DNA from: Chitinophagales bacterium | GTDB taxonomy: Bacteria; Bacteroidota; Bacteroidia; Chitinophagales; BACL12 | Direction: 5' to 3' | Length of the DNA stretch: 64,000 bases | NCBI GenBank assembly: GCA_044227505.1 | Contig: JBGAWP010000011.1 | Location: 424-64,423, forward strand | Part shown: one piece after another, positions 1-64,000 of the stretch | Position numbering within the stretch: the stretch's first letter is position 1 | Layout of the letters: each line of letters starts with the position of its first letter | Program-made: the position numbers and the translations under genes | The notes under the pieces: generated by a model | Seen by the model: only the letters and a program-made list of their open reading frames with translations | Database searches by the model: none | Told to the model about the DNA's origin: nothing

Positions 1-1182
1 CAAAAACAAGATCTGTTGGGTTGCGCCCAAACAGGTACCGGAAAAACTGCAGCCTTTGCTATTCCTATTCTGCAATTATTGCACGAACAAAAAAAAGAGG
101 GCAACACACAAAGAACTATTAAATCGCTTATCCTCACTCCTACCCGCGAATTAGCAATTCAGATAGGAGAAAGTTTTGCGGCTTATGGTAAATATACCGG
201 ATTACATCACACTGTTATTTTTGGTGGTGTATCACAATTTTCTCAAACACAACAATTAAAAAGAGGTGTTGATATATTGATCGCTACACCCGGTAGATTA
301 CTGGATCTGATGAATCAGGGATTTATCAGGTTAAATTCCATACAAATATTTGTATTGGATGAAGCCGACAGAATGTTGGACATGGGATTTATTCACGATG
401 TAAAAAAAGTAGTGGCGAAGTTGCCGGTTAAAAAACAAACATTGTTTTTTTCCGCAACAATGCCTGGCGAAATTGCAGCACTTGCAAATTCGTTATTGGT
501 TAATCCTGTTAAAGTTGCAGTAACTCCTGTTTCTTCTACTGTGGAAATTATTGACCAATCTGTTTATTTTGTGAACAGAACAAATAAGAAGAATTTATTA
601 CTGCATTTATTGAAAGATGATGACATAGTAACTGCACTTGTATTTACCCGCACCAAACACGGAGCTGATAAGGTTTGTAAAGACTTAATTAAAGCAGGTA
701 TAAAAGCCGAAGCCATTCACGGAAATAAATCGCAGAATGCCAGACAAAATGCATTGTCTAATTTTAAATCAAAACGCACCAGAGTATTGGTTGCAACAGA
801 TATTGCCGCAAGAGGTATTGATGTGGATGAATTAACACACGTGATCAATTTCGAAATATCGAATATTGCAGAAACGTATGTTCACCGTATCGGCCGAACA
901 GGCAGAGCCGGTGCAAGCGGAATAGCAATTTCTTTTTGCGATATGGAAGAAAAAGAATACTTACGCGATATTCAGAAATTAACAGGAAAAATTATTCCTA
1001 TCGTTGAAAAACATCCTTTCGTAATGAATATAAACGATCCTGTAACGTTTGAAGGAGAAAAGAAACCATTTGCGCGCAATTTTAATCGCAATGCAAATGC
1101 GGCGGGAAGAAGAACTTCCAGCCCAACCAGAAACGGAAATCGCAGTGCAAATAATTCAGGAGCCCGCAGGTTCGCGAATTAA
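1..1182 (+). CDS. rhlE: DEAD-box ATP-dependent RNA helicase (RhlE-like), 5' end truncated by the window edge
   Basis: The frame is open from nt 1. Motif [25 protein letters not shown] and [10 protein letters not shown] are present, with a basic Arg/Asn-rich C-terminal tail. Confidence 0.9.
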
Positions 1183-1219
1183 TAATTTATAATAACTGCT
1201 ACGTGCAGCAATAAACTCA

Positions 1220-1257
1220 CAGCCGGAAATGCAAAACATTTTCGGCTGTTTTTTTTT
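1220..1257 (+). terminator. Rho-independent terminator after the helicase
   Basis: Stem cagccggaaa/ttttcggctg is followed by a T9 run. Confidence 0.7.
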
Positions 1258-1258
1258 G

Positions 1259-1611
1259 TTTCCCGCCGGGTGTAAAAAAGGGTTTCCCGCAGAGTTCGCA
1301 GAGTAGCAGAGAGCGCAGAGGGAAATGAAGTGGGAAATATTTTATCCCTGAAGGGATAAAATGATGTGACAGAATTTATTGAATTTAATTTTTTTTCTGA
1401 AAATGTTTTATTGTTTGAAGATAAAAATTCAAGATCCCTAAATTAATTAATGATTATCATTTTTTAATCACCTTTTTTAAAATACGCATCGTATTTTTTT
1501 TTGTGCAACAAAAAAATAACACACCCTACAAACTCTGCTGGCTCTGCTCCTCTGCGAACTCTGCGGGAAACCTTGTAAACTATTTTGCAAAAACCAATCC
1601 CCGGCGGGAAA
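1259..1611. repeat. MITE-like unit: about 65-80 nt imperfect terminal inverted repeats around an about 210-bp AT-rich core
   Basis: Left arm tttcccgccggg...tttcccgcagagttcgcagag (1283-1303) is the exact reverse complement of ctctgcgaactctgcgggaaa (1550-1570). The outer cccgccggg/ccggcggga also pair. Both arms consist of (NNNGCAGAG)n words. Confidence 0.6.
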
Positions 1612-1620
1612 TAAAATAAC

Positions 1621-1650
1621 AAAGCCCGCAATAATTGATATTGCAGGCTT
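1621..1650 (-). terminator. Hairpin terminator (possibly bidirectional)
   Basis: Stem aagcccgcaata/tattgcaggctt (one mismatch) has T-rich tracts on both sides. Confidence 0.45.
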
Positions 1651-1667
1651 TCTTTTTCCCTGAAAAA

Positions 1668-1766
1668 CTATTTTGCTTTTTTGGCTATTTTTTCAGCTCT
1701 TTTTTCTTTTTTTGTTTTCTCAGGTTTTTTCTTTGTTTCCTTAACTGTGTTTTTACCTTTTGCCAT
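1668..1766 (-). CDS. Possible 32-aa lysine-rich small protein (MAKGKNTVKETKKKPEKTKKEKRAEKIAKKAK)
   Basis: ATG-to-TAG ORF translated by hand. It is below the ORF-track size cutoff and is followed on the minus strand by hairpin 1621-1650. Confidence 0.3.
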   Translation of the reverse strand: MAKGKNTVKETKKKPEKTKKEKRAEKIAKKAK

Positions 1767-2023
1767 AGTTGTAAATTTTATCCTGCAATTATACGTAAAT
1801 CTTTAAAAATGGTTTTAGGAAATCCACATTTTACACACAGAAAGTATTTCCGGCGTTTTAAAACAATTAGTAAATTCTGGGATTAATTTTTGGGGTCGAA
1901 TTTCATCACTCGATGATTTCCTTAGTCTGTCACAGCAACTCAAATTAAGTAAATAAATATTTCGAAATAAATTTGGCAATTTCAAAAATTCATATTAACA
2001 TTGCTTTGTGTTTTCATGGGGAT

Positions 2024-2065
2024 AGCAGAGGGAGTCTCGTTCTGAGACAAACTCTGCTTTTTTTA
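2024..2065. terminator. Hairpin plus T-run downstream of the CotH gene
   Basis: Outer stem agcagag/ctctgct and inner stem gtctc/gagac are followed by a T7 run on the plus strand, 45 nt beyond the minus-strand stop at 2104. Confidence 0.4.
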
Positions 2066-2103
2066 TGTTTATTATTTTAAGTTGGGAAAGAGGAAAAAGC
2101 CTT

Positions 2104-3741
2104 TTAATTGATCTCAAATGCCCCCGTGGTAAGCGTATCACGGTTATCTATAAGTTTAAACAGATAAACACCGCTCGATAAATTTTCTGCCGTAACTGTT
2201 ATCGATTTAACATTAGCGGGCACAATTATCTCCTTCACCAGATCGCCCATTACTGTATAGATCAATAGTACTCTGTTTTCAGAGGTAAGCGTACTAAATT
2301 CGAAAGTTGCACTGGTATTAAAAGGATTAGGATAAATGTGCAATTTTGCAATGTCGAATTCTTCAATTCCATCCACAGGGTCCTCATGTTCTATTGGTTC
2401 AATGCCACATTCCCCTGCAATTGTTGGCAAGTTTTCGTCGAGCCATTCAGAACGCGCCTTAAACCACCATTTTAAATAATCTATTTCTTCCGCATAGGTG
2501 TCACCCACAAAATAATTCCAGTTAACGTATGTTCCTAAAATGTCCCATTTTTCAAAATTTCTGGACTGAGATTCTTCGAGGTAAGCTGCAACAGAATCAA
2601 TCCAGGCATTTATGGAATCTGTATGCAAAATCGTGCTGCGCAATTCATTCCATCTGCATTTTACCAAACGCCGATAACCCGGATCTTCCAATAAAACCGG
2701 CCACCAATGCGGCGGTTCTGTAGTGAAATCGGGACAAACGGTTGCGAAATTATATTGCCACCCCGTGGTATCGTATGCGTCACAATAATCCGCATTTCCA
2801 TAAGAAAGATTAAAATCCCACATCGGGCCACATTTTAATTTTCCGCCATTGCTGTCTTTATCCTTATACATAAAGCTGCTGGAGCGATAACCGTCAACAG
2901 TTCTCCCTAATTCCTGCATGAGGAAAAAATCGGCAAAGGTTGACATATCTATGTACGCTCTGAAACCAATTTCCGGATCAGAAAAATCGGGACCGTATAC
3001 TGCATTTTCGAATGCAGTTACATAATCTTTAATATATTCTGATTGCTCAATGGTTAATTCAATATCTTCAGGATCGTGATATAAATAAAGTAATTTATCC
3101 TGATAGGGGGAAGTCCATGTAGTTATACTGCTGCCTGTAAGTTTATCAATTTTAAAAATATATCCACCTGTAAGAGAATCACCGGCTGTATCATTAGAAT
3201 CTAAAGTTGCTATTGCAATTCTGTTATCATCGCGTTTAATGCGCTCTATAAAGGTGTATACTCCCCTATAGGCTCCATTTAAAACTAATTCACAATATAC
3301 GTACCTCGGCGACCATGGCTGCATTCTGGAAAAGATACTAAAAGTGATCTCATTGCGCATCAGTGATTTATCGGGGTAGGCGCCATACAATATCCAATCG
3401 TTTTCTGAAGGCATTCCCAATATAGAGGTATTTAATTTAAATCCAAGTGAATCACGTGTTTCCACACCATAGGATTTTTTAGGATATTGCTGAGAGGTTG
3501 AGCCGCGCAATTCAATTCCTATATCTCCGAAATAATCATTGTAGGGGTCTGTAAGATAATTTCGGACGCCGGGTCCATTATTGATAATACCCATCTCACA
3601 AGTGATCTTTTCCTCATCTATAATGTTTTGCCCAAAGGTATTGATAACAACAATTGGCAGATTGGAATCGGTGAAATCCTGGGCATGAAGAATATGCAAT
3701 CCAAGAAAGGAAGAAATGAGGAGTATGTGTTTATACATCAT
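2104..3741 (-). CDS. CotH kinase family protein with signal peptide and T9SS C-terminal sorting domain
   Basis: CotH-like blocks are present (YCELVLNGAYRGVYTFIERIKRD, PMWDFNLSYGNADY). The C-terminal tail is HIYPNPFNTSATFEF...GVYLFKL. Confidence 0.85.
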   Translation of the reverse strand: MMYKHILLISSFLGLHILHAQDFTDSNLPIVVINTFGQNIIDEEKITCEMGIINNGPGVRNYLTDPYNDYFGDIGIELRGSTSQQYPKKSYGVETRDSLGFKLNTSILGMPSENDWILYGAYPDKSLMRNEITFSIFSRMQPWSPRYVYCELVLNGAYRGVYTFIERIKRDDNRIAIATLDSNDTAGDSLTGGYIFKIDKLTGSSITTWTSPYQDKLLYLYHDPEDIELTIEQSEYIKDYVTAFENAVYGPDFSDPEIGFRAYIDMSTFADFFLMQELGRTVDGYRSSSFMYKDKDSNGGKLKCGPMWDFNLSYGNADYCDAYDTTGWQYNFATVCPDFTTEPPHWWPVLLEDPGYRRLVKCRWNELRSTILHTDSINAWIDSVAAYLEESQSRNFEKWDILGTYVNWNYFVGDTYAEEIDYLKWWFKARSEWLDENLPTIAGECGIEPIEHEDPVDGIEEFDIAKLHIYPNPFNTSATFEFSTLTSENRVLLIYTVMGDLVKEIIVPANVKSITVTAENLSSGVYLFKLIDNRDTLTTGAFEIN

Positions 3742-3916
3742 GAATAAGTTATTTACTTAAAATAATTATAAAGGATTAAACATTTCCTTTAATAATTTTT
3801 CAAGTCCGATAACAAATTTACAAAGTACTTAACAAATCTGCTTACACTATTACAAATAGGGTGTCAAACTGTATTATTCAAGCCCTGTAAAGCACAAATT
3901 AGCCATTTTCAGCAAA

Positions 3917-4579
3917 TTAATTGGTCTCTATCACTTTTTTCGGCTCTGACTCTTCCCACACCGTAGTCAGCACTTGTTCAAAAGTAGCAGGATCCTGAGC
4001 GCCGGAAACAGCATATTTTCTGTCAAAAACAAAAAATGGCACTCCGCGTGCGCCTACCATTTGTGCTTCGAGAATATCTTTGTTTACTTCAGGTGAAAAT
4101 TCATTGCTATTAAGCATTGTCTTAATTTCCTGTTCATCTAGCCCTATCCCCACTCCTATCTCCGTTAATATATTATGATCTGCAGTGTTTTTTCCCTCTG
4201 TAAAATAGGCGAGAAATAATTGCTCCTCCAATGCATCCTGCTTATTATATTTTTTTGCCAAATGCGATAAACGATGCGCATCAAAAGAATTTGCAACAAT
4301 AGCCTTATCCATATTATAGGTCAATCCTACATTTTTAGCAATATCAGTCACGTAATTGTTGGCATCTTCCGCTTGTTTCAAACTCCAACCCTTAGCTTCC
4401 GCTAAATACTGATTGATATTTTTATCCGGATCAGTTACCATATCAGGATTTAACTGAAAACTTTTCCAGGTAATTTCTACCTTTTCTCTATGCGGGAAAT
4501 TCTTCAGGGCAAGTTCAAATTTTCGTTTACCTATATAACAGAACGGACACATTACATCACTCCATATCTCTACTTTCAT
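3917..4579 (-). CDS. DsbA/FrnE-family thiol oxidoreductase
   Basis: N-terminal IWSDVMCPFCYIGKRKFE carries the CPFC active site. The size (220 aa) is typical of the family. Confidence 0.85.
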   Translation of the reverse strand: MKVEIWSDVMCPFCYIGKRKFELALKNFPHREKVEITWKSFQLNPDMVTDPDKNINQYLAEAKGWSLKQAEDANNYVTDIAKNVGLTYNMDKAIVANSFDAHRLSHLAKKYNKQDALEEQLFLAYFTEGKNTADHNILTEIGVGIGLDEQEIKTMLNSNEFSPEVNKDILEAQMVGARGVPFFVFDRKYAVSGAQDPATFEQVLTTVWEESEPKKVIETN

Positions 4580-4622
4580 AAGTTAATTTTCACCAATAAC
4601 AATGTGGAAAGAAATAAATTCA

Positions 4623-5138
4623 TTAAAAATTATACTGAATTCTCATACCCTGCAAAAACCGCTCAATTTGCCTTTGATGGCGCATTACATGAACAATAGC
4701 ATGCTCCAGTAACTGCTCAGGATCATATTGTTGTCCCCAGCGGGATAAAATTTTATCTTCATTTCTAAAAACTTCCAACTGCAGATCCGGAAAATCTTTA
4801 AATAAACGATCCGTATATTGTATCAGTGCATCAAATGCAATATCATATTCAGCAATGGAATTCAATATTATCGCATCTTGAAATTCAATATCCTCTCCCA
4901 AATTTTTTCTGATGGCAATCACATAATTATGCCCGGCTTTAATTACATGTGATAGTACCGTTTGAATTGATCTGCAATTTGTATCTTTTGTAAGGGGATC
5001 GGCAATATGTTTCAATTCGTCATTTGTAATATCCGTTATGATATATTGCAACTCCCGAATTGTTTTTTCATAAACATCCATTAAGGCGCCTGCTGCACCA
5101 TTTGTTCTAAATTTTTTTTCCATACCAGGATAAGACAT
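4623..5138 (-). CDS. DinB-family (four-helix bundle) protein
   Basis: 171 aa with a spaced His pattern (LSHVIKAGHNY ... LEHAIVHVMRHQRQIE). Confidence 0.6.
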   Translation of the reverse strand: MSYPGMEKKFRTNGAAGALMDVYEKTIRELQYIITDITNDELKHIADPLTKDTNCRSIQTVLSHVIKAGHNYVIAIRKNLGEDIEFQDAIILNSIAEYDIAFDALIQYTDRLFKDFPDLQLEVFRNEDKILSRWGQQYDPEQLLEHAIVHVMRHQRQIERFLQGMRIQYNF

Positions 5139-5144
5139 TTAATT

Positions 5145-5750
5145 TTATTTCTTTTTATACTGTTTTTCACCTGCTTTAATATAGGTATCCAGTTTGTTTT
5201 CAGCGGGCGGTACAGGACAGGCATAACCACCCGCATAGGCACAATATGGATTATATGCTTTATTAAAATCTACAATAATATTTTCATCAGTAATGTCGCT
5301 CATCCTGAAATCCAGATATCTTCCGCCACCATAAGTTTCTGTATAATTAGTATTATCGTTGAAAGGAACAAATAAATAATCTTTGTATTCTTCCTGCTCA
5401 CGCAATTTCATACTCTGATATATACTGAGGGTAAATGTGGAATCATGTAATTGAAAAGTTATAGTCCCATATTGCACATACCGTTTTACAATTCCCAACG
5501 AAGTTGCCATATCAAATGGGATTGCATCAGGAGTAAGCGTTATTTTTCCTTTAACGGAATAATTTGAGTCAATTGGATAAAAATCAAGATGTTTTATGTC
5601 CTTTTTTGTAAGTGGCGAATGTTCATCCGTTAAAAAATCACTGATATATTTTTGTCTATGTGCCTCCAATTTTTCTACATAGGTTTGGGCGGAAAGCAGG
5701 CCAATAAACAAAGTTAAAACAGTGCTGAAAAGTATTTTCCTGAATTGCAT
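5145..5750 (-). CDS. DUF1684 domain-containing protein with signal peptide
   Basis: C-terminal YNPYCAYAGGYACPVPPAENKLDTYIKAGEK matches the DUF1684 signature. Confidence 0.85.
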   Translation of the reverse strand: MQFRKILFSTVLTLFIGLLSAQTYVEKLEAHRQKYISDFLTDEHSPLTKKDIKHLDFYPIDSNYSVKGKITLTPDAIPFDMATSLGIVKRYVQYGTITFQLHDSTFTLSIYQSMKLREQEEYKDYLFVPFNDNTNYTETYGGGRYLDFRMSDITDENIIVDFNKAYNPYCAYAGGYACPVPPAENKLDTYIKAGEKQYKKK

Positions 5751-5927
5751 TCTATTTTTTTTTCGTAAAGATATTAATTAGTCTTTTGGGGAAACGAAAT
5801 TTATTCAATAAACGGTATTTTTTAATGGCAGATAAAATTTAAATTAAACAAACCTTGCAGATATTACCTTAATTTCCATAGTTATATTAATTTTATTCTT
5901 GTTTCCTTCACCCCAAATCAAACGGAT

Positions 5928-6164
5928 ATGTCAAAAAATATCTACTCCATAATTAGTTTCCCCCGCAAAAACAACTGGGTTATTCTATCAACGGGACTTT
6001 TACTGACCTTGCTTATTTTGATAGGATCCGTATTCAAAACACAGTCAAAATTATCTGATGGTTCAGGTCTTGGAAATATTCAATTCTCTTCACCGCTTAT
6101 GTCTTTTGCACCTTTGGTTCCAAGCCCTGTGCCCTATTCCGTTGTTTTCATGCACCTGAAGTAA
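5928..6164 (+). CDS. N-terminal (signal/TM) fragment of the downstream secreted protein, separated from it by a frameshift
   Basis: Hydrophobic segment WVILSTGLLLTLLILIGSVF. The downstream frame is already open from 6059 and overlaps this ORF. Confidence 0.35.
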   Translation: MSKNIYSIISFPRKNNWVILSTGLLLTLLILIGSVFKTQSKLSDGSGLGNIQFSSPLMSFAPLVPSPVPYSVVFMHLK

Positions 6165-6262
6165 ATTATGCAGGAAATAAGATCGTTTTTGCAGGATTAC
6201 CTGCTCCACCCGTTGGTGAAGAATATGATATAGGGCCAAACACCAATCCTAATGCCTGGAGA

Positions 6263-8416
6263 TTGTACACAATTAACAAAGATGGGAGTGGATTAACACA
6301 ATTGACATTCAGCGATATGAGTCTGGATTATGGGCAATTTGGAGATGCTGCAAGTGGTTTGATGGGATATGATGATACTGATCCTTGTTATTTACCCGAT
6401 GGAAGAATTGTTTTTTCTTCTACACGATATCCATCGTATGCGCAATACAGCGGTGTAAGAACAACCAATTTATTTGTTGTGAATTCAGATGGATCCAATT
6501 TGCACCGCATTACAAGTGAACGCAATGGCGCCGACAGGCCTGTTGTTGATCCGCAAACCGGTCGAATAGTTTATTCACGTTGGTGGAGAAATCATCGTTT
6601 TCCGTATGATGAAATGACAACGGTTGCTGATGGCGACGGATATTTATTTAAATCTGGATTATCGTCTGATAGAAATATCATGGTTGGAGGAGCTGACATG
6701 ATGTGGAGAAATGCCTGGCATGCAGCTTCTATAAATCCTGATGGAACAGATATTAAAATGTTTGCAGGAGGAATTCAAGGTGATGTTGGAAATCATATTT
6801 ATGGATGTGCGTTTACACCTTCCGGTGATTTAATAACCAATTTTTTTCCGATGTTCAACATGACGGAAGCTGCTGGTTTTGGAGGATTAAGAAAATATGA
6901 AAGAGGTCCGGGTGCTTACGAACATTTATTTGGCATAACAGATATATCCATTGATAATTATGCGCATGAAACGGATCCTACCTCTTATGGAATTTATAAT
7001 GGTGAATATGCAGGCGAACCTGATGTATTACCTGATGGAAGAATTATGTTCAGCTGGTGCTCTGATTATTATCAGCAATATGGTCTCTATGTTATGAATG
7101 CAGATGGTACCGGAAAGACATTAATTTATGATAACCCCTTAACCACGGAATTAAGAGTTAAAGCACTTAAAACACGACCACTACCTCCAATTATTGCTGA
7201 TTCCATATTTACCAATCCTTCTTTATTACCACCAACAGAAGCCGGGCCATTTAATGGGGATGGTGTATTTACTTTTGAATGTTTTAATGTATATTACAAT
7301 GATCAGATCGATGTTGACATTGTAAGTGCACCGGCAATTGGTTCTGCAAAAACAATTCGTTTTTTTATTGATCATCAGCGCACAAGTCCCGGATCATTTC
7401 CAACACTTGATTGGCCTATCTTATTAAATGAAAAAACAATAAAACCAGATGGATTTGTTTCAGAACCCAATGCTCCGGCAAATGTTCCGCTATTTGAACA
7501 ATTAAGAAGCAGTAATCCGCTTGGATATAATGTGCCTATGGCGGGAGAACCTTTTGATAATGGTGTTGCACATGTGGCCGGAATGAATTTCAGCAGAGAA
7601 GGAGCAAAAGCAACCTGTGTTGGATGTCATAGTGGACATAGTATGATTCCGGTTCCTGCAACACGTGCCGATGCCGAATTTACAAACCTTTCACCCGGAG
7701 CAACTGTGGAAGTTTCCAGTACAAGAGATGCAGCTTTAAATAAACATGTGATCGACCGAAGAGTACAAAAGGGTGAAGATTGGCAAGTGTGGAATTCTGC
7801 AATTGGCACCAGTGATAATCAATGGGTATTATTAAAATTTCCGGTTCCAATCACTATCCGCACCATAGTTTTATATAATGTTCCTTCGGGTGGAGAAGGA
7901 AATTCCACCATCGCATTAAATAAAACCACTGTTACTTTATATTCTGATGCAAACGGTTTAATTCCGATCATTTCAAAAAATATAAATAATGTTCCCGTTA
8001 ATGGAAAACATGCAACCTTTGCCGATGTTATTGCGCAGAGTGTGCGTGTTAAATTAAAAGATATAAGCGGAACATTTTATGGTTACGAAATTGGTGCAAT
8101 TGCCGAAATAGAAATTATTGCAAGTGGAGATATAAGCGGAGCAAAATTAGAAGCGCCTGCCAATGGATTCTCAGCACAAATATTTCCTAATCCGGTGAAT
8201 GATGTTTTGCATTACACCTTACAATACAAACCGGATGCAAATATTAATGTGCGTATAATTGATATAAATGGCGTAGTGATAAAAAACTTTGAAACCACGA
8301 TGGATGCCGGAATTACAGAAGATGAAATTTCTGTCGCAGACCTTGCTGCGGGGATTTATTTTATCACATTTAATAACGGCAGTAATAAGGAAAGTTTTAA
8401 ATTTGTGAAATTATAA
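6263..8416 (+). CDS. Secreted TolB-like beta-propeller / discoidin (F5/8 type C)-like protein with CxxCH motif and T9SS C-terminal domain. The true N-terminus probably lies upstream in another frame.
   Basis: PD40-like repeats ([42 protein letters not shown]). CVGCH at 7616-7630. Tail [14 protein letters not shown]...GIYFITF. Confidence 0.8.
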
Positions 8417-8424
8417 TCTCTAAA

Positions 8425-8640
8425 ATGACAGAACAAAACAAGGATCCCTTACATGGAAAAACATTGCAATTTATTTTAGAATTTCTTGTGAAAGAATATG
8501 GATGGGAAGATCTGGGGATGATAATTAGAATTAATTGTTTTAACGATAATCCAAGTATAAAATCCAGTTTAACTTTTTTGAGAAAAACGCCGTGGGCGAG
8601 GAAGAAGGTGGAGGAGTTGTATGTTGAGACTTTGCGATAA
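8425..8640 (+). CDS. VF530/DUF2132 family small DNA-binding protein
   Basis: 71 aa. [25 protein letters not shown]...[16 protein letters not shown] is the typical DUF2132 sequence. Confidence 0.85.
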
Positions 8641-8658
8641 TTAATGGATGTAATAATT

Positions 8659-8732
8659 AACAGCCGGACCTGCGGTCTAAATGTACCGATGAACAGCCGG
8701 ACCTGCGGTCTATATGTACCAATGTACCGATG
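8659..8732. repeat. Direct duplication of an about 33-nt unit (aacagccggacctgcggtcta[a/t]atgtacc..gatg)
   Basis: Two adjacent copies read directly. The word TGAACAGCCGG recurs at 61616 and, degenerate, at 8842 and 32594. Confidence 0.8.
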
Positions 8733-8932
8733 AACAGTCAAATTAATGTACCAATGCCTGCCCGTGTTGCGAGGGGAACAGATTAAGTATGTTAAATTAG
8801 CAAATTTGGAGGCCTTCGGCCAATTAGCAAATTAGCAAATGGAACAGCCGACGATTACTTTGAATTATACATTTTAGATCTGCAAGATATTTATATTAAG
8901 ACTGAACTTTTTTTAATTTAACTTTTAATAAA

Positions 8933-8962
8933 ACTGCGACTGCGACTGCGACTGCGACGCGC
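8933..8962. repeat. Hexamer microsatellite (CTGCGA)x4
   Basis: actgcgactgcgactgcgactgcgacgc. Confidence 0.85.
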
Positions 8963-9039
8963 CCCCAGCCCCATAGGGGAGTTTACCTTTTCGTAAATTG
9001 AAATATTAATTTCGAAGCAAAAAACTCCAATGTTACAAA

Positions 9040-9075
9040 CTGCCCACTGCCCACTGTTGACTGCCCACTGCCCCC
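9040..9075. repeat. Heptamer array (CTGCCCA)n abutting the stop of the dbpA-like gene
   Basis: ctgcccactgcccactgttgactgcccactgccc. A related copy in reverse orientation lies at about 33567-33589. Confidence 0.8.
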
Positions 9076-9076
9076 C

Positions 9077-10405
9077 TCACTTCGCAACCTCAACCTTCAC
9101 TTTCTTATTCTTAAGCTTATGTTCCTTTAATAAATGTAATGCCTGATTAATTTTAGTTTTACGGACAGCTACAAAACTGAAAAAATCTTTTACTTCTATT
9201 AATCCGATATCCTCCATTTTAAGGTCTCCGCGTTTGGTGAGATAGCCCACTATATCAATTTTATTTACTTTATCTTTTTTGCCCACTGAAATATAAAGTG
9301 TTGACCATTTTGGTTTGTCGGGAAGGATTTCCGTATCGGGTAATTGAATTTCTTCGTCAACGTGTTTAACATATTCAGGTAATTTTTCATCCTCTGATAA
9401 TATTAAAATAATTGTTCCGCTTGCATCCATTCGCGCTGTTCTTCCATTGCGGTGAATAAACATATCTTCCGTGTGTGGCAGATGATAGTGGATGATATAT
9501 CGGATGTTCGGAATATCCAGTCCCCTGCTCGCAAGATCCGTTGTTACTAAAACATCAAAAGTGCCGTTGCGGAATTTTATTAATGCACTGTCCCGCTCCT
9601 GCTGTTCCATTGCTCCGTGATAAAATACATTGTATATTCCTTTTTGTGTTAATAGTCCACTTGTGCGTTCCACGGATTCACGGTGGTTACAAAAAACAAT
9701 TGCAGATCTGTTGCCGATATAACATAATAATTTGAATAAAGTATCAGCTTTATCTTTTTCGGGCGACAAAACTGTTTGAATAGCTAATTGTGTTGTTGTA
9801 CTTTTTTCTTCACCTACAAATTCAAGATATTCGGGATCTTTAATTCCGATAAATTCGGGGATACTATGGGTATGTGTTGCAGAAGTTAATATTCTTTTAT
9901 TTATGGATGGCAATGAGGAAATAATAAAAGACATTTCATCCGTAAAACCCATTTCCATACTCTTATCAAATTCGTCTAAAACAAGGGTGGTAATTGTATC
10001 AGTAGTGATATTTCCTCTGCGAATATGATCAGCCAATCTTCCGGCAGTTCCGACAATTACAGCTGGTGGTTGAATAAGATTATTTTCTTCTGTTTCCCTT
10101 TTATGTCCTCCATAACAACAACTGATCTTAAATCCTGTGCCCATTGTCTTAAAAACCTGATCGATCTGCAAGGCCAATTCGCGAGTAGGAACAATGATCA
10201 TCGCCTGTGTTTTTTTATTACTTTGATCTAGCAGTTCTAGAACCGGCAATAAAAAAGCAAGTGTTTTACCTGAACCTGTCGCAGAAAGAACAACTACATC
10301 GGCATGTTTTTTATTTGCCTCAATGGTTGCAATTTGCATTTCATTGAGAGCATCTATTTTGAAATTATTAAGAATCTTATTCAGATCGTATTTAACCTTT
10401 TGCAT
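9077..10405 (-). CDS. dbpA: DbpA-like DEAD-box RNA helicase (DEFD variant) with C-terminal DbpA RNA-binding domain
   Basis: Motifs SATGSGKTLAF, PTRELA, DEFD, SAT and HRNGRTAR. The C-terminal segment is ISVGKKDKVNKIDIVGYLTK...IEVKDFFSFVAV. Confidence 0.88.
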   Translation of the reverse strand: MQKVKYDLNKILNNFKIDALNEMQIATIEANKKHADVVVLSATGSGKTLAFLLPVLELLDQSNKKTQAMIIVPTRELALQIDQVFKTMGTGFKISCCYGGHKRETEENNLIQPPAVIVGTAGRLADHIRRGNITTDTITTLVLDEFDKSMEMGFTDEMSFIISSLPSINKRILTSATHTHSIPEFIGIKDPEYLEFVGEEKSTTTQLAIQTVLSPEKDKADTLFKLLCYIGNRSAIVFCNHRESVERTSGLLTQKGIYNVFYHGAMEQQERDSALIKFRNGTFDVLVTTDLASRGLDIPNIRYIIHYHLPHTEDMFIHRNGRTARMDASGTIILILSEDEKLPEYVKHVDEEIQLPDTEILPDKPKWSTLYISVGKKDKVNKIDIVGYLTKRGDLKMEDIGLIEVKDFFSFVAVRKTKINQALHLLKEHKLKNKKVKVEVAK

Positions 10406-10542
10406 GATGCAAAGATAGGCAGAATATAAGTGGTATTTCGGAAACTATATTTTGACGCATTGAAGTAAGTACATTAGAATCATTTTTTTACTTAGCGGAT
10501 TATTAAACATTTGTTCGTTTTCCTGATCCACCTGTATCAACC

Positions 10543-12738
10543 TTAAAGAATTAATAGTCCGTTTTCAAATAAGCCCAAAATGGATTTACTATGAATAAAC
10601 TGCTCAAAATCACTAAGTTCTGCAGCCAGATAAAGTTCTTGCATATCCTTAATTGTTAGAATTGGAAAACAATTAACGGATAACTTTGGCAATATTCCTG
10701 CTAACCAAATTCCTTGATCCTTGGGAAGCAAAATATTAAATTCAGAACTTTTGTCAACAAAAGATAGGCGAATCATTTCAACATTTGAATTCTTTTTTGT
10801 TTGTTCGAAAATTTCAATAATTGGTTGATTGCCCAGCCAAATAATTTTTGATGTTGGATTAATTTCATTATTCTCCTTTTCCGACAATACCTTTTTAATA
10901 TAATTTGGCGGGATTAATGTTTTGGGTATCTTAAAATCAAACCAGTTTTGAAGATCATCTTCCAAACCAATGCCGTGCATGTAATTAAGTAGTGATTTTT
11001 TCAATCCGAAACTGAATTTTTCATGATCGGTTCCGCTATCATCTATAAATTCAATATCGTTATTAGCAAAGGTGCCTATCGTATCATGTATTTTTGTTAC
11101 TTTGAAAAATGATGAATTTAATCCGACTGGGCTGTGCGCGGTCATGGCGAACTGATGCCAGAAACCAGATTGCATTATTCCCGCAGAAAATAGTTGTCGC
11201 ACCATTTCCAGTGCATCTATTGTTTCCTGTGTGGTCTGTGTAGGAAATCCATACATTAAATAAGCATGCACCATAATTCCCGCTTCTGTAAAATTGCGAT
11301 TTACTTTCGCGACTTGTGCAACGGTTACACCTTTTTGAATTAATTCCAATAATCTATCGGATGCAACTTCCAATCCTCCCGAAACTGCAATACATCCACT
11401 TGCTTTTAATAGCAGACACAGATCTTTTGTAAAACTCTTTTCGAAGCGAATATTGGTCCACCAGGTAATTTTAATATTGCGTCTTATTATTTCAATTGCA
11501 AAGGCACGCATTAATGCAGGTGGTGCAGCTTCATCCACAAAATGAAATCCTGATTGACCGGTTTGTTTAATTAATTCCTCCACCCTATCAGCCAAAAGTG
11601 TTGCTGCAACCGGTTCGTAGAGTTTGATATAATCCAGGGAAATATCACAGAAAGTGCATTTTCCCCAATAACATCCATGTGCCATGGTCAATTTATTCCA
11701 ACGTCCATCGCTCCACAAACTGTGCATGGGATTCATGATCTCTATTGCCGAAATATATTTATCGAGATAAAGATCACTGTAATCAGGTGTGCCTAACTCT
11801 CCTTGTTTATAATCCTTAGTTGCAGGATTATTAATATAGGTAACCGCTCCATCAATTAACGTAAATGTTCTTTTTAATTCGTTTAAATGTATCTCCCCTT
11901 TCGAATATTTAATTATATTTTCAAGCGGTGCTTCACCGTCATCAAGACAAATAAAATCGTAAAATTCGAATACACGCGGGTCGGAAAGAGATCGCAATTC
12001 CGTATTAGGAAATCCTCCACCCATAACAATTTTAATATGCGGATAATTTTTTTTGATGAATTGCGCACATCGGAAGGAGGAATATAAATTGCCCGGAAAC
12101 GGAACAGAAATGCCGACAATAGAAGTTTGGACATTGTCCAAATTTTGTTTTAATATTTTTAATAAAACGGTGTCCATATAAGTTTCAGGGCCGTGTAATA
12201 ATGCATATAACTCATCAAATGTATTTGCTGACCTTCCTAAACGTTCGGCGTATCGGCTGAATCCAAAAAAAGGATCTATACATTCACGGATAAGATCAGA
12301 AATATCTTCCATGTACATAGTAGCTAGAAATTTTGCCTGGTCTAGTTTTCCCATTGTGCCAAAAGCCCAATCCAGGTCTTCAATTTGAGCAAAACGGGAA
12401 GCTTCCGGTAAAAAATCACCCAAACAAATAACGTGAGCAAGTGTTGGATTTTTTCCACGTAAAAAATGCATTACATGATCAATGGTATTGATATAATCTT
12501 CTTTAAGCGCTATAATTCGTGCAGAATTTTCAGAAATACTTTCAGCATTTGGATCTATTGCCTCAAATAAATTGATCAATCCCTGTTTTGAAAAAATGAC
12601 ATCCGTAACCTCAATTCCCAGATCCGCCTGATAACAGGAAATATTGCGCGTATTTAAAAAGCCCTTTAAATAAACCGTACCTGGATATGGGGTATTGAGT
12701 TGAGTGAAAGGCGGGGTAAATAAAAAAACGGAGGTCAT
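10543..12738 (-). CDS. Large B12-binding-domain radical SAM protein (731 aa)
   Basis: The Rossmann-like B12-binding region (IVGISVPF...IKIVMGGGFP) is followed by the cluster motif CYWGKCTFC and a TIM-barrel-like region. Confidence 0.85.
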   Translation of the reverse strand: MTSVFLFTPPFTQLNTPYPGTVYLKGFLNTRNISCYQADLGIEVTDVIFSKQGLINLFEAIDPNAESISENSARIIALKEDYINTIDHVMHFLRGKNPTLAHVICLGDFLPEASRFAQIEDLDWAFGTMGKLDQAKFLATMYMEDISDLIRECIDPFFGFSRYAERLGRSANTFDELYALLHGPETYMDTVLLKILKQNLDNVQTSIVGISVPFPGNLYSSFRCAQFIKKNYPHIKIVMGGGFPNTELRSLSDPRVFEFYDFICLDDGEAPLENIIKYSKGEIHLNELKRTFTLIDGAVTYINNPATKDYKQGELGTPDYSDLYLDKYISAIEIMNPMHSLWSDGRWNKLTMAHGCYWGKCTFCDISLDYIKLYEPVAATLLADRVEELIKQTGQSGFHFVDEAAPPALMRAFAIEIIRRNIKITWWTNIRFEKSFTKDLCLLLKASGCIAVSGGLEVASDRLLELIQKGVTVAQVAKVNRNFTEAGIMVHAYLMYGFPTQTTQETIDALEMVRQLFSAGIMQSGFWHQFAMTAHSPVGLNSSFFKVTKIHDTIGTFANNDIEFIDDSGTDHEKFSFGLKKSLLNYMHGIGLEDDLQNWFDFKIPKTLIPPNYIKKVLSEKENNEINPTSKIIWLGNQPIIEIFEQTKKNSNVEMIRLSFVDKSSEFNILLPKDQGIWLAGILPKLSVNCFPILTIKDMQELYLAAELSDFEQFIHSKSILGLFENGLLIL

Positions 12739-12755
12739 TGGATTGCAAATGTAGT

Positions 12756-12863
12756 GAGTTCTGAGTTCTGAGTTCTGGGTTCTGAGTTCTGGGTTCTGAG
12801 TTCTGGGTTCGGGGTTCGGGGTTCGGGGTTCTGAGTTCGGGGTTCTGAGTTCTGGGTTCTGAA
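12756..12863. repeat. Octamer array GTTCKGRG, about 13 units
   Basis: gttctgag/gttctggg/gttcgggg units were read directly. The array starts 18 nt upstream of the radical SAM start codon. Confidence 0.95.
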
Positions 12864-12892
12864 TTATGTGGTGTGAGGCGTGAAATTTTGGT

Positions 12893-12930
12893 TAATAGTA
12901 GAGACGCAATGCATTGTGTCTCTACTATTA
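12893..12930. repeat. 38-nt near-perfect palindrome (REP-like hairpin)
   Basis: The 13-bp arms of taatagtagagac-gcaatgcattgt-gtctctactatta pair perfectly, and the centre is itself nearly palindromic. Confidence 0.85.
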
Positions 12931-13116
12931 AACTAAATTTAAACGTTTAGGATAATGATCATACCAACGATTTAGATTACGATTCTATTAGAAGGAGTTA
13001 TGAGTAGGTTCGACTTTGAAAAACGTTTTGCGCAACATGGTAGCAAAATTTTCAAAAAGGAAATCAAAGCACCAATGTTAGCAGGATCAAACTCATAACT
13101 CATTACTCATATATAA

Positions 13117-13152
13117 AAAAAACCTTCCTGAAAAACTCCAGAAAGGTTTTAA
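13117..13152 (-). terminator. Rho-independent terminator of groEL
   Basis: The minus-strand RNA aacctttctg-gagttttt-caggaaggtt is followed by a U run. Confidence 0.8.
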
Positions 13153-13197
13153 TTCTATTAAAGTATTAATTCGGAGCGATAATTTTCAGGTCTAGTT

Positions 13198-13245
13198 CCC
13201 ACTCACTAAGTCCCACTCACCCCTACTCACCACTCCCCACTCACC
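13198..13245. repeat. Array of CCACTCAC-type words abutting the groEL stop codon
   Basis: cccactcactaagtcccactcacccctactcaccactccccactcacc. The same words occur at 61755-61777 and 61975-62003. Confidence 0.85.
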
Positions 13246-13248
13246 ATC

Positions 13249-14919
<1,671 letters not shown>

Positions 14920-14942
14920 TTAATTGATATCGCGTTTGGACA

Positions 14943-15251
14943 TTATAAAATTGCAAAAATGTCAGATTCGCGCATGATAAGATATTCTTTACCATCCACG
15001 CTTATTTCAGTTCCGGCATATTTTCCGTAGAGAACGGAATCGCCAACTTTAACAGTAACAGGTTCATCTTTTTTACCCGGACCGGCAGCTACTATGGTGC
15101 CTTTTTGTGGTTTTTCTTTTGCAGTGTCAGGAATTATGATTCCTCCTTTTGTAACGGTTTCTGCTTCAGCAGGTAAAACCAATACCCGATCAGCCAAAGG
15201 TTTGATCGTGATGTTTACTTTGGCCTTAGCCGTTTCTTTTGTCTTCGCCAT
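14943..15251 (-). CDS. groES: Co-chaperonin GroES
   Basis: [10 protein letters not shown]...[24 protein letters not shown]...YGKYAGTE, located immediately upstream of groEL. Confidence 0.96.
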
Positions 15252-15404
15252 ATTTGATTTTTTATTGATTAAGTGAGTTTTATATTGCTACTGCCCGCCT
15301 GTCAGATATTGTGCCATCGGGCATTTTTGCTAATTGAGGCGCAAAGGTCAGACAAAATTTCAGAAATCCTTAATTTTTGCGAAAATGACTGACATAAATG
15401 TGGT

Positions 15405-15517
15405 AAAGATTCGAAGGGAGAAGATTCGAAGATTCGAAGGGAGAAGATTCGAAGATTCGAAGGGGAAGGTTCTAAGGGGGAAAAAGGAAGGAAGGGTTGG
15501 CTAAGGTTCAAAAAGGG
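15405..15517. repeat. Composite repeat (AGATTCGAAG/GGAGA words, then GAAGGTTCTAAGGG, AAGGAAGGAAGG, AAGGTT-AAAAAGG). Copy 1 of 2 in the window.
   Basis: It aligns by eye with 23317-23432 apart from a variable central insert. Confidence 0.85.
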
Positions 15518-15575
15518 GAAACAAATTATGATTCAAAATTTCAGACCCAAATTATACTTCAACAAAAATCAATCT

Positions 15576-15642
15576 AAGTCCTATATCATTTTTCCAATGT
15601 CCTATATCAAGTCATATTTCCTATGTCCTACTTCCTATTTCC
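15576..15642. repeat. TGTCCTA/TGTCATA-type word array
   Basis: aagtcctatatca...aatgtcctatatcaagtcatatttcctatgtcctacttcctatttcc. The 17-mer gtcctacttcctatttc recurs at about 29840-29856. Confidence 0.8.
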
Positions 15643-15724
15643 GCACACAAAAAAACCCACCTTGTTTTACCAAGGCGGGATTTCAAACCTATCCGCTTTT
15701 GAGGCGAATGTTTTTAAAGGAGGA

Positions 15725-18058
15725 TCAATGTTGAATTACAAATTTGTTAGTTGAAATACCATCTGAAGTTTTTATACTGCAGAAATAAATTCCAGATAAA
15801 AATTCTTCGGTATTAAATTCTAATTGATGTTTGCCTGCATCCAAAATTTCATTTTCTTTCCAAATTGTTATTTCTCTTCCTGAAATATCGAATACAGAAA
15901 TATCAACAGCAGAAATTGAATTCAGATCAAATTCAATTTTAATTTCTGTATTTGCAGGATTCGGATAAATATTAATGGATGATAATTCTTCTGCTTCAAC
16001 ATCAGAAATTGTTTCAGAAACTGTTCTCAGATCATCAGGATTATAATCACTTACTTCACATTCATCTATTAATGCTACAAATGTGCAACCTGATTTCGCT
16101 TCAAATCCGGGATTAAGATTTACATAGTATCCTGATTCTAAAGTTACCGTTGCAGTGGAATTAACAGTAGTTACGCAATCGGCAATAAAACCACCGAAGA
16201 AAAGTGTCGAATTTTCAATTCCATAGGTTGCATCAATATACCCTGATAAAATATAAGTTCCACACATTTGCGCGAGATCATATGCAGTATAATAAGTTAC
16301 ACCAACTGCCTGAAATGCCTGTCCCACAGAAATTACCTCTTGCGAACAACTTCCAAAAAGATCTATTGCAGATTGTATCCACGCATTTCTCGCAATTAAA
16401 TATCCATCATCAGAATTTAAATAATTCATCATTGCATGCCAGGCAATATCACGTGCATGATCGTATCCAATTCCATCCACTTTATATTCAACACCATGAT
16501 CGTTCACACCCTCACCACCCTCGCTTAATAAATAAAACATATGATTTTGAACGCCGCTATTCGTGTGCACTCCTCCATTATCATCACCATCTAAACTTGC
16601 CCAATAATCCCCGAAATAAGTATCCGGATCACCGGTAGAATTTGGGTCTGAAAATGACCTGAGTGTGCCTCTGTCTTCAGCCATTAACCAACTTAATGTT
16701 CCACCTTCTACATAATATTCCACCATTTCTCCAAAAATATCAGCAAACGATTCATTTAATGCACCACTTTCTTCCGAATAATCCAATGCATCAAAATGTG
16801 CGTATTCAATTACGCCATGGGTATATTCGTGACCAACAATATCAAGTGTATTATAATCATCGGTAGAACCCGCTTCACAATCGTTTCCACTTCCGAAACT
16901 CAAATTATCTAAAATATTGGTATAATTTGCATTTGTGCAATATGGATCATCAAAATCATCAAAATAGGTTTTATTATTAAAACAATCTATTAATCCTGAG
17001 CTACCGTCAAAGCTGTAATGCCCATGCATATTTACATAATAGGTATAGGCTCTTTTTACCGACCATAAAGTAGTGAGTACCATTTGATTATTTCCTGAAA
17101 CCCATGTATCCCAATCATTATCACTATCGCATATCAACCAATCATCCCCGTAATAAAAGGTGCCATAGGTTCCCGAATAATAACTTCTTATTTCAGTGGA
17201 TGGATTACAATCGTCAATGGAAAAATAATCAGTACTTTCATCTGCACCGCTGCCGCAATCTTCCGTTCTGTAATCTGTATTTACCGTTTGATCACCATTA
17301 AAAGAAGTTCCTATCGTTGTTGGATTGCATGTTACATCAAGACTTTTTGTTCGTATAATTTCACCACTGTGTGCATCCACATAAACATATTCTGCAATAT
17401 AGGGAAGAATTGCAAAAACATACATGCGATACGCCAATACATAATTATCTGCTTTCATCTCTCCTTTCGCATTTTTTTTCACGATCAATAATTCCGGAGT
17501 CGGATAAAGCGTTGCATTCACATCTTTCTTTTTTGTTTTGAAAGCGTTTTCTTTTTCCGCATCCTGCCACATATATTTTTCTGCAGGAAAATTAGCCAAT
17601 GCAATTTCAATGGCGCGTTGGGAAGTAATATCCGGACTAATATTTATTTGCAGATCGTTTACAAAATAACCATTTGCAAGATGAATTTTTCCATTTCTTT
17701 CGTGTGTGATATGTTCAATACCCTCCACGCGAATTCCTTTATAAAATTGCGCGTACTTGTAATGTTTATTTCCTGCAGCATCTGTATTTGTTTTAAGCAA
17801 ACGCATTTCATCCTCTGCTTTCAAGCCGAACATATCCGGTTGTTGTTTAAATATGGCATCTGCTGTGTATGGTGCGTCCTTTCTGAATTGTATCCAACCC
17901 GGAGTGCTTTCCGGATGAAGATACAGGCTGAATTTTTTATTCTGCAGATCTTCTCTGGAAATATTTTGTGCTTTTGTTGATGATATAATACAGACCAACA
18001 AAAAACATCCTGTTATCATTAACTTTTTCATAAGATAAAGTTTTAAGAATGAAATCAA
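15725..18058 (-). CDS. M4 (thermolysin-family) zinc metallopeptidase with propeptide and T9SS C-terminal domain (alternative start at 18031, MKKLMIT..)
   Basis: Motifs VGHEYTHGV (HExxH), ALNESFADIFGE and GGVHTNSGV. The tail is INIYPNPANTEIKIEF...GIYFCSIK. Confidence 0.9.
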   Translation of the reverse strand: MISFLKLYLMKKLMITGCFLLVCIISSTKAQNISREDLQNKKFSLYLHPESTPGWIQFRKDAPYTADAIFKQQPDMFGLKAEDEMRLLKTNTDAAGNKHYKYAQFYKGIRVEGIEHITHERNGKIHLANGYFVNDLQINISPDITSQRAIEIALANFPAEKYMWQDAEKENAFKTKKKDVNATLYPTPELLIVKKNAKGEMKADNYVLAYRMYVFAILPYIAEYVYVDAHSGEIIRTKSLDVTCNPTTIGTSFNGDQTVNTDYRTEDCGSGADESTDYFSIDDCNPSTEIRSYYSGTYGTFYYGDDWLICDSDNDWDTWVSGNNQMVLTTLWSVKRAYTYYVNMHGHYSFDGSSGLIDCFNNKTYFDDFDDPYCTNANYTNILDNLSFGSGNDCEAGSTDDYNTLDIVGHEYTHGVIEYAHFDALDYSEESGALNESFADIFGEMVEYYVEGGTLSWLMAEDRGTLRSFSDPNSTGDPDTYFGDYWASLDGDDNGGVHTNSGVQNHMFYLLSEGGEGVNDHGVEYKVDGIGYDHARDIAWHAMMNYLNSDDGYLIARNAWIQSAIDLFGSCSQEVISVGQAFQAVGVTYYTAYDLAQMCGTYILSGYIDATYGIENSTLFFGGFIADCVTTVNSTATVTLESGYYVNLNPGFEAKSGCTFVALIDECEVSDYNPDDLRTVSETISDVEAEELSSINIYPNPANTEIKIEFDLNSISAVDISVFDISGREITIWKENEILDAGKHQLEFNTEEFLSGIYFCSIKTSDGISTNKFVIQH

Positions 18059-18059
18059 T

Positions 18060-19559
18060 TTATTGCTGATCTTTTAATTGGTCGATTTGTTTTTGCAATT
18101 CGATGATATACAAAGTGAGTTCTTCAATTTTCTCCATCATATTTGCCTGCATTTCGCCAACTTCAAATCCATTTGTTTCTACTTCTTTTGCAGAAGGAAT
18201 TCCGGGTAAATGATTATTTAATTTTATAGATGCTTCTAATTCATATAATGAAGGCAATTTATAATCATCCGCAAAAACATAATCAGGCCAGCTTTCACTC
18301 ATTTGTACTTTTAATTCTTCACACATGATCTTACCATCAACACTAAATAAATATCCGGTGGCAGGTACTGACGCTCCAATCATAACATTTCCGCTTGAAT
18401 AACACATGCTGATATTGCCACCGTCGTTATTTAAATAAAGTGTAGATGCAGCACCATTATTTCTCGCCATTATCTCATTGTTATCCAATACAAGATTTGT
18501 AGCAGTGGTTAAACCATTTGTAATAAATCCACCAGATGCCAAACCGGCGTCGGTTCCTCCATCAATTTGTAATCTTGTTGCAGCTGATGTAATTCCCAAC
18601 CCTAAATTTCCACTGAAATATCCTTTTCCGTCAAAATATCCTGCCCATCCTGAACCTGCAGTTACAGCGCCATAAACACCGTAAGAAGTACCTGCTGTTG
18701 TGGAGGCAGTACCGTAAACACCATAAGTATCACCGGTAGCTCCGAAACCAAGTCCGTAAATACCATAACCGGTTTGATCGCCGTTCGATGCTGTTCCTTT
18801 AACGCCGGTTTGGCCCCCACCAGCTTGTAAACCCGTTCCATAACCGAATGTGTAAGTGTTGCCTATCAGTACAAGAGGAAAATTAGTAGTTCCAGTTCCT
18901 GTCCATGCTTTCGAAATATTCATTAAAGTGGAAGTACCTGTGGTGCGCACATCTACTTTATAAGAGGGTGATGTTGTTCCGATACCAATTGATCCTGCAC
19001 TTTCGTAAATGGAGGAATTTCCAAGTGTGGTTGTGCCGGTAAATTTTGGTAAATAATTAGTGGTTCCGCTACCTCCAACTCCACCACCGGCTCCACCGGC
19101 AGCTGTTGTCATGGATGTTCCGTCAGAAAAACGGAGTGTATTGATATAACCTTCATCCCATCGGAAAGTACTGCTTCCAAGATCAAGTGTTCCTGTTGCA
19201 TTTGGAATTAGTGACTGATTAATTGCTGTAGAAACCAAATTTGATAAACTGGTATTTGCTCCTTTGCTTGATACGGGGGTCCAGGCTGCACCGGTATAAT
19301 AATAAAATCCGGGTGTGGAGTTTGTTTGGAATATCAAAAGTCCGGTTGCGGGCGATACAATAGCATCCCTTTGCACTTTTGTCATTCTTGGTGCAAGTAA
19401 TCCCTGGGTTGTTGAAACTACATCAATAGCAGCGGATGCATTTGGTGTAAGGGTACCCACTCCCACACTTCCTGAAGTAGGAAATGTATTTGTTTGTGCT
19501 TTCAGTTGAACAGAAATACAGAAGAGTATTGCCGTTAGTAGATAGATTCGATTTCTCAT
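18060..19559 (-). CDS. Secreted tail-fiber-like protein (Gly-rich repeats, C-terminal coiled coil)
   Basis: It has a signal peptide, a QGLLAPRMT..RDAI..P..GLLIFQTN head and GxGT repeats. The C-terminal WPDYVFADDYKLPSLYELEASIKLNNHLPGIPSAKEV...EELTLYIIELQKQI is typical of Bacteroidota tail-fibre-domain proteins. The stop lies 1 nt from the M4 peptidase start. Confidence 0.7.
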   Translation of the reverse strand: MRNRIYLLTAILFCISVQLKAQTNTFPTSGSVGVGTLTPNASAAIDVVSTTQGLLAPRMTKVQRDAIVSPATGLLIFQTNSTPGFYYYTGAAWTPVSSKGANTSLSNLVSTAINQSLIPNATGTLDLGSSTFRWDEGYINTLRFSDGTSMTTAAGGAGGGVGGSGTTNYLPKFTGTTTLGNSSIYESAGSIGIGTTSPSYKVDVRTTGTSTLMNISKAWTGTGTTNFPLVLIGNTYTFGYGTGLQAGGGQTGVKGTASNGDQTGYGIYGLGFGATGDTYGVYGTASTTAGTSYGVYGAVTAGSGWAGYFDGKGYFSGNLGLGITSAATRLQIDGGTDAGLASGGFITNGLTTATNLVLDNNEIMARNNGAASTLYLNNDGGNISMCYSSGNVMIGASVPATGYLFSVDGKIMCEELKVQMSESWPDYVFADDYKLPSLYELEASIKLNNHLPGIPSAKEVETNGFEVGEMQANMMEKIEELTLYIIELQKQIDQLKDQQ

Positions 19560-19671
19560 AATATTAATTTTTTTAGGTTTAAATAATACAGCAAAAAAAC
19601 AGAGAAATGCAGGCGAATGAAAAGAGAAATTTTTTGAGTTGTATCTTCCGGTTTACAGCGTGGCAAAATGT

Positions 19672-19710
19672 AAAAAAAAATTATGTAACCATTCAGTTAC
19701 ATAATTTTTT
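19672..19710. terminator. Bidirectional rho-independent terminator
   Basis: A9 run, perfect 10-bp stem attatgtaac/gttacataat, then a T run. Confidence 0.75.
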
Positions 19711-19771
19711 ATGACTCATGACAGCCTGTTTATAGGGGTTTTAGTTCAAAGGCAGGAAAAATTGTCAGGAC

Positions 19772-21508
19772 TTACATTTTTTCAAATTGGTAAAAAGCAT
19801 TCAGAATCCTTACAAAGTAAAGTCCGGCAGGTAGGGAAGAAATATTCAAATTGGAAACACCCTTTGTTTGCAAAATACATCTACCATCTAAAGTAAAAAT
19901 TTGAATTTCTGAGGAGAAAAAATCCGGATTGTCGTTTTGAAAATGCAAAATATTTGTTGCGGGATTTGGATAGATATTAATTCTAGTCTTATCAGCTTCC
20001 AAAACAGCGACACTGGGTATATAAATTACAGAATCGTATTTCGTTAAAAAAACATCGTAACCACCCATGGATTGCACTTCAAAATCATTTTCCGTACAAT
20101 CAAAATCAGATGTTTCGGTAAATGTTCCGGTTATATAAATATTATCATTATTGTCATATTCCATATTGAATATCCGTGTTTCGTTAAATATATTTCCTTT
20201 TATCTGGGAGGCATTGAGATAATTTCCATTTTGATCATAAAAAGCCAGAAAACCATCCTGTGCATCAGTAAGATCCTCCAAAATTGCAACGCCAACACCG
20301 GGATCAAAATCCACCATTCTATAAAAATCGCCGGAAACACAAATTATTCCTTCGGAATCGAGTTTAATATTTCGTGCATAATCATATCCTTCACCACCCA
20401 TCGTTTTTGCCCAAATTAATTCCCCTGTATTTGTGTATTTAGCAAAAAACATGTCGTCGGAAGCATCCTCCAGTTCCGGTTCCAGAAAATATTCCGCTGC
20501 AGATGGATCCATGTCAATTTGTTCGCGATACCATCCTGTGAGATATAAATTATTATCCGCATCGGTTGTCAGGGCATGGCATTGAATTGTTCCCTCCTCA
20601 CCTGCTTCAATATCTTTTGCCCATATCAATTCCATATCAGCATTATATTTTCCAAAAAAAACATTATCATTAGCAACACCGGATAATATTAATTCTCCGC
20701 CATCGGGATCTGCATCTAATTCGGCGCCATACATTCCCGCCACAAAAATATTTCCATCAGCATCTTCTTTTACAAAATCTCCATGATCGAAATTATCGGC
20801 AACTGGTGTGGCATTTAATTGTTTTGCAAAAATAAATTCACCGGTTTCTGAATATTTTGCAAAAAACAATTCCCCAAAAAAGTTTTCAGCAGTGAGATTG
20901 AATTCCGCTCCCGAGGGATCAAAATCAACTTCATCGCTGAAATTTCCAATTAGAAGAATATTATTATCGGCATCACTCAAAATGTATTTGCCTTCACTGT
21001 AATAATTTCCTCCCACAGCAAAAGCAGACATATAATTTCCTTCTGTATCATATTTTGCAACAAAAATAGAAACTGCGGCACCCACGGCGGATACATTATG
21101 TGTTGTTGGTGACGGATCAAAATCAACGGTTGAATACACCCATCCGGTACACAAAATATTTCCCTCTTCATCAAAATTCAGTGCAGATCCCTGTGCTTGT
21201 CCGGAGCCACTTCCTATTGGAACAACCCAAATAAAATCACCGGAAGGGCTGTATTTGGCAATAAATGCAGATGTGCGATCCTCACCAAAAGTATAAATTG
21301 CTTCATCCACACCGGGATCAAAATCAATTGAGTCGTCGAAATATCCTGTTATATACACAAAGTTTTCTTCATCTATAATTATGTCGTATGCTATCTCCGA
21401 AAAAGAAGAATTGGACCCCTCCAAATGATTTACCCAATCAAGAATAGCTTGCGATGAAAGAACATTTACCATTAATGTAAAAAAGGCAGTGAGGATTACA
21501 TTTTTCAT
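19772..21508 (-). CDS. Secreted repeat protein (repeated ..DFDP.. beta-propeller-like units) with T9SS C-terminal domain
   Basis: It has a signal peptide and at least 8 repeats of the type G.F...VDFDPS. The tail is INIYPNPATNILHF...GLYFVRIL. Confidence 0.8.
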   Translation of the reverse strand: MKNVILTAFFTLMVNVLSSQAILDWVNHLEGSNSSFSEIAYDIIIDEENFVYITGYFDDSIDFDPGVDEAIYTFGEDRTSAFIAKYSPSGDFIWVVPIGSGSGQAQGSALNFDEEGNILCTGWVYSTVDFDPSPTTHNVSAVGAAVSIFVAKYDTEGNYMSAFAVGGNYYSEGKYILSDADNNILLIGNFSDEVDFDPSGAEFNLTAENFFGELFFAKYSETGEFIFAKQLNATPVADNFDHGDFVKEDADGNIFVAGMYGAELDADPDGGELILSGVANDNVFFGKYNADMELIWAKDIEAGEEGTIQCHALTTDADNNLYLTGWYREQIDMDPSAAEYFLEPELEDASDDMFFAKYTNTGELIWAKTMGGEGYDYARNIKLDSEGIICVSGDFYRMVDFDPGVGVAILEDLTDAQDGFLAFYDQNGNYLNASQIKGNIFNETRIFNMEYDNNDNIYITGTFTETSDFDCTENDFEVQSMGGYDVFLTKYDSVIYIPSVAVLEADKTRINIYPNPATNILHFQNDNPDFFSSEIQIFTLDGRCILQTKGVSNLNISSLPAGLYFVRILNAFYQFEKM

Positions 21509-21584
21509 TTTAAAAATTTTATGTTTTTGATATTTTGAATTAGTGTATTTTATACACTAACTATTTTATGTTCATAAATAATTG

Positions 21585-23213
21585 CTATTTATTTATACAT
21601 ATTTTATCAGAATAATTTTTTGATTGTAAAAGATACATTCCCGCTCCGAGTTCCGAAATGTTTAGCGTTTGAACAGCAGATATTAGTTTGGCTTGAAAAA
21701 CAATCTGGCCCATTGCATTTATTATAAATATATTCTCCTCTTCAGAAAAACTATTGGATTTGATTGTGATATAATTATTAGCGGGATTAGGGTAAATAAA
21801 CCTGTCTGACGGAATTATTGTTTCCTCCAATCCCACTTCAAATTCCGTTTCCAATTTCCAGATCTCTGCTCCCACTGCATCTACATTGCCATTTAAAATT
21901 GCCATTCCATTATAGGTGATCATGGAATAAGGATAACGCAACTCGTCGCATTCCAAAAGCTGAAAGGTGCCGTCAACAGTGCCATTGCTCTGAAAAACGG
22001 TTGTGCAGCCATTATCATCATCATAACCGCTATACACAATATTATTTCCATTGATAACCGTTGCAAAATTGGCCTCAAAGGAACCGGAAGCGAATTCAGA
22101 TAAAAATTTAGTTCCTGCATTTGTGCCATTGGTTACCCATAAACCATCATCATTGTCCGCATTATCTGCAGCAAAAAATATTTTATTTTCTGAAGGAAGA
22201 AACGCGTAATTTCCGGGAGTGAATTCTTCTCCATTTTCATCCAATAATTTTTGAGTGCCTGCAACAGTTCCATCACTGGTAAAAAGAAATTCGTCATCAC
22301 CATTATCAGCCATAAAAAACAATTGATCATTTAAAATAAAAAATTGATGTGGTTCCGAACCATCACCTTCATCCTCATTTACATTCATAAATAATTCCGT
22401 TCCGCCGGGAGTTCCATCAGTGCGCCATAATTCCTGATCATAAGGATCTCCATCACCACCGGCAAAATAAATATGATCTTCAAATTGTATGAACATATTC
22501 TTATACTCCTTTGCAATAACCCACATTTGTTTCAACAGAACGGTTCCTGCCTCAGTGCCATCGCTCTTCCACAATTCAGATAAGCCGTCTGCATTTTTGC
22601 ATCGGAAATAAATGGCATTATCAATTGCTGTAATAAATTCAGGAACGCTGCTTGAACCAATTGCCAGATCTTTGACAAGATATGTTCCGGCCTCTGTTCC
22701 ATCGCTGCGCCAGAGCTCTATATTGTTGCCTCCTCCATCGGCTGCGAAATATAAAATATCGTTCATTTCAGTGAAATATTGCGCCGACATAAATATCGAA
22801 TTTGAACAATCGCCTAAACCCGGATTTATGTCTTTTACCATATAAGTTCCTGCTTCGGTACCGTCGCTGCGCCATATCTCTGCTCCATAAACATTATCAG
22901 AAGCTCTGAAATATAAAATGTTGTTCATCACAATATGTTCGGGGCCACAACCATACACCGATTGACACATTGAATTGGCGCCGGTTCCAATATTTTTAAC
23001 CATCCAGGTTCCGGCTTCTGTTGCGTCTGTCCTCCATAATTCAATGCCATTTGAACCGTCATTTGCAGTGAAATAAATGATATCACCCATTTCAACAAAT
23101 AAACCGGGGTCGCTGTGCGCTTCACCCGGGTTAATGTCCTTAATCAATTCCAGTGTGTATTGGGCGTGCAACCTTGTAGTAACACAAAGTGCGATGAATA
23201 TTATTTTTTTCAT
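21585..23213 (-). CDS. ELWxxDGT-repeat protein with T9SS C-terminal domain (start moved to MKKIIFIAL at 23213)
   Basis: Repeated ELWRTDATEAGT / EIWRSDGTEAGTYMVKDI units. The tail is IYPNPANNYITI...GMYLLQS. The upstream 76 codons of the track ORF are translated repeat DNA. Confidence 0.85.
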   Translation of the reverse strand: MKKIIFIALCVTTRLHAQYTLELIKDINPGEAHSDPGLFVEMGDIIYFTANDGSNGIELWRTDATEAGTWMVKNIGTGANSMCQSVYGCGPEHIVMNNILYFRASDNVYGAEIWRSDGTEAGTYMVKDINPGLGDCSNSIFMSAQYFTEMNDILYFAADGGGNNIELWRSDGTEAGTYLVKDLAIGSSSVPEFITAIDNAIYFRCKNADGLSELWKSDGTEAGTVLLKQMWVIAKEYKNMFIQFEDHIYFAGGDGDPYDQELWRTDGTPGGTELFMNVNEDEGDGSEPHQFFILNDQLFFMADNGDDEFLFTSDGTVAGTQKLLDENGEEFTPGNYAFLPSENKIFFAADNADNDDGLWVTNGTNAGTKFLSEFASGSFEANFATVINGNNIVYSGYDDDNGCTTVFQSNGTVDGTFQLLECDELRYPYSMITYNGMAILNGNVDAVGAEIWKLETEFEVGLEETIIPSDRFIYPNPANNYITIKSNSFSEEENIFIINAMGQIVFQAKLISAVQTLNISELGAGMYLLQSKNYSDKICINK

Positions 23214-23316
23214 ATAAAAGGTTTGAAATTTTATACAGCAAATTGACTGTATTTTATTGAGTTTAGCAAGGAGAAAAAAGGGAGATTGTAGCGATGGGTT
23301 GAAGATTTGAGGTGTT

Positions 23317-23432
23317 AAAGATTCGAAGGGAGAAGATTCGAAGAGTTGAACCCGCCTGCTGACTGCGTCGGGCAGGGGTGAAGGTTCTAAGGGTCTAAGG
23401 AAGGAAGGTGTTGCAAGGTTGAAAAAGGAGGT
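23317..23432. repeat. Composite repeat, copy 2 (partner of 15405-15517), carrying a CCTGC..GCAGG hairpin insert
   Basis: aaagattcgaagggagaagattcgaag ... gaaggttctaaggg..aaggaaggaagg..aaggttgaaaaagg. Confidence 0.85.
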
Positions 23433-23512
23433 TCCAAGCACTAATATGCCGTTAGTGACCCTCCTAAGCGAGATCTCATGATGTATTATTTTTTAAACTC
23501 CACCGTTTGTTT

Positions 23513-23634
23513 TCCTATGTCATATGTCCTATGTCATATGTCCTATGTCATATGTCCTATGTCATATGTCATATGTCCTATGTCATATGTCCTATGTCAT
23601 ACGTCCTATGTCCTATGTCGCGCGCCTCGCGCCT
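23513..23634. repeat. Heptamer array ATGTCMT (about 15 units), then (GCGCCTC)x2
   Basis: Read directly. It lies between the divergent genes at 23213 (-) and 23687 (+). Confidence 0.95.
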
Positions 23635-23686
23635 CAATCAAATTATAATTTTTTCTATCTTTCACCAAAACACCTTACATTCGTAA

Positions 23687-25108
23687 ATGCAAAATACGCA
23701 GTTGCAGGAAGTATTACAGAAGTTGACGAAAAAGGATCTTAAAACCTTTACGGATTATTTGCATTCGCCTTATTTAAATAAAAAGGCGACACTCGTTCAG
23801 TTTTGGGAGGCGATAAAACCATTTGCCCCTGAATTTGAAATTAAGGATGATCAAAAGGAAAATATCTGCAAAATGGTTTCGGGTAAACCATATAACGATG
23901 CCTATTATCGGAATTTATGTTCGGACATGCTTGAGATAACCTTAAATTTTTTAGCCGAAGAAGAATTTCATAGATCGGATGTGGATCAATTGCAATACAA
24001 AAACGAGGTATTGTTGGAAAATAAGTTATTTTCTTTAATGGAAAAGAATATTAAAAATCTGTTCCAAGCGATTAATAAGTCTGATTTATCTTACACACAG
24101 AAATTAAATCAACTAATAAAACTGGATGATTATATATTCAGGTTAGGTATAAGAAGAAACCGGAGTAAACATGAGAATATCGCTAAATTAATGGGCAATG
24201 AGGAGGCACGGAAAAGAATTATAGATTATGCATTAGGGAAATTATTTCTGCATATTTTTAATGATTACCGCGCTTGTGAAATATTAAAAAAGCCATTTAA
24301 TTATGAAACAGCAAGACATTATTTCGCAATTTATGAAAACAGGTTAGGCAATGAGGACAAATATGTAACGGCGCAATATTTAACTGCTAAACTTATTATA
24401 GAAAAAGAGGAAAGGTATTATCATGAGTTGAAGCAAATGCTCATAATTGACAGGGTTATACCACCTACGATAGAACTTACTAACCTATTGGTTGCCATAC
24501 TCGATTTTTTAGCCAAAAAAGTGGAATCCGGTGAAACAGGCTGGAATATTGAAATGTTTGAAATTTACGACCTCCGCATTAAAAATAATTTGTGGAACCT
24601 GCATGCAGATTTTGCATATACTTCCTTACTTAATATTGTACAAAATTCATTAATGTTAGGCAAAATAGAATATGCAGAACAAATAGTTCAAAAATTTGAA
24701 TCACAGATCTCAAAAAATATACGAGACCACGTTAGAAATTTATGTTATGCATGGATCAGTTTTTATAAAGGCGATCTAACAGCAGCGCATAATTATTTAT
24801 TACCTATTGAAACAGAAAATATTGTAATTAAATATAGTTTGCGCAACCTGCAGGTTATGATCTATTTCCAAAATGGTGAATATCAGACGCTCACCTCCTA
24901 TCTCGACAGCTTCAAACATTTCATCAATTATAATTCTGAACCACTTGGAGAAAATGTAAAACAGTCAGGGATCACTCTTTGTAATTTTTTAAATTTACTT
25001 GTTAAATTAAAACTCGATCCCGATCAAAAAAATGCGGACAAACTCAAAAAGGAAATTGGTGAAAGTAAATTTTTAATGAAAACATGGATACTTCAACACC
25101 TGGAATGA
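23687..25108 (+). CDS. Hypothetical all-helical (TPR-like) cytoplasmic protein, 473 aa
   Basis: A long ORF with coding-like composition and no signal peptide. The N-terminal L..L.KKDLKTFTDYLHSPYLNKK resembles a conserved Bacteroidota family of unknown function. Confidence 0.7.
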   Translation: MQNTQLQEVLQKLTKKDLKTFTDYLHSPYLNKKATLVQFWEAIKPFAPEFEIKDDQKENICKMVSGKPYNDAYYRNLCSDMLEITLNFLAEEEFHRSDVDQLQYKNEVLLENKLFSLMEKNIKNLFQAINKSDLSYTQKLNQLIKLDDYIFRLGIRRNRSKHENIAKLMGNEEARKRIIDYALGKLFLHIFNDYRACEILKKPFNYETARHYFAIYENRLGNEDKYVTAQYLTAKLIIEKEERYYHELKQMLIIDRVIPPTIELTNLLVAILDFLAKKVESGETGWNIEMFEIYDLRIKNNLWNLHADFAYTSLLNIVQNSLMLGKIEYAEQIVQKFESQISKNIRDHVRNLCYAWISFYKGDLTAAHNYLLPIETENIVIKYSLRNLQVMIYFQNGEYQTLTSYLDSFKHFINYNSEPLGENVKQSGITLCNFLNLLVKLKLDPDQKNADKLKKEIGESKFLMKTWILQHLE

Positions 25109-25171
25109 TAAACTCACTTGGTAATATTTCCTTAATTCCAGAAAAATCTTAAATTTGCGTAGCATACACAC

Positions 25172-26521
25172 ATGAAAAAAATCAAGATCATCGCCATTTT
25201 CCTATTCTTTGGGATACCCATGAATTCCTACTCGCAATTGACTTTGAATTGTGATAATGATAGTTCCGGATTGATTCCGCTCACCGATCTGGGCACTGGA
25301 TTTTACGAGGGTATTCAGGGAGGATTATATCCGGGTGGCAGTAACGAAAGGCCATCGGTCCATCTGCAAAAAGGAATTGATATTGCCCATACCATTGAGC
25401 CATTGAATGATGGCGGAGGTGTTGATTACGATAACGGTCAAGTATTATTTATTGGCATGGGTGGATCAAATGCTTCTAATGCTTATAATATGTTTATCGA
25501 TACCATGAAAAGTTATAACTGGAAAGGAACCAGTCAGTGTATGAATGTAAAAGGGCTCTTTTACGGAGGAAAAGATCTTCACGATATGATTGATTCTACC
25601 TCCACTTTTTATTGGGATGAATTGCAAGGTCGCCTTTTCAACCGCAACGATACGTGGGAGCAGGTTCAAATTGTTTGGATCTTGGAACAAAGCGAATTGG
25701 AAACCACTGATCTGGCTTATTATATAGATTATGTTGCTGATCAATATACCACCTTAATGCATATCATGTTGGATAGTATGCCTAACTTAAAAATGGTATA
25801 TCTAAGCGGGTTTCATTACACTGGATACACGCATCCTGAACATGAACTTTTTGATTTTCTGGTAGAACCGAAGGGATATTGGGGAAATCTGGCGATTAAA
25901 GAATTGATTGCACGACAAATTAACGGAGATCCCGCGCTTGATTTTGAAGGTGAAGGCAGAGTTGCACCATATATAAACTGGGGACCTTATTTTTGGGCAG
26001 ATGGTGTTAAACCACGCGGAGGAGATTTTCTGAGTTGGCCCTGTGAGGATTACAGAGATGACGATACCGGTGGTGGATTTCATTTGGAGGAGATCGGAAA
26101 ATACAAAGAAGCAAAAATGCTGATCAATTTTTTCGAAACCGACACTGTGTCGAGCTGGTGGTACAAAGCAGGAGTGCAATGGGAGGATTGCGAACAGGAC
26201 ACTACCGGTTATATAGATGATCATAATTTAAAATTCCGCGATCCGGCAGAAGAGGCTATAAAATTTTATCAGGCACAAACCACCAATAATATAACGATCG
26301 AAATTTCGGATGTAAAGGAAAATGATCTCACTTGTTCCATTTATAATTTAGGAGGAGAAAAGATATTAACGGAAAATGTAAATACGCTTGCTACAAATAA
26401 ATACATGTTAAATGTTGAAAATTATCCTGAAGGGATGTATGTATTTGTAGCACAAACTTCAGATGGTCCTGTGTCAGGTAGTTTTTATATTAAGAATTAC
26501 GCGGTAGAAATTAACCCCTGA
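25172..26521 (+). CDS. Hypothetical secreted protein with T9SS-like C-terminal beta-sandwich
   Basis: It has a signal peptide (..MNSYSQ) and the tail CSIYNLGGEKIL...EGMYVFVAQT. The catalytic domain was not recognised; the FIGMGGSNAS block is vaguely esterase-like. Confidence 0.7.
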   Translation: MKKIKIIAIFLFFGIPMNSYSQLTLNCDNDSSGLIPLTDLGTGFYEGIQGGLYPGGSNERPSVHLQKGIDIAHTIEPLNDGGGVDYDNGQVLFIGMGGSNASNAYNMFIDTMKSYNWKGTSQCMNVKGLFYGGKDLHDMIDSTSTFYWDELQGRLFNRNDTWEQVQIVWILEQSELETTDLAYYIDYVADQYTTLMHIMLDSMPNLKMVYLSGFHYTGYTHPEHELFDFLVEPKGYWGNLAIKELIARQINGDPALDFEGEGRVAPYINWGPYFWADGVKPRGGDFLSWPCEDYRDDDTGGGFHLEEIGKYKEAKMLINFFETDTVSSWWYKAGVQWEDCEQDTTGYIDDHNLKFRDPAEEAIKFYQAQTTNNITIEISDVKENDLTCSIYNLGGEKILTENVNTLATNKYMLNVENYPEGMYVFVAQTSDGPVSGSFYIKNYAVEINP

Positions 26522-26524
26522 AAA

Positions 26525-26857
26525 TTATTGATTTTCTGTTTCTGATTTAATTTGTTCTGCAGGTTTTTCCTCCGGTAATGCTGTTTTATTTTCTTTGAGT
26601 TTATTGTATTCCTTCTCCACTGAACTTTCATCGTCGTGATAGGCATTCCAATAATGTATCACTAACCCAATTCCCCATCCACATAAAGTATATAAAAACC
26701 AAAAAGTGAGAGGTCCTCGTTCTGCAGTTTGATCCCAACTTAAATACCAGATAACTGCAAGCGCAATATTCACCAAAATGAATACTATACTATGTCTGCG
26801 AAATGAAACGCGTTTTTGCGCCATTTTCCAGAGTTTATCGTCGAGGTTTGGGTTCAT
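26525..26857 (-). CDS. 2TM domain-containing small membrane protein
   Basis: KRVSFRRHSIVFILVNIALAVIWYL ... WFLYTLCGWGIGLVIHYWNAY. Confidence 0.75.
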   Translation of the reverse strand: MNPNLDDKLWKMAQKRVSFRRHSIVFILVNIALAVIWYLSWDQTAERGPLTFWFLYTLCGWGIGLVIHYWNAYHDDESSVEKEYNKLKENKTALPEEKPAEQIKSETENQ

Positions 26858-26937
26858 GATTTATGAATTAAACACAAAGGTAAGAAATTCACAACGAATT
26901 GCCTTTTAGTCGATAGGTTTCATGACACCGCTGGTGC

Positions 26938-27690
26938 TAGCAGGGTTCTTGTCGGCCTCCGACAAAACCCTGCGGCCGGGAGTGTAATCAGTTTCATGCA
27001 TTCGGAATACTATAATAATCCAACCAATTTGTTACTTCATAAATTCCTTGTTCGCCGGTTTTATAATATTTTGCAGAGGAATGAATGTAGTCAATTGCAT
27101 TCTTAACGAGACCTGCTTTTACAGGATTATTATGCATATACCTTAATTTTTGGAGAATGAATTTGTTTGTGAAACATTCTTTGCAATCAAATGACACTTC
27201 AAAAACCTTATGAATGGAACCCTTTTTCTTTTCGACATCATTAACTGCATCTTCTAAATTTTCGAGTAGTTGAAATTGTTTCATTTTTTTTAATCGTTTT
27301 ATTATTTCATAGGCTCTAAACCGTTTCCCTTCAGCAATTAATCTATTTATCGTTTTGCTGTGACTGCTTAATTTAAGAAGTGCGTGAAGATGATTTGGCA
27401 TTATTACATAACCAAGTATAAAATTTTCTTCCTTTTTTAGTAAGTCAAACCATTTATATATATCGTCAAACAGATCTGTTTTTTCAAAAAGAGGTAACCA
27501 TTTAAAACAAGTAAATGTGAAAAAATAGGTGGTATTAATTTCTTTATGGGTTCGTTTGACTGCCATGATACGTATTAGGGTGTTCCATCCTTCGCAGGGT
27601 TTTGCTAGGATGAGTCTATTTCATTGTAAATTCAACTTTGTACAGATATTTACTGATTTTAATTAATATTTATTTTGGCAAGAACCCTGC
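26938..27690 (-). mobile_element. RAYT (REP-associated tyrosine transposase) unit bounded by REP-like inverted repeats
   Basis: AGCAGGGTTCTTG at 26938-26950 (+) matches 27678-27690 (-). CGCAGGGTTTTG lies on the minus strand within 26961-26977 and on the plus strand within 27594-27606. Confidence 0.7.
26994..27566 (-). CDS. IS200/IS605-like Y1 transposase of the RAYT type
   Basis: YFFTFTCFKWLPLF, ILGYVIMPNHLHALLKL (HUH motif), and C-terminal NPVKAGLV...Y.HSSAKYY. Confidence 0.85.
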   Translation of the reverse strand: MAVKRTHKEINTTYFFTFTCFKWLPLFEKTDLFDDIYKWFDLLKKEENFILGYVIMPNHLHALLKLSSHSKTINRLIAEGKRFRAYEIIKRLKKMKQFQLLENLEDAVNDVEKKKGSIHKVFEVSFDCKECFTNKFILQKLRYMHNNPVKAGLVKNAIDYIHSSAKYYKTGEQGIYEVTNWLDYYSIPNA

Positions 27691-27865
27691 TCGAACTTTC
27701 GTGTATGCCTAAACAAATATATCACAAACCTAATTGTTAGCGAAGAATATTATATTTAATTCATAAATTAAAAGGCTCAATAATCTTAATCGCTTATAAG
27801 CGCTTAAACTTACAACTTATAATAGATTTGAAAAGGACCATAAATTTCCAATTTACAAAAATCAA

Positions 27866-27953
27866 ATCCTATGTCAAATTTGCATTGTCCTTTGTCCAGT
27901 CCTGTGTCCTGTGTCCTGTATCCTGTATCTTGTGTCCTGCCTCCTGTGTCCTA
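27866..27953. repeat. TGTCC / CCTGTRT heptamer array running into the rarA stop codon
   Basis: cctgtgtcctgtgtcctgtatcctgtatcttgtgtcctgcctcctgtgtccta. Confidence 0.9.
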
Positions 27954-29219
27954 ATAATCATACTTGCCTCCCCACCGCTCCTTCAAAAACCTCCTCATCT
28001 CATTTTCCTTCGCATTACTGCCCGGTTCGAAAATTTTTGTGCCTTTAATTTCGTCTGGGAGAAATTCCATTTCGGTGAAATTGTTTTCGTAGTCGTGGGC
28101 GTATTTATATTCTTTCCCGTAATTTAATTCCTTCATTAATTTGGTGGGAGCATTTCTGATAGGTAAAGGAATTTGAAGATCACCTTTTTCTCTTACGATA
28201 TTGGTGGCATTTTGTAAGGCGACATACGAGGCATTACTTTTTGGCGAGGTTGCGAGATAAATTACTGTTTGTGCGAGGGTTAATCTGCATTCGGGATATC
28301 CCAACATAGTAACAGCTTGAAAACAACTTGTAGCCAATAATAATGCGTTGGGATTTGCATTTCCGATATCCTCACTTGCGAGCACCAACATACGACGGGC
28401 GATAAATTTTGGGTCCTCCCCTCCTTCTATCATACGCACCATATAATAGATCGCGGCATTAGGATCACTTCCGCGCATACTTTTTATAAATGCGGAAATA
28501 ATATCGTAATGTTGTTCGCCATTCTTATCGTATAAAACGAGTTTTTTTTGTGCAATTTGTTTTACAAGATCATTGGTAATTATTAATTTTTCTTCTGTTA
28601 CCGATTCTTCAATTAATTCCAATAGATTTAATAATTTTCTTGCATCACCTCCACTTAATTGTAAAAGCGCTTCCTCTTCTTCAATAATTATTTTTCGTTT
28701 GGATAATATTTCATCCTCGGTAATTGCGCGCTTAATTAATTGCTGTAAATCTTCTTTGGTAAATTCCTTTAATACAAATACCTGACTTCGCGACAATAAT
28801 GCCGATATCACTTCAAAAGATGGATTTTCTGTTGTCGCACCAATTAATAAAATAGTGCCCTTTTCCACCGCTCCCAACAACGAATCCTGTTGCGCTTTAT
28901 TAAACCGATGAATCTCATCAATAAACAATACAATTTTTCCACCCTTCTCCCCTTTCTCAATTACCTCACGCACATCCTTCACTCCGGAAGAAACAGCGCT
29001 CAGCGAAAAAAAAGGCAAATTAGCCGACTTCGCAATAATATTTGCCAGTGTTGTTTTCCCCACTCCCGGAGGCCCCCAGAATATCATGGAAACCAGTTTT
29101 CCGCTTTGAATCATACGCCGCAAAACCTGTCCCTCCCCCACTAAATGCTGCTGCCCGATAAATTCATCGAGGTTTTTGGGGCGAAGGCGTTCGGCGAGAG
29201 GTATGGTGTTGAAAAGCAT
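27951..29219 (-). CDS. rarA: Replication-associated recombination protein A (AAA+ ATPase MgsA/RarA)
   Basis: LAERLRP..LDEFIGQQHL, Walker A GPPGVGKTT, FIDEIHRFNK and the C-terminal MgsA domain. Confidence 0.95.
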   Translation of the reverse strand: MLFNTIPLAERLRPKNLDEFIGQQHLVGEGQVLRRMIQSGKLVSMIFWGPPGVGKTTLANIIAKSANLPFFSLSAVSSGVKDVREVIEKGEKGGKIVLFIDEIHRFNKAQQDSLLGAVEKGTILLIGATTENPSFEVISALLSRSQVFVLKEFTKEDLQQLIKRAITEDEILSKRKIIIEEEEALLQLSGGDARKLLNLLELIEESVTEEKLIITNDLVKQIAQKKLVLYDKNGEQHYDIISAFIKSMRGSDPNAAIYYMVRMIEGGEDPKFIARRMLVLASEDIGNANPNALLLATSCFQAVTMLGYPECRLTLAQTVIYLATSPKSNASYVALQNATNIVREKGDLQIPLPIRNAPTKLMKELNYGKEYKYAHDYENNFTEMEFLPDEIKGTKIFEPGSNAKENEMRRFLKERWGGKYDY

Positions 29220-29860
29220 GGTGTAAAGTTAAAGAATTGCTGCCACAGACATTTAAACTGCTACCAATATTAGGATAATCCGGACATAATCCCGATTTAA
29301 ATGTTTAAGGTTAAACAGAATCACGGAGAATGCGGCAGTTTTTTATTCCCTAACTTTACAGTACAAGTAGGTGGTATAAAGAGCTATAAGTGCAAGAAAT
29401 TGAGATTTTTACACTAAGCGTACTATAAAAGGCAAAATGCTATAGTGAAAGGTTATGATGTAGAATGTGGTAGTCCTGATTAATTAAAAAATTATGAAAG
29501 ATTTATTGAGCCTCATATTAGCAGTCTGCCTGATTTCCGGGTATTGTTTTTTTGCTGGAAAATATGTTTTATTATATAGTAAGAGAAAGGATGCAGGTTT
29601 TGAAGCAAACCATGAAAAGGATTTAGACAATTTAGATTTTATTCGTGGATATTCGTGATTGTATTTATAACTTGTGCAATAATATTCACATTTATTATCC
29701 CAGAATGACCAAGGTCAATTATACCTTTATTGAGACTGAATAAAAAGCGAGAGCCGTCATCCAAAGAAAATTTACAATTAAAAAAAATCAACTCAAATCC
29801 GAGATTAATTTATTAATTGAAATTAAACAATATCCTGTGTCCTACTTCCTATTTCAAATT

Positions 29861-30772
29861 TTACTCAAAAATATCAATAAGATCTTTCGATTTAAGATTT
29901 TCCTTATACTCTAAAAATTTTCCATAAATTAATTCACCGGTTTTAACGTTGTAAACCATAAATGAAATTAATTCACTATCACTCGTATAAATAAGTGCGT
30001 AGTCAATAGAGCCATTTAAAATTTTATTACCTAACTCTTCTGCGCTCAATATAGTGGCCTCATAAGGATAATCCTCAAGAAATTCTTCGGGACTTCTCAC
30101 CTTAAATTTACTTTCATTTACGTATTTTTTAGACAATTTCAAAACATAGTCCGGAATATATAAGGTATCCATTTTTAATTTTTCTATCTCTGATGGTATT
30201 GATATATTAGTGTCGAATTGGCTTACCGAATTTCCAGCAATAAGAAAATCATTTATTGTCTTCACAAATAATTTTAAAAAACCAGCATTATAATTATGGT
30301 ATGGTATTTCATAAAGATACTCTTCTCCCTTTTCGATTCCCTCTGTTTCAATTGACCTATCTATATACAAGTGCATAGAGGCAATATTTTTCCATGATAC
30401 TTTACTCTTATCTGAATTTTCTACCTTTAATTGCAATTTAAAATACACACTTGATAAAATTTTAGGGGTTGCAAGAAATCCTTGCATTTTCATATAAGAA
30501 TATCCATCTTCATTCTCATAATATTTCAACTCATCGTATGTGATCACTTCGAACTTTGTTAGTGTCCATGATTTCTCTAAAGCTCTTTCAATTATATCTA
30601 AAGAGTCTTTATAGTTATCTGTAACAACGAAAACCAAAGTGGTTTTCTTTACCTCTTCGATGTTTTCTGCAAACACAGATTTTGAATAATGATAAACTTC
30701 TATTTGTCCATAAACTAAAGAATTATTAGAAAATAAAAAAATAATACAAATAAATTTTAATAAAAATTTCAT
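29861..30772 (-). CDS. Hypothetical secreted protein, 303 aa
   Basis: It has a signal peptide (FLFSNNSLVYGQ) and coding-like composition. No domain was recognised. Confidence 0.65.
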   Translation of the reverse strand: MKFLLKFICIIFLFSNNSLVYGQIEVYHYSKSVFAENIEEVKKTTLVFVVTDNYKDSLDIIERALEKSWTLTKFEVITYDELKYYENEDGYSYMKMQGFLATPKILSSVYFKLQLKVENSDKSKVSWKNIASMHLYIDRSIETEGIEKGEEYLYEIPYHNYNAGFLKLFVKTINDFLIAGNSVSQFDTNISIPSEIEKLKMDTLYIPDYVLKLSKKYVNESKFKVRSPEEFLEDYPYEATILSAEELGNKILNGSIDYALIYTSDSELISFMVYNVKTGELIYGKFLEYKENLKSKDLIDIFE

Positions 30773-30915
30773 AGGAAAAGTTTAGGGTTTAATTAATAGG
30801 GCTAATAAATTTCAACCAAATTTCGTTAATTCAGTAGAATTCTCCATATTTTAAGAAAATTAGCGCTAATTAAAAAATCAAATAGGTGGATAATCCCCCA
30901 ATCAAACGACTACTC

Positions 30916-30975
30916 TGTCCTTTGTCCAATTTACAATGTCATTTGTCAGTCCTATGTCCCGTGTCCTAAATCCTA
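30916..30975. repeat. TGTCC-word array abutting the exbD stop codon
   Basis: tgtcctttgtccaatttacaatgtcatttgtcagtcctatgtcccgtgtcctaaatcct. The block tgtcctttgtcca is shared with 27886-27898. Confidence 0.8.
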
Positions 30976-30976
30976 A

Positions 30977-31378
30977 CTAGAAGTTACTCTTATCCGTCGC
31001 CATTACAATCCTTACATGATTTTTCGCGCCAATCTGAAGCACATCCACAAGATCCTGAATGGTTAATGTTGCATCTGCGCGAAGTACTACAACTTTTTCG
31101 GTTGAGCTTGCAGTTGCATTATTGAGTTCCATTTCGAGCATGTCGAAACTCACCTGACGATCGTCGATGAAATATTCTTTTGCAGCATTTACTGTAAGTG
31201 TAACATCTTGTTTGCTATAAGTATCTGTAGTTCCGCTTTGCGGCAGTAATACTTTTATCACGTTTGGATTTGCCAAAGTGGAAATGATCAAAAAGAATAA
31301 CATCAGGAAGAACATAATATCGTTCATCGTTGACGAAAACACTTCGAGATCGTAATGTTTTTTTCTTCCTATTTTCAT
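30977..31378 (-). CDS. exbD: ExbD/TolR family biopolymer transport protein
   Basis: 133 aa with an N-terminal TM segment (MNDIMFFLMLFFLII) and a periplasmic domain. It overlaps exbB by 1 nt. Confidence 0.88.
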   Translation of the reverse strand: MKIGRKKHYDLEVFSSTMNDIMFFLMLFFLIISTLANPNVIKVLLPQSGTTDTYSKQDVTLTVNAAKEYFIDDRQVSFDMLEMELNNATASSTEKVVVLRADATLTIQDLVDVLQIGAKNHVRIVMATDKSNF

Positions 31379-32070
31379 TATTCTTTAGTATTAATGATAC
31401 GTATAAAATCAAAGGCCGCACGCTGCAATCTCAATGCAAAACGTTCAATTTTCATTGTAAGTAAGTTAAATGCACCATATGCGATAATACCAGTTAATAA
31501 TCCGAATCCACTGGTGATCATTTTCTGATATAAACCTGCGGAGATAACAGAGATACTGATATCGTTCGTTGTAGAAATATCATAAAAGATGGTGATAACA
31601 CCGGCAATGGTTCCGATAAATCCGAGCATGGGAGCTATACCTGCAACAATTCTCAACACACCCATATGTTTTTCCATTTCCAGAATTTCGATGTTGGAAG
31701 CAGTTTCCAATCCTGATTCCACTTCATTCATCGGACTACCAACCATGTCCAATCCAGTGTCAACAACCCTCGCTACGGAAGTATTTACATTTGCCACATA
31801 TCCTTTTGCCGACTTTAAATTTCCTAAAACGAGTTGATCTCTTACTTGTGGAATTAATCTGTTATCAATTTTTGATTGGGCATTTATGGTGATGAATTTA
31901 TATATCCAAACATAAATTGTGATCACCAATAAAATAGCGATCGGTATCATTACCGGACCACCCTTTGCAAGCAGTTCAAATATTCTCAGTTTTTCCTGTG
32001 GTTCCACTGCGGGTGTTGTAAGTGTTGACACAGCAGTGTCCTGTATTTGAAGAATGAATGATAAAACCAT
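31378..32070 (-). CDS. exbB: MotA/TolQ/ExbB proton-channel family protein
   Basis: Three TM segments and the conserved LRIVAGIAPMLGFIGTIAGVI block. Confidence 0.9.
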   Translation of the reverse strand: MVLSFILQIQDTAVSTLTTPAVEPQEKLRIFELLAKGGPVMIPIAILLVITIYVWIYKFITINAQSKIDNRLIPQVRDQLVLGNLKSAKGYVANVNTSVARVVDTGLDMVGSPMNEVESGLETASNIEILEMEKHMGVLRIVAGIAPMLGFIGTIAGVITIFYDISTTNDISISVISAGLYQKMITSGFGLLTGIIAYGAFNLLTMKIERFALRLQRAAFDFIRIINTKE

Positions 32071-32526
32071 AATTAGTATCTATTTAAATAAATTTACAAT
32101 ATTGATTCAGCTTGCCTAAATTATAAATACAAATAAACAGCTAAAAGTGTAGAGTTATTGGCTATATTCTGATAACTTATTAGTTAGGTAATTGTTTGAT
32201 GTACAGTATTATAAACATCAAACAATATGGTTTTTCCTCATATATAACACAAATACGAAATGTTGTGCCAAATTATTGTGTGAATTCAATTTTAAACAAA
32301 AAATGATTCCAGGGTTCTCTAATGCTTTGAAGTTATTTTTTTACCTAAAGGTCCCAAAGAAGCCAAAAAAGAGCACTATGTTAAATCCAAAATACCTTGT
32401 GTCCCTTGTGTGTTCCCTTGAGATCTTTGTGGTTGTTTTTTTTATTTATATTGTGTTAAAAAGGGGAATTAATGAACATTACACGGACAATAGGACTTCT
32501 ATTATTGAAATCAAAATATAGCTTTT

Positions 32527-32595
32527 ATTCGTGCATTCGTGGTAACTTTTTTTGTCCATTATTTAGGTTCAAAGAGTTGCCACGAATGCACGAAT
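32527..32595. repeat. Long hairpin: 20-nt arms (19/20 paired) with a 29-nt loop, built from ATTCGTG words
   Basis: attcgtgcattcgtggtaac ... gttgccacgaatgcacgaat. Confidence 0.85.
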
Positions 32596-32683
32596 GAACA
32601 GTCGGTGTATGGACCTTTTTAACCCAATAAATATTTATACCAGGAAATGGCTGAATGTGTTAGCAGGCAATAAATCGGGAAGG

Positions 32684-33451
32684 TCAGGGCACAAAGAGCT
32701 CAGGATGTTCGATTCTTTTGATAATTCCTTGTTCAATGTCGGGGAGACTTTCGAACAGATCAAGGCACGAATCAATTACAAAGTAGGTAGCCTGAAATTT
32801 ATCCTTGATGTAAGGTGTATCCAAAATTTTATCGGGATTATAATCCAAGCGTTTGGAAGGAATTCCTGATTTTAAACAATAAATACTTTCTCCTTGGGAG
32901 GATAATATTCCGGAACCATAAATGCGTAATAATCCATTATCGCGGATTAAGCCAAACTCCACGGTATACCAGTAAATTCTCGAAATTAGCTCTACTCCCA
33001 CGGGATTATCGATATAACTGAGCGCTATTTTACTCAATCCGTATAAATAAGCGCAGTAAGTTTTGTTGGTTAAAAGCGGAAGGTGGGCAAACACATCGTG
33101 AAACATGTCCGGCTCCTCCAGATAATCCAATTGCTCCATGGTTCTCAACCAGGTGCTAGCAGGGAATTTTCTGTTTTTTAATAATTCGAAAAACTCTTTG
33201 TTGCCGATGAGTCCGGGCACCACAACTGCATTCCATCCTGTAAGCGTGTCTAATCTTATATTAAACTCGTCGAATTTGGGGATGGAATCGGCAGTAAAGT
33301 GAATCGTTTCAATTCCATCCATAAATACCTGCGCCGCACGATCCTTCAGAAGCGCCATTTGTCGGTCGAAAAGTATCTCCCAAACCTTAAAATGTTCGGG
33401 GGTGTATTGTGAGTAGTCCTGGGTTAATTTTTCTACTGTTAAATTCTCCAT
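32684..33451 (-). CDS. phhA: Phenylalanine 4-hydroxylase (aromatic amino acid hydroxylase)
   Basis: EPDMFHDVFAHLPLL (H-x4-H iron ligands) and YWYTVEFGL. The size is typical of a bacterial PAH. Confidence 0.9.
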   Translation of the reverse strand: MENLTVEKLTQDYSQYTPEHFKVWEILFDRQMALLKDRAAQVFMDGIETIHFTADSIPKFDEFNIRLDTLTGWNAVVVPGLIGNKEFFELLKNRKFPASTWLRTMEQLDYLEEPDMFHDVFAHLPLLTNKTYCAYLYGLSKIALSYIDNPVGVELISRIYWYTVEFGLIRDNGLLRIYGSGILSSQGESIYCLKSGIPSKRLDYNPDKILDTPYIKDKFQATYFVIDSCLDLFESLPDIEQGIIKRIEHPELFVP

Positions 33452-33764
33452 AATTTCGGCTGTGTTCGATATTTAACGCTAATTTACGATAAAAAGGAGT
33501 GGTTTGTTGCATATATTTGTAATAAAGGTGTAATAGTTAACAAAGGATTCACATTTTTAGATGGTAGTTAGCAGTGGGCAGGTTGACGGAGTGATGATTT
33601 TTTCTTCGAATAAAACTTAATTGGATGATAAACCTTTTAAATATTAAATCTCAAGGTTAAAAGCAGGAAGCAACCTGAAATTTTTAAATATAAACGCGAA
33701 AATAAATTCCAAATGATAGAGATAAATTAACATGCGTAATCTCTAACTACTGTATACTATATTC

Positions 33765-34055
33765 TCATTTAATAATTATATCCTTCACCACCTTCTCTCC
33801 TAACTCCTCATTTATGCGCGCTACAATATTTTCCTTCGAAAATTTGAGGTCTTGTTTGAGGGGAGCTGATTCTATAAAAACGGTTAATACACCTTTATAC
33901 AAATGCATTCCCGTGGTATAGTTTTTTATACTTTTACCCATTACCTTTTCCCAAAGCTCCTTAATACGTACCTCTGCGATCTTTTCGTCGAGATGGTAAC
34001 TTTTAAACAGTAATTTTATTTCTTTACCTATCTCCTTTTCGTTGTCTTTTTTCAC
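33765..34055 (-). CDS. DUF721 domain-containing protein
   Basis: 96 aa, immediately downstream of recF as is typical. LW..VMG..I...T....L..GVL.V...S......L. Confidence 0.8.
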   Translation of the reverse strand: MKKDNEKEIGKEIKLLFKSYHLDEKIAEVRIKELWEKVMGKSIKNYTTGMHLYKGVLTVFIESAPLKQDLKFSKENIVARINEELGEKVVKDIIIK

Positions 34056-34064
34056 AGGCTAAAT

Positions 34065-35159
34065 TTACTGAATTTTACCATTAATTACATGAAAATGATC
34101 AAAAATTTCCAAATATTCCTCACAAAATTCTGCACTGCGGTGTTCATCGGCATCGGTGATGAATATCTGGATGAAATCTTCCGTGGATAAAATTTTAAAT
34201 AAAATTTCGAGTCGGCGTTTATCCAATTTTTCAAAAACATCATCCAGCAATAAGATCGCCTTTTTACCGGTAAGCATGTACATCATTTTAAATTGCGCCA
34301 ATTTCAGTGCAATAAGAAATGATTTAATTTGTCCCTGACTACCAATATCGCGCAGCAAATTCTCATTGATGGAAAAACGGATATCATCTTTGTGAATTCC
34401 GGTTGTGGTGCGCTGTGCATTTAAATCCTCCCGCAAACTTTCCTTTAATAACTGTAAATGATTTTCGAGCGATAAATTGGAAATATATTCTATCGCCCCT
34501 ATTTCCTTTTCTTCTGAAATTAAACTATATAAATTTGCAAATACAGGTAAAAATTCCTCGAGATATTTTTTTCTTTCCTCAAAAATAAAATCACCGTGTC
34601 CTGCGAGTTGTGTACTCAGTACATTCAATAAAGTTTCATCGGGAAATCCGGTATTGCCAACGTTTTTTAACAGCGAATTGCGTTGAACCAATATTTTATT
34701 ATAGGTAATTAATCTCTGTAAATAAATATTATTCACCTGTGCAATTGCGGCGTCTAAAAATCGCCTCCTCTCCTCACTGCCATCGTTTATTATTGCAATA
34801 TCATCAGGAGCAACCATAACAACGGGAATATTTCCGATATGATCACTGAGTTTATCGTAAATTACACCGTTTTTAAAAAATTCCTTTTTTTGTTTTGTGA
34901 ACTTACAGGTAATACGTGTTTTTTCTTCCCCCAAAATAAAATCACCATCCAAGCGAAAAAACTCAGATCCATGGTTTAGCACGTTAAGATCAGACCTGGT
35001 AAAATAACTTTTACACATACATAAATAGTGAATTGCGTCAATAAGATTTGTTTTGCCGGAGCCGTTCAAACCATTGATAAGGCAGAATTTGTTCTCAAAA
35101 CTGACGGAAACCTCGCCGTAGTTCTTGTAATGAAGTATGTGAATACCTGTTAAAAACAC
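34065..35159 (-). CDS. recF: DNA replication/repair protein RecF (probable GTG start at 35159; the track ORF extends to a TTG at 35243)
   Basis: (V)FLTGIHILHYKNY...GLNGSGKTNLIDAIHYL and the signature/Walker B LLLDDVFEKLD. The GTG start gives the canonical 364 aa and removes the overlap with divergent pdhA. Confidence 0.9.
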   Translation of the reverse strand: MFLTGIHILHYKNYGEVSVSFENKFCLINGLNGSGKTNLIDAIHYLCMCKSYFTRSDLNVLNHGSEFFRLDGDFILGEEKTRITCKFTKQKKEFFKNGVIYDKLSDHIGNIPVVMVAPDDIAIINDGSEERRRFLDAAIAQVNNIYLQRLITYNKILVQRNSLLKNVGNTGFPDETLLNVLSTQLAGHGDFIFEERKKYLEEFLPVFANLYSLISEEKEIGAIEYISNLSLENHLQLLKESLREDLNAQRTTTGIHKDDIRFSINENLLRDIGSQGQIKSFLIALKLAQFKMMYMLTGKKAILLLDDVFEKLDKRRLEILFKILSTEDFIQIFITDADEHRSAEFCEEYLEIFDHFHVINGKIQ

Positions 35160-35221
35160 TGTTTGTTTAAATTGTAACCCGCTTTTCTTACCTTTGCACT
35201 TCGAATTTTCGAAGAAGATAC

Positions 35222-36217
35222 ATGGATCGCTCAAAAATAACAAAAGAAACCTACCTCGAATGGTATGAACTGATGTACAAAATGCGTCGCTTTGAGGAAA
35301 AAGCAGGGCAATTGTATGGTCAGCAGAAGATCAGAGGGTTTTGTCATTTGTATATTGGTCAGGAAGCAATTGCTGCCGGAACCATTAGTGCGACAAGGCA
35401 TGAAGATCCCATTATCACTGCGTATCGCGATCACGGATTAGCAATTGCCAAGGGAATTAGCTGTAATGCTGCCATGGCAGAATTATTCGGAAAGGTGACG
35501 GGTTGCACAAAAGGGAAGGGTGGTTCGATGCACTTTTTCTCTAAACAAAATTATTTTTTCGGGGGACATGGTATCGTTGGAGCTCAAATTCCAATGGGTG
35601 CGGGAATCGGATTTGCAGAGCAATATAAGGGAAGTGGCAATGTTTGTCTCTGTTATTTTGGTGATGGTGCTGTTCGTCAGGGTTCGGTGCATGAAACATT
35701 TAATATGGCCATGTTGTGGAAATTACCTGTTGTATTTATTTGTGAGAATAACGGTTATGCCATGGGAACTTCCCTGGAAAGGTCCACCAATCAGCTTGAT
35801 ATGTATAAAATAGGTGCTGCTTACGATATGCCTTCTTATCCTGTGGATGGAATGCAACCGGAAACAGTGCATGCTTCCATATATGAAGCGGTGGAAAGGG
35901 CAAGAAACGGAGAAGGACCAACATTTTTAGAGATTAGAACCTATCGCTATCGGGGACATTCGATGAGCGATCCGGCGAAATACAGGTCAAAGGAGGAAGT
36001 AGAAGAATATAAAATGCGAGATCCTCTGGAAACCACTTTACAGAAAATATTGGATAAAAAATATGCAAATCAGAAAGAGATAGATGATATGCATGAACGC
36101 ATTGAGAAAGAAATTGATGAATGTGTGAAGTTCTCTGAAGAATCTCCATATCCACAAGATGATGCGATATTTGAAGATATTTATATGCAACAAGATTACC
36201 CATTTATTAAAGACTAA
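35222..36217 (+). CDS. pdhA: Pyruvate dehydrogenase E1 component subunit alpha
   Basis: GFCHLYIGQEA, the TPP motif YFGDGAVRQGSVHETFNMAMLWKLPVVFICENNGYAMGT, and YRYRGHSMSDP. Confidence 0.93.
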   Translation: MDRSKITKETYLEWYELMYKMRRFEEKAGQLYGQQKIRGFCHLYIGQEAIAAGTISATRHEDPIITAYRDHGLAIAKGISCNAAMAELFGKVTGCTKGKGGSMHFFSKQNYFFGGHGIVGAQIPMGAGIGFAEQYKGSGNVCLCYFGDGAVRQGSVHETFNMAMLWKLPVVFICENNGYAMGTSLERSTNQLDMYKIGAAYDMPSYPVDGMQPETVHASIYEAVERARNGEGPTFLEIRTYRYRGHSMSDPAKYRSKEEVEEYKMRDPLETTLQKILDKKYANQKEIDDMHERIEKEIDECVKFSEESPYPQDDAIFEDIYMQQDYPFIKD

Positions 36218-36232
36218 TTTATAAAATACGTT

Positions 36233-36922
36233 ATGGCAGAAATTAAAAAAATAACTGAAGAAACTCCCGCTGAAGAAAAGGGAACATACTTAAATGTGGA
36301 AGATTTCTTCATGAAGAACCGCAACATGATAATTGGTGTACTAGCGATCATAGTTATCGGTATTGGCGGATATTTCGGTTATAAAAAATTATATATGGAA
36401 CCGCGTGTAGCTGATGCACAAAATACAATTTCGGGCGCACAGAACTATTTCATGAAAGATTCCATCGACCTCGCATTAAATGGTGACGGTTCCACAATGG
36501 GCTTTTTAAGTATCATAGATCAGTATGGCAATACCCCTACAGGAAATCTTGCACATTATTATGCAGGTGTTTGTTATATGAAAAATAATGATATTGACAA
36601 TGCAATAAAACAACTGGAAGCCTACAAACCGGGCACTGATGAAATTGCAGGTAAAACATATGAATTATTAGGTCATATGTATGCCGATAAAAAAGAATAT
36701 AAGAAAGCAATTGATCTATATATTAAAGCCGGAGAATCGGCGGATAATAATCTGCAAAGTCCTTTATATTATAAATTCGCCGGCGATCTTATGTCGGAAG
36801 AAAATGATCTGAAAGGCGCTTTGGAAATGTATAGAAAAATAAAACAGCTCTATCCGCTTTCACCGGAAGGAATGAATATCGACAGCGATATTTCATATGC
36901 GGAAACCAAACTGGGTGAATAA
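36233..36922 (+). CDS. Membrane-anchored tetratricopeptide-repeat protein (YfgM-like)
   Basis: It has one N-terminal TM segment and TPR-like helices. It sits upstream of ribH, as in many Bacteroidota. Confidence 0.7.
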   Translation: MAEIKKITEETPAEEKGTYLNVEDFFMKNRNMIIGVLAIIVIGIGGYFGYKKLYMEPRVADAQNTISGAQNYFMKDSIDLALNGDGSTMGFLSIIDQYGNTPTGNLAHYYAGVCYMKNNDIDNAIKQLEAYKPGTDEIAGKTYELLGHMYADKKEYKKAIDLYIKAGESADNNLQSPLYYKFAGDLMSEENDLKGALEMYRKIKQLYPLSPEGMNIDSDISYAETKLGE

Positions 36923-36928
36923 ATAATA

Positions 36929-37420
36929 ATGGGCTCTAAACATCAGAATCTTTCCCATATTCGTGAAGAAACAATTCCTTCGGGCGAAAAATTTCGTTTC
37001 GGTATTGTTGTTTCTGAATGGAATTCTGTGATCACCGAAAAATTATATCAGGCATGTCATGCCTCTTTACTAAAGTACCAAACAAAATCAGAAAATATTA
37101 TTACTGTTTATGTTCCCGGTAGTTTTGAATTGCCACAAGCGGCTCAATTACTATTGGAATCGCAGGAACTGGATGCAATAATTTGTCTGGGTTGCATCAT
37201 TAAAGGGGAAACTACACACGATCACTATATTGCCGCTGCAGTTGCACACGGTATTATGAATTTAAGTATTGATTATTCCACTCCTGTTATTTTCGGAGTG
37301 CTCACAACAAACGATGAACAACAGGCATTAGATCGCTCTGGCGGAAAATATGGAAATAAGGGCGATGAGTCAGCAGTTACTGCACTCAAAATGGCTGCGC
37401 TTCGGGAGAAATTGATTTAG
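36929..37420 (+). CDS. ribH: 6,7-dimethyl-8-ribityllumazine synthase
   Basis: FGIVVSEWN..IT, VPGSFELP, ICLGCIIKGET.H and GNKG.E. Confidence 0.95.
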   Translation: MGSKHQNLSHIREETIPSGEKFRFGIVVSEWNSVITEKLYQACHASLLKYQTKSENIITVYVPGSFELPQAAQLLLESQELDAIICLGCIIKGETTHDHYIAAAVAHGIMNLSIDYSTPVIFGVLTTNDEQQALDRSGGKYGNKGDESAVTALKMAALREKLI

Positions 37421-37432
37421 CATGCAAACGAT

Positions 37433-37493
37433 GCGCGAATCCACAACATTGGAATCACGGATTATTATGGATTTCGCGGATTGCACGGATTTG
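37433..37493. repeat. CRCGGATT-word array with an internal hairpin
   Basis: gcgcgaatcc...aatcacggatt...ggatttcgcggattgcacggatttg. Confidence 0.75.
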
Positions 37494-37562
37494 TAATGTT
37501 TTAATTGATTAGGAAACTGCTGGAAAATCACGCATTAGCAAATAATTAATTACTTTAGCCCA

Positions 37563-38417
37563 ATGCAACTGATATCTGTAAATTCTGGAATGTTCAAATT
37601 GGATGGCGGTGCCATGTTTGGTGTGGTGCCAAAAAAGATCTGGAGTAAACTTATTCCAGCTGATGAAAATAATTTATGTACCTGGGCAATGCGTAATTTA
37701 GTTGTGGTGGCTTCAGGAAAAGTAGTGTTGATCGATTGCGGTATGGGGACAAAACAGGATGAAAAATTCTTCAGCCATTATGAACCGCATGGTGATTTTA
37801 CATTAAATTCAAATCTGAAAGAAAACGGTATTTTACCGGAAGATATCACAGATGTTTTTCTAACACATTTGCATTTCGATCACTGCGGTGGTGCGGTAAA
37901 AAAAGACGACAGAGGCAAATTGGTTCCCGCCTATCCGAATGCGCGTTATTGGAGTAATGAAAAACAATGGAACTGGGCAACTAATCCGAATTCACGGGAA
38001 AAAGCATCGTTTTTAAAAGAAAATTTTCTCCCGTTGCAACAACATGGAGTGCTTCATTTTATAGAGGAACATGAAGAATTATTTCCCGGATTTTCGACCA
38101 TCTGGACATACGGACATACCGAAGCTATGATGTTACCTGTCATTAAATTCAGGGATAAAACTATTGTGTATTGTGCCGATCTTTTGCCTTCTTATGCCCA
38201 TATTCCTATCCCTTATGTTATGGGTTACGATATTCGTCCGCTTGTTTCCATTAAGGAAAAGGAAAGTTTTTTAAAGGAAGCTAACGACAAAAAATATATC
38301 CTGTTCTTTGAACATGATGCTTTACATGAGTGTTGCACCCTGCAGATGACAGATAAAGGCATTCGGCATAAGGACTTTTACAACTTATCAGAGATTCCTG
38401 TAACGGCGCTTTTTTAA
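37563..38417 (+). CDS. MBL-fold metallo-hydrolase
   Basis: THLHFDHCGG (HxHxDH motif), with downstream His/Asp ligands. Confidence 0.85.
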   Translation: MQLISVNSGMFKLDGGAMFGVVPKKIWSKLIPADENNLCTWAMRNLVVVASGKVVLIDCGMGTKQDEKFFSHYEPHGDFTLNSNLKENGILPEDITDVFLTHLHFDHCGGAVKKDDRGKLVPAYPNARYWSNEKQWNWATNPNSREKASFLKENFLPLQQHGVLHFIEEHEELFPGFSTIWTYGHTEAMMLPVIKFRDKTIVYCADLLPSYAHIPIPYVMGYDIRPLVSIKEKESFLKEANDKKYILFFEHDALHECCTLQMTDKGIRHKDFYNLSEIPVTALF

Positions 38418-38519
38418 TTTATTCCAAAGTATTACTTCCCAACCTTTCATATAAAATCACAAATTATTATCTTTGCCGCCCGAAGTGATGGAAATATGTG
38501 TTTTTGTCACCAAAAAAAT

Positions 38520-38593
<74 letters not shown>

Positions 38594-38596
38594 CAA

Positions 38597-38635
38597 ATTA
38601 ATTAGCAAATGAGTTAATTAGCAAATTAGCAAATG
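38597..38635. repeat. ATTAGCAA octamer words
   Basis: attaattagcaaatgagttaattagcaaattagcaaatg. The same word occurs at 8796-8842 and 38701-38770. Confidence 0.85.
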
Positions 38636-38685
38636 AACCCATCCTCCAAGTGAAAATATTTCTTGGGTGATGGGTTTTTCTTTTC
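38636..38685 (+). terminator. Rho-independent terminator after the tRNA
   Basis: Stem aacccatcctccaag / cttgggtgatgggtt (15-nt arms with a 2-nt internal mismatch, 13 bp paired) is followed by tttttctttt. Confidence 0.7.
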
Positions 38686-38700
38686 ATGTAAGGTAACCAT

Positions 38701-38770
38701 GATTAGAATGATTAGCAAATTAGCCCCCGCCTGCTTCGCATTCGGGCAGGAATTAGCAAATTAGCAAATG
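38701..38770. repeat. ATTAGCAA words flanking a CCTGC..GCAGG hairpin
   Basis: gattagaatgattagcaaattagcccccgcctgcttcgcattcgggcaggaattagcaaattagcaaatg. Confidence 0.85.
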
Positions 38771-38955
38771 AGGGACCCCGCTTTGATCCTTGAGCTCAAT
38801 TTTCCGGGTTAACCAATTATCAATGTGTATCCACAACTGTGTGAAATTTCCCCAGATTACGATGATTTTCAACTTTTTTTTGGGAGATAATCGCTGATAT
38901 TCATGCTTTTGGTGTTATGGAACATTTTTTGAACCATCTCTCTAAAAAAGATACT

Positions 38956-39735
38956 ATGAAGAAGTTCGCGATTTTTACCGGTGTGTTTGCCTTGTTTTTA
39001 GCCCTAATGGTATCTTGTAAGGATAACGAAGGGCCAAATTCCGGTGGCACTGCACAATTAAAAATTTATTTAACTGATGCACCTGCTGAATATGATGCAG
39101 TATATATTGATGTGCAATCAGTGGAAATTCATACTGATGAGGATGGATGGAAAACCTTAAATGTGATTAATCCCGGAATTTATGACCTGCTGAAATTTAA
39201 TTCAGGAATTGATACGCTTATCATTGATGAGGATATCGCACCACAAACAATTTCTCAGATCAGATTAATTCTCGGTGACAATAACAGTTTAGTGGTTGAC
39301 GGTGTTACACATGCACTGGAAACACCTTCTGCAGAAACATCAGGATTAAAATTAAATGTACATTATACATTTGAAGCCGGTATAGCATATGAGCTTTGGA
39401 TGGACTTTGATGCAGAACAATCTATTGTGGAAAAAGGGAACGGCGACTATTCCTTAAAACCGGTGATACATGTTTATACGCAAGCAGAAACCGGAGCAAT
39501 TTCCGGATCAATATTTCCTGTTGATGCCGCTTTTTATGTGATGGCAACAACCCCTTCAGATACTATCGGAACATTGATTGCAGATGACGGCACTTTCTTA
39601 ATTGGTGGGGTTCCGGCAGGAAATTATGATGTAACTTTTTCAGCTGTTGCAGGATTCACAGACATTACAGTGGAAGATATTTCAGTATCAACAGGGAATG
39701 TAACATCTATCGGTGTTATCACTATTCCATTATAA
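38956..39735 (+). CDS. DUF4382 domain-containing lipoprotein (start moved to MKKFAIF.. at 38956)
   Basis: Lipobox LALMVSC. LKIYLTDAPAEYDAVYIDVQSVEIH...GWKTL...YDLLKF is typical of DUF4382. The C-terminal region is carboxypeptidase-regulatory-like. Confidence 0.85.
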   Translation: MKKFAIFTGVFALFLALMVSCKDNEGPNSGGTAQLKIYLTDAPAEYDAVYIDVQSVEIHTDEDGWKTLNVINPGIYDLLKFNSGIDTLIIDEDIAPQTISQIRLILGDNNSLVVDGVTHALETPSAETSGLKLNVHYTFEAGIAYELWMDFDAEQSIVEKGNGDYSLKPVIHVYTQAETGAISGSIFPVDAAFYVMATTPSDTIGTLIADDGTFLIGGVPAGNYDVTFSAVAGFTDITVEDISVSTGNVTSIGVITIPL

Positions 39736-39758
39736 AGTTCTTATTCTATATATAAATG

Positions 39759-39794
39759 AACCAGCACTCCTGAATAAGGTGGGCTGGTTTTTTA
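39759..39794 (+). terminator. Rho-independent terminator between convergent genes
   Basis: Stem aaccagc..gctggtt followed by a T6 run. Confidence 0.65.
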
Positions 39795-39810
39795 TAAGAT
39801 CATTATTTTT

Positions 39811-40494
39811 TCATTTATTTAAACCTGCGATCATATTGATCGTAAGGGCAACTACAAAAGTATTTAAAGCGAAAGATAATAATCCGTGCATTAATACTAT
39901 TCGTCGCATTTTACGTGTGGTGATACTCACATCTGAAACCTGAAAAGTGCATCCAATTACAAAAGAAAAATAAGCAAAATCGATATAGTCAGGTTCTTCA
40001 GTTTGAGGAAAGATCAAACCCTCAGAAGCATACTTATTTTCTTTTTTTATTTTATCGTAATATAAATGCGCGTAATGAAAAGTAAAAATGGAATGCACCA
40101 TGATCCACGATAATAACATTCCCGAAAGGGCAATAATTAAAAACACCCATTTATCCTGCGATTCCGCCTCAGGAGAAATCATTAACAATAAAACCATAAG
40201 CATTGTAGCAAAGGAGGAGATAATAACCATCAGGAATACAAATACCTTACTGCCATCGTCAATATTTGCATGAATTCTTATATCTTCCACCTTCCTGTAA
40301 AATAAAATGATCCAGCTTATTGAAAGGTATATCACAGAAAAAATGATCCAGGTAAACATAAAACGCATTAGCAGTTCGTACTGCGGAAGTAATAGGAAAA
40401 AAGCAGAAGCAACCAACACACTTATTACCAATCGATGTAAGGGTCGCATTTCATTAATAAATTTTAAAATAACATTTCCTCTTTGTTGCTGCAT
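39811..40494 (-). CDS. DUF1345 domain-containing membrane protein
   Basis: Multi-TM protein with FTFHYAHLYY and DFAYFSFVIGCTFQVSDV blocks. Confidence 0.82.
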   Translation of the reverse strand: MQQQRGNVILKFINEMRPLHRLVISVLVASAFFLLLPQYELLMRFMFTWIIFSVIYLSISWIILFYRKVEDIRIHANIDDGSKVFVFLMVIISSFATMLMVLLLMISPEAESQDKWVFLIIALSGMLLSWIMVHSIFTFHYAHLYYDKIKKENKYASEGLIFPQTEEPDYIDFAYFSFVIGCTFQVSDVSITTRKMRRIVLMHGLLSFALNTFVVALTINMIAGLNK

Positions 40495-40599
40495 TTCAAT
40501 GCCAAATTAAACAATAATTAGAATCAAATACCCATCGCAAACCTAACAGAATTCTGTAAAACCCTGCTTTTTATTTACCTTCATGTCAAAATTAACATT

Positions 40600-42075
40600 A
40601 TGGATCCCTTGGTTTACATACTGGCAGGACTAGTGATAGGTGGAATTATTATCTGGTTTGTGCGCAAACTTGTTGCAGAGCGAAATATGGTGGGCAGGGC
40701 TGAATTGGATGAAAAACGCAACCTGCTAACTCAGGCAGAAAGTAAGATACTCTTTTTACAGGAAAAACTAAGTGACATACAGCTGGCTTCCACAACTTCA
40801 GAATTGGAACTTAAGAAAGTGCAGGAAGAAAAGGAAAGAACTAATCTTTTATTGGCTACTTCACAAACTACGCTGGAAAAATTGCAAAAAGATTTTATTG
40901 AATTAAAAACTTTACAGGAAACTAATCTTATTCAAAATAATGAATTAAAAGATTATATACTTAAAATAAAATCAGAAAATGAGGTCTTAAAAGAAAAAAA
41001 TAATACTATTAAACAGGAAATTGAAGAAATTGGTGAAAAATATACAGCGCAATTCAAAAATCTCGCTAATGAGATATTGGAAGATAAAAGCAAAAGATTC
41101 ACCGAAGAAAATCAGAAGAATATTAAATTAATTCTGGAACCACTGAATAACGACATTAAGGATTTTAAGAAAAAGGTGGAAGAAACCTACGAAAAAGAAA
41201 ACAAACAACGATTTTCCTTAGAAGAAAAAATTAAGGATCTTGTTGTTTTAAATCAACAAATAAGTGAAGAAGCCAATAATCTCACCAAGGCGTTAAAAGG
41301 TCAGCGCAAAACACAGGGAGATTGGGGAGAAATGATATTGGAGAATATTTTACAACAAAGCGGATTAACTGAAGGCAGAGAATATTTCAGGCAGGAATTT
41401 ATTAAAGATGAAGCAGGAAATACTATCATGAATGATGATGGTAAAAAAATGCAGCCCGATTTTATATTACAGTATCCTGATAAAAGAAAAGTGATCATTG
41501 ATAGCAAGGTATCCTTAAGTGCATATGAAAGATATAATTCATCAGAAGAGGAGAATGAACAAAAAATGGCACTTCAAAATCATATCGCTGCCATTTATAA
41601 TCATGTTGATGAATTAAATAAAAGAAATTATTCGCAATTTGTTAAGGGTTTGGACTTTGTAATGATGTTTGTTCCGATCGAACCTGCTTATTTATTGGCA
41701 ATTCAAAAGGATAATGATCTTTGGAATTACGCCTATAAAAAACGCGTCATACTCATCTCCCCCACCAACCTGATCGCGGCAATTAAACTTATTTCGGAAA
41801 TCTGGAAAAAGGAAGAACAAAATAAAAATGCCGTTGCCATTGCCGAAAGAGGCGCAGCTATGTATGATAAATTTGTTGGCTTTGTGGAGAATTTAGTGGA
41901 TGTTGGTGATCATATCGGTAGAACACAAAAAAGTTATGATGAAGCCATGAAACAATTAAAAGACGGAAGTGGTAATTTAATTGGTCAGGCAGAAAAATTG
42001 AGAAAATTAGGTGTGCAAGGGAAAAAGGTTTTGCCTGGGACGGTAATTAATGATTCGTTGATTGAGGAGGATTGA
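40600..42075 (+). CDS. rmuC: DNA recombination protein RmuC
   Basis: It has an N-terminal TM segment and a long coiled coil. The C-terminal RmuC nuclease-like domain is QRKTQGDWGEMILENIL...PDFIL..P....VIIDSKVSL.AY...FVMMFVP.E. Confidence 0.93.
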   Translation: MDPLVYILAGLVIGGIIIWFVRKLVAERNMVGRAELDEKRNLLTQAESKILFLQEKLSDIQLASTTSELELKKVQEEKERTNLLLATSQTTLEKLQKDFIELKTLQETNLIQNNELKDYILKIKSENEVLKEKNNTIKQEIEEIGEKYTAQFKNLANEILEDKSKRFTEENQKNIKLILEPLNNDIKDFKKKVEETYEKENKQRFSLEEKIKDLVVLNQQISEEANNLTKALKGQRKTQGDWGEMILENILQQSGLTEGREYFRQEFIKDEAGNTIMNDDGKKMQPDFILQYPDKRKVIIDSKVSLSAYERYNSSEEENEQKMALQNHIAAIYNHVDELNKRNYSQFVKGLDFVMMFVPIEPAYLLAIQKDNDLWNYAYKKRVILISPTNLIAAIKLISEIWKKEEQNKNAVAIAERGAAMYDKFVGFVENLVDVGDHIGRTQKSYDEAMKQLKDGSGNLIGQAEKLRKLGVQGKKVLPGTVINDSLIEED

Positions 42076-42077
42076 TT

Positions 42078-42133
42078 TGTTCTGACATGTAGTAGATCTC
42101 CTGCGTCGACCACTACATGTTTCGGTTCTGGGC
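42078..42133. repeat. About 52-nt hairpin element, copy 1 (partner at 61666-61730)
   Basis: gttctgacatgtagtagatctcctgcgtcgaccactacatgtttcggttctg. The arms are acatgtagt.g.tc / gac.actacatgt. Confidence 0.85.
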
Positions 42134-42178
42134 CTGCCTGCCGACTGCGTCAGCGTCAGGCAGGTTCTGAGTTCTGAG

Positions 42179-42550
42179 TTCAATGCGGAGGAATATATTA
42201 CGGGTGGTCTATCCGATTAATGTTCTTTATTCCATGTTCTTTACCTGCCTGCCGCTGAAGCTGTCAGCAGGCAGGTTCGATATTATTTTTGCGTTCTGCG
42301 TTCAATACGGAGGAATATCTTACGGGTGGTCTATCCGATTAATGTTTTTTATTTTTTGATTGTTATTGGATATTATTTCTGGGTCCAATACGGAGGAATA
42401 TCTTACGGGTGGTCTATCCGATTAGCGTTTTATATTTTTTGATTGTTATTGGATATTATTTCTGGGTTCAATGCGGAGGAATATCTTACGGGTGGTCTAT
42501 CCGATTAGCGTTTTATATTTTTTGATTGTTATTGGATATTATTTCTGCGA
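42179..42550. repeat. Tandem array of four copies of an about 83-bp unit. Copy 1 is interrupted by a 10-bp-stem CCTGCCTGC hairpin.
   Basis: Unit boundaries are 42179, 42301, 42385, 42468 and 42550. The conserved core is caat[g/a]cggaggaatatcttacgggtggtctatccgatta, followed by an AT-rich half that is also conserved. Confidence 0.95.
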
Positions 42551-42620
42551 TTTCAATCAAATTTCAACGATCATGAAAGCCACTGTTCCCTAATCACTTC
42601 AACAGCGATTTATGCAATAT

Positions 42621-43589
42621 TCACGAAAAAAAACTACGTTCAACACTTAAATCCACCCCGGAATATTCCTTTTGTAATTTTTCGATTTTGTCTAACATCT
42701 TTAATTTAAATTCTTCGTGCTCTTTTAATTCCGGAAAAAAAGGTTTGTGAAGCATAGCTGTATGAATTTGTTCTAATTGCCCTATAAAGGGATAACAAGT
42801 TTCATTAATACATACCTTTTTAAATATCTCCCAGATATAATCAACTGCTACCTCATTTGGATGTACCATGTCTTTTGTATAAAACCGATAATCGCGCAAA
42901 TCATCAAGCATTATTTCGTAAGAAGGAAAATAATAAATATCTGAAAAATTATGTTTAAGTTGGTGAATAGATTGCAATAGAACAGCTTTACTCAGTGCGT
43001 TTTCAACGGCTCCATCTTTTAAATGGCGAACCGGACTCAGGGTAAAAATAATTTGTAATGAAGGATATTTTATTTTTAATTCTCTGATCAGATCGGTCCA
43101 ATCAGCAACTATTTCTTCAGAGGACAATTGTCTTTTTTCAAATAAAGAAGCGGGCATTTTATGGTTGTTTGCCACTACTTTGCCGGTATTTTTTACTGTA
43201 TACACCAAAGAGGTACCGAATGTAATTATCAGATGTGAACATTTATCCAGAAATATTTTCCCGCTTCGCACAGCATCATTCATGCGCCTGATCGCCTCCT
43301 CCTTGTCGGGATGCGCACAATTGCTGTGAAAATCAAAACTTCTGAACAAACTGCCATTTTCAAAGATCTCCATAGGATTCACCCACAATCCCTTCATTTG
43401 CCTTCGAATGGAATTCGCGAGTGAAGGTGGATTAAAAATGATTCCGAAGGGAGTGGAGAGAATATTAAATTTATTAGTTATCAGTTTTTGTGAAATGTGC
43501 TCGGAAAAACAAGAACCAATCAAATACACTTTTGAACTATGATCCATAGTTGAAGGACACGGAGTAACGGGAAACTGAGTTCTGAACAT
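42621..43589 (-). CDS. GSCFA domain-containing protein
   Basis: N-terminal LIGSCFSEHI motif, 322 aa. Confidence 0.85.
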   Translation of the reverse strand: MFRTQFPVTPCPSTMDHSSKVYLIGSCFSEHISQKLITNKFNILSTPFGIIFNPPSLANSIRRQMKGLWVNPMEIFENGSLFRSFDFHSNCAHPDKEEAIRRMNDAVRSGKIFLDKCSHLIITFGTSLVYTVKNTGKVVANNHKMPASLFEKRQLSSEEIVADWTDLIRELKIKYPSLQIIFTLSPVRHLKDGAVENALSKAVLLQSIHQLKHNFSDIYYFPSYEIMLDDLRDYRFYTKDMVHPNEVAVDYIWEIFKKVCINETCYPFIGQLEQIHTAMLHKPFFPELKEHEEFKLKMLDKIEKLQKEYSGVDLSVERSFFS

Positions 43590-43704
43590 AATGCTTTCGA
43601 AATAGATATTTAAAATAGAGTTTGCAATTTAGTATTATAATTTTATTTTTACAGGGTTAAATCAATGGTTCTATTAATTTGCTGTTAAATTAATATACTT
43701 ATAC

Positions 43705-44106
43705 ATGAACGAATTGTTCCATATTTTGATCAAAAGTGATTCCACAACCGGCCTGGCTGAGATCATGAGTGGCTATTTGCGGTTTTACAGCGATAACAGG
43801 ATAAATGTGACAATTTCTGGTAAGAACAGGGTAATTCACCCACTTGCAGAGCAGGTTTTATCAGAAGATGGGATAGAATTTGAGCCATTTATTATTTCAA
43901 AGAGCGTTATTCATCCAGACTTGACAATCATTATCAATAATAATGCACTCTCAGGTAACACTGAGGACCCATCAGTTAAACACTATAATTTCAGAAACCC
44001 TCTTCTGTCAAGCGACTACGATCAAATTCTTTCAGATTTCAGGACCGTAAGGGAAGAAATTAAAAAGGATTGTATACAACTGGTAGGTGAATTGCAATTG
44101 GTTTAG
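43705..44106 (+). CDS. LMW-PTP/ArsC-fold protein lacking the catalytic Cys and Arg (probable pseudo-phosphatase)
   Basis: ILIKSDSTTGLAEIMSGYL aligns with the canonical ILFVCTGNSCRSQMAEGYL, and ..HPLAEQVLSEDGIEF also matches. P-loop changes are Cys to Ser, Arg to Leu and Ser to Ala. Confidence 0.5.
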   Translation: MNELFHILIKSDSTTGLAEIMSGYLRFYSDNRINVTISGKNRVIHPLAEQVLSEDGIEFEPFIISKSVIHPDLTIIINNNALSGNTEDPSVKHYNFRNPLLSSDYDQILSDFRTVREEIKKDCIQLVGELQLV

Positions 44107-44302
44107 TAGATATTTTAATTTATTTAGAATTAAAATATCTGTCAAATTCTCTTAATTACCATTGAGAATTAATTCACCTTGGTAATTTTTAAATCCAGAT
44201 CATTGTTTACTTAATCTTATTTTAATATTATTTCTTGGGATTCAGTATGATACCTTTTCTTCAATGAATATTTTTGCCATACATATTATTATATGTTTAG
44301 TA

Positions 44303-44342
44303 GAAAGGTTGTGTGAGAAATTACACAACCTTTCATTTTTTA
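44303..44342 (+). terminator. Rho-independent terminator about 200 nt downstream of the nearest plus-strand stop
   Basis: 12-bp stem gaaaggttgtgt/acacaacctttc followed by a T-rich run. Confidence 0.55.
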
Positions 44343-44507
44343 AATCCAACTAAATTTTACAATTAGTTAGCATTCGCATAAAACTCTGTTTTTAAGTTTA
44401 CAGATAACTCACCATTTAATCAGATTATTATAATTTAATATCACAACGGTATTAATACTGCACTTCTACTTTTGCCCTCATTAATTTCTAACTAAAAAGC
44501 AATAACA

Positions 44508-46880
44508 ATGAAAAAATTATTACTAGGTTTTCTGACCATCGCGACAGGATTCACCGCGATCAAGGCTCAGGTTGTCACCGTAAGTGGTGAAATAACGACC
44601 AACACAACGTGGACCAACGACAACATTTATCTTTTAAGTGGTTTTGTTTATGTTGAAGATGGTGCAACACTAACCATTGAGGAAGGAACACTAATTAAAG
44701 GTGACAAAGCTTCCAAGGGCACTTTAATTATTACTAAAACAGGAAGTATTAATGCAATTGGTACTGAATGTGAACCAATTGTTTTTACATCAAATGAACC
44801 TGCAGGTACAAGAACTTATGGCGATTGGGGTGGAGTTATCCTATTAGGAGAAGCCCCTATTAATGTTCCCGGCGGAAGCGCAGTAATTGAAGGTGGAGTT
44901 GATACTCCTGAAGGTGATGGAACCTATGGCGGAGCAAATGCATCTGATAACAGTGGTACATTTAAATATGTGCGCATCGAATTTGCAGGAATTCCTTTTG
45001 TTCCCGGGAATGAAATAAATGGTTTAACAATGGGCGGAGTTGGATCAGGTACCACCATAGATCATATTCAGGTATCTTATAGTGGTGATGATGCATTTGA
45101 ATGGTTTGGCGGAACAGTGAATGCCAAATATTTAATTGGATATCGCAACTGGGATGATGAATTTGATACCGATTTTGGATATTCAGGAAAAGTACAATTT
45201 GGTTATGTTTTACGCGATCCGAATGTTGCTGATGTTTCCGGTTCAAATGGTTTTGAATCAGACAATGATGCAACAGGTTCAGCAAATACTCCGATTTCAA
45301 GAGGTTTATTTTCTAACATTACTATTGCCGGTCCTAAAGTAAATACAGGTGATGTAATTAATGTAAATTATAAAAGAGGTGCTCATCAACGAAGAAATAC
45401 CATGACATCTATTTATAATTCGATCATTATGGGATATCCTGAAGCTGGATTTAAAATTGAAGGAACGAATACATCTTTAAATGCCCAGGCTGATAATTTA
45501 CAATTCAAAAACAATATTCTATCAGGTCATGGTGACGATTATCTTTGCACCACTTGCGATGCCGGATTTAATATTGATACATATGGTTCATCAAACGGAA
45601 ATCAAACTATTCTTTTAAATTCTGGTGTTGGATTAGTTGATGCCTTTAATTTATCAAATCCTGATCCCCGTCCAACTGCAGGTTCAACACCTACTACTAT
45701 TGGAACATATTTTGCAGGTTTATTAAGCGATCCTTTCTTTACACCAACCAGTTATGCTGGTGCATTTTCAACATCTGATAACTGGACTGATGAATCATGG
45801 GTTAATTTTAATCCTCAATCAACAGCTTATAACACTCCCGGAATTAATAATAACCCGACTGTTTCAGGCGTAGTTAGCAATATGACATGTCCGAATACAG
45901 GTTCAATTGATGTTTCAGTATCAGGTGGCGCAGGTGGATATACTTATGTTTGGAGCGATGGCCCAACAACACAAGATCGTTCCGGTTTAGCGGCAGGTTC
46001 TTATACTGTTACAGTAACAAGTAATGGTTGTTCAGCTGCTTCCACATTTAACGTAGCAGATGTAACAGTTCCAAAACCAACAGCCTTAATAGCTTCAAAC
46101 ATTACGCATTGCAGTGTTAAAGTAAGCTGGACAGCTGCATCAGGTGCTGCTACCTATGAAGTTCGTTATAGAATTGCAGGTGGAGTTTATTCATCACCTT
46201 TAAATATAGGTGCTGTCACAAACTATACCTTTATAGGATTAGCTGCAAGCACAAGTTATGACTTTCAGGTAAGATCTAAATGTGCTACGTCAGAAAAAAG
46301 TGCCTGGGCCAAAAAAACTACTTCTACAGTTGTTTGTGGTCAAGTAACAGGTGTTACTGCATCAAGTATCACCGCCAGCTCTGCAGTTATTAACTGGGCT
46401 GATGCTTGTGGAACTAATAACTACACTGTTCAATATCGTAAATTCCCATTAAAACCGTGGACTTCTTTACCAACCGCATTTACAACCACAAAAACTATAA
46501 CAGGTTTACTTGCTTCCACAACTTACGAAGTACGTATTATAACTAATTGTGGTGGTGGTGCTTCAACTCCAACTGCCTTCATTTCATTTACAACATTGCC
46601 ATTCCGTGCAGAAAATAATGTTATTGTTGATGAGAATTTAGTTCAGATCAACCCTAATCCTGCATCTGAAAATGTTGCATTGACAATTGAAGCAAATGCA
46701 ACTGTAAATGTTTCCATCGTTAATATGGTTGGACAAGTTGTATATGAAAATACTAATTTAACTGTTGATGGTTTCTCAACCATCAATCTTTCTGTAAACA
46801 ATTTAGAATCAGGAATCTATTTGGTAAATGTAAATGGTGACAATGTGAATGTTACCAAAGAGTTAGTAATAAGTAAATAA
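44508..46880 (+). CDS. Secreted beta-helix protein (paralog A) with SprB repeat, three FN3-like domains and T9SS C-terminal domain
   Basis: It has a signal peptide and an N-terminal roughly 300 aa closely similar to 49901..51769. The SprB-type repeat is CPNTGSIDVSVSGGAGGYTYVWSDG. FN3-like units follow (HCSVKVSWTAASGAATYEVRYR..), and the tail is INPNPASENVALTI...GIYLVNV. Confidence 0.85.
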   Translation: MKKLLLGFLTIATGFTAIKAQVVTVSGEITTNTTWTNDNIYLLSGFVYVEDGATLTIEEGTLIKGDKASKGTLIITKTGSINAIGTECEPIVFTSNEPAGTRTYGDWGGVILLGEAPINVPGGSAVIEGGVDTPEGDGTYGGANASDNSGTFKYVRIEFAGIPFVPGNEINGLTMGGVGSGTTIDHIQVSYSGDDAFEWFGGTVNAKYLIGYRNWDDEFDTDFGYSGKVQFGYVLRDPNVADVSGSNGFESDNDATGSANTPISRGLFSNITIAGPKVNTGDVINVNYKRGAHQRRNTMTSIYNSIIMGYPEAGFKIEGTNTSLNAQADNLQFKNNILSGHGDDYLCTTCDAGFNIDTYGSSNGNQTILLNSGVGLVDAFNLSNPDPRPTAGSTPTTIGTYFAGLLSDPFFTPTSYAGAFSTSDNWTDESWVNFNPQSTAYNTPGINNNPTVSGVVSNMTCPNTGSIDVSVSGGAGGYTYVWSDGPTTQDRSGLAAGSYTVTVTSNGCSAASTFNVADVTVPKPTALIASNITHCSVKVSWTAASGAATYEVRYRIAGGVYSSPLNIGAVTNYTFIGLAASTSYDFQVRSKCATSEKSAWAKKTTSTVVCGQVTGVTASSITASSAVINWADACGTNNYTVQYRKFPLKPWTSLPTAFTTTKTITGLLASTTYEVRIITNCGGGASTPTAFISFTTLPFRAENNVIVDENLVQINPNPASENVALTIEANATVNVSIVNMVGQVVYENTNLTVDGFSTINLSVNNLESGIYLVNVNGDNVNVTKELVISK

Positions 46881-46903
46881 AATGTTAATTGCAGTATGAT
46901 TGT

Positions 46904-46936
46904 AAGCCTCCCGAATTAGTACGGGAGGCTTTTTTG
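46904..46936 (+). terminator. Rho-independent terminator
   Basis: Stem agcctcccg/cgggaggct followed by a T run. Confidence 0.8.
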
Positions 46937-47022
46937 TTTACATTCGATTTATGTTTAACTAATGTTACAATAAAGATTAGGTAACATTAAAGCGAGTTCT
47001 TTGCATATAAATAAATAATAGT

Positions 47023-49890
47023 ATGTCAAGGAATCTTAAAATTGCATTTTTCCTAATTATTTCAGGTATTTCCGCCAATAATTTTGCTCAGTCAGGCACA
47101 ATAGCCGGAGTAATAATTGATGCTGATAATTCTGAAACATTAATTGGTGCTACTGTTAATGTTGAAAATGCGGCAGGTTTTATTACGGGAACAGATATTG
47201 ACGGGAGATATAATATTTCGGGATTAAATTCAGGCACTTATACACTAAAAATAACTTATGTTTCTTATGAAACAAAAATAATAGAGGGCGTTAATGTAGA
47301 AAATAATAAAGTAACCACAGTTGATATTGCATTAAATACGGAATTTAAAAGTGCATTGGGAGATTCCCTTCAGCTGATCATTAAAGGGAAACCCGGGCAG
47401 GAAACGATCAATGCAGTTTTAACGATTCAAAAAAACAATATTGGTCCCTCAGAGGTGTTATCACGAGATGTTATTTCTCGTTCTCCGGCAAAAACCACCG
47501 GCGATGCATTAAAAATGATGAGTGCAACTTCCATTGTTGATCAAAAATTTGTAGTGATACGCGGGTTAAGCGATAGATATAATCTTGCACTTGTTAATGG
47601 AAATTTATTGCCAAGTACAGAACCCGACAGAAAAACATTTGCTTTCGATTTGTTCCCTTCTGCAATGCTGGATAATTTAATTGTGTATAAATCAGCTCAA
47701 CCGAATTTGCCGGGAGATTTTGCAGGTGGAATTATTTCGATGAATACCAGAGATATACCTGATCAAAACTTCTTTTCCATTTCAGCAGGTGTGGGTTATA
47801 ATACAATTAGCACATTTAAAGAATATTATAGTTATACCGGAGGCAAAACGGATTGGCTGGGAATTGATGACGGAATACGTCAGTTACCGGATGCATTTCC
47901 TGCCACACGAGATGAATTCGTTGATATTCCACTTGAAGAAAAAGCAAACCTGGGCAAAGAATTTTCGCCATGGGGGGCTTTTAGCAATCCATCGGCACCG
48001 GTTGACCAAAGCTATCAATTATCGGGTGGTTTGATTAAAAAATTAAAAGGAGCAGGCGAATTTGGGTTGATTGGAGCATTAACTTACAATAATTCCTTTG
48101 TTACAAATCTTTCTGAGCGCAAAGATTTTGATAATGAGACCACACCGCTTTATGAATATGAGGATGAACAATTTAAAAACAACATTTTATGGGGTGGATT
48201 ATTTAATCTTTCCTTTAAAGCAAACGATAATAATAAGTTCACTTTAAAAAATTCTTATTCTGTTAATTCAACGGATATTACAACAATGCGAAGCGGAATT
48301 AATTATTCAAAGGCAGCATATGTTCAGAACGAATATTATTATTTCAGTTCAAATCAATTATTTTCCACTATTTTAGGAGGAGATCATTACTTACCGGGAT
48401 CAAAATTAAAAGCGAAATGGGGTGTTGGTGTAAATACACTTGTGCGTGATCAACCAAACTATAGAACTGTTAATTACTTAAAAAACATTACGCCTGCATT
48501 TGAGGGAGATACTTCTTTTCAAACATCGCCTTCTCCCTTTGCATCACCCGATAATATGGGAATATTTTATTCTTATATGGATGAACAAACCTATTCTGCA
48601 AATTTAGACCTTACGTATCCATTTCTTATTGGCGAAACAAAACAAACACTCGGATTCGGAGGAGGATATATGTTGAAAGACAGAGTATTTAATGCACGCA
48701 GCATGGGAGTTGCAACATCAAACGACATATTTTTTAATCCAAATTATTTTGCAATTGTTGCAATGTCGCCGGCCGATCAATTTGCTCCGGAAAATTTTTC
48801 AGATAGTTTATATTATATAGATGAAACAACGAACGCATCTGATAGTTATACAGCGCAACAAACAAATAAATCAGCATATATTATGCTGGATAATAAAGTT
48901 GGAAAAGATCTTAGAATTGTTTGGGGTGTTCGCAGCGAATTTTTTGTACAAACCTTAAGTTCGTTTGAATATACAGCCAATCCAAATCCGGAACCCATTG
49001 AAGTAAATACCGCTGAAACGGATAGTCTTGGATTGCGATTTGATCTGCTGCCTTCCATAAATATTACCTATGCGTTAAATGAAAAATCCAATATTCGGGT
49101 TTCCGGGTATAAAACAGTAGCACGTCCGGAATTAAGAGAATTAGCACCTTTTGGTTTTTATGATATAGAAACCAATTCCAGTATCATTGGAAATCCTTCA
49201 TTACTTGCAACCGATATCTATAATGCAGATATTAAAGCCGAACATTTTTTCGGAGCTGGCCAAATTATTTCTGCAGGTGTATTTTATAAAAGATTTATTA
49301 ATCCAATAGGGCAGCGATTCTTTTTTGGAACTGCACGTGAATTAAAACCTGTAAATGATTCTTTGGCAACAGTATATGGGGTAGAATTTGAAATGCGTAA
49401 AAATTTAGCATTTATTAACCGCAGCGCAAAAGTTCTGGAGCAATTTACTTTCAGCACTAACCTGTCACTTATCAGATTTAACACCTTATTACATGTAGCC
49501 GATACAGCACTGGCCGGAACTTCTGAAAGACAATTGCAAGGCCAGTCCGATTATGTAATGAATTTTGGCCTTACATATATTAACCCTGATAACGGATTAT
49601 CTGTTACAGCCTTATTTAATCAGATAGGCCGCAGAATTTCTGAATACGGAAATGCACAATACGATAATATCTATGAAAATCCAAGACCTCTTTTTGATGC
49701 CCAGATATCAATTCCTTTCCTCGATGAAAAAGGTTCTGTTAAAATAAATGTGAGTGATCTTTTAAATAAAAATGCAATCTTTTATCAGGATCTTGATGAG
49801 GATGGAAAATATGATGAAAACATAGACAACACTATTCGGAGCATCGACAGCGGTGCAAAAGTATCATTATCTATTAATTACAAATTTTAA
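47023..49890 (+). CDS. TonB-dependent receptor with N-terminal carboxypeptidase-regulatory-like domain
   Basis: GTIAGVIIDADNSETLIGATVNVE...DGRYNISGLNSGTYTLKITYVSYE, a plug region (VVIRGLSDRYN..LVNG) and a C-terminal beta-barrel ending ..SLSINYKF. Confidence 0.93.
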   Translation: MSRNLKIAFFLIISGISANNFAQSGTIAGVIIDADNSETLIGATVNVENAAGFITGTDIDGRYNISGLNSGTYTLKITYVSYETKIIEGVNVENNKVTTVDIALNTEFKSALGDSLQLIIKGKPGQETINAVLTIQKNNIGPSEVLSRDVISRSPAKTTGDALKMMSATSIVDQKFVVIRGLSDRYNLALVNGNLLPSTEPDRKTFAFDLFPSAMLDNLIVYKSAQPNLPGDFAGGIISMNTRDIPDQNFFSISAGVGYNTISTFKEYYSYTGGKTDWLGIDDGIRQLPDAFPATRDEFVDIPLEEKANLGKEFSPWGAFSNPSAPVDQSYQLSGGLIKKLKGAGEFGLIGALTYNNSFVTNLSERKDFDNETTPLYEYEDEQFKNNILWGGLFNLSFKANDNNKFTLKNSYSVNSTDITTMRSGINYSKAAYVQNEYYYFSSNQLFSTILGGDHYLPGSKLKAKWGVGVNTLVRDQPNYRTVNYLKNITPAFEGDTSFQTSPSPFASPDNMGIFYSYMDEQTYSANLDLTYPFLIGETKQTLGFGGGYMLKDRVFNARSMGVATSNDIFFNPNYFAIVAMSPADQFAPENFSDSLYYIDETTNASDSYTAQQTNKSAYIMLDNKVGKDLRIVWGVRSEFFVQTLSSFEYTANPNPEPIEVNTAETDSLGLRFDLLPSINITYALNEKSNIRVSGYKTVARPELRELAPFGFYDIETNSSIIGNPSLLATDIYNADIKAEHFFGAGQIISAGVFYKRFINPIGQRFFFGTARELKPVNDSLATVYGVEFEMRKNLAFINRSAKVLEQFTFSTNLSLIRFNTLLHVADTALAGTSERQLQGQSDYVMNFGLTYINPDNGLSVTALFNQIGRRISEYGNAQYDNIYENPRPLFDAQISIPFLDEKGSVKINVSDLLNKNAIFYQDLDEDGKYDENIDNTIRSIDSGAKVSLSINYKF

Positions 49891-49900
49891 AACTAGTATT

Positions 49901-51769
49901 ATGAAAAAACTGCAATTAACATTAACAATTTTCTCCTTGCTGTTTATTACAGCATTTACAAACGCACAATTACCTACCTACACTTTATCAGGTGAAATTT
50001 CCGGCATCACAAGAAATCTTGTGAATGATACCGTGTATATTTTAAATGGTTTTGTTTATGTGGAAGACGGCGCAACATTAAATATTGAGCCGGGAACTAT
50101 CATTCGTGGTGATAAAGATTCAAAAGGAACTTTGATCATAACACGAGGTTCAAAAATTTATGCAAATGGTACTGTCGACCAGCCGATAGTTTTCACCAGT
50201 AATCAGGCAGAAGGTGCAAGAAATTATGGCGACTGGGGTGGCTTGATCATTTTAGGTGATGCGCCGATCAATGTACCGGGTGGTGTAGCTGTAATTGAAG
50301 GTGGTGTTGATACACCGGAAGGTGATGCTTCTTATGGCGGAGCAAATGCTGCGGATAATTCAGGTGCACTGGTTTATGTGCGTATTGAATATCCAGGCAT
50401 CGCATTTGTTCCCGGAAATGAGATCAATGGCCTTACTTGCGGAGGCGTTGGTAACGGAACAATTATAGATCATGTGATGGTGAGTCGCTCTGGTGATGAT
50501 GCATTTGAATTTTTTGGAGGAACAGTGAATGCCAATTATTTAATTGCTCACAATACCTATGACGACGATTTTGATACTGACTTTGGATTTTCAGGAAAGA
50601 TTCAATTCGGCTTAGTAAAACGCGATCCTAATTTTGCGGATGTATCCGGTTCAAATGGTTTTGAAAGTGATAACGATGCAACAGGAAGTACAAATTCGCC
50701 TCAAACAAATCCAACTTTTAGTAATATTACTGTTATAGGTGCAATTCAAAATGCCGGAGATATTATTAATGTAAATTACAAACGCGGCGCCCATTTACGC
50801 AGAAATACTTCTACTGATATTTTTAATTCCGTAATTGTAGGTTACCCTAGCGGATTAATGATCGACGGTGCATTATGTGAAGCAAGTGCTTTAGCAAATA
50901 CGCTTAAAGTACAAAATACCGTAATTGCAGGTCACAATAATGATTTTGAAGTAGCCGTGGGAAGCACCTTTGATGCAGCAGCATGGTTTAATACGCCTGC
51001 TTATAGTAATACTATATATGATCTCAGCAGCGATATTATGTTAACAGATGCATATAATGTTACATCACCTAATTGTGTACCGATGCCGGGATCTCCATTA
51101 TTAACAGGTGCATCGTTTGCAGCACCGGAATTAGCAGGATTTACAAATGTAGCTTATCGCGGTGCATTTGGTGCTTTGAACTGGACATCTTGTTGGGCTA
51201 ACTGGGATCCGCAAAATACAAATTATGGTGAGGTACCGGGAACAATCGCACCTGCAATATCATCTTTTACATATGATAATTCGGGGCTGACTGTAACCTT
51301 TGTAAATACTTCATCAAATGCAGTTTCTTATTTGTGGGATTTTGGGGATCCATTATCTGATCTTGATTTTAGCACCGAAGCAAATCCAACATATACCTAT
51401 ACCGATCTTGGTATTTTTAATGTGACATTAACTGCTGTTGGTACTTGTGCCGATGTGAATGTTTCTGAACAACAACTCAACTTTTCCGTCGCAATATCAG
51501 ATTTAACCGGAATTAATGCAATTAGTATTTATCCAAACCCTGCGTCTGATGTAATTAATACAAATATAATTGCTTCCGAAAATTTTGATGCGATAATTTC
51601 GGTGCTTGATATTACAGGAAAAGTAATTCTGCCTGTATTAAATAAATCAATAATAAAGGGTGATAATAATTTGATGATAAATACCAATTCATTATCATCA
51701 GGACTATATTTCATATCCGTATCAAACGGAGTTGAACAATCCATACAAAAAATACTCATAACAAAATAA
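49901..51769 (+). CDS. Secreted beta-helix protein (paralog B) with PKD domain and T9SS C-terminal domain (start moved to MKKLQLTL at 49901)
   Basis: It shares long blocks with paralog A (GFVYVEDGATL, PIVFTS, YGDWGG, PGNEINGLT, SGDDAFE.FGGTVNA, FDTDFG, SGSNGFESDNDATGS, INVNYKRGAH.RRNT). The PKD block is FVNTSSNAVSYLWDFGD. The tail is IYPNPASDVI...GLYFISV. Confidence 0.85.
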   Translation: MKKLQLTLTIFSLLFITAFTNAQLPTYTLSGEISGITRNLVNDTVYILNGFVYVEDGATLNIEPGTIIRGDKDSKGTLIITRGSKIYANGTVDQPIVFTSNQAEGARNYGDWGGLIILGDAPINVPGGVAVIEGGVDTPEGDASYGGANAADNSGALVYVRIEYPGIAFVPGNEINGLTCGGVGNGTIIDHVMVSRSGDDAFEFFGGTVNANYLIAHNTYDDDFDTDFGFSGKIQFGLVKRDPNFADVSGSNGFESDNDATGSTNSPQTNPTFSNITVIGAIQNAGDIINVNYKRGAHLRRNTSTDIFNSVIVGYPSGLMIDGALCEASALANTLKVQNTVIAGHNNDFEVAVGSTFDAAAWFNTPAYSNTIYDLSSDIMLTDAYNVTSPNCVPMPGSPLLTGASFAAPELAGFTNVAYRGAFGALNWTSCWANWDPQNTNYGEVPGTIAPAISSFTYDNSGLTVTFVNTSSNAVSYLWDFGDPLSDLDFSTEANPTYTYTDLGIFNVTLTAVGTCADVNVSEQQLNFSVAISDLTGINAISIYPNPASDVINTNIIASENFDAIISVLDITGKVILPVLNKSIIKGDNNLMINTNSLSSGLYFISVSNGVEQSIQKILITK

Positions 51770-51790
51770 TAATAAAATTTCGTTTAACAG

Positions 51791-51820
51791 ACCCGGCAGA
51801 GTAATTTGCCGGGTTTTTTT
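51791..51820 (+). terminator. Rho-independent terminator
   Basis: Stem cccggca/tgccggg followed by a T7 run. Confidence 0.8.
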
Positions 51821-51870
51821 GTTCCTATTTGCTACCTTAGTGTTTTGTATTAAATACAAATCAGGTAAAA

Positions 51871-53241
51871 ATGAGGTATAAATACCTTTTGATAATAGTA
51901 TTTACATTACTAATAATGTGCAATCATATTCAAGCACAGCTGACCATACCATCTGAAATTTGGGACAGTGTGAAAACCAATACGCACCCGGTTATTGAAG
52001 CAGGCTTTGCCGATCAGTATGAAACGCCTTATCGAATGCCATTGGCAGATTATGGATGGGAAGATGGATTGCAGATATCTGCAGATGGCCTTCATCTTTA
52101 TGCTTTATATGCACCTGCTGATCTTTTATCCTGGATCGATTATATAAACTTAAATATCGCCCTCCCACCCTGCGATATTTTTGGCACAGGAGCTTTCCTG
52201 CGAAACTATGCTGATGATCATGGTATGGATATGACAACTAATATTTTTGGTTGTGACACCGCTTTAAATATTGATATTTTATATGCGCATAGAAATAATT
52301 TGGACGAAAATTTTATTTCCTGGGAATTATCCGGGATGCAAAGACCCGCATTTATAGAAGGCGGACCTTTTCCTTTACAATCGTCAGCAGATCCAAATGT
52401 TGCTGACCATTTTTTATTTACAGGAAATAATGACATCTGGATGATCAATAATACAAGTATAAATCCTGAAAATATAGCATCAGCCATTCGGCTCCCTGTA
52501 CCCATTAATCCTGCTTTGGATGAGTTTTCTGCTGATAATCCCATATTAAAAAGAATAAATAATTCAGATACCCTTTTACTTATTTATGAAAAATACACCG
52601 ATGGCGCTTTGCGTGATTTTATGTATGTATTCAGTTATGATGATGGACTTTCATGGGATGAACCGACACTTATTTCTACATTAAATAATGATGCAGGCCA
52701 TTTGGAAACACCTCAATTATATTTTGATGGAATAAACACCTATTTATATTATGGCCGCAACTTTGATATCTATCGATCGCGACAGGCTATACCAAACAAT
52801 TGGGATAGCTGGGTTGAAGAAGAAATGGTAATTTCAAAAGGAAATGCACTCGCCTTGGGTGAACCTTCCTTTGCACCAAATGGAGATATGAGTTTTGTGG
52901 TAGCTTATCACAATACAAATACTACAAATCCGAACGACCGCTTCGATGCGGATCCATGGTATGTAAAAAATAATTTTCCGCCAAATAATATTATTTCATC
53001 TGTTGCAGAAATGGTTCTCAAAGTTTTTCCAAATCCAACCTCTGATGAAATATTTATTGATGTATTTAATCAGGATATTTATTCACTTTCCATATCCGAT
53101 TTACATGGAAGTAAAACGATTTCGATAAAACATCCTGAAAATAAAATTAATGTTAGTGGTCTGAAATCCGGTATATATTTTATGGAGATAATAACCGAGT
53201 CAGGAGTAATGTTAAACAATAAATTTGTTATTGCTCATTAA
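51871..53241 (+). CDS. Hypothetical secreted protein, BNR/sialidase-like fold suspected, with T9SS C-terminal domain
   Basis: It has a signal peptide and an Asp-box-like YDDGLSWDEP. The tail is VFPNPTSDEIFIDV...GIYFMEI. Confidence 0.7.
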   Translation: MRYKYLLIIVFTLLIMCNHIQAQLTIPSEIWDSVKTNTHPVIEAGFADQYETPYRMPLADYGWEDGLQISADGLHLYALYAPADLLSWIDYINLNIALPPCDIFGTGAFLRNYADDHGMDMTTNIFGCDTALNIDILYAHRNNLDENFISWELSGMQRPAFIEGGPFPLQSSADPNVADHFLFTGNNDIWMINNTSINPENIASAIRLPVPINPALDEFSADNPILKRINNSDTLLLIYEKYTDGALRDFMYVFSYDDGLSWDEPTLISTLNNDAGHLETPQLYFDGINTYLYYGRNFDIYRSRQAIPNNWDSWVEEEMVISKGNALALGEPSFAPNGDMSFVVAYHNTNTTNPNDRFDADPWYVKNNFPPNNIISSVAEMVLKVFPNPTSDEIFIDVFNQDIYSLSISDLHGSKTISIKHPENKINVSGLKSGIYFMEIITESGVMLNNKFVIAH

Positions 53242-53246
53242 ATAAA

Positions 53247-53606
53247 ATGTCGCAATTTATAACTAAACCTAACTTGCTTGTTGTTTGCGGTCGGAACAAA
53301 CGCCGAAGCAGAACAGCGGAATATTTATATAAAAACGACAGTAGGATACGTATCAAAAGTGCCGGATTAAGTGCACAAAGTGAAGTGGTTATAAATTCCA
53401 AGCTCGTGGAATGGGCAGATCTGATAATTGTAATGGATAACAGCCAGAAAACCCGGATTCAAGATCAATTCAGAACCCTCAATGTTCCTCGTATCGAAAA
53501 TATTAATATTGCGGATGAGTATGAATATCTGGATCCGGAGTTGATTGAGCTATTGAAGAGCAGAATTGAGAATATTTTAGCAAGTATTTCTATATTTGGG
53601 CACTAA
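53247..53606 (+). CDS. Low-molecular-weight protein tyrosine phosphatase family protein (COG4551-like)
   Basis: The P-loop LLVVCGRNKRRSRTAE fits C-X5-R-S. Downstream is D(L)IIVMD. Confidence 0.72.
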   Translation: MSQFITKPNLLVVCGRNKRRSRTAEYLYKNDSRIRIKSAGLSAQSEVVINSKLVEWADLIIVMDNSQKTRIQDQFRTLNVPRIENINIADEYEYLDPELIELLKSRIENILASISIFGH

Positions 53607-53625
53607 ACCACAATTTACCTCCATT

Positions 53626-54294
53626 ATGTTATTAATTTACGGAAGGAAAAAAGCGAAGATCAAAACACATTACGACAATGCAGGCAAATGCACAACGTGT
53701 AATGCCCATGATCTCAAATTTGATATTTACAGAGAGTATTTTCATATTTTTTGGATTCCATTTTTTCCTTTAGGACCAAAAGAAACCATTGTTACCTGCA
53801 CAAAATGCGGGCATGGAAATAATTCAAGCGAACGATTGGAAAATTATGAGGCTTTAACAAGAACACCCATTTATTTATTTTCCGGGGTATTCCTTGTAAT
53901 TTGTTTAATTACATGGATCACCATCAATTCCCAAAATGTTTCTAAACAGAAGTCTGCTTTGGTTTCCTCCCCTCAGGTTGGCGATATTTATTGCATGCGA
54001 TCAGAGGAGAATAGTTCCATGTACTATTATTTAAGGGTAGCAAGATTGAATTCAGATTCCGTTTTTTTATACCCTAATGTATACGAATATAGCATTCCGG
54101 TTTCCACTTTGGATAAAGCGGATCATTTTATTTCGCTGGAAATATATTATAAAAAATCAGATTTAAATCTACTGCTCGATAACGGGGGGATAAATTCTGT
54201 AAAAAGAGAGTATAAAGAATCGTCCGGGTACAATAGAATTTTAAAACCGGAGGATGATTCTGTTTTTCTTAAAATGATGTTGGAGACGATATAA
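53626..54294 (+). CDS. Zinc-ribbon domain membrane protein (ATG at 53626 preferred over the TTG at 53596)
   Basis: CTTC...17 aa...CTKCGH gives a CxxC pair, followed by one TM segment (IYLFSGVFLVICLITWITI). Confidence 0.6.
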   Translation: MLLIYGRKKAKIKTHYDNAGKCTTCNAHDLKFDIYREYFHIFWIPFFPLGPKETIVTCTKCGHGNNSSERLENYEALTRTPIYLFSGVFLVICLITWITINSQNVSKQKSALVSSPQVGDIYCMRSEENSSMYYYLRVARLNSDSVFLYPNVYEYSIPVSTLDKADHFISLEIYYKKSDLNLLLDNGGINSVKREYKESSGYNRILKPEDDSVFLKMMLETI

Positions 54295-54874
54295 GGAGCC
54301 AAATCCAAAAACAGCATAAAATTTTAGAATGACAAAAATTCATGCAAACAAATTGAGTGTAGTGTACAAACAATGCCCTTAATTTCCATAGTAGAAGTGT
54401 ACTTTATAAATTTATCACACCTTAGAATTGTATAATCCTTTGTTTAATTCAAAATTGACCACACAATGTAATTACACTATTAAATTAAAAGATATTGACA
54501 GGCAATATGCAGCAAAAACAATATATTATCCAAAAGTTGAATCGAGAGTATTTACCGCAAATTGGGTTATACCCCAGCTACCCTGTCCTAATAAATTCCA
54601 ACTGACAAACATCAATTGAATATTTGATGAAAATCATTCTGTGCTGAATGATTTAAGCATAACTTTAAGCATTATTACTGACTAAAATTCATTCATGTGA
54701 TATAGTTCAGATATATACTTGAATGTAATTGGTCAGTTAGCACTATAATCTTTATACATTGGTATTGTTTGATCAGCACAAACCTATTTTGCAGAACAAT
54801 TTAATAAATATCAGAATTTGGGGTTAAGTTTTTTTCGGGTAAGGTGGAGTTTTTAATTTTATAATATTTTTAAC

Positions 54875-55969
54875 ATGAAAAATATAAGTATTCAAACAGA
54901 AGTTGATGCTAGTTTTTTATATCAAAAATTAGCTGAGCATGAAAAAGATATCACTATAGCAGGTGTTTTTAAAAAAATGAGTGAAATAGAAAAAGGTCAT
55001 GCTGAGGCATTTGCTAGAAAACAGAATATGGATCTTACTTTACTCATGCAACCTTCATGGAGGGCCAAGACGATAAATTTGATCGGCAAAATATTTGGAT
55101 ATGATTATGTTTTAGGAGTTTTGTTAGAAACAGAAAAAGGAATATCCAGGTCAATAGTTGCCACAAAAGAAAAACAATCTCAAAAAATTACAGGTACAGA
55201 AACAGCACATGTAAAAATATTGCGCAATATTCTTGATCAGGAAACAACGATATCAGGTCAACAATTAAGCAGATTTGAAAAAAAACACCGTTCTGTTGGT
55301 GGAAATGCAATAAGAGCTGCGGTATTGGGAGGCAATGATGGACTGGTTTCGAATTTTAGCCTTGTTATGGGAATTGCAGGTGCTACTTCGGGACAGGAGG
55401 GTGTTTTACTTGCAGGCTTAGCCGGCTTATTGGCAGGCGCATTATCAATGTCGCTGGGTGAATGGATCTCAGTAAAAAGCTCACAGGAATTATATGAAAA
55501 TCAGATGCAAATTGAAATGGAGGAGTTGGAATCAAATCCCGAAGGGGAACAAAAGGAATTAGCACTTATTTACATTACAAAAGGGATTCCTGCACAACAA
55601 GCCCACGAAATGGCAGCTTCAATAATGCAAAATAAAGAACAGGCGCATGATTTACTAGTTAAAGAAGAGTTGGGTATTAATGCGGAGGAAATAAAAGGAT
55701 CTGCTGTTGAGGCTGCAATATACTCCTTTATTCTATTTGCTATCGGCGCTGTAATTCCAGTTATCCCATTTATGTTTTTAAGTGGTACAAATGCAATTAT
55801 TTTAAGTGTAACTGCAAGTGCAGCGGGACTTTTTTTAATAGGTGCCGCTATTACGTTATTCACTAGAAAAAATGTGTGGTATTCCGGTTTTCGTCAAGTG
55901 CTTTTTGGACTTGCAGCAGCAGCAATTACCTTTGGCATCGGATCATTGATAGGAGTTGCAATAGCTTGA
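54875..55969 (+). CDS. mbfA: VIT1/CCC1-family iron/manganese transporter with N-terminal ferritin-like (erythrin) domain, MbfA-like
   Basis: N-terminal FLYQKLAE...EKGHAEAF. The VIT1 core is GGNDGLVSNFSLVMGIAGA, with C-terminal TM helices. Confidence 0.85.
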   Translation: MKNISIQTEVDASFLYQKLAEHEKDITIAGVFKKMSEIEKGHAEAFARKQNMDLTLLMQPSWRAKTINLIGKIFGYDYVLGVLLETEKGISRSIVATKEKQSQKITGTETAHVKILRNILDQETTISGQQLSRFEKKHRSVGGNAIRAAVLGGNDGLVSNFSLVMGIAGATSGQEGVLLAGLAGLLAGALSMSLGEWISVKSSQELYENQMQIEMEELESNPEGEQKELALIYITKGIPAQQAHEMAASIMQNKEQAHDLLVKEELGINAEEIKGSAVEAAIYSFILFAIGAVIPVIPFMFLSGTNAIILSVTASAAGLFLIGAAITLFTRKNVWYSGFRQVLFGLAAAAITFGIGSLIGVAIA

Positions 55970-55982
55970 AATATAAAATTAT

Positions 55983-56675
55983 TTATAATTTTATTGTATT
56001 CATACCACCATCCACTGCAATTATTTGCCCGGTGATCCAGTTTGATCTTTCACTTAGCAAAAATTCCATAGCATTAGCGGTATTTTCTGCCTCTCCTACT
56101 TTTTTTAGCGGATTGCGATTTTGAGCCGCCTCCAATTTTTCTGCTGTATTAATAAATTTTTCTCCAAGTGGAGTATTTGTTAAGGATGGCGCTATACAAT
56201 TAACTCGAATGGAAGGGGCTAATTCTGCAGCCAGCGACTTTGTAAGCGCTTCTACAGCTCCTTTTGCCATTGCAATGGAACTATGAAAAGGCATTCCTAT
56301 CGCCACGGCAACAGTACTTATAAAAATTATGGAACCGCCTCCGTTTGATTTTATATTTGGTAAATATTTTTGAGTAAAAGCAACTGCGCCTAAGCAGTTT
56401 ATTTGATAATCCCGAATAAAATCATTTTGAGTTAAACGGGGAAAGGGTTTTAAATTAATAGTGCCTGGAAAATATATCAGACCTTTAATTGGTTCTGCAA
56501 TTTCCGGAAAATAAGAATGTTCATACTTTTCAATTGTATAGAATTGATCGTACTCGTAATTTTCATTTTTTGTAGAAATACCGATTACCGTATGCTCATT
56601 TTGTTTTAATATACGTGCAGTTTCTTTGGCAATTTTACTGGATGCACCAGCGAAAAGATAAATTTCTGAAGACAT
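55983..56675 (-). CDS. SDR-family oxidoreductase
   Basis: Rossmann N-terminus (YLFAGASSKIAKETA), NCLGAV, and the active-site region SSIAMAKGAVEALTKSLAAEL..IRVNCIAP. The usual catalytic Tyr is not obvious. Confidence 0.82.
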   Translation of the reverse strand: MSSEIYLFAGASSKIAKETARILKQNEHTVIGISTKNENYEYDQFYTIEKYEHSYFPEIAEPIKGLIYFPGTINLKPFPRLTQNDFIRDYQINCLGAVAFTQKYLPNIKSNGGGSIIFISTVAVAIGMPFHSSIAMAKGAVEALTKSLAAELAPSIRVNCIAPSLTNTPLGEKFINTAEKLEAAQNRNPLKKVGEAENTANAMEFLLSERSNWITGQIIAVDGGMNTIKL

Positions 56676-56955
56676 TAATAAATATTATAAATTTGAATGA
56701 AAGTGCTATACCATACATTTTAAAAATTCTACATTAAATTCTCTGTGGCTATAGATACCAAGAAGACCTTGTGTTTTAACAGTATACGAATCAAAATGTT
56801 TATATCAATATAGATTTAGTTCAGATAATCTATATTTTAAATCAGAAAGTGGTGATTATGAATTACATCTTCATTTTCGGATAAAATTTGCAATTAATAG
56901 CGCAACTTTTAAACAATATGTTTAATAAGTTGTTTAGCAGTGGAATAACCTTATT

Positions 56956-57867
56956 ATGAACGTCGATATTCAGTTCTGGATAATTTTTAATGTATTTGTA
57001 CTTATCATGTTAGCGCTTGATCTGGGCGTTTTCAACCGCAAGGCGCATGTTGTTTCGGTAAAGGAAGCACTTACCTGGACTGGAGTTTGGATCTTTTTGG
57101 CATTAGTATTTAATGTTATTCTCTATTATTGGATGGGTAAACAGCCGGCCCTCGAATTTTTTACCGGGTATCTTATAGAAAAGGCACTCAGCGTAGATAA
57201 TATCTTTGTTTTTATCATGATATTTACCTACTTCCAGGTTCCTCCACAATACCAGCATAAAGTACTTTTTTGGGGGATCATTGGAGCACTTGTAATGCGC
57301 ATTATATTCATTTTTGCCGGAGTTGCACTCATAGAAAAATTTCACTTTACGATCTATATTTTCGGTGCTTTACTGTTATTCACCGGATATAAAATGTTTG
57401 GACACAAGAGTGAAATACATCCTGAAAAAAATCCTCTGATATGTTTTTTCAAAAGATTTATGCCGATTACACCGGAATTGCATCAGGATAAATTTTTTGT
57501 GAAAATAGATGGGAAACGATTTGCTACACCACTTTTTCTGGTATTGATACTTATTGAAACAACAGATCTGATATTTGCTGTAGACAGTATTCCTGCAATA
57601 CTTGCAATCACGCAGAATCAATTTATTGTCTATACCTCCAATGTATTTGCTATTCTCGGTTTACGTTCCTTATACTTCGCTTTATCCGGAATTATTCATC
57701 GTTTCTGGTTATTGAGTTATGGATTGGCGATTGTGCTCATTTTTGTAGGATTAAAGATGATGCTCATCGATGTTTATAAAGTTCCTATTGAATGGTCACT
57801 CATTTTTATTGCCACGGTAATAACAGCAAGCGTTATATTCTCGTTGAAGATTAGAAAACCAAATTAA
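56956..57867 (+). CDS. TerC-family integral membrane protein
   Basis: Multi-TM protein with GYLIEKALSVDNIFVF and ETTDLIFAVDSIPAILAIT blocks. Confidence 0.9.
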   Translation: MNVDIQFWIIFNVFVLIMLALDLGVFNRKAHVVSVKEALTWTGVWIFLALVFNVILYYWMGKQPALEFFTGYLIEKALSVDNIFVFIMIFTYFQVPPQYQHKVLFWGIIGALVMRIIFIFAGVALIEKFHFTIYIFGALLLFTGYKMFGHKSEIHPEKNPLICFFKRFMPITPELHQDKFFVKIDGKRFATPLFLVLILIETTDLIFAVDSIPAILAITQNQFIVYTSNVFAILGLRSLYFALSGIIHRFWLLSYGLAIVLIFVGLKMMLIDVYKVPIEWSLIFIATVITASVIFSLKIRKPN

Positions 57868-57959
57868 TTGTTGAGACTATAGTTAAATTAACTATTAATG
57901 AGCTCAAATGTATTCTATGTGACCCCATAAAATAGGCCCCTTTTATTTAGTAAGTGTTA

Positions 57960-58415
57960 CTATTCAGAAAGTTGATGTGCTATTGCTTGCCATACCAGTT
58001 CACTTTCATAACCGCGTGAAACCATATATCTCGCAACTTTATTTTTTGTTTCAAATTCGTTATTTGTTTTATATTTTTTCAGGGTGGAGGATAGTAATTT
58101 ATGGAGTGTATTTAAATAATCTTCCTCCCCTATTTCTTCCATTCCTTTTTTAATACAATAGGCAGAAACTTTGCGTTTTTTTAATTCATTGATTATCTTC
58201 CCCCTGCCCCATTTTTTTATCCGGAATTTTCCACCGGCATATGCTTTTGCAAACCTTTCCTCATTTAAAAAATCATCTTCAATTAATTTATTAATTATCT
58301 CCTCCAGGTCATCGCCATAAATTTTCAGCGATAACAATTTTGTGCGCACTTCCTCATGGCATCGTTCCTGGTAAGCACAATAATGGCGGAGTTTATTATA
58401 TATCACATCGTTCAT
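57960..58415 (-). CDS. recX: Regulatory protein RecX
   Basis: L..YCAYQERCHEEVRTKL and repeated helical RecX modules (DDFLNEERFAKAYA), 151 aa. Confidence 0.85.
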   Translation of the reverse strand: MNDVIYNKLRHYCAYQERCHEEVRTKLLSLKIYGDDLEEIINKLIEDDFLNEERFAKAYAGGKFRIKKWGRGKIINELKKRKVSAYCIKKGMEEIGEEDYLNTLHKLLSSTLKKYKTNNEFETKNKVARYMVSRGYESELVWQAIAHQLSE

Positions 58416-58423
58416 CAGTTCCT

Positions 58424-58460
58424 AAAAAATAGAAACCGGCAAAATAATTCTGCCGGTTTC
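58424..58460 (-). terminator. Rho-independent terminator downstream of the DUF4389 gene
   Basis: Stem gaaaccggca/tgccggtttc is followed on the minus strand by tatttttt. Confidence 0.7.
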
Positions 58461-58488
58461 AAACAAATTTAAACTTTTTATATAAATA

Positions 58489-59112
58489 TTAAACCTGATC
58501 CAAAGGTTTTTCTTCTGCTTCCATTTCATCCGGTTTTCCATTGAATGGAGGATAAACATCCAGAAAAAAGGCAAGATATAAACTCAACCTGGTTGCCCAT
58601 CTGAAAGTACCCACATTAAACTTATGCCATCCTGCGGGATATTTTCCTGTAAAAAGGACTGCCCACCAAGCTAAAAATATTAAAAAATAGGTGGCGATCA
58701 TTCGAACGTATAAACAAACTATATGCGGAATACCTGCATACAACCAACCAAAAAAAGATCTCAATAATAACTGTCCACGGCCAATATGATTATGTTCGAA
58801 ATGTACTTCTGTTTTGTCGTCGGTACCATTTGGTCCAAAAGAAGGATATCCATCACATAAGTTCATGAGGCGTGATCCGAGTCTGAGTCCCCAACGCGTA
58901 TAAGCTAACATCGCTGTGTAATAAAACTCCGGAGTTTTACCAGTGAACAAAATGATCCACCATGCAACAAATTGTGCTATGGAAACCCAGATTCCATAAA
59001 ATAAAAGCAAAATCATGTGTGGAATCAGAATGTAAAGCCATCCAAAAAAGGATCGCAGTAACAACTCACCACGAGAGTATGACTCCTGGTGGGTAACGTT
59101 AAATTTCAACAT
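58489..59112 (-). CDS. DUF4389 domain-containing membrane protein (two internal repeats)
   Basis: RGELLLRSFFGWLYILIPHMILL and RGQLLLRSFFGWLYAGIPHIVCL form duplicated modules, each followed by ILFTGK.P. Confidence 0.8.
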   Translation of the reverse strand: MLKFNVTHQESYSRGELLLRSFFGWLYILIPHMILLLFYGIWVSIAQFVAWWIILFTGKTPEFYYTAMLAYTRWGLRLGSRLMNLCDGYPSFGPNGTDDKTEVHFEHNHIGRGQLLLRSFFGWLYAGIPHIVCLYVRMIATYFLIFLAWWAVLFTGKYPAGWHKFNVGTFRWATRLSLYLAFFLDVYPPFNGKPDEMEAEEKPLDQV

Positions 59113-59214
59113 AGAAGTGGTTTTAGGTTAAAAAATGTAACCAAATATACCAAAGCTATTTCGAAACAACCAAACAGATGTCCACAATTTAATATTAATT
59201 TGATATGTCAAATG

Positions 59215-60666
59215 CTATTCAGCGGTGGTCTCATAGGCCCCGATGTCGGGCAAAGTGCCCGGAAAAGGTCTTAATTCACCCCTGATATCATCAATTACCG
59301 GGTCAGCTATTATGAAAGTTCCTGCATTGAGAGCAGGTGAAAATTCCCCGGGACAATAATTTCTTTCACCAATATTTGCAAAGGATGCATTTTCATTAAA
59401 TATACAATTTGCATCGTTTAAGAGATCCTGATTTATATCGGTGCGCAGAATGCAATAGTCAAAATTGAAATTAAACGGCGCAACAGGAGATAAAGACGTA
59501 TCAATCACAATTTCATTGCCTTCGGCTATCGACCCTTCTACAATACAGTTCGTAAAATTCGCCTTTGTGAGTTCATCGGTGATCACCGTTTCTGAATTAA
59601 ATGCGAAATAATCAAATATTCCTAAAATTGGAGTTTGATGTGCGAGATAGGTTGAACTGTAATTCGCAAAGGTGCAATGTCTGAAATCATAATCTCCACC
59701 CATAAATAAAGCACAATTGCTTAATCCGATATTATAGATTAAAACATTGGTCGCTTTAATTTTACTGTTCAGGGAAAGCAATCCGTTATTCTGACAATCG
59801 TAGATCATGGTATTGGAAATTGTCAGCTCAGGCAAATAATCTTTGTAATATTCCAGATCAGGTGTAGTGCTGTATCCAAGGGCTATTCCATCATTTGCAT
59901 TTTTTATTTCGGTGTAGATCATAGTGTTCAAATAACTACCGCGCAAAAAATAAATGCCTTCCCACTGACCGGGTACATCTTTGTAAAAATCCTCCAATCT
60001 ATCTCCCTGAAAAGAAACTATACTATCTTTTGTTCCAATCACATTCAATGTTCCTAACACATAAAAATAACTTCCTCCGTGCATGTGAATATTTGTTCCT
60101 TCCGTAATGGTAAGTGTACATAATGTATCCACCAAAACAGAACCAATAATTACATGCGGAAGATCATCCGTCCAGGTGGTATCGCATACTATCTCCCCAA
60201 AATGAAAATGTGCATTTTGTCCGAGTGCAATTAATTTCACATCCTGCAAATTTCCATTTGTTTCGAAAAGTATGGAATCTTCAATAATATATGGCAGAGC
60301 CTCTGCATTTGGGTCAACTGTAACTTCGATAAAAATATATAAACTGTCATTTCCGGGAATTTCAATATCGTGAAAAACAACCCCTGATTCACCATCCACA
60401 TTCATACGGAATTGTGAGCCTTCTCCACCTGAAAGTTCGATGGTGGAAATGGAAATTGGATCGTTATAGGTATTAAAAATTTTAAGGGGAATGGTGATAG
60501 AACCCACTGTTGTAAAAACAGTGTCGAAATGCACAGTGTCCTCGCTGAACTGCAGTTTAGCATTAGCATCAGTCACAAAAACATCTTTGCGACAACTTTG
60601 TACCGATAAAATGAGCAGTAAGGATAAGGTAATTGGTATGTAAATCCGGATATTTCTGAAATGCAT
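59215..60666 (-). CDS. Hypothetical lipoprotein with right-handed beta-helix-like region (start moved to MHFRNIRIY.. at 60666)
   Basis: Lipobox-like LSVQSC. CDTTWTDDLPHVIIGSVLVDTLCTLTITEGTNIHM resembles the entry of the beta-helix paralogs at 44508 and 49901. Confidence 0.68.
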   Translation of the reverse strand: MHFRNIRIYIPITLSLLLILSVQSCRKDVFVTDANAKLQFSEDTVHFDTVFTTVGSITIPLKIFNTYNDPISISTIELSGGEGSQFRMNVDGESGVVFHDIEIPGNDSLYIFIEVTVDPNAEALPYIIEDSILFETNGNLQDVKLIALGQNAHFHFGEIVCDTTWTDDLPHVIIGSVLVDTLCTLTITEGTNIHMHGGSYFYVLGTLNVIGTKDSIVSFQGDRLEDFYKDVPGQWEGIYFLRGSYLNTMIYTEIKNANDGIALGYSTTPDLEYYKDYLPELTISNTMIYDCQNNGLLSLNSKIKATNVLIYNIGLSNCALFMGGDYDFRHCTFANYSSTYLAHQTPILGIFDYFAFNSETVITDELTKANFTNCIVEGSIAEGNEIVIDTSLSPVAPFNFNFDYCILRTDINQDLLNDANCIFNENASFANIGERNYCPGEFSPALNAGTFIIADPVIDDIRGELRPFPGTLPDIGAYETTAE

Positions 60667-60797
60667 AATCTTAATTAGCGGGATAACGCAAAAAACGATT
60701 TGTTTATGCTTCAAAGGTAGCCATTTATTTACATAGCTTTTAAAATTTACATTTCTCAAACAAAATGTAACACCCTTATCTTCGCAAAAAAATTGAT

Positions 60798-61613
60798 ATG
60801 AAAGGTTATACTCTGTTATTATTAATTGTTACCGGATCATTATTCATGGCCTGTAAAGGGAAAAAGGATAAATCGGATCAGTCAACCATTACCGACATCC
60901 CTGAGCAGCAGCCCATTGCAGTGAGCGGAATGCGCCAGGATACACTGGAAATTCCATCCGCTGACGGTTTAGTGATGCGCGTAGTGATGTATTCTATCGA
61001 TAGCACCTCACCTGTTATCGTCTTGTGTCATCAGGCTAAAATGAATAATTATGAATATGCGGAGATAGCTCCGAAATTGAATGCCATGGGTTATAATTGC
61101 CTTGCACTTGATCAAAGAAGCGGTGGTGCAATTGATATCCACGATAATAAAACAAATGCCAATGCTCTTGCAGCGAATAAAGAAACGACCTATCAGTCTG
61201 CAATTCCCGATATTGAAGCCGGGGTTAATTATGCTTACGAAACCTGGGGACAACCTGTTATACTTTGGGGAAGCAGTTATTCCGCATCCTTATGCTTAAA
61301 GGTTGCAATGGAAAATGAACATGTAAAAGCAGTTGTGGGATTTAGTCCAATTGCAAAATTTGACGATGGAACTTCTGCTGCCGATTACTTTAAAAATTAC
61401 AATACCAAACCCATTTTTATCACCTCTACCGAAAAAGAGGCCGGTGCGCTTGAGAAGGCCTTTAAACATCTTCCGGAAAATGTTTTAACCCAATACTATC
61501 CCGACACAAAAGGCACACATGGTTCTAAGGCGCTTTGGAGCAGTGATCCGGCGAATGAATATTATTGGGAAGCGGTGAGTTCTTGGCTTTCGAAATTGAC
61601 AATTGACAATTGA
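60798..61613 (+). CDS. Alpha/beta hydrolase-fold lipoprotein
   Basis: Lipobox LFMAC. VIVLCHQA and the nucleophile-elbow-like WGSSYSA. The last codons are encoded by the AATTGAC heptamer array. Confidence 0.72.
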   Translation: MKGYTLLLLIVTGSLFMACKGKKDKSDQSTITDIPEQQPIAVSGMRQDTLEIPSADGLVMRVVMYSIDSTSPVIVLCHQAKMNNYEYAEIAPKLNAMGYNCLALDQRSGGAIDIHDNKTNANALAANKETTYQSAIPDIEAGVNYAYETWGQPVILWGSSYSASLCLKVAMENEHVKAVVGFSPIAKFDDGTSAADYFKNYNTKPIFITSTEKEAGALEKAFKHLPENVLTQYYPDTKGTHGSKALWSSDPANEYYWEAVSSWLSKLTIDN

Positions 61614-62040
61614 CAATTGAACAGCCGGGATTGCGGTTGGATGATACTTTTCGATCTTTTGTTCGGAGTTCTGACATGTAGTAGATCTCCTTCGTCGATC
61701 ACTACATGTTTCAGTTCTGTGTTCTGAGTTGGAGTTCTCGGATCACGTTTGGTTTCCTCACCACTCACCACTCACCTATTGGGTTCTGGGTTTTATGTTA
61801 GTTCTCGGTTGAGGATGGGTTTTCTTACCATTCAACTCTCATCGTGAATCGTCAATCGTGAAGCGTGAGTCCGATCCTAACACGGATCAAACTCATTACT
61901 CATTACTCATTATTCATTTGGTGAATCGTGAGCCTGCCTGACGGCAGTCAGGTCCGATCCCTTCTCAGATCAATCTCACTACTCACCACTCACCATTCAC
62001 CCAATTCCCAATTATCTCTTAAATTAAAATATCTTCGTAC
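61594..62040. repeat. Mosaic of short-word arrays and hairpins
   Basis: In order: AATTGAC x4, TGAACAGCCGG, hairpin element copy 2, GTTCTGAG words, CCACTCAC words, AATCGTGA words, GGATCAAACTCATTACTCAT, a CCTGCC hairpin, then CCACTCAC words. All were read directly. Several modules are shared with 12739-13248, 42076-42178 and 8659-8732. Confidence 0.9.
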
Positions 62041-62062
62041 TGCTTTCGTCATAATCTCTTGT

Positions 62063-62668
62063 ATGGACGATAGTTTACATTTGGGCAACTTAATGACTCA
62101 GCAACAAAATGCCATTATTGAACAAGCGGTTAAAAATGAACGCAAAAAGCTATTGCAGTTTATCAAGACCCGTGTGGCAAATGAGGAAGATGCCCGCGAC
62201 ATTCTTCAGGATGTCTTTTATCAGTTAGCTTCAAACCGCGGTATGGTAGAAAATATAGAGAACATGGCTTCATGGCTCTATAGAGTTACCAGAAACAAGA
62301 TCATCGACTGGTATCGCAAACGCAAAACGGAATCTATTGACACTTCAGCCGCTTATGGTGATGAGGAGGAGGATGGATATTTTTCAGGACTATCCACTAT
62401 TTCTTCCTCCGATTCTGACAATCCCGATCAGGTTTTTGAACGCCAGATGGTTTGGGAAACCATGTATGAGGCTTTAAGTGAATTACCGACAGAGCAACGC
62501 GAAGTTTTTATTTTACATGAACTGGAAAGTAAAAGTTTTATTGAAATTTCCGAGGAGACCGGAGTTTCCGTGAATACGTTACTATCGCGAAAACGTTACG
62601 CCGTATTGCATTTGCGCGAAAAGTTACAAGGTTTATACGACGATTTTTTTAATAAAGAACAACAATAA
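62063..62668 (+). CDS. ECF-type RNA polymerase sigma-70 family factor (start at ATG 62063 or 62093; upstream track codons are repeat DNA)
   Basis: Region 2 (DARDILQDVFYQL...WLYRVTRNKIIDWYRKR) and region 4 (LPTEQREVFILHELESKSFIEISEETGVSVNTLLSRKRYA). Confidence 0.88.
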   Translation: MDDSLHLGNLMTQQQNAIIEQAVKNERKKLLQFIKTRVANEEDARDILQDVFYQLASNRGMVENIENMASWLYRVTRNKIIDWYRKRKTESIDTSAAYGDEEEDGYFSGLSTISSSDSDNPDQVFERQMVWETMYEALSELPTEQREVFILHELESKSFIEISEETGVSVNTLLSRKRYAVLHLREKLQGLYDDFFNKEQQ

Positions 62669-62679
62669 AAAATATTTTT

Positions 62680-63150
62680 ATGGAATCTAATGAAAGATAT
62701 AAGAACGAATTTAAGGATGAATTCAAAGCGGAATTCAAAAACAAATTCACAAAAAAAATTAAATATGGCATCGGATGGTTAATTGCAGGTGCATTTATGA
62801 TCACCATTATGGGATTTGCCACCATGTTTTTATGGAATTGGCTGATACCTGTTGTTTTTAACGGAGGTACAGTTACTTTCTGGCAGGCTATTGGATTGCT
62901 TGCACTCGGTAAATTGCTTACCGGATTCGGAGGCATGGGCAACCACTCCTGGAAAGGAAAACACGGATGGAAAAGCCATGGAATGTATGACAGAAGTTAC
63001 TGGAAAAATAGAATGGAGCAAAAAATGCAACACATGTCGCCTGAGGAAAAGGAGAAGTTTAAAAATTATTATTATGATCGCTGCGGATGGCGTTTGAGTG
63101 ATAAGGATACAAAGGGCACTGACTCGAAATTAACAGAAGAAAGTGTTTAG
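62680..63150 (+). CDS. Small membrane protein co-transcribed with the ECF sigma factor (possible anti-sigma or partner)
   Basis: It starts 11 nt after the sigma gene. It has two TM segments (GWLIAGAFMITIMGFATMFLW; FWQAIGLLALGKLL) and a basic/aromatic C-terminal tail. Confidence 0.62.
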   Translation: MESNERYKNEFKDEFKAEFKNKFTKKIKYGIGWLIAGAFMITIMGFATMFLWNWLIPVVFNGGTVTFWQAIGLLALGKLLTGFGGMGNHSWKGKHGWKSHGMYDRSYWKNRMEQKMQHMSPEEKEKFKNYYYDRCGWRLSDKDTKGTDSKLTEESV

Positions 63151-63180
63151 ATGAGACTTTAATTGCTAAAATCATTGATT

Positions 63181-63220
63181 AAAGATCCTGCTTTTTAAAC
63201 AAGCAGGATCTTTTATTTTA
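63181..63220 (+). terminator. Rho-independent terminator
   Basis: 12-bp stem aagatcctgctt/aagcaggatctt followed by a T run. Confidence 0.78.
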
Positions 63221-63272
63221 TATTGTCGGGTAGATTTTAATATCTTTAGACTTCATAAAAAAAACCATTCTA

Positions 63273-64000
63273 ATGAAAATTCTAATTCCTCAATTCCTGC
63301 AAAAGCATAGTTTAACTTATTTTGCAATTACTTTTCTATTCACCTTGATCTCACTCACTGTTTCTGCACAACACAAAGTGAATGTAGAACTTAGTGAACT
63401 TTATGAAGAACCAAAAAACTCAACTGTATTTGATGTTGTGGGGTATGATGATGGCGGTTTCGTGTTTGGAAGATTTACCAGAAAAGGATTTTACAATTTA
63501 AATATCTCCATGGAGAAATACAGTAAGGCATTAAAATTCCTGACGATACGTGATTATGAATTTGAGATAGATGGAGAAGACATGACATATAGCAATCCCT
63601 TTTATTTTCACGATAAGATCTATTTGTTTGGGAGCACAACAATTAAAAAAACTAAAAAAACCAATGTGTATTATCATGAGGTTGACCCTAAAACGTTAAA
63701 TACAAAGGGGAATCCTGTATTATTAAAGTCAATACAGGAATCTGATAACGGCAGTATTGCACTAGCTAATTATGTAATGTCAAATGATGAACAAACACTT
63801 GCCTTTTATGGTTTACCCGGATACATTAAAAAGTCGATGGTTTTAGCAGGAATTCCGGTTCAATTTAGTTCTAATAAAGAGGAAACAAAAGGTAGCATTT
63901 CTGTATATGGGGATAAAATGGTAAAACAATGGGAGATCGATTTTACCTTACCCTACGAGGAAAAATTATATAGTATTACCGGTGTTGATCTTGACAATGC
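63273..64000 (+). CDS. Hypothetical secreted protein, 3' end beyond the window
   Basis: Hand translation from ATG 63273 is open to the window edge (242 codons). It has a signal peptide (FLFTLISLTVSAQ). It is absent from the ORF track because no stop is reached. Confidence 0.6.
   Translation, partial: MKILIPQFLQKHSLTYFAITFLFTLISLTVSAQHKVNVELSELYEEPKNSTVFDVVGYDDGGFVFGRFTRKGFYNLNISMEKYSKALKFLTIRDYEFEIDGEDMTYSNPFYFHDKIYLFGSTTIKKTKKTNVYYHEVDPKTLNTKGNPVLLKSIQESDNGSIALANYVMSNDEQTLAFYGLPGYIKKSMVLAGIPVQFSSNKEETKGSISVYGDKMVKQWEIDFTLPYEEKLYSITGVDLDN

Follow-up and report, generated by a model that had tools for sequence, protein, structure and literature searches.

The short tandem arrays found in the intergenic DNA of the window, i.e., the whole stretch of 64,000 nt analyzed here, are most probably lineage-specific bacterial SSR families, mostly heptanucleotide with a few 6- and 8-nt units, that would be shaped by slippage and inter-array recombination, any regulatory effect being secondary. 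The arrays were shown to be non-random and restricted to non-coding DNA and gene termini. TRF applied to the 64-kb window returned 60 rows. The arrays have periods of 6–9 nt, mostly 7, and unit matches of 70–86%, these degenerate units being 6–9 nt long, non-palindromic, direct, and contiguous. After the removal of overlaps, 14 period-7 arrays (544 nt) were located in the 10,260 nt of non-ORF DNA and two (54 nt) in the 53,740 nt of ORF DNA. Both of the latter were explained, namely, 61594–61620 is a gene terminus, and 61975–62001 lies near the beginning of a mis-called ORF, the real start of the sigma-factor gene being 62063. The initial annotation was thus right that coding sequence is free of arrays except at gene termini, no other heptamer array having been found inside the ORFs of the 64-kb window. 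The vocabulary words were 4–12 times denser per base in intergenic DNA than in ORFs.

To obtain the expectation for intergenic DNA, 100 dinucleotide-preserving shuffles of the concatenated intergenic sequence were used as the control. Against a shuffle mean of 4.05 arrays (90 nt; maximum 11), 33 arrays (1,069 nt) were observed, and the period-7 arrays numbered 14 against a mean of 0.47 (maximum 3), which confirmed the proposed intergenic enrichment. The reading of the arrays as chance features or assembly artefacts, to which the breakage of many short-read contigs at arrays (L054, L058, L059, L106, L112–L114, and L117) could lend some support, has already been refuted and retains a negligible probability, both because of this excess over shuffles and because the same arrays with the same flanks recurred in independent assemblies (ENA, JGI, and Logan) of many different samples. 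As for their distribution, a TRF array was present in 11 of the 30 spacers of at least 100 nt, or in 13 when two degenerate arrays from the initial annotation are included, so that the statement that most spacers longer than 100 bp hold arrays was an overstatement; between 43.6 and 59.2 kb of the window, no spacer array was found. All intervals listed earlier do hold the words assigned to them, CTGCCCA being present at 33567–33589 as a single copy rather than as an array. A survey of 46 other Bacteroidota loci, limited to arrays with 3.5 copies or more, likewise gave period 7 as the commonest (19 arrays in 770 kb); with 10 such arrays in 64 kb, the window is about six times denser.

The array first described as an 8-mer, GTTCKGRG, of about 13 units proved to be a heptamer, GTTCKGR, repeated 15.4 times, and is hereafter called the prime array. 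This and the other arrays were positioned as follows.

8648–8732 (+): 33-nt repeat, 2.3 copies, with ATGTACCR 8-mers (TRF)
8796–8842 (+): 8-mer AATTAGCA words interrupted by a small GC hairpin (GGCCTTCGGCC); same arrangement in the related species L049
8933–8958 (+): ACTGCG hexamer, 4.3 copies (2 in L049); partner in a 124-nt inter-array deletion
9039–9073 (+): ACTGCCC heptamer, 5 copies, located 3 nt past the stop codon of the DEAD-box helicase gene 9077–10405 (−)
12755–12862 (+): prime array, GTTCTGA/GTTCTGG/GTTCGGG heptamer, 15.4 copies
13090–13111 (+): AACTCAT, 3.1 copies, immediately past the groEL terminator (13117–13147, − strand)
13198–13246 (+): CCACTCA/ACTCACC words, flanked by the groEL stop (13249) and the terminator
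14891–14925 (+): ATTTGTTA 8-mer, 4.4 copies, in the 59-nt groES–groEL spacer, 7 nt from the start codon
15406–15476 (+): GAAGATTC(GAAGGGA) composite with periods 8 and 23, upstream of groES
15576–15642 (+): degenerate TATTTCC/TATGTCC words just past the terminator of the M4 peptidase gene (15650–15680, − strand)
23516–23619 (+): TATGTCA/TATGTCC heptamer located between divergent genes, 14.9 copies, with higher-order alternation every 14 nt
27886–27952 (+): degenerate TGTCCTG/TATCCTG heptamer, 9.9 copies, which starts at the stop codon ending the MgsA-like gene 27951–29219 (−)
29833–29856 (+): short words TCCTGTG/TCCTACT/TCCTATT, with a stop codon 4 nt away
30916–30975 (+): degenerate TGTCC/TCCTA words immediately following the exbD stop
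38597–38635 (+): AATTAGCA 8-mer, 4.4 copies, between the 3′ end of tRNA-Met (38594) and the terminator 38637–38680
38701–38770 (+): AATTAGCA words around a GC-rich inverted repeat (GCCTGC...GGGCAGG)
42164–42181 (+): GTTCTGA, 2.6 copies, adjoining the GC hairpin 42133–42164
61594–61620 (+): AATTGAC, 3.9 copies, overlapping the stop codon of a hydrolase gene
61661–61738 (+): GAGTTCT/GTTCTGA words with a nested hairpin element
61757–61776 (+): CTCACCA, 2.9 copies
61841–61868 (+): ATCGTGA, 4 copies
61891–61918 (+): ACTCATT, 4 copies
61975–62001 (+): CTCACCA, 3.9 copies, upstream of the real sigma-factor start

Many of these arrays begin exactly at stop codons, or adjoin a promoter box or a terminator. 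Two lie less than about 20 nt from a start codon, namely, the prime array (16 nt) and that of the groES–groEL spacer, while most others adjoin stop codons or terminators. The prime array directly adjoins a TAnnTTTG −7-like box (12747–12754) of the radical-SAM gene 10543–12738 (−), and therefore the spacer/−33 region is array sequence at any copy number; in a strict scan for TAnnTTTG promoters, this was the only array with an adjacent box. The CCACTCA/ACTCACC array, lying between the groEL stop and its terminator, sits in the 3′ UTR. The TGA within the AATTGAC unit is itself the stop codon of the hydrolase gene. A general tendency of units to carry an in-sense stop for the preceding gene, inspected by eye for six 3′ arrays, was rejected, since it applied to four and not to two, which is close to chance (about 0.4 per strand by a hand estimate). 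The predicted fold of the array at 38701–38770 was not significant (z −0.31).

A small vocabulary was found to be reused within the 64 kb. GTTCTGA occurs in three spacers, the TGTCCTA family in four, and CTCACCA, ACTCATT, and AATTAGCA in two each. Among 15 arrays, identical units on the same strand were shared by six pairs against 0.25 expected, a number reached in none of 2000 permutations (p<0.0005), and no identical opposite-strand pair was detected among them. Five word families keep a fixed orientation on the chromosomal strand, although the independent comparisons are few. The initial suggestion of a limited, fixed-orientation vocabulary at unlinked loci was thus borne out by the same-strand pairs and the oriented families, within the limits of this small number of comparisons. 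One and the same word can occur upstream or downstream of genes and between convergent or divergent genes, in both orientations relative to transcription. A vocabulary common to Bacteroidota was rejected, since 31 heptamer arrays of other loci were no closer to the window words than permuted units.

Comparison of strain contigs revealed that the arrays vary by whole units. In an aligned spacer of ~450 nt with few substitutions between contigs, three independent exact 7-nt indels were observed. The AATTGAC array (61594–61620) has three or four units among strains, the CTCACCA array (61757–61776) two or three, and GAGTTCT within 61661–61738 one or two, the strains covering this stretch (L070–L074) having one more than the window; the ACTCATT array (61891–61918) carries one substitution inside it. 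At 8648–8732, every strain contig reaching the position (L108–L117) exceeds the window by one 8-nt unit, and L111 lacks 41 nt within the 33-nt repeat. Such exact indels of 7 and 8 nt between near-identical strains backed the VNTR or replication-slippage option proposed initially. Larger changes were also observed. In strains L109–L111, a 124-nt deletion joins the ACTGCG and ACTGCCC arrays and removes the helicase 3′ array. Strain L062 has 32 additional nt and several substitutions inside the array 27886–27952, with none in the ~300-nt flank, and the array upstream of groES (15406–15476) is missing or vestigial in L052, L057, and L054, whose encoded GroES is identical. For the prime array, strain L053 has 15 units, as in the window, in a different order, although the strain contigs are short-read metagenome assemblies, in which unit order over 105 nt could be mis-assembled even though k=141 contigs span it; strain L050 has three units followed by unrelated DNA, a strain-specific gene segment being joined directly to the third. 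The Logan contig L106 begins inside the array 23516–23619, at approximately window position 23603 as judged from coordinates, 84 nt upstream of the start codon at 23687. Not all arrays varied. The groES–groEL spacer array (14891–14925) is invariant in length in all strains, including the divergent L052 and L057, and those at 29833–29856 and 30916–30975 are monomorphic, a lack of variation in degenerate or short arrays of the same strains that would be anticipated for slippage dependent on the purity of the repeat. In the exact-protein look-ups (GSCFA and 133-aa proteins), no contig covering the spacer at 42 kb was found.

Between species, the words remained recognizable at orthologous sites at 80–83% protein identity, with differing copy numbers. 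In L049, the site after the helicase stop has 10 units (GGGCAGT/AAACAGT) against five in the window. The species represented by L001 and L080 has three units against 15 in the window at the same place upstream of the radical-SAM gene; L080, belonging to the same species as L001, was the one close relative recovered in a metagenome scan with the radical-SAM protein and supplied one further orthologous prime array.

The direct observations comprise the enrichment of the arrays and their period, their exclusion from ORFs, the reuse of a vocabulary, polymorphism by whole units, deletion between arrays, and persistence in related species. From these, we infer that slipped-strand mispairing in replication or repair would make arrays grow, shrink, and reshuffle by whole units, and that arrays with a common core such as ACTGC may recombine, deleting the intervening DNA. 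Since 7 cannot be divided by 3, every slip within an ORF would shift the frame, so that arrays survive only outside ORFs and would pile up at gene boundaries, i.e., at stop codons, terminators, and the promoter −7 box. Plain slippage alone does not explain why a few words keep to one strand of the chromosome whichever way the genes run, nor why they stay recognizable at orthologous sites across 80–83% protein identity. The common vocabulary is most plausibly due to existing words having been copied to new places, where they then expanded and were homogenized; recombination between arrays is one possible route, and small hairpin elements lying inside arrays are another. An independent origin of the words at each site appears less likely. 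Effects on expression through promoter-upstream spacing or 5′/3′ UTR length are probably incidental and graded rather than the reason for the arrays, whose function would be weak or nil, although the placement at stops, promoter box, and terminators could reflect function rather than tolerance.

This last possibility leads to the view of the arrays as selected cis-regulatory elements, that is, multi-site platforms for a sequence-specific DNA- or RNA-binding factor whose copy number tunes expression, with promoter-upstream arrays acting as DNA and 5′/3′ UTR arrays as RNA, by analogy with proposals for TAACTGA and the Nostoc heptamers. The limited, strand-consistent vocabulary and the retention of the same word at the same site in related species would fit such a role, as would the precise placement at the TAnnTTTG box of the radical-SAM gene, in stop–terminator gaps, and right after the tRNA. 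In addition, Chryseobacterium species all have an array beginning at the stop codon of an orthologous gene, and deletion of heptamer repeats in Nostoc alters reporter output (bioRxiv 10.1101/2022.06.06.494920). However, near-identical strains differ in copy number, unit order, and even presence, as seen for the helicase 3′ array and the array upstream of groES; a single word occurs in all gene contexts irrespective of the direction of transcription; the arrays are degenerate and are missing from half or more of the long spacers; and other Bacteroidota have unrelated words. We thus consider this view unlikely, and the protein-binding arrays envisaged in the initial annotation found no direct support, being lost, reshuffled, or deleted between near-identical strains. 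It is quite improbable, too, that the Bacteroidota arrays are more than slippage debris and represent a lineage-specific, strand-oriented vocabulary kept across species at defined sites, namely, beginning at stop codons, on the flanks of terminators, and next to promoter boxes. This would imply a dedicated factor or propagation mechanism able to recognize or deposit particular 7-mers, for instance a protein that binds them specifically, a signal oriented with replication or segregation, or an activity that adds repeats from a template; on this reading, strain-specific genes would also be inserted and deleted preferentially at the arrays.

Some intervals initially taken for tandem words turned out to be inverted structures; these and a dispersed hairpin element bear on a third explanation.

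1281–1572 (strand not assigned): MITE-like unit with 40-nt inverted arms, 90% complementary and 212 nt apart, made of GCAGAG 8–9-mers
32524–32598 (strand not assigned): long hairpin located between convergent genes, its arms formed by inverted ATTCGTGC dimers
42079–42130 (+): 52-nt dispersed hairpin element with GTTCTG words on both sides

The intervals 1283–1322 and 1533–1570, previously listed as (N3)GCAGAG arrays, are the two arms of the first, which is single-copy within the window, and 32527–32595 belongs to the second, one hairpin with a dG of −24.8 kcal/mol (z −10). Separate hairpins in the window lie at 12897–12926, 42086–42121, and 32524–32598. The 52-nt element has a second copy at 61668–61719, 94% identical and 19.6 kb away, likewise nested in GTTCTGA words. 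Small dispersed repeats nested in heptamer arrays were reportedly noted in Nostoc by Elhai et al. in 2008. The assertion that MITE models fail was true of the arrays themselves, on which no terminal inverted repeats were found, but not of one of its own listed examples, 1281–1572, nor of the hairpin nested at two loci. That the arrays derive mainly from small mobile elements, as the target sites, target-site duplications, or terminal repeats left by MITEs or hairpin elements, and were amplified only secondarily, could draw on this repeated hairpin, on the GC hairpins embedded in GTTCTGA and AATTAGCA words, on the GCAGAG-repeat arms, and on the L050 segment joined to the third unit of the prime array. 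Most arrays, however, have no adjacent hairpin or inverted repeat, the strain differences are whole-unit indels rather than insertions or excisions of an element, and a general scan of ~30 window ORFs against Pfam detected no transposase, all of which renders this explanation very improbable.

The arrays regarded here as SSR families represent a kind of repeat already described, and the earlier statement that no described family with this architecture was known did not hold, given the match to STRRs, to "long SSRs," and to the Bacteroidetes heptamers of MacGregor (2015); what is new is the little-studied lineage, i.e., Chitinophagales-like Bacteroidota. As recounted in later papers, long SSRs have 5–11-nt units, exceed the length predicted from composition, and were proposed to arise by slippage (Mrazek 2007; PMC4679880, PMC4692102); heptamers are the most abundant of them in most prokaryotic genomes, units that are not multiples of 3 being kept out of genes (Mrazek 2007; PMC4679880), and their occurrence in genomes is patchy across the phylogeny (Mrazek, Guo and Shah 2007; PMC4679880, PMC4692102). 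The window arrays display these traits, namely, 5–11-nt tandem units, excess over composition, heptamer predominance, and coding exclusion, along with whole-unit polymorphism. As summarized in PMC4679880, the ten richest genomes of that survey were from Burkholderia, cyanobacteria, actinobacteria, and Xanthomonas, with none from Bacteroidota, and the survey as presented there contains neither locus-level multi-word vocabularies nor positions relative to stops, terminators, and promoters, both of which are described here (Mrazek 2007).

The STRRs of Calothrix PCC 7601 are, as cited in PMC4692102 (ref 39, Mazel et al. 1990), a few heptamers in tandem at many dispersed non-coding loci. Similarly, individual heptamers are each tandemly amplified here at several dispersed non-coding loci within 64 kb; unlike the (heterocystous) cyanobacterium, the host belongs to the Bacteroidota, with Chitinophagales/Chitinophagaceae as nearest relatives, a low-GC (36%) chromosome, and T9SS Por_Secre_tail proteins (Pfam) encoded in the window. 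The STRR1–3 units of Calothrix are reportedly CCCCAGT, TTGGTCA, and CAACAGT, and tandem dimers of these were absent from both strands of the 64-kb window. None of the published units TAACTGA, GGGAATC, GGGGAYT, TTTTGAA, ATCTTTC, and TTTTGAT was tandem in the window either, TAACTGA being present as 12 single copies and no tandem dimer. The alternative of a heterocystous cyanobacterial host was rejected on the basis of the Chitinophagales relatives, the T9SS proteins, and the lack of any published unit in tandem. Heptamer direct repeats have been described in Beggiatoaceae, Cyanobacteria, and five Bacteroidetes, with larger assemblages in Elizabethkingia, Gramella, and Aequorivita; in the same paper, close Cyanothece strains differ by 7-nt steps in intergenic heptamer repeats, contigs of relatives end in repeats, and a Microcystis sample shows the same chromosomal orientation (MacGregor 2015; PMC4679880). 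The window arrays resemble these in being intergenic heptamers with 7-nt-step indels, contig ends, and a common orientation, and come from a Chitinophagales lineage outside the coverage of that work (PMC4679880). While TAACTGA repeats lie forward and a few nt upstream of start codons, the window arrays are mostly 3′ of genes or around terminators. G-rich heptamers, GGGAATC in Xanthomonas and GGGGAYT in Nostoc, form ~180 intergenic arrays per genome (Rehm et al. 2015; PMC4692102) and are kept between the same genes in relatives with much variation in length and sequence and some inverted pairs (PMC4692102). Those units are G4-forming, whereas most window words are not G-rich, four G-tracts occurring only in part of the prime array (GGGGTTC runs).

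Three other repeat classes were distinguished by their architecture. REP/BIME/REPIN elements are imperfect palindromes of ~20–40 nt, often inverted doublets, with an associated RAYT (tyrosine transposase) gene in the genome, unlike the 6–9-nt, non-palindromic, direct units of the window; MITEs are multi-copy units of 50–500 nt flanked by TIRs, with target-site duplications, whereas the arrays have no TIRs and inverted arms were seen only at 1281–1572; and CRISPRs have 24–48-nt repeats with unique spacers of similar length, whereas the 6–9-mers are contiguous without spacers. Phase-variable contingency loci carry an SSR in an ORF or between core promoter elements, so that a change of one unit switches expression; in the window, no array lies within an ORF, and the prime array adjoins a −7-like box. 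In Haemophilus influenzae, 7-bp repeats lie upstream of hmw1A and hmw2A, whose expression falls gradedly as the copy number rises. Tandem heptanucleotide repeats of this species have been tied to HMW1A phase variation and to variable hmw1A/hmw2A expression in the accounts of PMC8262952 and PMC2424069. By analogy, they offer a model for a possible action of the prime array on the radical-SAM gene, although the hmw repeats belong to single contingency loci, with a phenotype that has been demonstrated, in a pathogen adapted to its host, whereas dozens of arrays at housekeeping genes are concerned here, known from sequence.

The arrays are hypervariable VNTR/MLVA-type markers that separate near-identical strains of an uncultured Chitinophagales population, and by breaking short-read metagenome contigs they limit the contiguity of MAGs. 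They set mutable DNA against the promoters, 3′ ends, and terminators of groESL, the radical-SAM enzyme, the DEAD-box helicase, the ECF sigma factor, and a tRNA; since they mediate inter-array deletions and mark a strain-specific gene junction, they give rise to regulatory and structural variation inside populations. The preference for 7-nt units and for few words per lineage is a question dating from the cyanobacterial STRRs, for which the Chitinophagales lineage and Chryseobacterium would provide non-cyanobacterial systems in which to test the heptamer preference, the window alone not settling it.

An Rfam scan of the whole window gave tRNA-Met as the sole match; an 83-nt repeat of four copies, considered as a structured RNA, had no Rfam match at E≤1 and no significant fold. 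A replication origin within the window, considered in connection with words oriented by replication, was not supported, DnaA-box matches numbering 25 against 23.8 expected without a cluster. Cumulative GC skew and gene direction were both observed to switch near 32–35 kb.

The arrays lying between genes were evaluated against a gene set of 51 long ORFs covering 84% of the window. Among the 60 rows returned by TRF, the non-redundant period-7 arrays numbered 14 (544 nt) within the 10,260 nt outside ORFs and 2 (54 nt) within the 53,740 nt inside them. Intergenic DNA, when concatenated, held 33 arrays (1,069 nt, ~10% of its length), as compared with a mean of 4.05 and a maximum of 11 in one hundred dinucleotide-preserving shuffles of the same DNA, and its 14 period-7 arrays stood against a shuffle mean of 0.47 and maximum of 3. 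Per base, the individual words occurred 4-12 times more densely in non-coding DNA than in ORFs. The enrichment between genes proposed in the initial annotation was therefore borne out, and the observation is genuine and has strong statistical support once some corrections are made. Every interval listed there besides the array at 12755-12862 (the prime array) held its stated words, with 33567-33589, entered as a CTGCCCA array, carrying a single copy only. The claim that most spacers longer than about 100 bp contain arrays was too broad: TRF placed a 6-9-nt array in 11 of the 30 spacers of at least 100 nt, or in 13 once two degenerate examples of the initial annotation were counted, and in none of those at 43.6-59.2 kb.

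The prime array, described initially as about 13 units of an 8-mer, was found to comprise 15.4 tandem heptamers with the unit variants GTTCTGA, GTTCTGG, and GTTCGGG. Its end directly adjoins a TAnnTTTG box, TACATTTG (12747-12754), which begins 15 nt upstream of the start codon of the radical-SAM gene and conforms to the -7 promoter consensus of Bacteroidetes. The box read TAACTTTG in the strain contig L053, TACATTTG in the related-species loci L001/L080, and TATTTTTG in the related-species locus L002, all fitting TAnnTTTG, indicating that the motif is preserved despite sequence change.

As had been claimed, arrays were absent from coding sequence except at gene termini, since neither of the two ORF-located period-7 arrays was truly internal. 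The array at 61594-61620 (AATTGAC) extends over the end of a hydrolase gene, whose stop codon is the TGA within the unit, and that at 61975-62001 lies upstream of the true ECF sigma-factor start at 62063 (201 aa per gene callers), the mechanical ORF 61928-62668 being misleading. Likewise, the T9SS gene of ORF 21585-23441 probably starts at 23213, with the signal peptide MKKIIF..., and not at 23441, so that the listed interval 23317-23345 would fall in non-coding DNA. ORF 8397-8741(-) was rejected as spurious, a conserved 71-aa VF530 gene occupying 8425-8640(+) instead.

The arrays crowd gene boundaries, namely stops, terminators, and the promoter box. Those at 9039, 13225, 27886, 29833, 30916, and 61594 begin at or no more than 5 nt from a stop codon, and that at 38600 begins 5 nt after tRNA-Met. 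With terminators placed by a home-made scan, the order was stop, array, terminator, array at the groEL 3' end; tRNA, array, terminator at tRNA-Met; and terminator, array at the M4 peptidase gene 3' end. The groES-groEL spacer is filled by an 8-mer array, TAACAAAT x4 in the gene sense.

The reuse of a limited vocabulary at unlinked loci was upheld: among 15 heptamer arrays, six pairs shared an identical unit on the same strand versus 0.25 expected, a number reached in 0 of 2000 permutations, and no identical opposite-strand pair was present. Five word families were all on the + strand irrespective of flanking gene direction.

Word families with a single orientation in the window
GTTCTGA, 3 spacers, + strand
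TGTCCTA family, 4 spacers, + strand
CTCACCA, 2 spacers, + strand
ACTCATT, 2 spacers, + strand
AATTAGCA, 2 spacers, + strand

The ATCGTGA words occurred in mixed orientation, and because independent comparisons are few, the usually fixed orientation suggested initially is only moderately supported. Since the cumulative GC skew had its minimum near 32 kb and gene direction turned from mostly - to mostly + near 35 kb, by recF and dciA, a replication origin was looked for; no DnaA-box cluster was detected in the 64-kb window, and an origin within it is thus not supported.

Metagenome contigs of ENA, Logan, and JGI from many samples, found by exact-protein look-ups, were nearly identical to the window (e.g., a single substitution in one 640-nt spacer). 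Within the 449-nt spacer that precedes the sigma gene, strains with few substitutions differed by three independent exact 7-nt indels, giving unit counts of 3/4 for AATTGAC, 1/2 for GAGTTCT, and 2/3 for CTCACCA. The array at 27886-27952 was 32 nt longer in L062 and carried several internal substitutions, with 0 in the 300-nt flank. The CTTCGAATCTT array upstream of groES was vestigial or missing in L052, L057, and L054, GroES being identical. In the VF530-helicase spacer, all other strains possessed one extra ATGTACCG unit relative to the window, L111 was without 41 nt of a 33-nt repeat, and a 124-nt deletion in L109-L111 fused the ACTGCG array to the ACTGCCC array end via the common ACTGC core, eliminating the entire helicase 3' array. 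The prime array had 15 units in L053, as in the window, with the three unit variants in a different order. In L050 it had 3 units, directly joined to ~950 nt of strain-specific DNA (L050 7400-8354; window ~12840) that encodes small proteins (76 aa, 101 aa, and an HTH_3 protein) and was found neither in the window nor in any other locus examined; in this strain, the array is the site of a strain-specific gene junction. The short or degenerate arrays at 29833 and 30916 and the groES-groEL 8-mer array were invariant among strains.

The exact whole-unit indels among near-identical strains favour the slippage/VNTR option of the initial annotation. Chance or assembly artefact is excluded, as the shuffle expectation lies far below the observed counts and the arrays occur in independent assemblies. 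Many short-read contigs terminate within arrays, which are useful for strain typing and serve as a warning for MAG assembly. A selected role as a binding platform would agree with the strand consistency, site conservation, and precise placement, but arrays are lost, reshuffled, and deleted among near-identical strains and one word is used in every gene context, and we regard such a role as unlikely.

Arrays also persisted across species. In L001/L080 (83% protein identity), three units, CCCCGAAC/CCCTGAAC, CCTGAAC, and TCAGAAC, occupy the matching position upstream of the equivalent radical-SAM promoter box, followed further upstream by different words, GCAGTYG. L049, another related-species locus, carries GGGCAGT/AAACAGT x10 directly after the helicase stop versus x5 in the window, and retains the CGCAGT, ATTTGCTA-plus-hairpin, and CATCGGTA words. 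In L002 (72%) that spacer contains ATGAGT and CACTCAC words, but no array lies upstream of the radical-SAM gene. In Chryseobacterium (L018-L025, L099, L105), the stop codon of the radical-SAM orthologue supplies the opening triplet of a tandem array, with a unit that varies by species (TTTTTAG x2-7, GGTTTAA x8, GGTTTA x20); a conserved REP-like palindrome, GTCATTCCGTAGGAATC...GATTCCTACGGAATGAC, comes after it. In 46 loci (770 kb) from more distant Bacteroidota, arrays of at least 3.5 copies most often had period 7 (19 arrays, against 10 with period 8 and 7 with period 6); array density in the window was about six times higher. Their words bore no relation to those of the window, and vocabularies are thus lineage-specific.

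Some entries proved to be inverted repeats. The '(N3)GCAGAG' intervals 1283-1322 and 1533-1570, listed as two separate arrays, belong to a single MITE-like inverted repeat, whose 40-nt arms are 90% complementary and lie 212 nt apart; the unit (1281-1572) has arms of GCAGAG 8-9-mers around a 212-nt AT-rich core and sits within a second, looser inverted pair (1221-1270 / 1600-1649). The supposed tandem array at 32527-32595 is a single long hairpin of 75 nt (32524-32598) between convergent genes, with 28-nt arms, 89% complementary, of inverted ATTCGTGC dimers (DNA fold dG -24.8 kcal/mol, z = -10), a possible bidirectional terminator or small palindromic element. A hairpin element of 52 nt, GTTCTGA-CATGTAGTAGATC...ACTACATG-TTTCRGTTCTG, occurs at 42079-42130 and 61668-61719 (94% identical, 19.6 kb apart), nested in GTTCTG words at both sites. 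GC hairpins CCTGCC...GGCAGG break up GTTCTGA words, and a looser GC-rich inverted repeat, GCCTGC...GGGCAGG, lies between AATTAGCA words, its predicted fold being not significant (z -0.31). A mobile-element origin of the arrays would account for the nested hairpins and the MITE-like unit, yet it leaves whole-unit indels unexplained and many arrays have no element nearby, making it improbable, more so than the binding role. A perfect 18-bp hairpin beside the prime array (12897-12926) differs from the 52-nt element. At 42172-42547, where the RmuC and GSCFA genes converge, an 83-88-nt unit is present in four tandem copies, the last three being 94% identical and every copy opening with a TTCTGRGTTC word; Rfam returned nothing at E<=1, and neither strand gave a significant RNA fold.

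By anatomy and population data, the arrays fit bacterial long simple-sequence repeats with 5-11-nt units. By the summaries in PMC4679880 and PMC4692102, Mrazek et al. (2007) found heptamers to be the most abundant of these units and lengths not divisible by three to be restricted to non-coding DNA, and proposed polymerase slippage as the cause. The 'few words, many loci' architecture matches the cyanobacterial STRR heptanucleotides (Calothrix, cited in PMC4692102). MacGregor (2015; PMC4679880) had already described heptamer direct-repeat assemblages in five Bacteroidetes and indels in 7-nt steps between strains of Cyanothece, had noted that contigs break in the repeats, and had raised a possible part for them in rearrangement. 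The novelty claimed initially thus fell, the class being already described. The window is a stretch of ordinary Bacteroidota chromosome with groES/groEL, DEAD-box helicases, the radical-SAM enzyme, recF, dciA, exbBD, lumazine synthase, tRNA-Met, and many T9SS (Por_Secre_tail) proteins. The genomes nearest to it by the 731-aa radical-SAM protein belong to uncultured Chitinophagales (83% and 72% protein identity) and to Chitinophagaceae (about 65%), ruling out a cyanobacterial host. As no published unit is tandem in the window and the host lies outside the described taxa, the arrays are neither STRR nor TAACTGA proper, and they constitute a clear and well-documented example from a lineage that has been little described.

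We consider it probable that several processes act jointly. Slipped-strand mispairing would gain and lose whole units, and recombination between arrays with common cores would cause the larger deletions. Frame disruption would keep arrays out of ORFs and thereby let them accumulate against stops, terminators, and promoter boxes. Common words may spread by copying, through recombination and nested hairpin elements, and then be expanded and homogenised locally, the arrays themselves presumably lacking a strong function. The window case alone does not explain the preference for heptamers and small vocabularies.

Three further features were observed. Segments 44616-45292 and 50024-50700, 5,408 nt apart in 790-aa and 638-aa ORFs, show 71-78% DNA identity and are probably paralogous genes or domains. 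A ~120-nt segment with CTTCGAATCTT repeats plus CCTTCCTTCC...GAACCTT is common to 15400-15518 and 23312-23431, upstream of groES and of a T9SS protein gene, respectively, in like orientation to each. Upstream of groES, the distal repeat-bearing part is not conserved in the divergent strains L052/L057, and the proximal ~170 nt (window ~15252-15420) is conserved even there; the latter contains an imperfect palindrome, TTAGCAAAAATGCCCG...CGGGCAGTAGCAA, presumably different from the canonical CIRCE sequence, that might represent an operator.

Follow-up and report, generated by a model that had tools for sequence, protein, structure and literature searches.

A purine-rich modular repeat upstream of groES in a Chitinophagales bacterium, its polarity at gene boundaries and its likeness to PF05635 cassette arms

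The repeat module upstream of groES in the 64,000-nt stretch of DNA analysed here (the window; C22:424-64423 of a 4.2-Mb, 36% GC assembly in 143 contigs) and its second copy in the same window are best explained as copies of a genus-restricted, non-autonomous, non-coding mosaic repeat built of slippage-prone words. Both halves of the composite to which the purine-rich module (P module) belongs correspond to complementary stem arms that surround small PF05635 genes (23S-rRNA-IVS-type four-helix bundle) elsewhere in the genome, and the window copies are therefore read as gene-less cassette shells, chimeric in that their left and right arms are of different types. We consider this reading probable, with no role in groES expression indicated. 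In the literature searched, we found no description of the P-module family or of its link to the cassettes.

Window positions 15390-15660 and 23300-23640 were aligned with MAFFT, and the match spans the whole module. The initial annotation had matched 15405-15517 with 23317-23432 by eye; this likeness holds in the formal alignment, where the blocks AAAGATTCGAAGGGAGAAGATTCGAAG, GAAGGTTCTAA and AGGAAGGAAGG and the AAGGTT.AAAAAGG end are identical in both copies. A shared 27-mer occurs at 15405 and 23317 with no mismatch and at 15428 with one, and found no match in any of 100 dinucleotide-preserving shuffles of the window. Other particulars of that annotation stood as well. The copies differ in their central part, with extra GATTCGAAG words in copy 1 and the GC hairpin CCGCCTGCTGACTGCGTCGGGCAGG (23352-23376) in copy 2, and both lie upstream of minus-strand start codons. 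Copy 1 faces groES (14943-15251, ATG at 15251, Cpn10 E 7e-33), with groEL downstream of it; the gene below copy 2 (21585-23213, ATG at 23213) encodes a protein of 542 aa with a T9SS sorting tail. A heptamer array lies beyond each module, as had been noted. The coordinates of all parts are given in Table 1. In copy 2, a degenerate first word precedes the canonical start at 23317, and the central hairpin (H1), a small repeat in its own right with 16 copies in the genome, sits inside one of the short words that open the module (A words). The non-canonical core of copy 2 combines a hairpin of the CGTTAGTGAGAC... family (~23450-23480) with the second-type array leader AAACTCCACCGTTTGTTTTCC (23496-23516), and (GCGCCTC)x2 follows the array at 23621-23635.

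Table 1. Parts of the two composites in the window and the adjoining groES region (positions are those of the window)
Feature	Position	Strand	Evidence
P module, copy 1	15405..15518	+	nhmmer E 4e-26, 27-mer, alignment
Copy 1 A words (AAGATTCG / AAGGGAG)	15405-15465	+	
Copy 1 block B, AAGGTTCTAAGG	15466-15477	+	
Copy 1 block C, AAAAAGGAAGGAAGG	15481-15495	+	
Copy 1 block D, AAGGTTCAAAAAGGGG	15503-15518	+	
Copy 1 AT-rich core, short 58-nt subtype, also in C26:3935	15519..15576	+	C22_15831 vs C26_3935, 77.6% over 174 nt
Copy 1 pyrimidine-rich T-type arm: irregular head AAGTCCTATATCATTTTTCCAATGTCCTATATCAAGTC, then TTCCTAT / GTCCTAC heptamers	15577..15642	+	
groES promoter-proximal and 5′ leader region (context outside the repeat)	15252..15404	-	interspecies conservation
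P module, copy 2 (degenerate first word from 23301)	23301..23432	+	nhmmer E 1.4e-13, alignment
Copy 2 core, non-canonical	23433..23513	+	sequence reading
Copy 2 T-type heptamer array, TATGTCA / TATGTCC, ~15 units	23514..23619	+	repeat score 152

The two window copies belong to a dispersed family. An nhmmer profile built from 11 copies gave 37 matches in the genome, which were merged into 36 copies, and all 36 lie between ORFs. Along the purine-rich strand, from the outer to the inner side, the element consists of A words, block B, block C, block D, an AT-rich core and a pyrimidine-rich heptamer arm, which itself runs from an inner head to an outer tail; the composite measures 250-330 nt. The A words are 8 and 7 nt long (AAGATTCG and AAGGGAG, with the variants AAGAATCG and AAGATTTG), and one to about six of them precede the constant B-C-D blocks, giving variable internal subunits and fixed end modules. 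Block B is AAGGTTCTAAGG, block C is an A-run followed by GGAAGGAAGG, and block D is GTTGGTAAGGTTAAAAAAGGGG. The core between block D and the array measures 58 nt in the groES copy and in C26:3935, the paralogue closest to it, and ~95 nt in most others, in which the motifs TGAAAATTTTA, TAACTTTTA and AAATTTTCAATTTAAATCA recur; the short core of copy 1 holds TTCAAAATTTCAGACC, the counterpart of block 1 (TGAAAATTTTA) of the longer cores. Small GC hairpins occur in some copies as insertions at set positions: H1 (CCGCCTGCTGACCGCGTCGGGCAGG), H2 (CCTGCCTGCCGGCAGGCAGG) and H3 (GCATCCTTCGCTAAAGCTACGGATGC) have 16, 15 and 7 genome copies, of which 7, 6 and 2 are inside P modules. All three hairpins are also seen in other word-module families, e.g. 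CGTCATCCGCGC-H1-TTCCCCTTTT, as modules within modules.

The heptamer array is part of the element. Within 300 nt, a period-7 array was found on the 3′ (D) side of 27 of the 36 copies compared to two on the 5′ (A) side (Fisher p = 1e-9), and it mostly starts 50-60 nt past the end of the nhmmer match. As the genome contains 889 non-redundant period-7 arrays (192 with their midpoint in a called ORF, roughly 700 intergenic), and 32-39% of intergenic regions of at least 200-300 nt carry one, an array close to a module is unsurprising by itself. Paralogues are 74-92% identical over 170-260 nt of alignment that includes the non-repetitive core and the irregular array head, for example 77.6% over 174 nt between the groES and C26 copies and 74.5% over 259 nt between the C78 and C84 copies; for the purine modules alone the identity is 82-92%. 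Since paralogues align through module, core and array head, the composite is one inherited unit and not a chance neighbourhood. The 36 dispersed copies also bear out the initial view of a modular element rather than independent slippage events.

To place the family relative to genes, we used a simple longest-ORF caller (3417 ORFs, 87% coding), so that the gene calls are approximate. By these calls, the A end is the gene-proximal end in every copy. In 20 of 35 copies it abuts the stop codon of a co-oriented gene at a median distance of 3 nt. The first A word lies -2 to +10 nt from the stop in 15 of these 20 cases, and in three further cases an additional A word and H1 stand in front, with the hairpin beginning at the stop. 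The purine-rich strand is the coding strand within 0-38 nt of the stop in 18 of the 20 co-oriented cases, and the other two overlap the ORF end. The other 15 of 35 copies have their A end towards a start codon, at a distance of 13-300 nt (median 58 nt; Mann-Whitney p = 7e-6), and here the purine-rich strand is always the non-coding strand. Of the spacers occupied, 14 are convergent, 13 tandem and 4 divergent, compared to expected numbers of 6-7, 17 and 7-8 (p = 0.003-0.007). The initial annotation had proposed a conserved order and orientation relative to the gene, with a fixed place upstream of start codons. The order, module then array, was recovered throughout the family; the placement rule was not, as the start-facing copies are the minority in the genome-wide tabulation.

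The family was then followed into relatives with a 116-nt consensus. It is abundant in the congeneric species G002, G003 and G005, with traces in four more species of the genus, and absent from 24 genomes of other genera searched with this consensus; among 251 sampled genomes of the order, 1 of 113 genera has the P module. Many copies have been passed down at one and the same site in three to four species. As a gauge of purifying selection on orthologous copies, the identity of module and core between species was taken; it is ~0.7-0.9, similar to that of adjacent intergenic DNA and to be read against the high baseline of global alignment; paralogues are as diverged as orthologues, and recent transposition is not visible. 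When 14 module-bearing gene ends were compared with their orthologues, the stop fell at the same codon (TAA, TGA or TAG), and what came next was the module, an unrelated repeat family or ordinary sequence. Because stops are kept while modules vary, the modules turn over between species (~85% nucleotide identity) with their boundaries pinned to functional sequence.

The two window sites follow this pattern. At groES, the ~130 nt adjoining the ATG (CTGAAATTTTGTCTGACCTTTGCGCCTCAATTAGCAAAAATGCCCGATGGCACAATATCTGACAGGCGGGC; also given as CTGAAATTTTGTCTGACCTTTGCGCC...GGCACAATATCTGACAGGCGGGC) are conserved in the own genome, G014, G003, G002 and partly G004, and they sit wholly between the module and the ATG, downstream of the module. 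The module at this site carries an H3 hairpin and a different distal part in G003 and is reduced to a remnant in G002; G014 has none. Between module and ATG, a leader/promoter block on the minus strand (window 15291-15364) is conserved genus-wide. It reads CTGAAATTTTGTC..GACCTTTGCGCC...GGCACAAT(A/T)TCTGACA(A/G)GCGG and is retained by G004 and G009 as well, which are more distant; its GGCAC-N5-CTGA resembles a sigma-54 -24/-12 pair with an imperfect -12. This block may be the real heat-shock control region of groES. At copy 2, both promoter-proximal flanks are conserved in relatives. Beyond the shared junction ...GGAGATTGTAG, the P module is replaced by a GCAGTGG-type module in G002 and G003 and by unique sequence in G014; of the relatives, only G002 shares the heptamer array and its CCACCGTTTGTTTTCC leader. 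The orthologous spacers (G002:C3:511700-512520 and G003:C426:12830-13700) contain GCAGTGG heptamers, GTAACATTGGAG...TTCGAA units and several copies of the CGTTAGTGAGAC..GCGAGAGCCTCAC hairpin family, and extend up to about 740 nt compared to 473 nt in the own genome.

The link to PF05635 comes from loci at which similar arms enclose a gene. The genome has 12 PF05635 matches, nine of them above the Pfam cut-off. At the clearly read loci (C7, C66, C101:8909 and C132), word arrays upstream of the gene return as reverse complements downstream. In one of them, C132:59985-60812, the arms are P modules: two of them in inverted orientation, with a frameshifted PF05635 gene in the middle, fill the space between the stops of two convergent genes, with the A ends at the two stop codons and the D ends towards the PF05635 gene. 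This gene (C132:60240-60575) has a 1-nt deletion that leads to an early TAA in the own genome, and its G002 counterpart (G002:C3:1908008-1908357) has the same arrangement with an open frame of ~115 codons. G014 provides the empty site: the whole 0.8-kb cassette is missing, and the same two stops are separated by a 96-nt spacer with a terminator-like hairpin. A gene-less shell with inverted P arms is found at C115:11285-11700. Compared with shuffles, the C132 and C115 shells fold strongly (z -8.7 and -8.9). C132 is the only one of the 12 PF05635 loci with P modules as its arms.

The other half of the groES composite is also an arm. The array head shared by the groES and C26 copies, AAGTCCTWTATCATTTTTCCAATGTCCTATATCAAGTC, matches the right arm of the intact C7 cassette at 77-81% over 53-56 nt in blastn (E 3e-7 and 6e-10; for the groES copy 77% over 56 nt, E 3e-7), and in reverse it also matches the C7 left arm. 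Each half of the groES composite is thus an arm sequence of the cassettes; the halves follow the correct outer-to-inner order but are of two different types, which fits the absence of pairing between them. The window composites fold no better than shuffles on either strand (z +1.7, +0.5 and +0.2); as their arms are non-complementary and z is not below zero, the window copies do not themselves form hairpin shells. No ORF is present in their 58-nt and 81-nt cores, and the likeness of the cores to the cassette leader and trailer consists of short AT-rich motifs seen by eye, for which blastn gave nothing significant. T-type arms are far more widespread than the composite, with 162 nhmmer matches at about 130 loci, and a P module stands upstream of only about ten. 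The window itself contains one solo arm (27866-27953); it has the leader and head of the composites (AAATTTCCAATTTACAAAAATCAAATCCTATGTCAAATTTGCATTGTCCTTTGTCCAGTCCTGTGTCC...) without a P module upstream, and extends to the stop of a minus-strand gene. In the spacer between groEL and a radical-SAM gene (window 12755-13246), (TGAGTTC)x15 is followed by arrays of AACTCAT and of ACTCACC; the word families here are in part inverted, and the spacer is likely another shell.

Several other explanations were weighed against the cassette shells. It is extremely improbable that independent local slippage made similar word arrays at each site without a common origin. The genome does make arrays readily, as the 889 period-7 arrays (roughly 700 of them intergenic) demonstrate, but the copies share the non-repetitive blocks B, C and D, the core motifs and the array head in a fixed order and at the identity given above; slippage alone cannot yield ordered non-repetitive identity, so that this origin is refuted for practical purposes. 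The initial annotation had favoured an upstream regulatory or insulator module. In this explanation, the element (UP-element-like, a curved-DNA block or a mobile promoter) would modulate groES and the T9SS-cargo gene, and some observations point that way: the A end of both window copies lies 40-105 nt upstream of the conserved promoter-proximal region, the groES site has the module in three species (the own genome, G003 and, as a remnant, G002), and A4T4-type tracts in the core are, by eye, roughly two and four helical turns apart. However, gene ends rather than starts adjoin most copies, G014 keeps the groES promoter region without the module, and the copy 2 site in other species has a different module, as in G002 and G003, or none. 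Moreover, the promoter motif TTG-N17-21-TAnnTTT is not enriched in the cores, with 1/35 matches in the forward and 0/35 in the reverse direction compared to a 6% background. These data make a regulatory or insulator role unlikely. The module appears dispensable for groES, as judged from the orthologous sites, and its effect on the gene is most likely none or minor. It does not act as a control element specific to the chaperonin and should not be annotated as such. The word CTGAAATTTTG, common to the groES promoter region and the copy 1 core, was considered as a shared signal and rejected, as it is not start-associated genome-wide.

The main rival is a gene-boundary element acting in RNA, which we regard as rather unlikely. 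Here the purine strand would form the start of the 3′ UTR of the upstream gene, its phased AAG/GG words of 7-8 nt would be bound by a single-strand nucleic-acid-binding protein, and the effect would be on termination, on mRNA 3′-end stability or on the decoupling of neighbours; the start-facing copies would act on the non-coding strand or be by-products. All 20 co-oriented cases have the purine strand on the coding strand at or near the stop, the placement of the module at the stop is kept in orthologues despite a changed stop codon, convergent spacers are enriched (14 compared to 6-7 expected), and the bias in strand and position is shared with G-rich heptamers in Xanthomonas and Nostoc, which are mostly transcribed (PMC4692102). 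On the other hand, 15 of 35 copies face start codons, orthologous gene ends have unrelated repeat families or no module, and there is no conserved RNA structure, no Rfam match and at best weak G-quadruplex potential, with none in the window copies. A G-quadruplex in blocks C-D was rejected on the same ground: the G-quadruplex option of ViennaRNA gave -1.4 kcal/mol for the consensus and nothing for the window copies. It is very unlikely that the composite represents a gene for a small non-coding RNA, or a structured cis-RNA, that was duplicated through the genome. Its length of 250-330 nt and conserved block order would suit such a gene, as would the good TTG-N20-TAACTTTT match in the core of some G002 and G003 copies. 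Both window composites, however, fold no better than shuffles on both strands, which also disposes of pairing between purine arm and pyrimidine array; the Rfam covariance models gave no family at E <= 1 except chance miRNA-model matches on the arrays, far below gathering scores; and blocks are gained, lost and swapped freely. The match in G002 and G003 looks like an internal Bacteroidota-type promoter by eye, and this candidate was dropped because the 35 own cores show no enrichment of TTG-N17-21-TAnnTTT(G). An origin of the hairpin insert from a REP/RAYT system was likewise rejected, as the RAYT-flanking hairpin differs in sequence from H1, H2 and H3. The window has a single RAYT-like gene (26994-27566, minus strand, within 26930-27690), flanked by CAGGGTTyTTG...CAAAACCCTG hairpins; the CAGGGTT..AACCCTG hairpin is unrelated to the P module or to H1, H2 and H3.

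We thus return to the gene-less, chimeric cassette shells as the preferred reading, in which the window copies would be to the cassettes what a MITE is to the insertion sequence that left it behind. The arms would lengthen and shorten through slippage of their words, and copies would spread or be exchanged through the cassettes' own mobility, by whatever mechanism, or through recombination between arms. For the P-module family, we found neither terminal inverted repeats nor target duplications, nor a mobility enzyme. Selection may trim copies back to functional edges, that is, stop codons and promoter regions, which would explain the abutment to both; the exact stop-codon abutment could instead reflect a function. 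At many sites the element has been inherited since the common ancestor of at least three species, and elsewhere it has been gained, lost or swapped. A broader proposal, possible if doubtful, is that P modules, heptamer arms and PF05635 genes form one undescribed class of mobile cassettes that home to gene boundaries (after stops and at the outer edges of promoters), replace spacers from stop to stop and decay into recombined shells. The PF05635 four-helix-bundle protein, a relative of DGR Avd, would then be a dedicated factor, and much intergenic heptamer DNA, here and in other bacteria, would be cassette debris or working ends. If the cassette link reflects a mobility mechanism, it would account for widespread 'junk-like' bacterial DNA. 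The case supplies a testable anatomy for such questions, with its outer-to-inner polarity, stop abutment, module swaps between species and the stem link between repeat and PF05635.

Finally, the element can be compared with known systems. BOX elements of Streptococcus pneumoniae have the structure boxA-(boxB)n-boxC and form stable stem-loops. Like them, the P-module element is dispersed, intergenic, non-coding, present in tens of copies, lineage-restricted and without its own transposase, and its fixed end modules enclose internal subunits whose number varies. There is no sequence relation, and BOX elements fold stably, whereas the window copies have z of zero or above; the P-module element is further set apart by its strand asymmetry (purine-rich), its abutment to stops and its coupling to a heptamer array. 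In Xanthomonas (GGGAATC) and Nostoc (GGGGA(C/T)T), G-rich heptamers form intergenic tandem words, with the G-rich strand being the coding strand 0-50 nt from the stop or the non-coding strand upstream of ORFs, and G-quadruplex formation has been proposed for them (Rehm et al. 2015, PMC4692102). The polarity of the P module at stops and starts is identical. However, those repeats are simple arrays of one heptamer, while the P module belongs to a multi-block composite with 8- and 7-nt words and a unique core, and it has little or no G-quadruplex potential. TAACTGA heptamer direct repeats of Beggiatoaceae, cyanobacteria and a few Bacteroidetes are short single-word arrays, mostly just upstream of starts with some overlapping stops (MacGregor 2015, PMC4679880). 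They and the long SSRs of Mrazek et al. 2007, as cited in PMC4679880, resemble the present case as abundant intergenic 7-nt repeats of sporadic phylogenetic distribution; unlike the TAACTGA repeats, the P module differs from a heptamer array and does not, as a rule, lie close to a start.

Among relatives of the PF05635 cassettes, the best known are ORF-bearing intervening sequences of 23S rRNA; the IVS of Coxiella burnetii carries an S23p ORF of PF05635 and is regarded as selfish (Warrier et al. 2016, PMC4990558). Both have a PF05635 ORF between complementary arms of a long stem, and at C132 the P modules are these arms. The cassettes of the own genome, in contrast, lie between protein genes and not in rRNA helices, their arms are made of 7-8-nt words, and the window copies have no ORF and non-complementary arms. 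MITEs and REP/BIME are small non-autonomous intergenic repeats enriched at gene 3′ ends, with BIMEs being mosaics of modules (PMC3184786, PMC2817692), and the P-module element is also a small, non-autonomous intergenic filler. Unlike a MITE, it has one purine-rich and one pyrimidine-rich end without complementarity, lacks terminal inverted repeats and shows no duplication at its junctions compared to empty sites; unlike REP/BIME, it has no palindromic unit, and the REP at the RAYT-like gene of the window is unrelated to it. The element therefore differs from BOX elements and MITEs in structure and from the heptamer repeats in G-quadruplex potential, and it behaves like modular dispersed repeats of the BOX and BIME kind, with the polarity of the stop-proximal G-rich heptamers.

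Follow-up and report, generated by a model that had tools for sequence, protein, structure and literature searches.

An array of short direct repeats lies in the spacer between two convergent genes in the genome of an uncultured bacterium of the order Chitinophagales. Such an array can be read in several ways. It might be a series of small-RNA genes, a set of protein-binding sites, a dispersed element that has multiplied on the spot or a minisatellite whose sequence carries no function. An earlier note, made from the DNA sequence without database searches, described tandem copies of a unit of approximately 83 bp, proposed small-RNA genes or a protein-binding array and kept a neutral satellite as the fallback. 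Which of these readings fits the locus was examined in the whole 64,000-nucleotide stretch of DNA that contains the array, referred to here as the window (64 kb), and in the corresponding loci of relatives. The fallback is now the favoured reading, and the copy number of the array varies between strains.

The Array and Its Units

Four copies of the unit follow one another head to tail at positions 42172-42547, with spacings of 122, 83 and 83 nt. The number of copies and the length of the unit reported in the earlier note were borne out by independent means. Tandem Repeats Finder described 42294-42547 as a repeat with a period of 83, 3.1 copies, 95% matches and no indels (score 466). A repeat search placed in-register copies at 42172, 42294, 42377 and 42460, with identities of 73-100%, and the 35-nt core of the unit gave four matches with at most 2 mismatches versus none in 100 shuffles.

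All copies are read here on the forward strand. Copy 1 (42172-42293) is an ancestral-type unit and measures 122 nt because a hairpin, ACCTGCCTGC...GCAGGCAGGT, is inserted at 42243-42275; its stem of 10 bp is perfect, exactly as had been described. Copy 2 (42294-42376) and copy 3 (42377-42459) measure 83 nt each. Copy 4 (42460-42547) has 83 nt as well, followed by TTCTG, the first 5 nt of another unit. If the units are phased on TTCAAT, the starts given earlier at 42179 and 42301 stand, while those given at 42385 and 42468 are off by one and were found at 42384 and 42467.

Every unit opens with TTCTGNG, and GTTCTGA heptamers lead into the array; Tandem Repeats Finder gives 2.6 copies of this heptamer on the forward strand at 42164-42181, so that the run enters copy 1. 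The units adjoin directly, with no variable spacers between them. Periodicity of 7 nt within the 83-nt unit is marginal (lag-7 autocorrelation of 0.36 versus about 0.3), and the idea that the unit is a decayed heptamer array was dropped for this reason. The forward strand of the array is T-rich and has a GC skew of +0.35; RNA from the minus strand would therefore be C-rich and G-poor.

The array is real and not an assembly artefact. The full four-copy arrangement recurs in L013, an independent assembly from another sample, and a further contig, L020 (RmuC identity of 99%), matches the window as far as it goes: it includes the first two copies and the greater part of the third, and its copy count is limited by the end of the contig inside copy 3.

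The Flanking Genes

The array-bearing spacer is the meeting point of two convergent genes, as the earlier note had it, and both were identified by Pfam matches. On the forward strand lies rmuC (40600-42075), which encodes the DNA recombination protein RmuC (PF02646, E 1.4e-100), and its homologues carry the name RmuC in Chitinophagales metagenome-assembled genomes (MAGs). On the reverse strand lies a gene of the GSCFA family (42621-43589; PF08885, E 9.9e-86). The sources of RmuC homologues with 74-100% identity are metagenomes of wastewater and activated sludge and MAGs labelled Chitinophagales or Bacteroidetes bacterium. The order of the genes is kept in relatives and runs DUF4382, DUF1345, rmuC, GSCFA, an ORF of 133 aa and a fibronectin/SprB protein. 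Unlike this gene order, the spacer between rmuC and GSCFA is not conserved among relatives.

A Spacer Built from Modules

The array is the last part of a mosaic. Downstream of the rmuC stop codon, the spacer consists of a 36-nt palindrome, a G+C-rich hairpin, the GTTCTGA heptamers and the four units, and GTTCTGN delimits every one of its modules.

The 36-nt palindrome, ACATGTAGTAG...CTACATGT, also written ACATGTAGTAGATCTCC..CACTACATGT, occupies 42085-42120 and has a second copy in the window at 61674-61709. It is always preceded by GTTCTG. The same palindrome was found in the spacers of L001, L007, L013 and L015, and its identity is 94% when species with saturated synonymous sites are compared. 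In its behaviour it resembles a hairpin of the REP type, dispersed in the genome, and it may also serve as the terminator of rmuC. A second common palindrome, AGAGACGCAATGCATTGYGTCTCT, occurs at 12900-12923 of the window and at 5890-5913 of L015, in unrelated spacers of two species.

The G+C-rich hairpin, CCTGCCTGCCG...CAGGCAGGT, lies at 42133-42165 and is an inverted repeat of the same type as the insert of copy 1. The motif CCTGCCTGC has three occurrences, all in this spacer region, versus 0.14 expected. The stretch of 105 nt that holds both upstream hairpins (42076-42180) folds with z-scores of -3.2 and -3.4. Significant folding was confined to these two hairpins and to the hairpin insert of copy 1.

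A further module, found at other loci, spans about 83 nt, contains a hairpin (CCACAGTG..CGCTGTGG) and has GTTC motifs on either side. It lies at 5702-5784 in L001, at 5572-5654 in L015 and at about 7154-7236 in L021, and has no Rfam match. Species whose RmuC is 84-90% identical to that of the window conserve this module, which is missing from the window's own spacer.

Heptamers are not peculiar to this spacer. In the window, 22 stretches between long ORFs measure at least 200 nt, and intergenic heptamer arrays are plentiful, such as TGAGTTC (15 copies), TATGTCA (15 copies) and TGTCCTG (10 copies). Arrays of up to 15 copies lie at 12755-12862, 23516-23619, 27886-27952, 8933-9073 and 61594-62001, and the heptamers seen also include ACTGCCC, AATTGAC, CTCACCA, ATCGTGA and ACTCATT. 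Repeats of other lengths occur as well. There is a 33-nt tandem repeat, ATGTACCAATGAACAGCCGGACCTGCGGTCTAA, with 2.3 copies (listed with 8648-8724, 8822-8840 and 38600-38769), and AATTAGCA octamer arrays lie just downstream of a tRNA-Met gene (38520-38594). Heptamer direct repeats are known in cyanobacteria, Beggiatoaceae and a few Bacteroidetes, and polymerase slippage has been proposed as their origin (PMC4679880).

Copy Number and Unit Variants among Relatives

The copy number was compared among relatives, listed here by the identity of their RmuC to that of the window. The counts were made in short-read assemblies, in which repeats can be collapsed: four copies in a spacer of 545 bp in the window and L013 (100% and 99%), three copies in a spacer of 468 bp in L019 (99%) and one copy in the loci with about 90% identity. 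The last group has two forms of spacer. In L001-L004, L009 and L021, the spacer measures 476 bp and its single copy is without the hairpin insert; in L007, L008 and L010-L012, the spacer measures 265 bp and the single copy has the insert. No copy is present in the 67-bp spacer of L014 (86%) or in the 1-bp spacer of L017 (74%). The spacer of L015 (84%) contains other modules and a weak look-alike of the unit, part of which closely resembles the AT-rich half of copies 2-4 (25.7 bits).

In the sister species, the single copy occupies the same site and is a diverged form of the unit. Copy 1 of the array is orthologous to these copies, both to the copy of L007 with the hairpin and to that of L001 without it. 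The unit is therefore old enough to be common to two or three sister species. Among the relatives compared, tandem amplification occurs only in the species of the window.

Close strains differ within the array itself. Where the window has copies 3 and 4, L019 has a single unit, and it also has one extra heptamer (three GTTCTGA before the array versus two in the window). Despite 99% RmuC identity, the core of its copy 1 differs at many positions from the GGAGGAAAATTACCCGGGGCGTCGATTGTTTAAT of the window. Copy 1 of the window carries the core of copies 2-4, and copy 1 of L019 is closer to the sister species. From this pattern, gene conversion between copies is inferred.

The unit was also sought away from this site. 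Over the 64-kb window and the related loci, a profile HMM (nhmmer --max) found no copy beyond the array and its orthologues. A covariance model built from the units, a check that the earlier note had proposed, was run on 135 kb comprising the window and related loci and returned only the array and its orthologous copies. The unit had no blastn match in phage and plasmid collections. Scans of genome, metagenome and viral contig collections with exact patterns gave 0 matches. These scans are uninformative on distribution because they also missed L009 and L021, JGI records known to be positive; the same degenerate pattern does match the fetched loci, including these two.

Conservation of the Unit

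The window and L013 differ at a single position in the 460 nt across the array (42113-42572), versus 27 positions in the 1476 nt of rmuC and 7-11 per 200 nt in GSCFA. Either constraint or a recent recombination tract could account for this low divergence. In comparisons between species, 79-80% of the aligned columns of the unit are identical, versus 33-41% of the four-fold degenerate sites, which are near saturation. The unit is nevertheless not special, since three ordinary spacers nearby (40495-40599, 43590-43704 and 44107-44507) are 78-87% identical to those of L001 and L007. An argument from conservation beyond the neutral level to function was rejected on this ground; the unit is no better kept than the spacers around it. 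Within the unit, the 5' part, GTTCAAKRCGGAGGAAWAT, is the best conserved across species, and AT-rich pieces are also kept. Compared with the synonymous sites of the flanking genes, non-coding spacers in general appear to be much better preserved.

A Probable Young Minisatellite between Convergent Genes

The array is best read as a young, lineage-restricted minisatellite (variable number tandem repeat, VNTR) between convergent genes, and we put the probability of this reading at roughly three in four. A single intergenic module of about 83 nt would already have been present in the rmuC-GSCFA spacer of the ancestor shared with the sister species, with GTTCTGN heptamer repeats at either end. In the lineage of the window, it would then have been amplified to three or four head-to-tail copies, presumably through slippage during replication or through unequal recombination, in either case at the heptamers beside it, and gene conversion between the copies may have followed. 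The heptamers at the unit ends would have offered the substrate for slipped mispairing or unequal exchange. The array probably has no function tied to its sequence. If it has any role, this would be at most to lengthen and insulate the 3' spacer between the convergent genes.

Alternative Readings

The array might instead be a functional element of the spacer at the level of DNA or RNA, either as phased sites for a protein or as a place where Rho loads on the minus-strand transcript and keeps the convergent units apart. A unit of 83 nt is close to 8 x 10.5 bp, and successive sites would thus face the same side of the helix. As described, conservation is highest in the 5' part of the unit, and divergence of the array between two strains is very low. 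RNA from the minus strand, besides being C-rich, G-poor and A-rich, is essentially unstructured (-6.9 kcal/mol, z -0.06), and a terminator scan revealed no evident hairpin terminator directly downstream of GSCFA. These points are all compositional or indirect. They are met by the finding that the repeat search revealed no dyad-symmetric site in the unit. The sister species, moreover, manage with one copy, relatives further away have spacers of 1-67 bp, and the copy number varies among strains that are 99% related. An element of this kind is unlikely. As far as the sequence can tell, the protein-binding array of the earlier note appears unsupported, as no positive evidence for it, or for the loading of Rho, was found.

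The mosaic nature of the spacer brings another reading to mind, namely that the unit is a mobile or dispersed repeat of the REP/BIME or MITE type, a module copied to many intergenic sites. The modules of the spacer are indeed separated by heptamers, and the 36-nt palindrome, present twice in the window and in related spacers and so similar between species, is a dispersed element in its behaviour. The look-alike in L015 of the AT-rich half of copies 2-4 also points in this direction, and the BIME-2 elements of E. coli likewise form tandem arrays at the 3' ends of genes. The unit itself, however, was found nowhere but at this locus of the window and at the orthologous position in the relatives searched. 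Copies 2-4 are free of palindromes, neither terminal inverted repeats nor a target-site duplication are present, and the phage and plasmid collections contained no match. The reading is quite unlikely for the unit, even if it suits the neighbouring 36-nt palindrome.

A more general proposal is that the unit is a functional module, as a source of tandem short transcripts or as phased sites for a protein that reads GTTCTGN-GTTCAAKRCGGAGGAAWAT, and that its copy number tunes the expression or termination of rmuC and GSCFA. Such a function might perhaps extend to the whole heptamer-delimited spacer mosaic of the lineage. We consider this improbable, and more so than either of the readings above.

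The least probable of the readings weighed here is the one with which the earlier note began. On this reading, tandem small-RNA genes, each unit would be transcribed independently, its AT-rich half supplying the promoter and its core, richer in G+C, the RNA, in the manner of the cyanobacterial NsiR1 array. There are precedents for small RNAs in tandem direct repeats, namely NsiR1 and the repeat arrays of Trichodesmium (PMC6596454). A run of T follows each core. A perfect match to the Bacteroidetes -7 motif TAnnTTTG, TATTTTTG, lies at 42284-42291, about 8-10 nt ahead of the copy-2 core. Matches at five of the six positions number three in all, and TATTTCTG is found at the equivalent places before copies 3 and 4.

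These signals do not rise above chance. The window contains 79 perfect TAnnTTTG matches on both strands, and about 0.7 is therefore expected in the spacer. No -33 TTTG lies at the proper distance from any match, and the motif is missing from the orthologous single copies of L001 and L007, so the promoter-like character once ascribed to the AT-rich half comes down to a single chance-level motif that relatives do not share. A generic sigma-70 scan found nothing within the units. Terminator-like sites numbered 2, versus 1.0 +/- 1.1 in shuffled sequences, with a weak stem of 6 pairs in copies 1 and 2. Neither a promoter nor a terminator hairpin with a U-tract was present in every unit.

The RNA itself left no better trace. 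The whole unit folds with -17.7 kcal/mol on the plus strand (z -1.18), and its minus-strand value is the one given above. The core alone has z-scores of +0.13 and +0.26, near those of shuffled sequences; the small core hairpin proposed earlier does exist as a weak fold, but it is no better than that of shuffled sequence. RNAalifold was run on seven variants of the unit, namely the four of the window, the first copy of L019 and the one copy each from L001 and L007. The consensus energy was -3.1 kcal/mol on the plus strand, where the number of compensatory pairs was 0, and no pairs formed on the minus strand. The 3' half of the core diverges between strains, even those that are 99% related, and between species without compensation. 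No RNA sequence or structure was found to be conserved across species, and the unit is absent at 86% and 74% RmuC identity. A search of Rfam over the region yielded no match at gathering thresholds and only noise at E values up to 10 (best E > 1), and the spacer of L001 gave only noise at gathering and permissive thresholds. The sole Rfam match in the 64-kb window is the tRNA-Met at 38520. Tandem small-RNA genes thus fail in the Rfam search, in the folding tests and in the search for conserved or covarying structure on either strand.

The remaining candidates can be dealt with briefly. An origin from a tRNA or tRNA fragment was rejected because ARAGORN finds only the tRNA-Met at 38520, and a coding reading because 83 nt is not a multiple of 3 and the sole ORF (58 aa) arose by chance and has a start codon that is absent in relatives. 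An iteron array or replication origin fails because the neighbours rmuC, GSCFA, DUF1345 and DUF4382 stand in a conserved chromosomal order; there is no adjacent initiator gene, and the unit has 83 nt versus about 17-22 bp for iterons. A CRISPR or TIGR-type array was rejected because the units abut and no unique spacers separate the repeats.

Relation to Known Repeat Systems

Bacterial minisatellites, or VNTR loci, are intergenic repeats of tens of base pairs that are used for MLVA typing. The array resembles them in that head-to-tail units of 83 nt lie in a non-coding spacer (the class spans about 10-100 bp), in its copy number, with three versus four copies between close strains and one in sister species (counted in short-read assemblies), in the partial homogenisation of its copies and in having no coding or RNA-gene signature. 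It differs in the hairpin insert of copy 1 and in the heptamer microsatellites that bound the unit and probably seed the amplification. It is also known from metagenome assemblies and not from typed isolates.

The heptamers link the locus to the LSSR/STRR repeats that Mrazek (2007), as related by MacGregor (2015; PMC4679880), described with heptamer units in cyanobacteria, Beggiatoaceae and some Bacteroidetes. The diverse intergenic heptamer arrays of the window and the GTTCTGN count that varies between strains are alike. The array itself, in contrast, has a period of 83 nt with no clear internal 7-nt periodicity. The GTTCTGN heptamers are likely to be the context and recombination substrate of the array and not its repeat unit.

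Likeness to REP/BIME elements lies in the mosaic of hairpins and motifs at the 3' ends of convergent genes, which is sometimes tandem. The unit nevertheless has no sequence relationship with them; a palindrome reaches the array only through the insert of copy 1, and the unit is not dispersed within the window and related loci, whereas the neighbouring 36-nt palindrome does fit. NsiR1 of heterocystous cyanobacteria is comparable as a set of intergenic tandem direct repeats of roughly similar size. According to the account of Ionescu (2010) given in PMC6596454, each NsiR1 repeat has a regulated promoter and a terminator, and the repeats are conserved in at least 19 other cyanobacteria. The signals of the present array, in contrast, are at the level of chance, no structure is conserved and the unit is restricted to one narrow clade. 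If each unit were transcribed, this would be a first example of an NsiR1-like tandem small-RNA array in Bacteroidota, and no finding points there.

As a minisatellite, the array carries little biological weight and may serve as a strain-typing marker for the wastewater Chitinophagales population. Its broader context is a genome whose spacers are assembled from diverse heptamer arrays and common hairpin modules. The repeats also explain why short-read contigs often break just after rmuC. Four short-read contigs of relatives (L005, L006, L016 and L018) end within tens of bases 3' of the rmuC stop codon, which is consistent with assembly breaks because the spacer is rich in repeats.

Follow-up and report, generated by a model that had tools for sequence, protein, structure and literature searches.

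The locus analysed here raises the question of what a TonB-dependent receptor (TBDR) and the two related proteins encoded on either side of it do together in a Chitinophagales bacterium. Within the 64-kb stretch of DNA that we analysed (the window), all four genes of the same-strand locus described in an earlier note were recovered on the + strand, namely, paralog A (44508-46880, 790 aa), the TBDR (47023-49890, 955 aa), paralog B (49901-51769, 622 aa from its ATG) and gene D (51871-53241, 456 aa). The mechanical open reading frame of B begins at a GTG at 49853, but the ATG is preferred because the orthologs are also 622 aa long. B closely follows the TBDR, as proposed, with a gap of 10 nt rather than 11 nt between the stop and start codons, and the two genes are probably co-transcribed. 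Intrinsic-terminator-like hairpins, previously placed at 46904 and 51791, lie on the + strand 3' of A (46904-46931; a 10-pair stem with 7 G-C pairs, then a T run) and 3' of B (51789-51816; a 12-pair stem, then a T run), the latter closing the conserved unit, which consists of A followed by TBDR-B and leaves D outside. In agreement with the earlier note, Pfam searches and neighbour annotation revealed no SusD, glycoside hydrolase, regulator or siderophore gene in the neighbourhood of A-TBDR-B-D. We consider it likely that A and TBDR-B form a module for capturing nutrients at the outer membrane, of the ElpS, BT4055-BT4056 and Flavobacterium johnsoniae FII type, which has been tied to phosphate starvation and which pairs a non-SusC TonB-dependent transporter with a right-handed beta-helix protein (PF28492) exposed on the surface. 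This reading is supported by homology, fold, paralogy, anchor type, cross-phylum adjacency to TBDRs, enrichment of pst, phoU and phoD among the neighbours and a tandem promoter motif.

Gene D is a neighbour rather than a conserved member of the system. It does encode a 456-aa protein with an Asp-box and a sorting tail, as first described: its sole Pfam match is Por_Secre_tail, and the one canonical Asp-box, SYDDGLSW, is located at residue 255. The AlphaFold2 model comprises a beta-propeller and a C-terminal sandwich (pLDDT 79), with the best Foldseek matches to GH32, sialidase and GH43 propellers (E 5.6e-9 but TM < 0.4). However, its proposed membership in the system did not hold up, given that the closest orthologous loci have no D beside them and that the homologs of D, which form a small family (83 matches, one with BNR_2), reside in unrelated surroundings, one of them on a separate contig of a MAG whose A-TBDR-B locus is orthologous to the present one. 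Nor does the promoter motif considered below occur 5' of D (PWM score -7.2). At least 9 genes in the window encode T9SS tails, so that a T9SS protein as a neighbour carries little weight alone.

A and B share 54% identity over ~500 aa (BLASTP, 457 bits, E 4e-156), a likeness far above chance level that, judged by sequence, identifies them as paralogs, as anticipated. On the + strand, A encodes a predicted Sec signal peptide (cleavage judged by eye to fall around IKA/Q), a Beta_helix_4 domain (residues ~22-445, 44571-45842), an SprB repeat (residues 454-487, 45867-45968; Pfam), an FN3 region (46074-46601; Pfam fn3) and a T9SS type-A sorting tail (residues 714-788, 46647-46871; Por_Secre_tail in Pfam, TIGR04183). 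The SprB repeat and the tail had been recognised previously, whereas the three FN3-like domains listed then are reduced to two that are clearly backed by Pfam: two fn3 stretches, together with weaker FN3-like matches over residues 617-698, support two FN3 domains in addition to the Ig-like SprB repeat. In B, likewise on the + strand, a Sec signal peptide is followed by the Beta_helix_4 domain (49970-51235) and then, as noted earlier, by a PKD domain (residues 461-513, 51281-51439; Pfam) and a T9SS type-A sorting tail (residues 543-620, 51527-51760; Por_Secre_tail in Pfam). The N-terminal domain belongs to Pfam family PF28492 (Beta_helix_4), which is precomputed on all close and distant homologs, including those of B at 94-95% identity and the A ortholog of locus L001, where it is combined with SprB, two fn3 domains and Por_Secre_tail. 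Full-length orthologs of A are encoded in L008 (74% identity), L023 (68%) and L001 (50%).

The beta-helix postulated for A and B is borne out by the AlphaFold2 model of B residues 1-445 (mean pLDDT 89.4, pTM 0.89), which consists nearly entirely of short strands and retrieves only right-handed beta-helix proteins in Foldseek searches. All these structural neighbours are carbohydrate-active beta-helices (PL6 alginate lyase, AlgE4 epimerase, pectate lyases, GH28 and phage tailspikes), as would befit a SusD-less polysaccharide utilisation locus in which the heads are pectate/alginate-lyase- or polygalacturonase-like enzymes cutting an acidic glycan, with the TBDR importing the oligosaccharides. 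Furthermore, the head contains an acidic ladder that is invariant across phyla (D152, E174/N176, D199-D200-E203, D221-D222-D225 and E255-D257-N258), along with R300, with ladder residues spaced every 22-34 residues, the length of a beta-helix coil. Calcium-dependent pectate lyases (PL1, PL3, PL9) likewise use an Asp/Glu ladder together with an invariant Arg. A plant cell-wall role has indeed been proposed for the F. johnsoniae relatives through homology modelling (Lidbury et al., PMC8115612). Nevertheless, this alternative appears unlikely: the best Foldseek match is weak (E 2e-3, TM <= 0.36, ~10% identity), no lyase or hydrolase model in Pfam or NCBIfam matches, and, in the annotated loci, the pair is accompanied not by CAZyme or sugar-catabolism genes but by pst, phoD and OmpR-type regulators, whereas the relatives are induced by phosphate depletion rather than by nitrogen or iron limitation (PMC8115612).

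The same ladder invites a second alternative, namely, metal or micronutrient uptake, where the acidic beta-helix would catch a cation (iron, calcium, lanthanide or similar) or a chelate, and the phosphate neighbourhood would reflect co-regulation. The head is very acidic (calculated pI of the N-domain 4.2), with its invariant Asp/Glu/Asn residues, many characterised TBDRs transport metal chelates, and a VIT1-type iron transporter gene is present at 54875-55969. However, VIT1 lies past the terminator, D and two more open reading frames and is absent beside the orthologous loci, siderophore, reductase and Fur-type genes were not found in the annotated loci, and expression of the F. johnsoniae relatives is repressed when iron is limiting (PMC8115612), so that we view metal uptake, too, as improbable.

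The TBDR itself consists of a signal peptide, a CarboxypepD_reg domain (residues 26-104, 47098-47334, +), which confirms the N-terminal domain previously called CarbopepD_reg-like, a Plug (residues 140-235, 47440-47727) and a barrel, as assigned with Pfam. In NCBIfam profile searches, it did not match any SusC/RagA model, and the score against TIGR01782 (TonB-Xanth-Caul), 185 bits, is under the cutoff of that model, 310. It is 40% identical, over the full length, to a TBDR located inside a pst cluster (L007).

The association between the two components is widespread. The PF28492 family includes 6928 representatives at E <= 1e-3 and extends to Alpha- and Gammaproteobacteria (for a Hyphomonas homolog, E 2e-42 against B). 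In a sample of 80 GTDB species-representative loci, a homolog of the window's TBDR (26-71% identity) is encoded on the same strand as, and at most 3.6 kb from, a Beta_helix_4 gene in 65; for most of the other 15, the flank is too short to judge, with L058, L063 and L084 being clear exceptions despite sufficient flank. The most common order is TBDR followed by the beta-helix gene, and the pairing also occurs in Parabacteroides and Pseudoalteromonas; in Indioceanicola, the order is beta-helix (41% identity), TBDR, gspN-gspD. Same-strand adjacency spans Bacteroidota, Ignavibacteriota and Proteobacteria, even though gene order and anchor type have changed (T9SS in ~35 of the 80 loci, lipoprotein in ~41, both in none). 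The synteny on which the earlier note had staked its proposal is therefore conserved across phyla, and it strongly supports the notion that surface beta-helix proteins are dedicated, SusD-independent partners of TBDRs. The pairing itself is not new, however, having been described three times (PMC2996285, PMC8115612, 10.1101/2023.03.17.533168).

This adjacency also bears on a third alternative, in which the beta-helix proteins function independently of the TBDR, as released phosphatase-stimulating factors, the original proposal for ElpS, or as adhesins, and adjacency results from co-regulation. ElpS is cleaved from the surface and, when overexpressed, increased extracellular alkaline phosphatase activity despite having none of its own (PMC2996285); AlphaFold-Multimer yielded few confident contacts for BT4055-BT4056 (10.1101/2023.03.17.533168); and the SprB and FN3 modules of A are typical of adhesins. 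Conversely, same-strand adjacency across Bacteroidota, Ignavibacteriota and Proteobacteria exceeds what co-regulation usually maintains, and B begins immediately 3' of the TBDR, which makes this possibility highly unlikely in our judgement.

The link to phosphate comes from the neighbours of related loci, which carry phoD, pstSCAB-phoU or OmpR-type regulators. Two of these loci (L007, L010) comprise an OmpR-type regulator, pstS, the beta-helix gene, the TBDR, an unknown 446-aa gene, pstS-pstC and further ABC-transporter genes, and phoD is located directly 3' of the B ortholog in four others (L001, L009, L011, L021). Altogether, pst, phoU or phoD is found within 8 kb in 12 of the 80 loci, against a rough expectation of less than 1 for random loci; no pho or pst genes were found near the locus within the window.

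A tandem promoter motif provides a further connection. CTTAACA was detected in 20 of 59 regions upstream of TBDRs, compared with 1.6 in shuffles, in 11-bp-periodic arrays just 5' of a TAnnTTTG promoter box, and the same arrays are present 5' of pstS in L016 and of the 446-aa gene heading the pst cluster in L007 and L010. Weaker copies occur in the window 5' of A and of the TBDR. Here, the repeats are degenerate; with a strict PWM, no site in the window was significant. A refined PWM of three repeats was trained without the window but on the same promoter class, and hence provides support rather than independent proof. In the A promoter region (44197-44385, +), weak 11-bp-periodic TTAACA-like repeats score 9.9 (44353-44385), 8.3 (44197-44229, +) and 8.8 (44202-44234, -), and a score of 9.9 was not attained in any of 146 AT-rich control windows from the rest of the 64 kb; as candidate Pho-box-like sites, these sequence matches are suggestive only. 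Between A and the TBDR (46848-46993, no strand assigned), (G/C)T(T)AACA-like repeats of the same period precede a promoter-like element, TTCTTTGCA, with scores of 10.0 (46956-46988, +) and 12.3 and 11.3 (46848-46891, -). The proximal site, GTAACAT, lies 16 nt 5' of TTCTTTGCA, in the register of the fourth repeat in the clear arrays of the L001 and L009 orthologs. In the entire 64 kb, 11 sites score at least 7.5, of which 8 are in the A-TBDR intergenic region or 5' of A. The earlier note had called the substrate unknown; neighbour genes in relatives, the promoter motif and the literature narrow the possibilities, in that all three point to phosphorus scavenging.

We propose that, under phosphate limitation, a PhoB-type regulator would activate the promoters of A and TBDR-B, although Pho regulation in the present organism is something that we infer. 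A and B would be exported via Sec and then the type IX system, and fixed to the surface by their sorting tails. The Ig-like stalks (one PKD in B, SprB and FN3 in A) would hold the acidic heads off the membrane, where they might bind, and possibly trim, an extracellular phosphorus-containing ligand, probably via metal ions on the invariant Asp/Glu/Asn ladder. The ligand would then be handed to the TBDR, on which A and B presumably dock, for TonB-powered import, with uptake completed by periplasmic phosphatases (PhoD in sister genomes) and PstSCAB.

Among the known systems, ElpS (CC0170) of Caulobacter crescentus, a surface-exposed, PhoB-dependent protein of ~50 kDa made under phosphate starvation, adjoins the TBDR CC0171 in the layout elpS-cc0171-gsp (Le Blastier et al. 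2010, PMC2996285). Refolded ElpS was inactive as a phosphatase, and extracellular phosphatase activity did not change when elpS was deleted (PMC2996285). The likeness is drawn from gene layout and from relatives: the window's N-domain has alphaproteobacterial homologs in Hyphomonas and Indioceanicola, the latter in an elpS-like layout. Unlike A and B, ElpS is a lipoprotein that requires the type II system for release. In F. johnsoniae, FI, FII and FIII (Fjoh_3856, Fjoh_0546, Fjoh_4889) and the TBDTs Fjoh_3857 and Fjoh_0545 are encoded in loci Pus3 and Pus4 (Lidbury et al. 2021, PMC8115612; bioRxiv 10.64898/2026.09.03.749221). These abundant exoproteins and their TBDTs have phosphate depletion as the sole inducer (PMC8115612), and, as late as 2026, the function of FI-FIII was described as difficult to predict (bioRxiv 10.64898/2026.09.03.749221). 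As in the window, a Bacteroidota TBDT with CarboxypepD_reg and Plug domains accompanies a pectin-lyase-fold surface protein lacking an older Pfam family; however, FI-FIII are lipoproteins rather than T9SS cargo, and the F. johnsoniae pair, like many of the related loci that we fetched, lies beside phoBR, whereas the window has no adjoining phoBR or phosphatase gene. BT4055/BT4056 of Bacteroides thetaiotaomicron, an alternative "lid" pair adjacent in 621 genera (Price, Deutschbauer and Arkin 2023, bioRxiv 10.1101/2023.03.17.533168), likewise combines a non-SusC TBDT with a surface partner that is not SusD but a member of the pectin-lyase superfamily, and the adjacency is conserved across hundreds of Bacteroidota and Proteobacteria genera, a picture with which our independent scan agrees. 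Mutants of either gene had no phenotype, and lids were defined as lipoproteins with a lipoprotein export signal (10.1101/2023.03.17.533168). Whereas these relatives are tethered N-terminally, A and B are anchored at the opposite end, behind Ig-like spacers, so that a lid-like seating is less obvious. As in SusC/SusD systems, including the phosphate-regulated PusCD, a surface binding protein would feed a TonB-dependent barrel, but the locus has no SusD-like gene, its TBDR lacks a SusC/RagA match, and the partner is a beta-helix instead of the all-helical SusD. Family identity with ElpS, BT4056 and Fjoh_0546 rests on architecture, context and distribution; what the present locus adds to these systems is a partner with a Sec signal peptide, anchored via T9SS on Ig-like stalks and present in two copies.

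The four genes that the earlier note placed on one strand are all present on the forward strand as described: A (44508-46880, an open reading frame (ORF) of 790 aa), the TonB-dependent receptor or TBDR (47023-49890, 955 aa), B (49901-51769, 622 aa counted from an ATG that is preferred because orthologs measure exactly 622 aa) and the beta-propeller gene D (51871-53241, 456 aa). The paralogy of A and B is confirmed by 54% identity across ~500 residues (E 4e-156), and terminator-like hairpins do follow A (46904-46931) and B (51789-51816). The close spacing of B behind the TBDR stop also holds, with a gap of 10 nt. Given the hairpins and this short gap, A is likely to be transcribed by itself, the TBDR together with B, and D with whatever comes after it. 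Pfam models match SprB, two fn3 stretches and the tail of the type IX secretion system (T9SS) in A, so that the SprB, FN3-type and C-terminal sorting domains ascribed to this protein stand, but its three FN3-like domains are rather one SprB Ig-like repeat and two FN3 domains. B matches PKD and the T9SS tail, the TBDR matches CarboxypepD_reg and Plug, and D matches the T9SS tail alone. Upstream of A, a 133-aa ORF without a Pfam match (43705-44106, +) has an equally placed counterpart, 45% identical, in locus L008 (107-502), the closest relative, and, being kept there, may belong with the A-TBDR-B locus. An ExbB-family gene (31378-32070, minus strand), which abuts a different 133-aa ORF (30977-31378, the pair spanning 30977-32070), is ~15 kb away from the TBDR and may contribute to energising it.

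The shared N-terminal domain, or head, of A and B proved to be a beta-helix, as had been proposed. AlphaFold2 modelled B residues 1-445 with confidence (pLDDT 89.4, pTM 0.89) as a stack of short strands, and the Foldseek matches of this model in the PDB are right-handed beta-helix proteins exclusively, namely, PL6 alginate lyase, AlgE4, pectate lyases, GH28 enzymes and phage tailspikes. All these matches are weak (best E 2e-3, TM at most 0.36, ~10% identity). Residues 1-445 yielded no match in Pfam, NCBIfam or PDB sequence searches, the Pfam copy used being one without PF28492. More than 7900 relatives of the domain were found in a large protein database, all with a precomputed annotation of PF28492, which is named Beta_helix_4 in the gene-context annotation of the homologs; they include proteins 94-95% identical to B and the ortholog of A in the related locus L001. 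Because every homolog is so annotated, A and B can be assigned the Beta_helix_4 domain, albeit indirectly. An exhaustive, profile-free homolog search, counted as cluster representatives, puts the family at 6928 members, in many of which the domain is repeated in tandem, two to six times; the family proteins P0121-P0268 include many giants with such repeats, the longest reaching 2403 aa. The cluster-member names of ten family representatives contained nothing informative, no paper turned up in the literature under the name Beta_helix_4, RefSeq calls a homolog from Hymenobacter sp. YIM 151858-1 (L094 6857-8290, NZ_CP110137.1) "cell shape-determining protein MreB", apparently an annotation error, and a Parabacteroides distasonis homolog (L093 6572-8215) is labelled "Ig-like domain-containing protein".

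The folds recovered by Foldseek bring up a rival explanation, an acidic-glycan lyase system, and a lyase- or esterase-like N-domain had been raised in the earlier note. The structural model does not bear out this suggestion: it places the domain in no enzyme family and next to no close solved relative, and searches for polysaccharide lyase or GH28 membership returned no Pfam or NCBIfam lyase or hydrolase match and no PDB-chain sequence match over the N-domain. What the head does display is a calculated pI of 4.2 and a set of residues invariant across phyla (D152, E174/N176, D199-D200-E203, D221-D222-D225, E255-D257-N258 and R300) that are spaced at the beta-helix coil period. From the low pI together with the recurrence of invariant residues at this period, we infer a cation-holding groove that could bridge to phosphate groups. 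Calcium plays such a bridging role in pectate lyases and beta-propeller phytases. Pfam analysis of neighbouring ORFs found, in agreement with the earlier reading, no glycoside hydrolase, regulator or siderophore gene and no SusD domain, and the TBDR has no SusC/RagA match in NCBIfam, its best model, TIGR01782, scoring under its cutoff. A SusC/SusD-type locus, for polysaccharides or of the Pus kind, is rejected on these two grounds, and a classical siderophore locus on the domain content of the locus and its neighbours; a metal-uptake system is a further, unlikely rival.

Conservation of the gene neighbourhood argues for a functional bond between the beta-helix proteins and the receptor. We scanned 185,579 species-representative genomes; the best 80 loci returned came from Bacteroidota and Ignavibacteriota, none of them from model strains. 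In 65 of these 80, the beta-helix gene has a same-strand TBDR homolog no more than 3.6 kb away (26-71% identity to that of the window, mostly over its full length), most commonly in the order TBDR then beta-helix, as in TBDR-B. Of the 15 loci lacking one, the upstream flank is shorter than 3 kb in about ten, and L058, L063 and L084 are clear exceptions. The same pairing recurs beyond the 65 in L001, L003-L007, L088, L089 and L093, metagenomic contigs among them; in Parabacteroides distasonis (L093), the TBDR precedes a 547-aa beta-helix protein. The family extends to Proteobacteria at 28-41% identity: the order in Pseudoalteromonas is exbB-exbB-exbD-tonB, a triple-domain beta-helix protein and a TBDR, the alphaproteobacterium Indioceanicola has a beta-helix gene followed by a TBDR and gspN-gspD, and a Hyphomonas protein with two domain copies aligns to B at E 2e-42. 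The Pseudoalteromonas donghaensis locus, on a plasmid or chromid (L089 1-10987), has a hypothetical gene together with the dedicated exbB-exbB-exbD-tonB set upstream of the gene for a 1366-aa protein, in which Beta_helix_4 occurs three times, and that for its TBDR, a layout repeated in many Pseudoalteromonas second replicons. Being found in Bacteroidota, Ignavibacteriota and Proteobacteria, the adjacency is ancient and has been kept across phyla. In the window, the TBDR lies between A and B, all three in the same orientation. This triad, with the architecture of A complete, is retained in related Chitinophagales (L008, L023, L001 and L021), so that the duplication is old and maintained. The TBDR ortholog of L021, a Chitinophagaceae metagenome-assembled genome (MAG), aligns as three separate adjoining pieces (4944-7739) and is either a pseudogene or a long-read assembly frameshift. 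The hypothesis that the beta-helix proteins are dedicated partners of the receptor is thus supported by cross-phylum adjacency; an unlikely rival view is that they are accessory factors or adhesins acting independently of the TBDR.

The proteins differ in how they are predicted to be held at the surface. We typed the anchors from both termini of every beta-helix gene product in the fetched loci, combining a heuristic with reading by eye. In about 41 of the 80 loci the product is a lipoprotein (444-593 aa, mostly below 550 aa) that has no T9SS tail and whose lipobox is followed by a charged export signal (for example, CKKDDED in TACKKDDED); in about 35 it measures ~520-1839 aa, starts with a Sec signal peptide, ends in a T9SS tail and often contains PKD, FN3 or SprB spacers or multiple beta-helix copies. 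No locus of the 80 combines both anchors in one protein. A and B are of the T9SS type, with a Sec signal peptide, no lipobox cysteine and a Por_Secre_tail end. The tail was recognised by PF18962 in A, B and D (47.6, 53.0 and 46.3 bits, respectively) and by TIGR04183 in all three, and their N-terminal Sec signals were read by eye, which upholds the predicted T9SS anchoring of the beta-helix proteins. Because the head would be tethered from the opposite end of the protein, and on a stalk of Ig-like spacers, seating as a rigid "lid" on the transporter is less obvious for A and B than action as a tethered capture arm. Partner delivery and anchoring are thus possible via the type IX system, in about half of the sampled members from Bacteroidota and Ignavibacteriota, as is partner duplication with stalks differing in length, and models of "lid" export and seating on transporters must accommodate T9SS anchoring.

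Several lines of evidence link these loci to phosphate. A pst, phoU or phoD gene lies within 8 kb in 12 of the 80 loci, against a rough expectation of less than one for random 14-kb loci. In L007 and L010 the cluster runs from an OmpR-type regulator through pstS, the beta-helix gene, the TBDR, a 446-aa gene and pstS-pstC to further ABC-transporter genes; in L001, L009, L011 and L021, phoD is directly 3' of the B ortholog; and, in many loci, an OmpR-type response regulator is divergent from the TBDR. The heptamer CTTAACA occurs in 20 of 59 regions upstream of TBDRs, compared with 1.6 in shuffles, and is arranged in tandem, two to eight copies at a period of 11 bp, the arrays ending right before a TAnnTTTG box, the Bacteroidota promoter box. 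An 11-bp-periodic repeat array upstream of a promoter box is the geometry of a Pho box. Arrays of [C/G]TTAACA lie ~20-120 nt upstream of the TBDR start in L001, L009, L013, L016, L017, L020, L047, L062, L066, L069, L083 and L085, and arrays of the same kind are found ahead of pstS in L016 and of the 446-aa gene heading the pst cluster in L007 and L010; Hymenobacter has the repeat variant (G/A)TAACA. We consider the [C/G]TTAACA array a candidate Pho box of Bacteroidota and Ignavibacteriota, and, if confirmed, the CTTAACA repeat would be a handle for predicting the Pho regulon in these phyla. The 446-aa protein, which is encoded between TBDR and pstS with a motif array upstream (L007 12735-14075, L010 12716-14023, L084 10710-11882) and has no Pfam match, may be a porin, because an OprP porin sits in the F. 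johnsoniae phoBR cluster.

Within the window, the repeats are degenerate, and no significant tandem site was found there with a strict position weight matrix (PWM) of perfect CTTAACA pairs. A refined three-repeat PWM, relaxed and iteratively built with the window and its two closest relatives left out of training, gave scores of 10.0 and 12.3 in the TBDR promoter and 9.9 in the A promoter, values reached by none of 146 AT-rich control windows; of the 11 sites scoring at least 7.5 in the whole 64 kb, 8 are within the A and TBDR promoter regions. The region upstream of D scores -7.2. These scores are suggestive of a common regulon that includes A and TBDR-B, not D. Only three hits of at least 7.5 are outside the locus. 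Two of them, 25118-25150(+) and 25299-25331(-), flank the start of a T9SS-tail gene (25172-26521), and the third, 16500-16532(+), inside an M4 peptidase gene, is probably due to chance.

D had been counted as an Asp-box-containing, T9SS-sorted member of the locus. It does have one Asp-box and the T9SS tail, but its membership in the system fails on conservation: D is absent beside the closest orthologous A-TBDR-B loci, and its homologs are in unrelated neighbourhoods, one of them on another contig of a MAG with an orthologous A-TBDR-B locus. Its family is small, with 83 hits, BNR_2 occurring in one of these. The AlphaFold2 model comprises a beta-propeller and a tail sandwich, the propeller matching GH32, sialidases and GH43 about equally and weakly (E 5.6e-9 to 1e-5, TM below 0.4). 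A T9SS neighbour is unremarkable here because the window has at least nine T9SS-tail genes in 64 kb, an unusual richness; apart from A, B and D, these are at 2104-3741(-), 6263-8416(+), 15725-18058(-), 19772-21508(-), 21585-23441(-) and 25172-26521(+), and among their products are a CotH-kinase-like protein and a thermolysin-like M4 peptidase, several others having no further recognisable domain. D was also considered as a stand-in for PhoD, which occupies the same position in sister genomes, and rejected for lack of a phosphatase signature or promoter motif and for the unrelated contexts of its homologs; the 446-aa gene 3' of the L007 TBDR is not homologous to D. Thus, D should be dropped from the system. 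Five nucleotides after its stop begins a 119-aa ORF (53247-53606, +) that carries a CX5R(S) motif, VVCGRNKRRS, and resembles low-molecular-weight phosphotyrosine phosphatases below the match threshold. The end of this ORF is overlapped by a zinc-ribbon ORF (53596-54294, +), and neither is conserved beside D homologs elsewhere.

The best-supported reading of A, TBDR and B is a capture-and-import module of the Pho regulon. Surface-exposed beta-helix heads would bind or trim an extracellular phosphorus compound, the putative groove holding cations that could bridge to its phosphate groups, and would feed the captured compound to the TBDR, with uptake completed by periplasmic phosphatases and Pst. 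A bolder proposal, which as a whole we regard as rather unlikely, is that Beta_helix_4 proteins and TonB-dependent transporters (TBDTs) form a general outer-membrane route for polymeric or metal-complexed phosphorus (for instance, polyphosphate, phytate-metal, or colloidal or mineral phosphate), with a cation-bridged acidic head on an interchangeable tether, either an N-terminal lipid or a C-terminal T9SS anchor with Ig-like stalks of varying length, and with A and B serving as a long and a short "fishing rod" on one transporter. If true, A and B would represent the first case of a T9SS-anchored protein partnering a TonB-dependent transporter, and the function of the Caulobacter protein ElpS, described in 2010, would be settled. 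Bacteroidota are major phosphorus recyclers in soil, water and wastewater, and many lack classical high-affinity systems. Overall, the observation is confirmed and the partner hypothesis supported; the system is of a known kind, represented here by a T9SS-anchored, duplicated and stalked variant.

The pairing of a beta-helix protein with a TBDT is itself already published and not new. Caulobacter ElpS (CC0170) is a surface lipoprotein produced under phosphate starvation, its gene adjoining the TBDR gene CC0171 immediately upstream of type II secretion genes, and has homologs in Shewanella, Bacteroides, Xanthomonas, Sphingomonas and Hyphomonas (Le Blastier et al., PMC2996285). In F. johnsoniae, FI, FII and FIII are three related lipoproteins with a pectin-lyase fold and without a Pfam family, which are among the strongest low-phosphate-induced transcripts and the most abundant exoproteins; two of them adjoin low-phosphate TBDTs, one inside the phoBR operon (Lidbury et al., PMC8115612). 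BT4055/BT4056 of B. thetaiotaomicron is one of six "alternative lid" families, its adjacency kept in 621 genera (394 from Bacteroidota and 171 from Proteobacteria), with BT4056 40% identical to Fjoh_0546 and a distant relative of ElpS (Price et al., 10.1101/2023.03.17.533168). The pair of ElpS, FII or BT4056 with a TBDT matters, being conserved in hundreds of genera and among the top low-phosphate surface systems in F. johnsoniae. Published biochemistry on these proteins is negative or thin (PMC2996285; 10.1101/2023.03.17.533168), and a 2026 preprint still terms the function of such loci hard to predict (10.64898/2026.09.03.749221).

By matching the named members through their published description, we infer that the window pair belongs to this ElpS/BT4056/FII type, because the fold, the absence of an older Pfam family, lipoprotein size, architecture of the TBDT, phoBR adjacency, taxonomic spread and the layout linked to type II secretion all agree. 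Caulobacter was not seen among the listed matches of a homolog search seeded with an alphaproteobacterial member; the elpS-like context in Indioceanicola, the Hyphomonas homolog of B and a Parabacteroides TBDR-lipoprotein pair lend the assignment indirect support. Unlike the ElpS, BT4056 and FII lipoproteins, however, A and B have no lipobox cysteine and instead combine a Sec-type signal with Por_Secre_tail. We found no paper describing a T9SS-anchored TBDT partner, and database architectures contain such partners implicitly. Thus, what is new here, in a family that is otherwise known, is a partner that is T9SS-anchored, duplicated and stalked.
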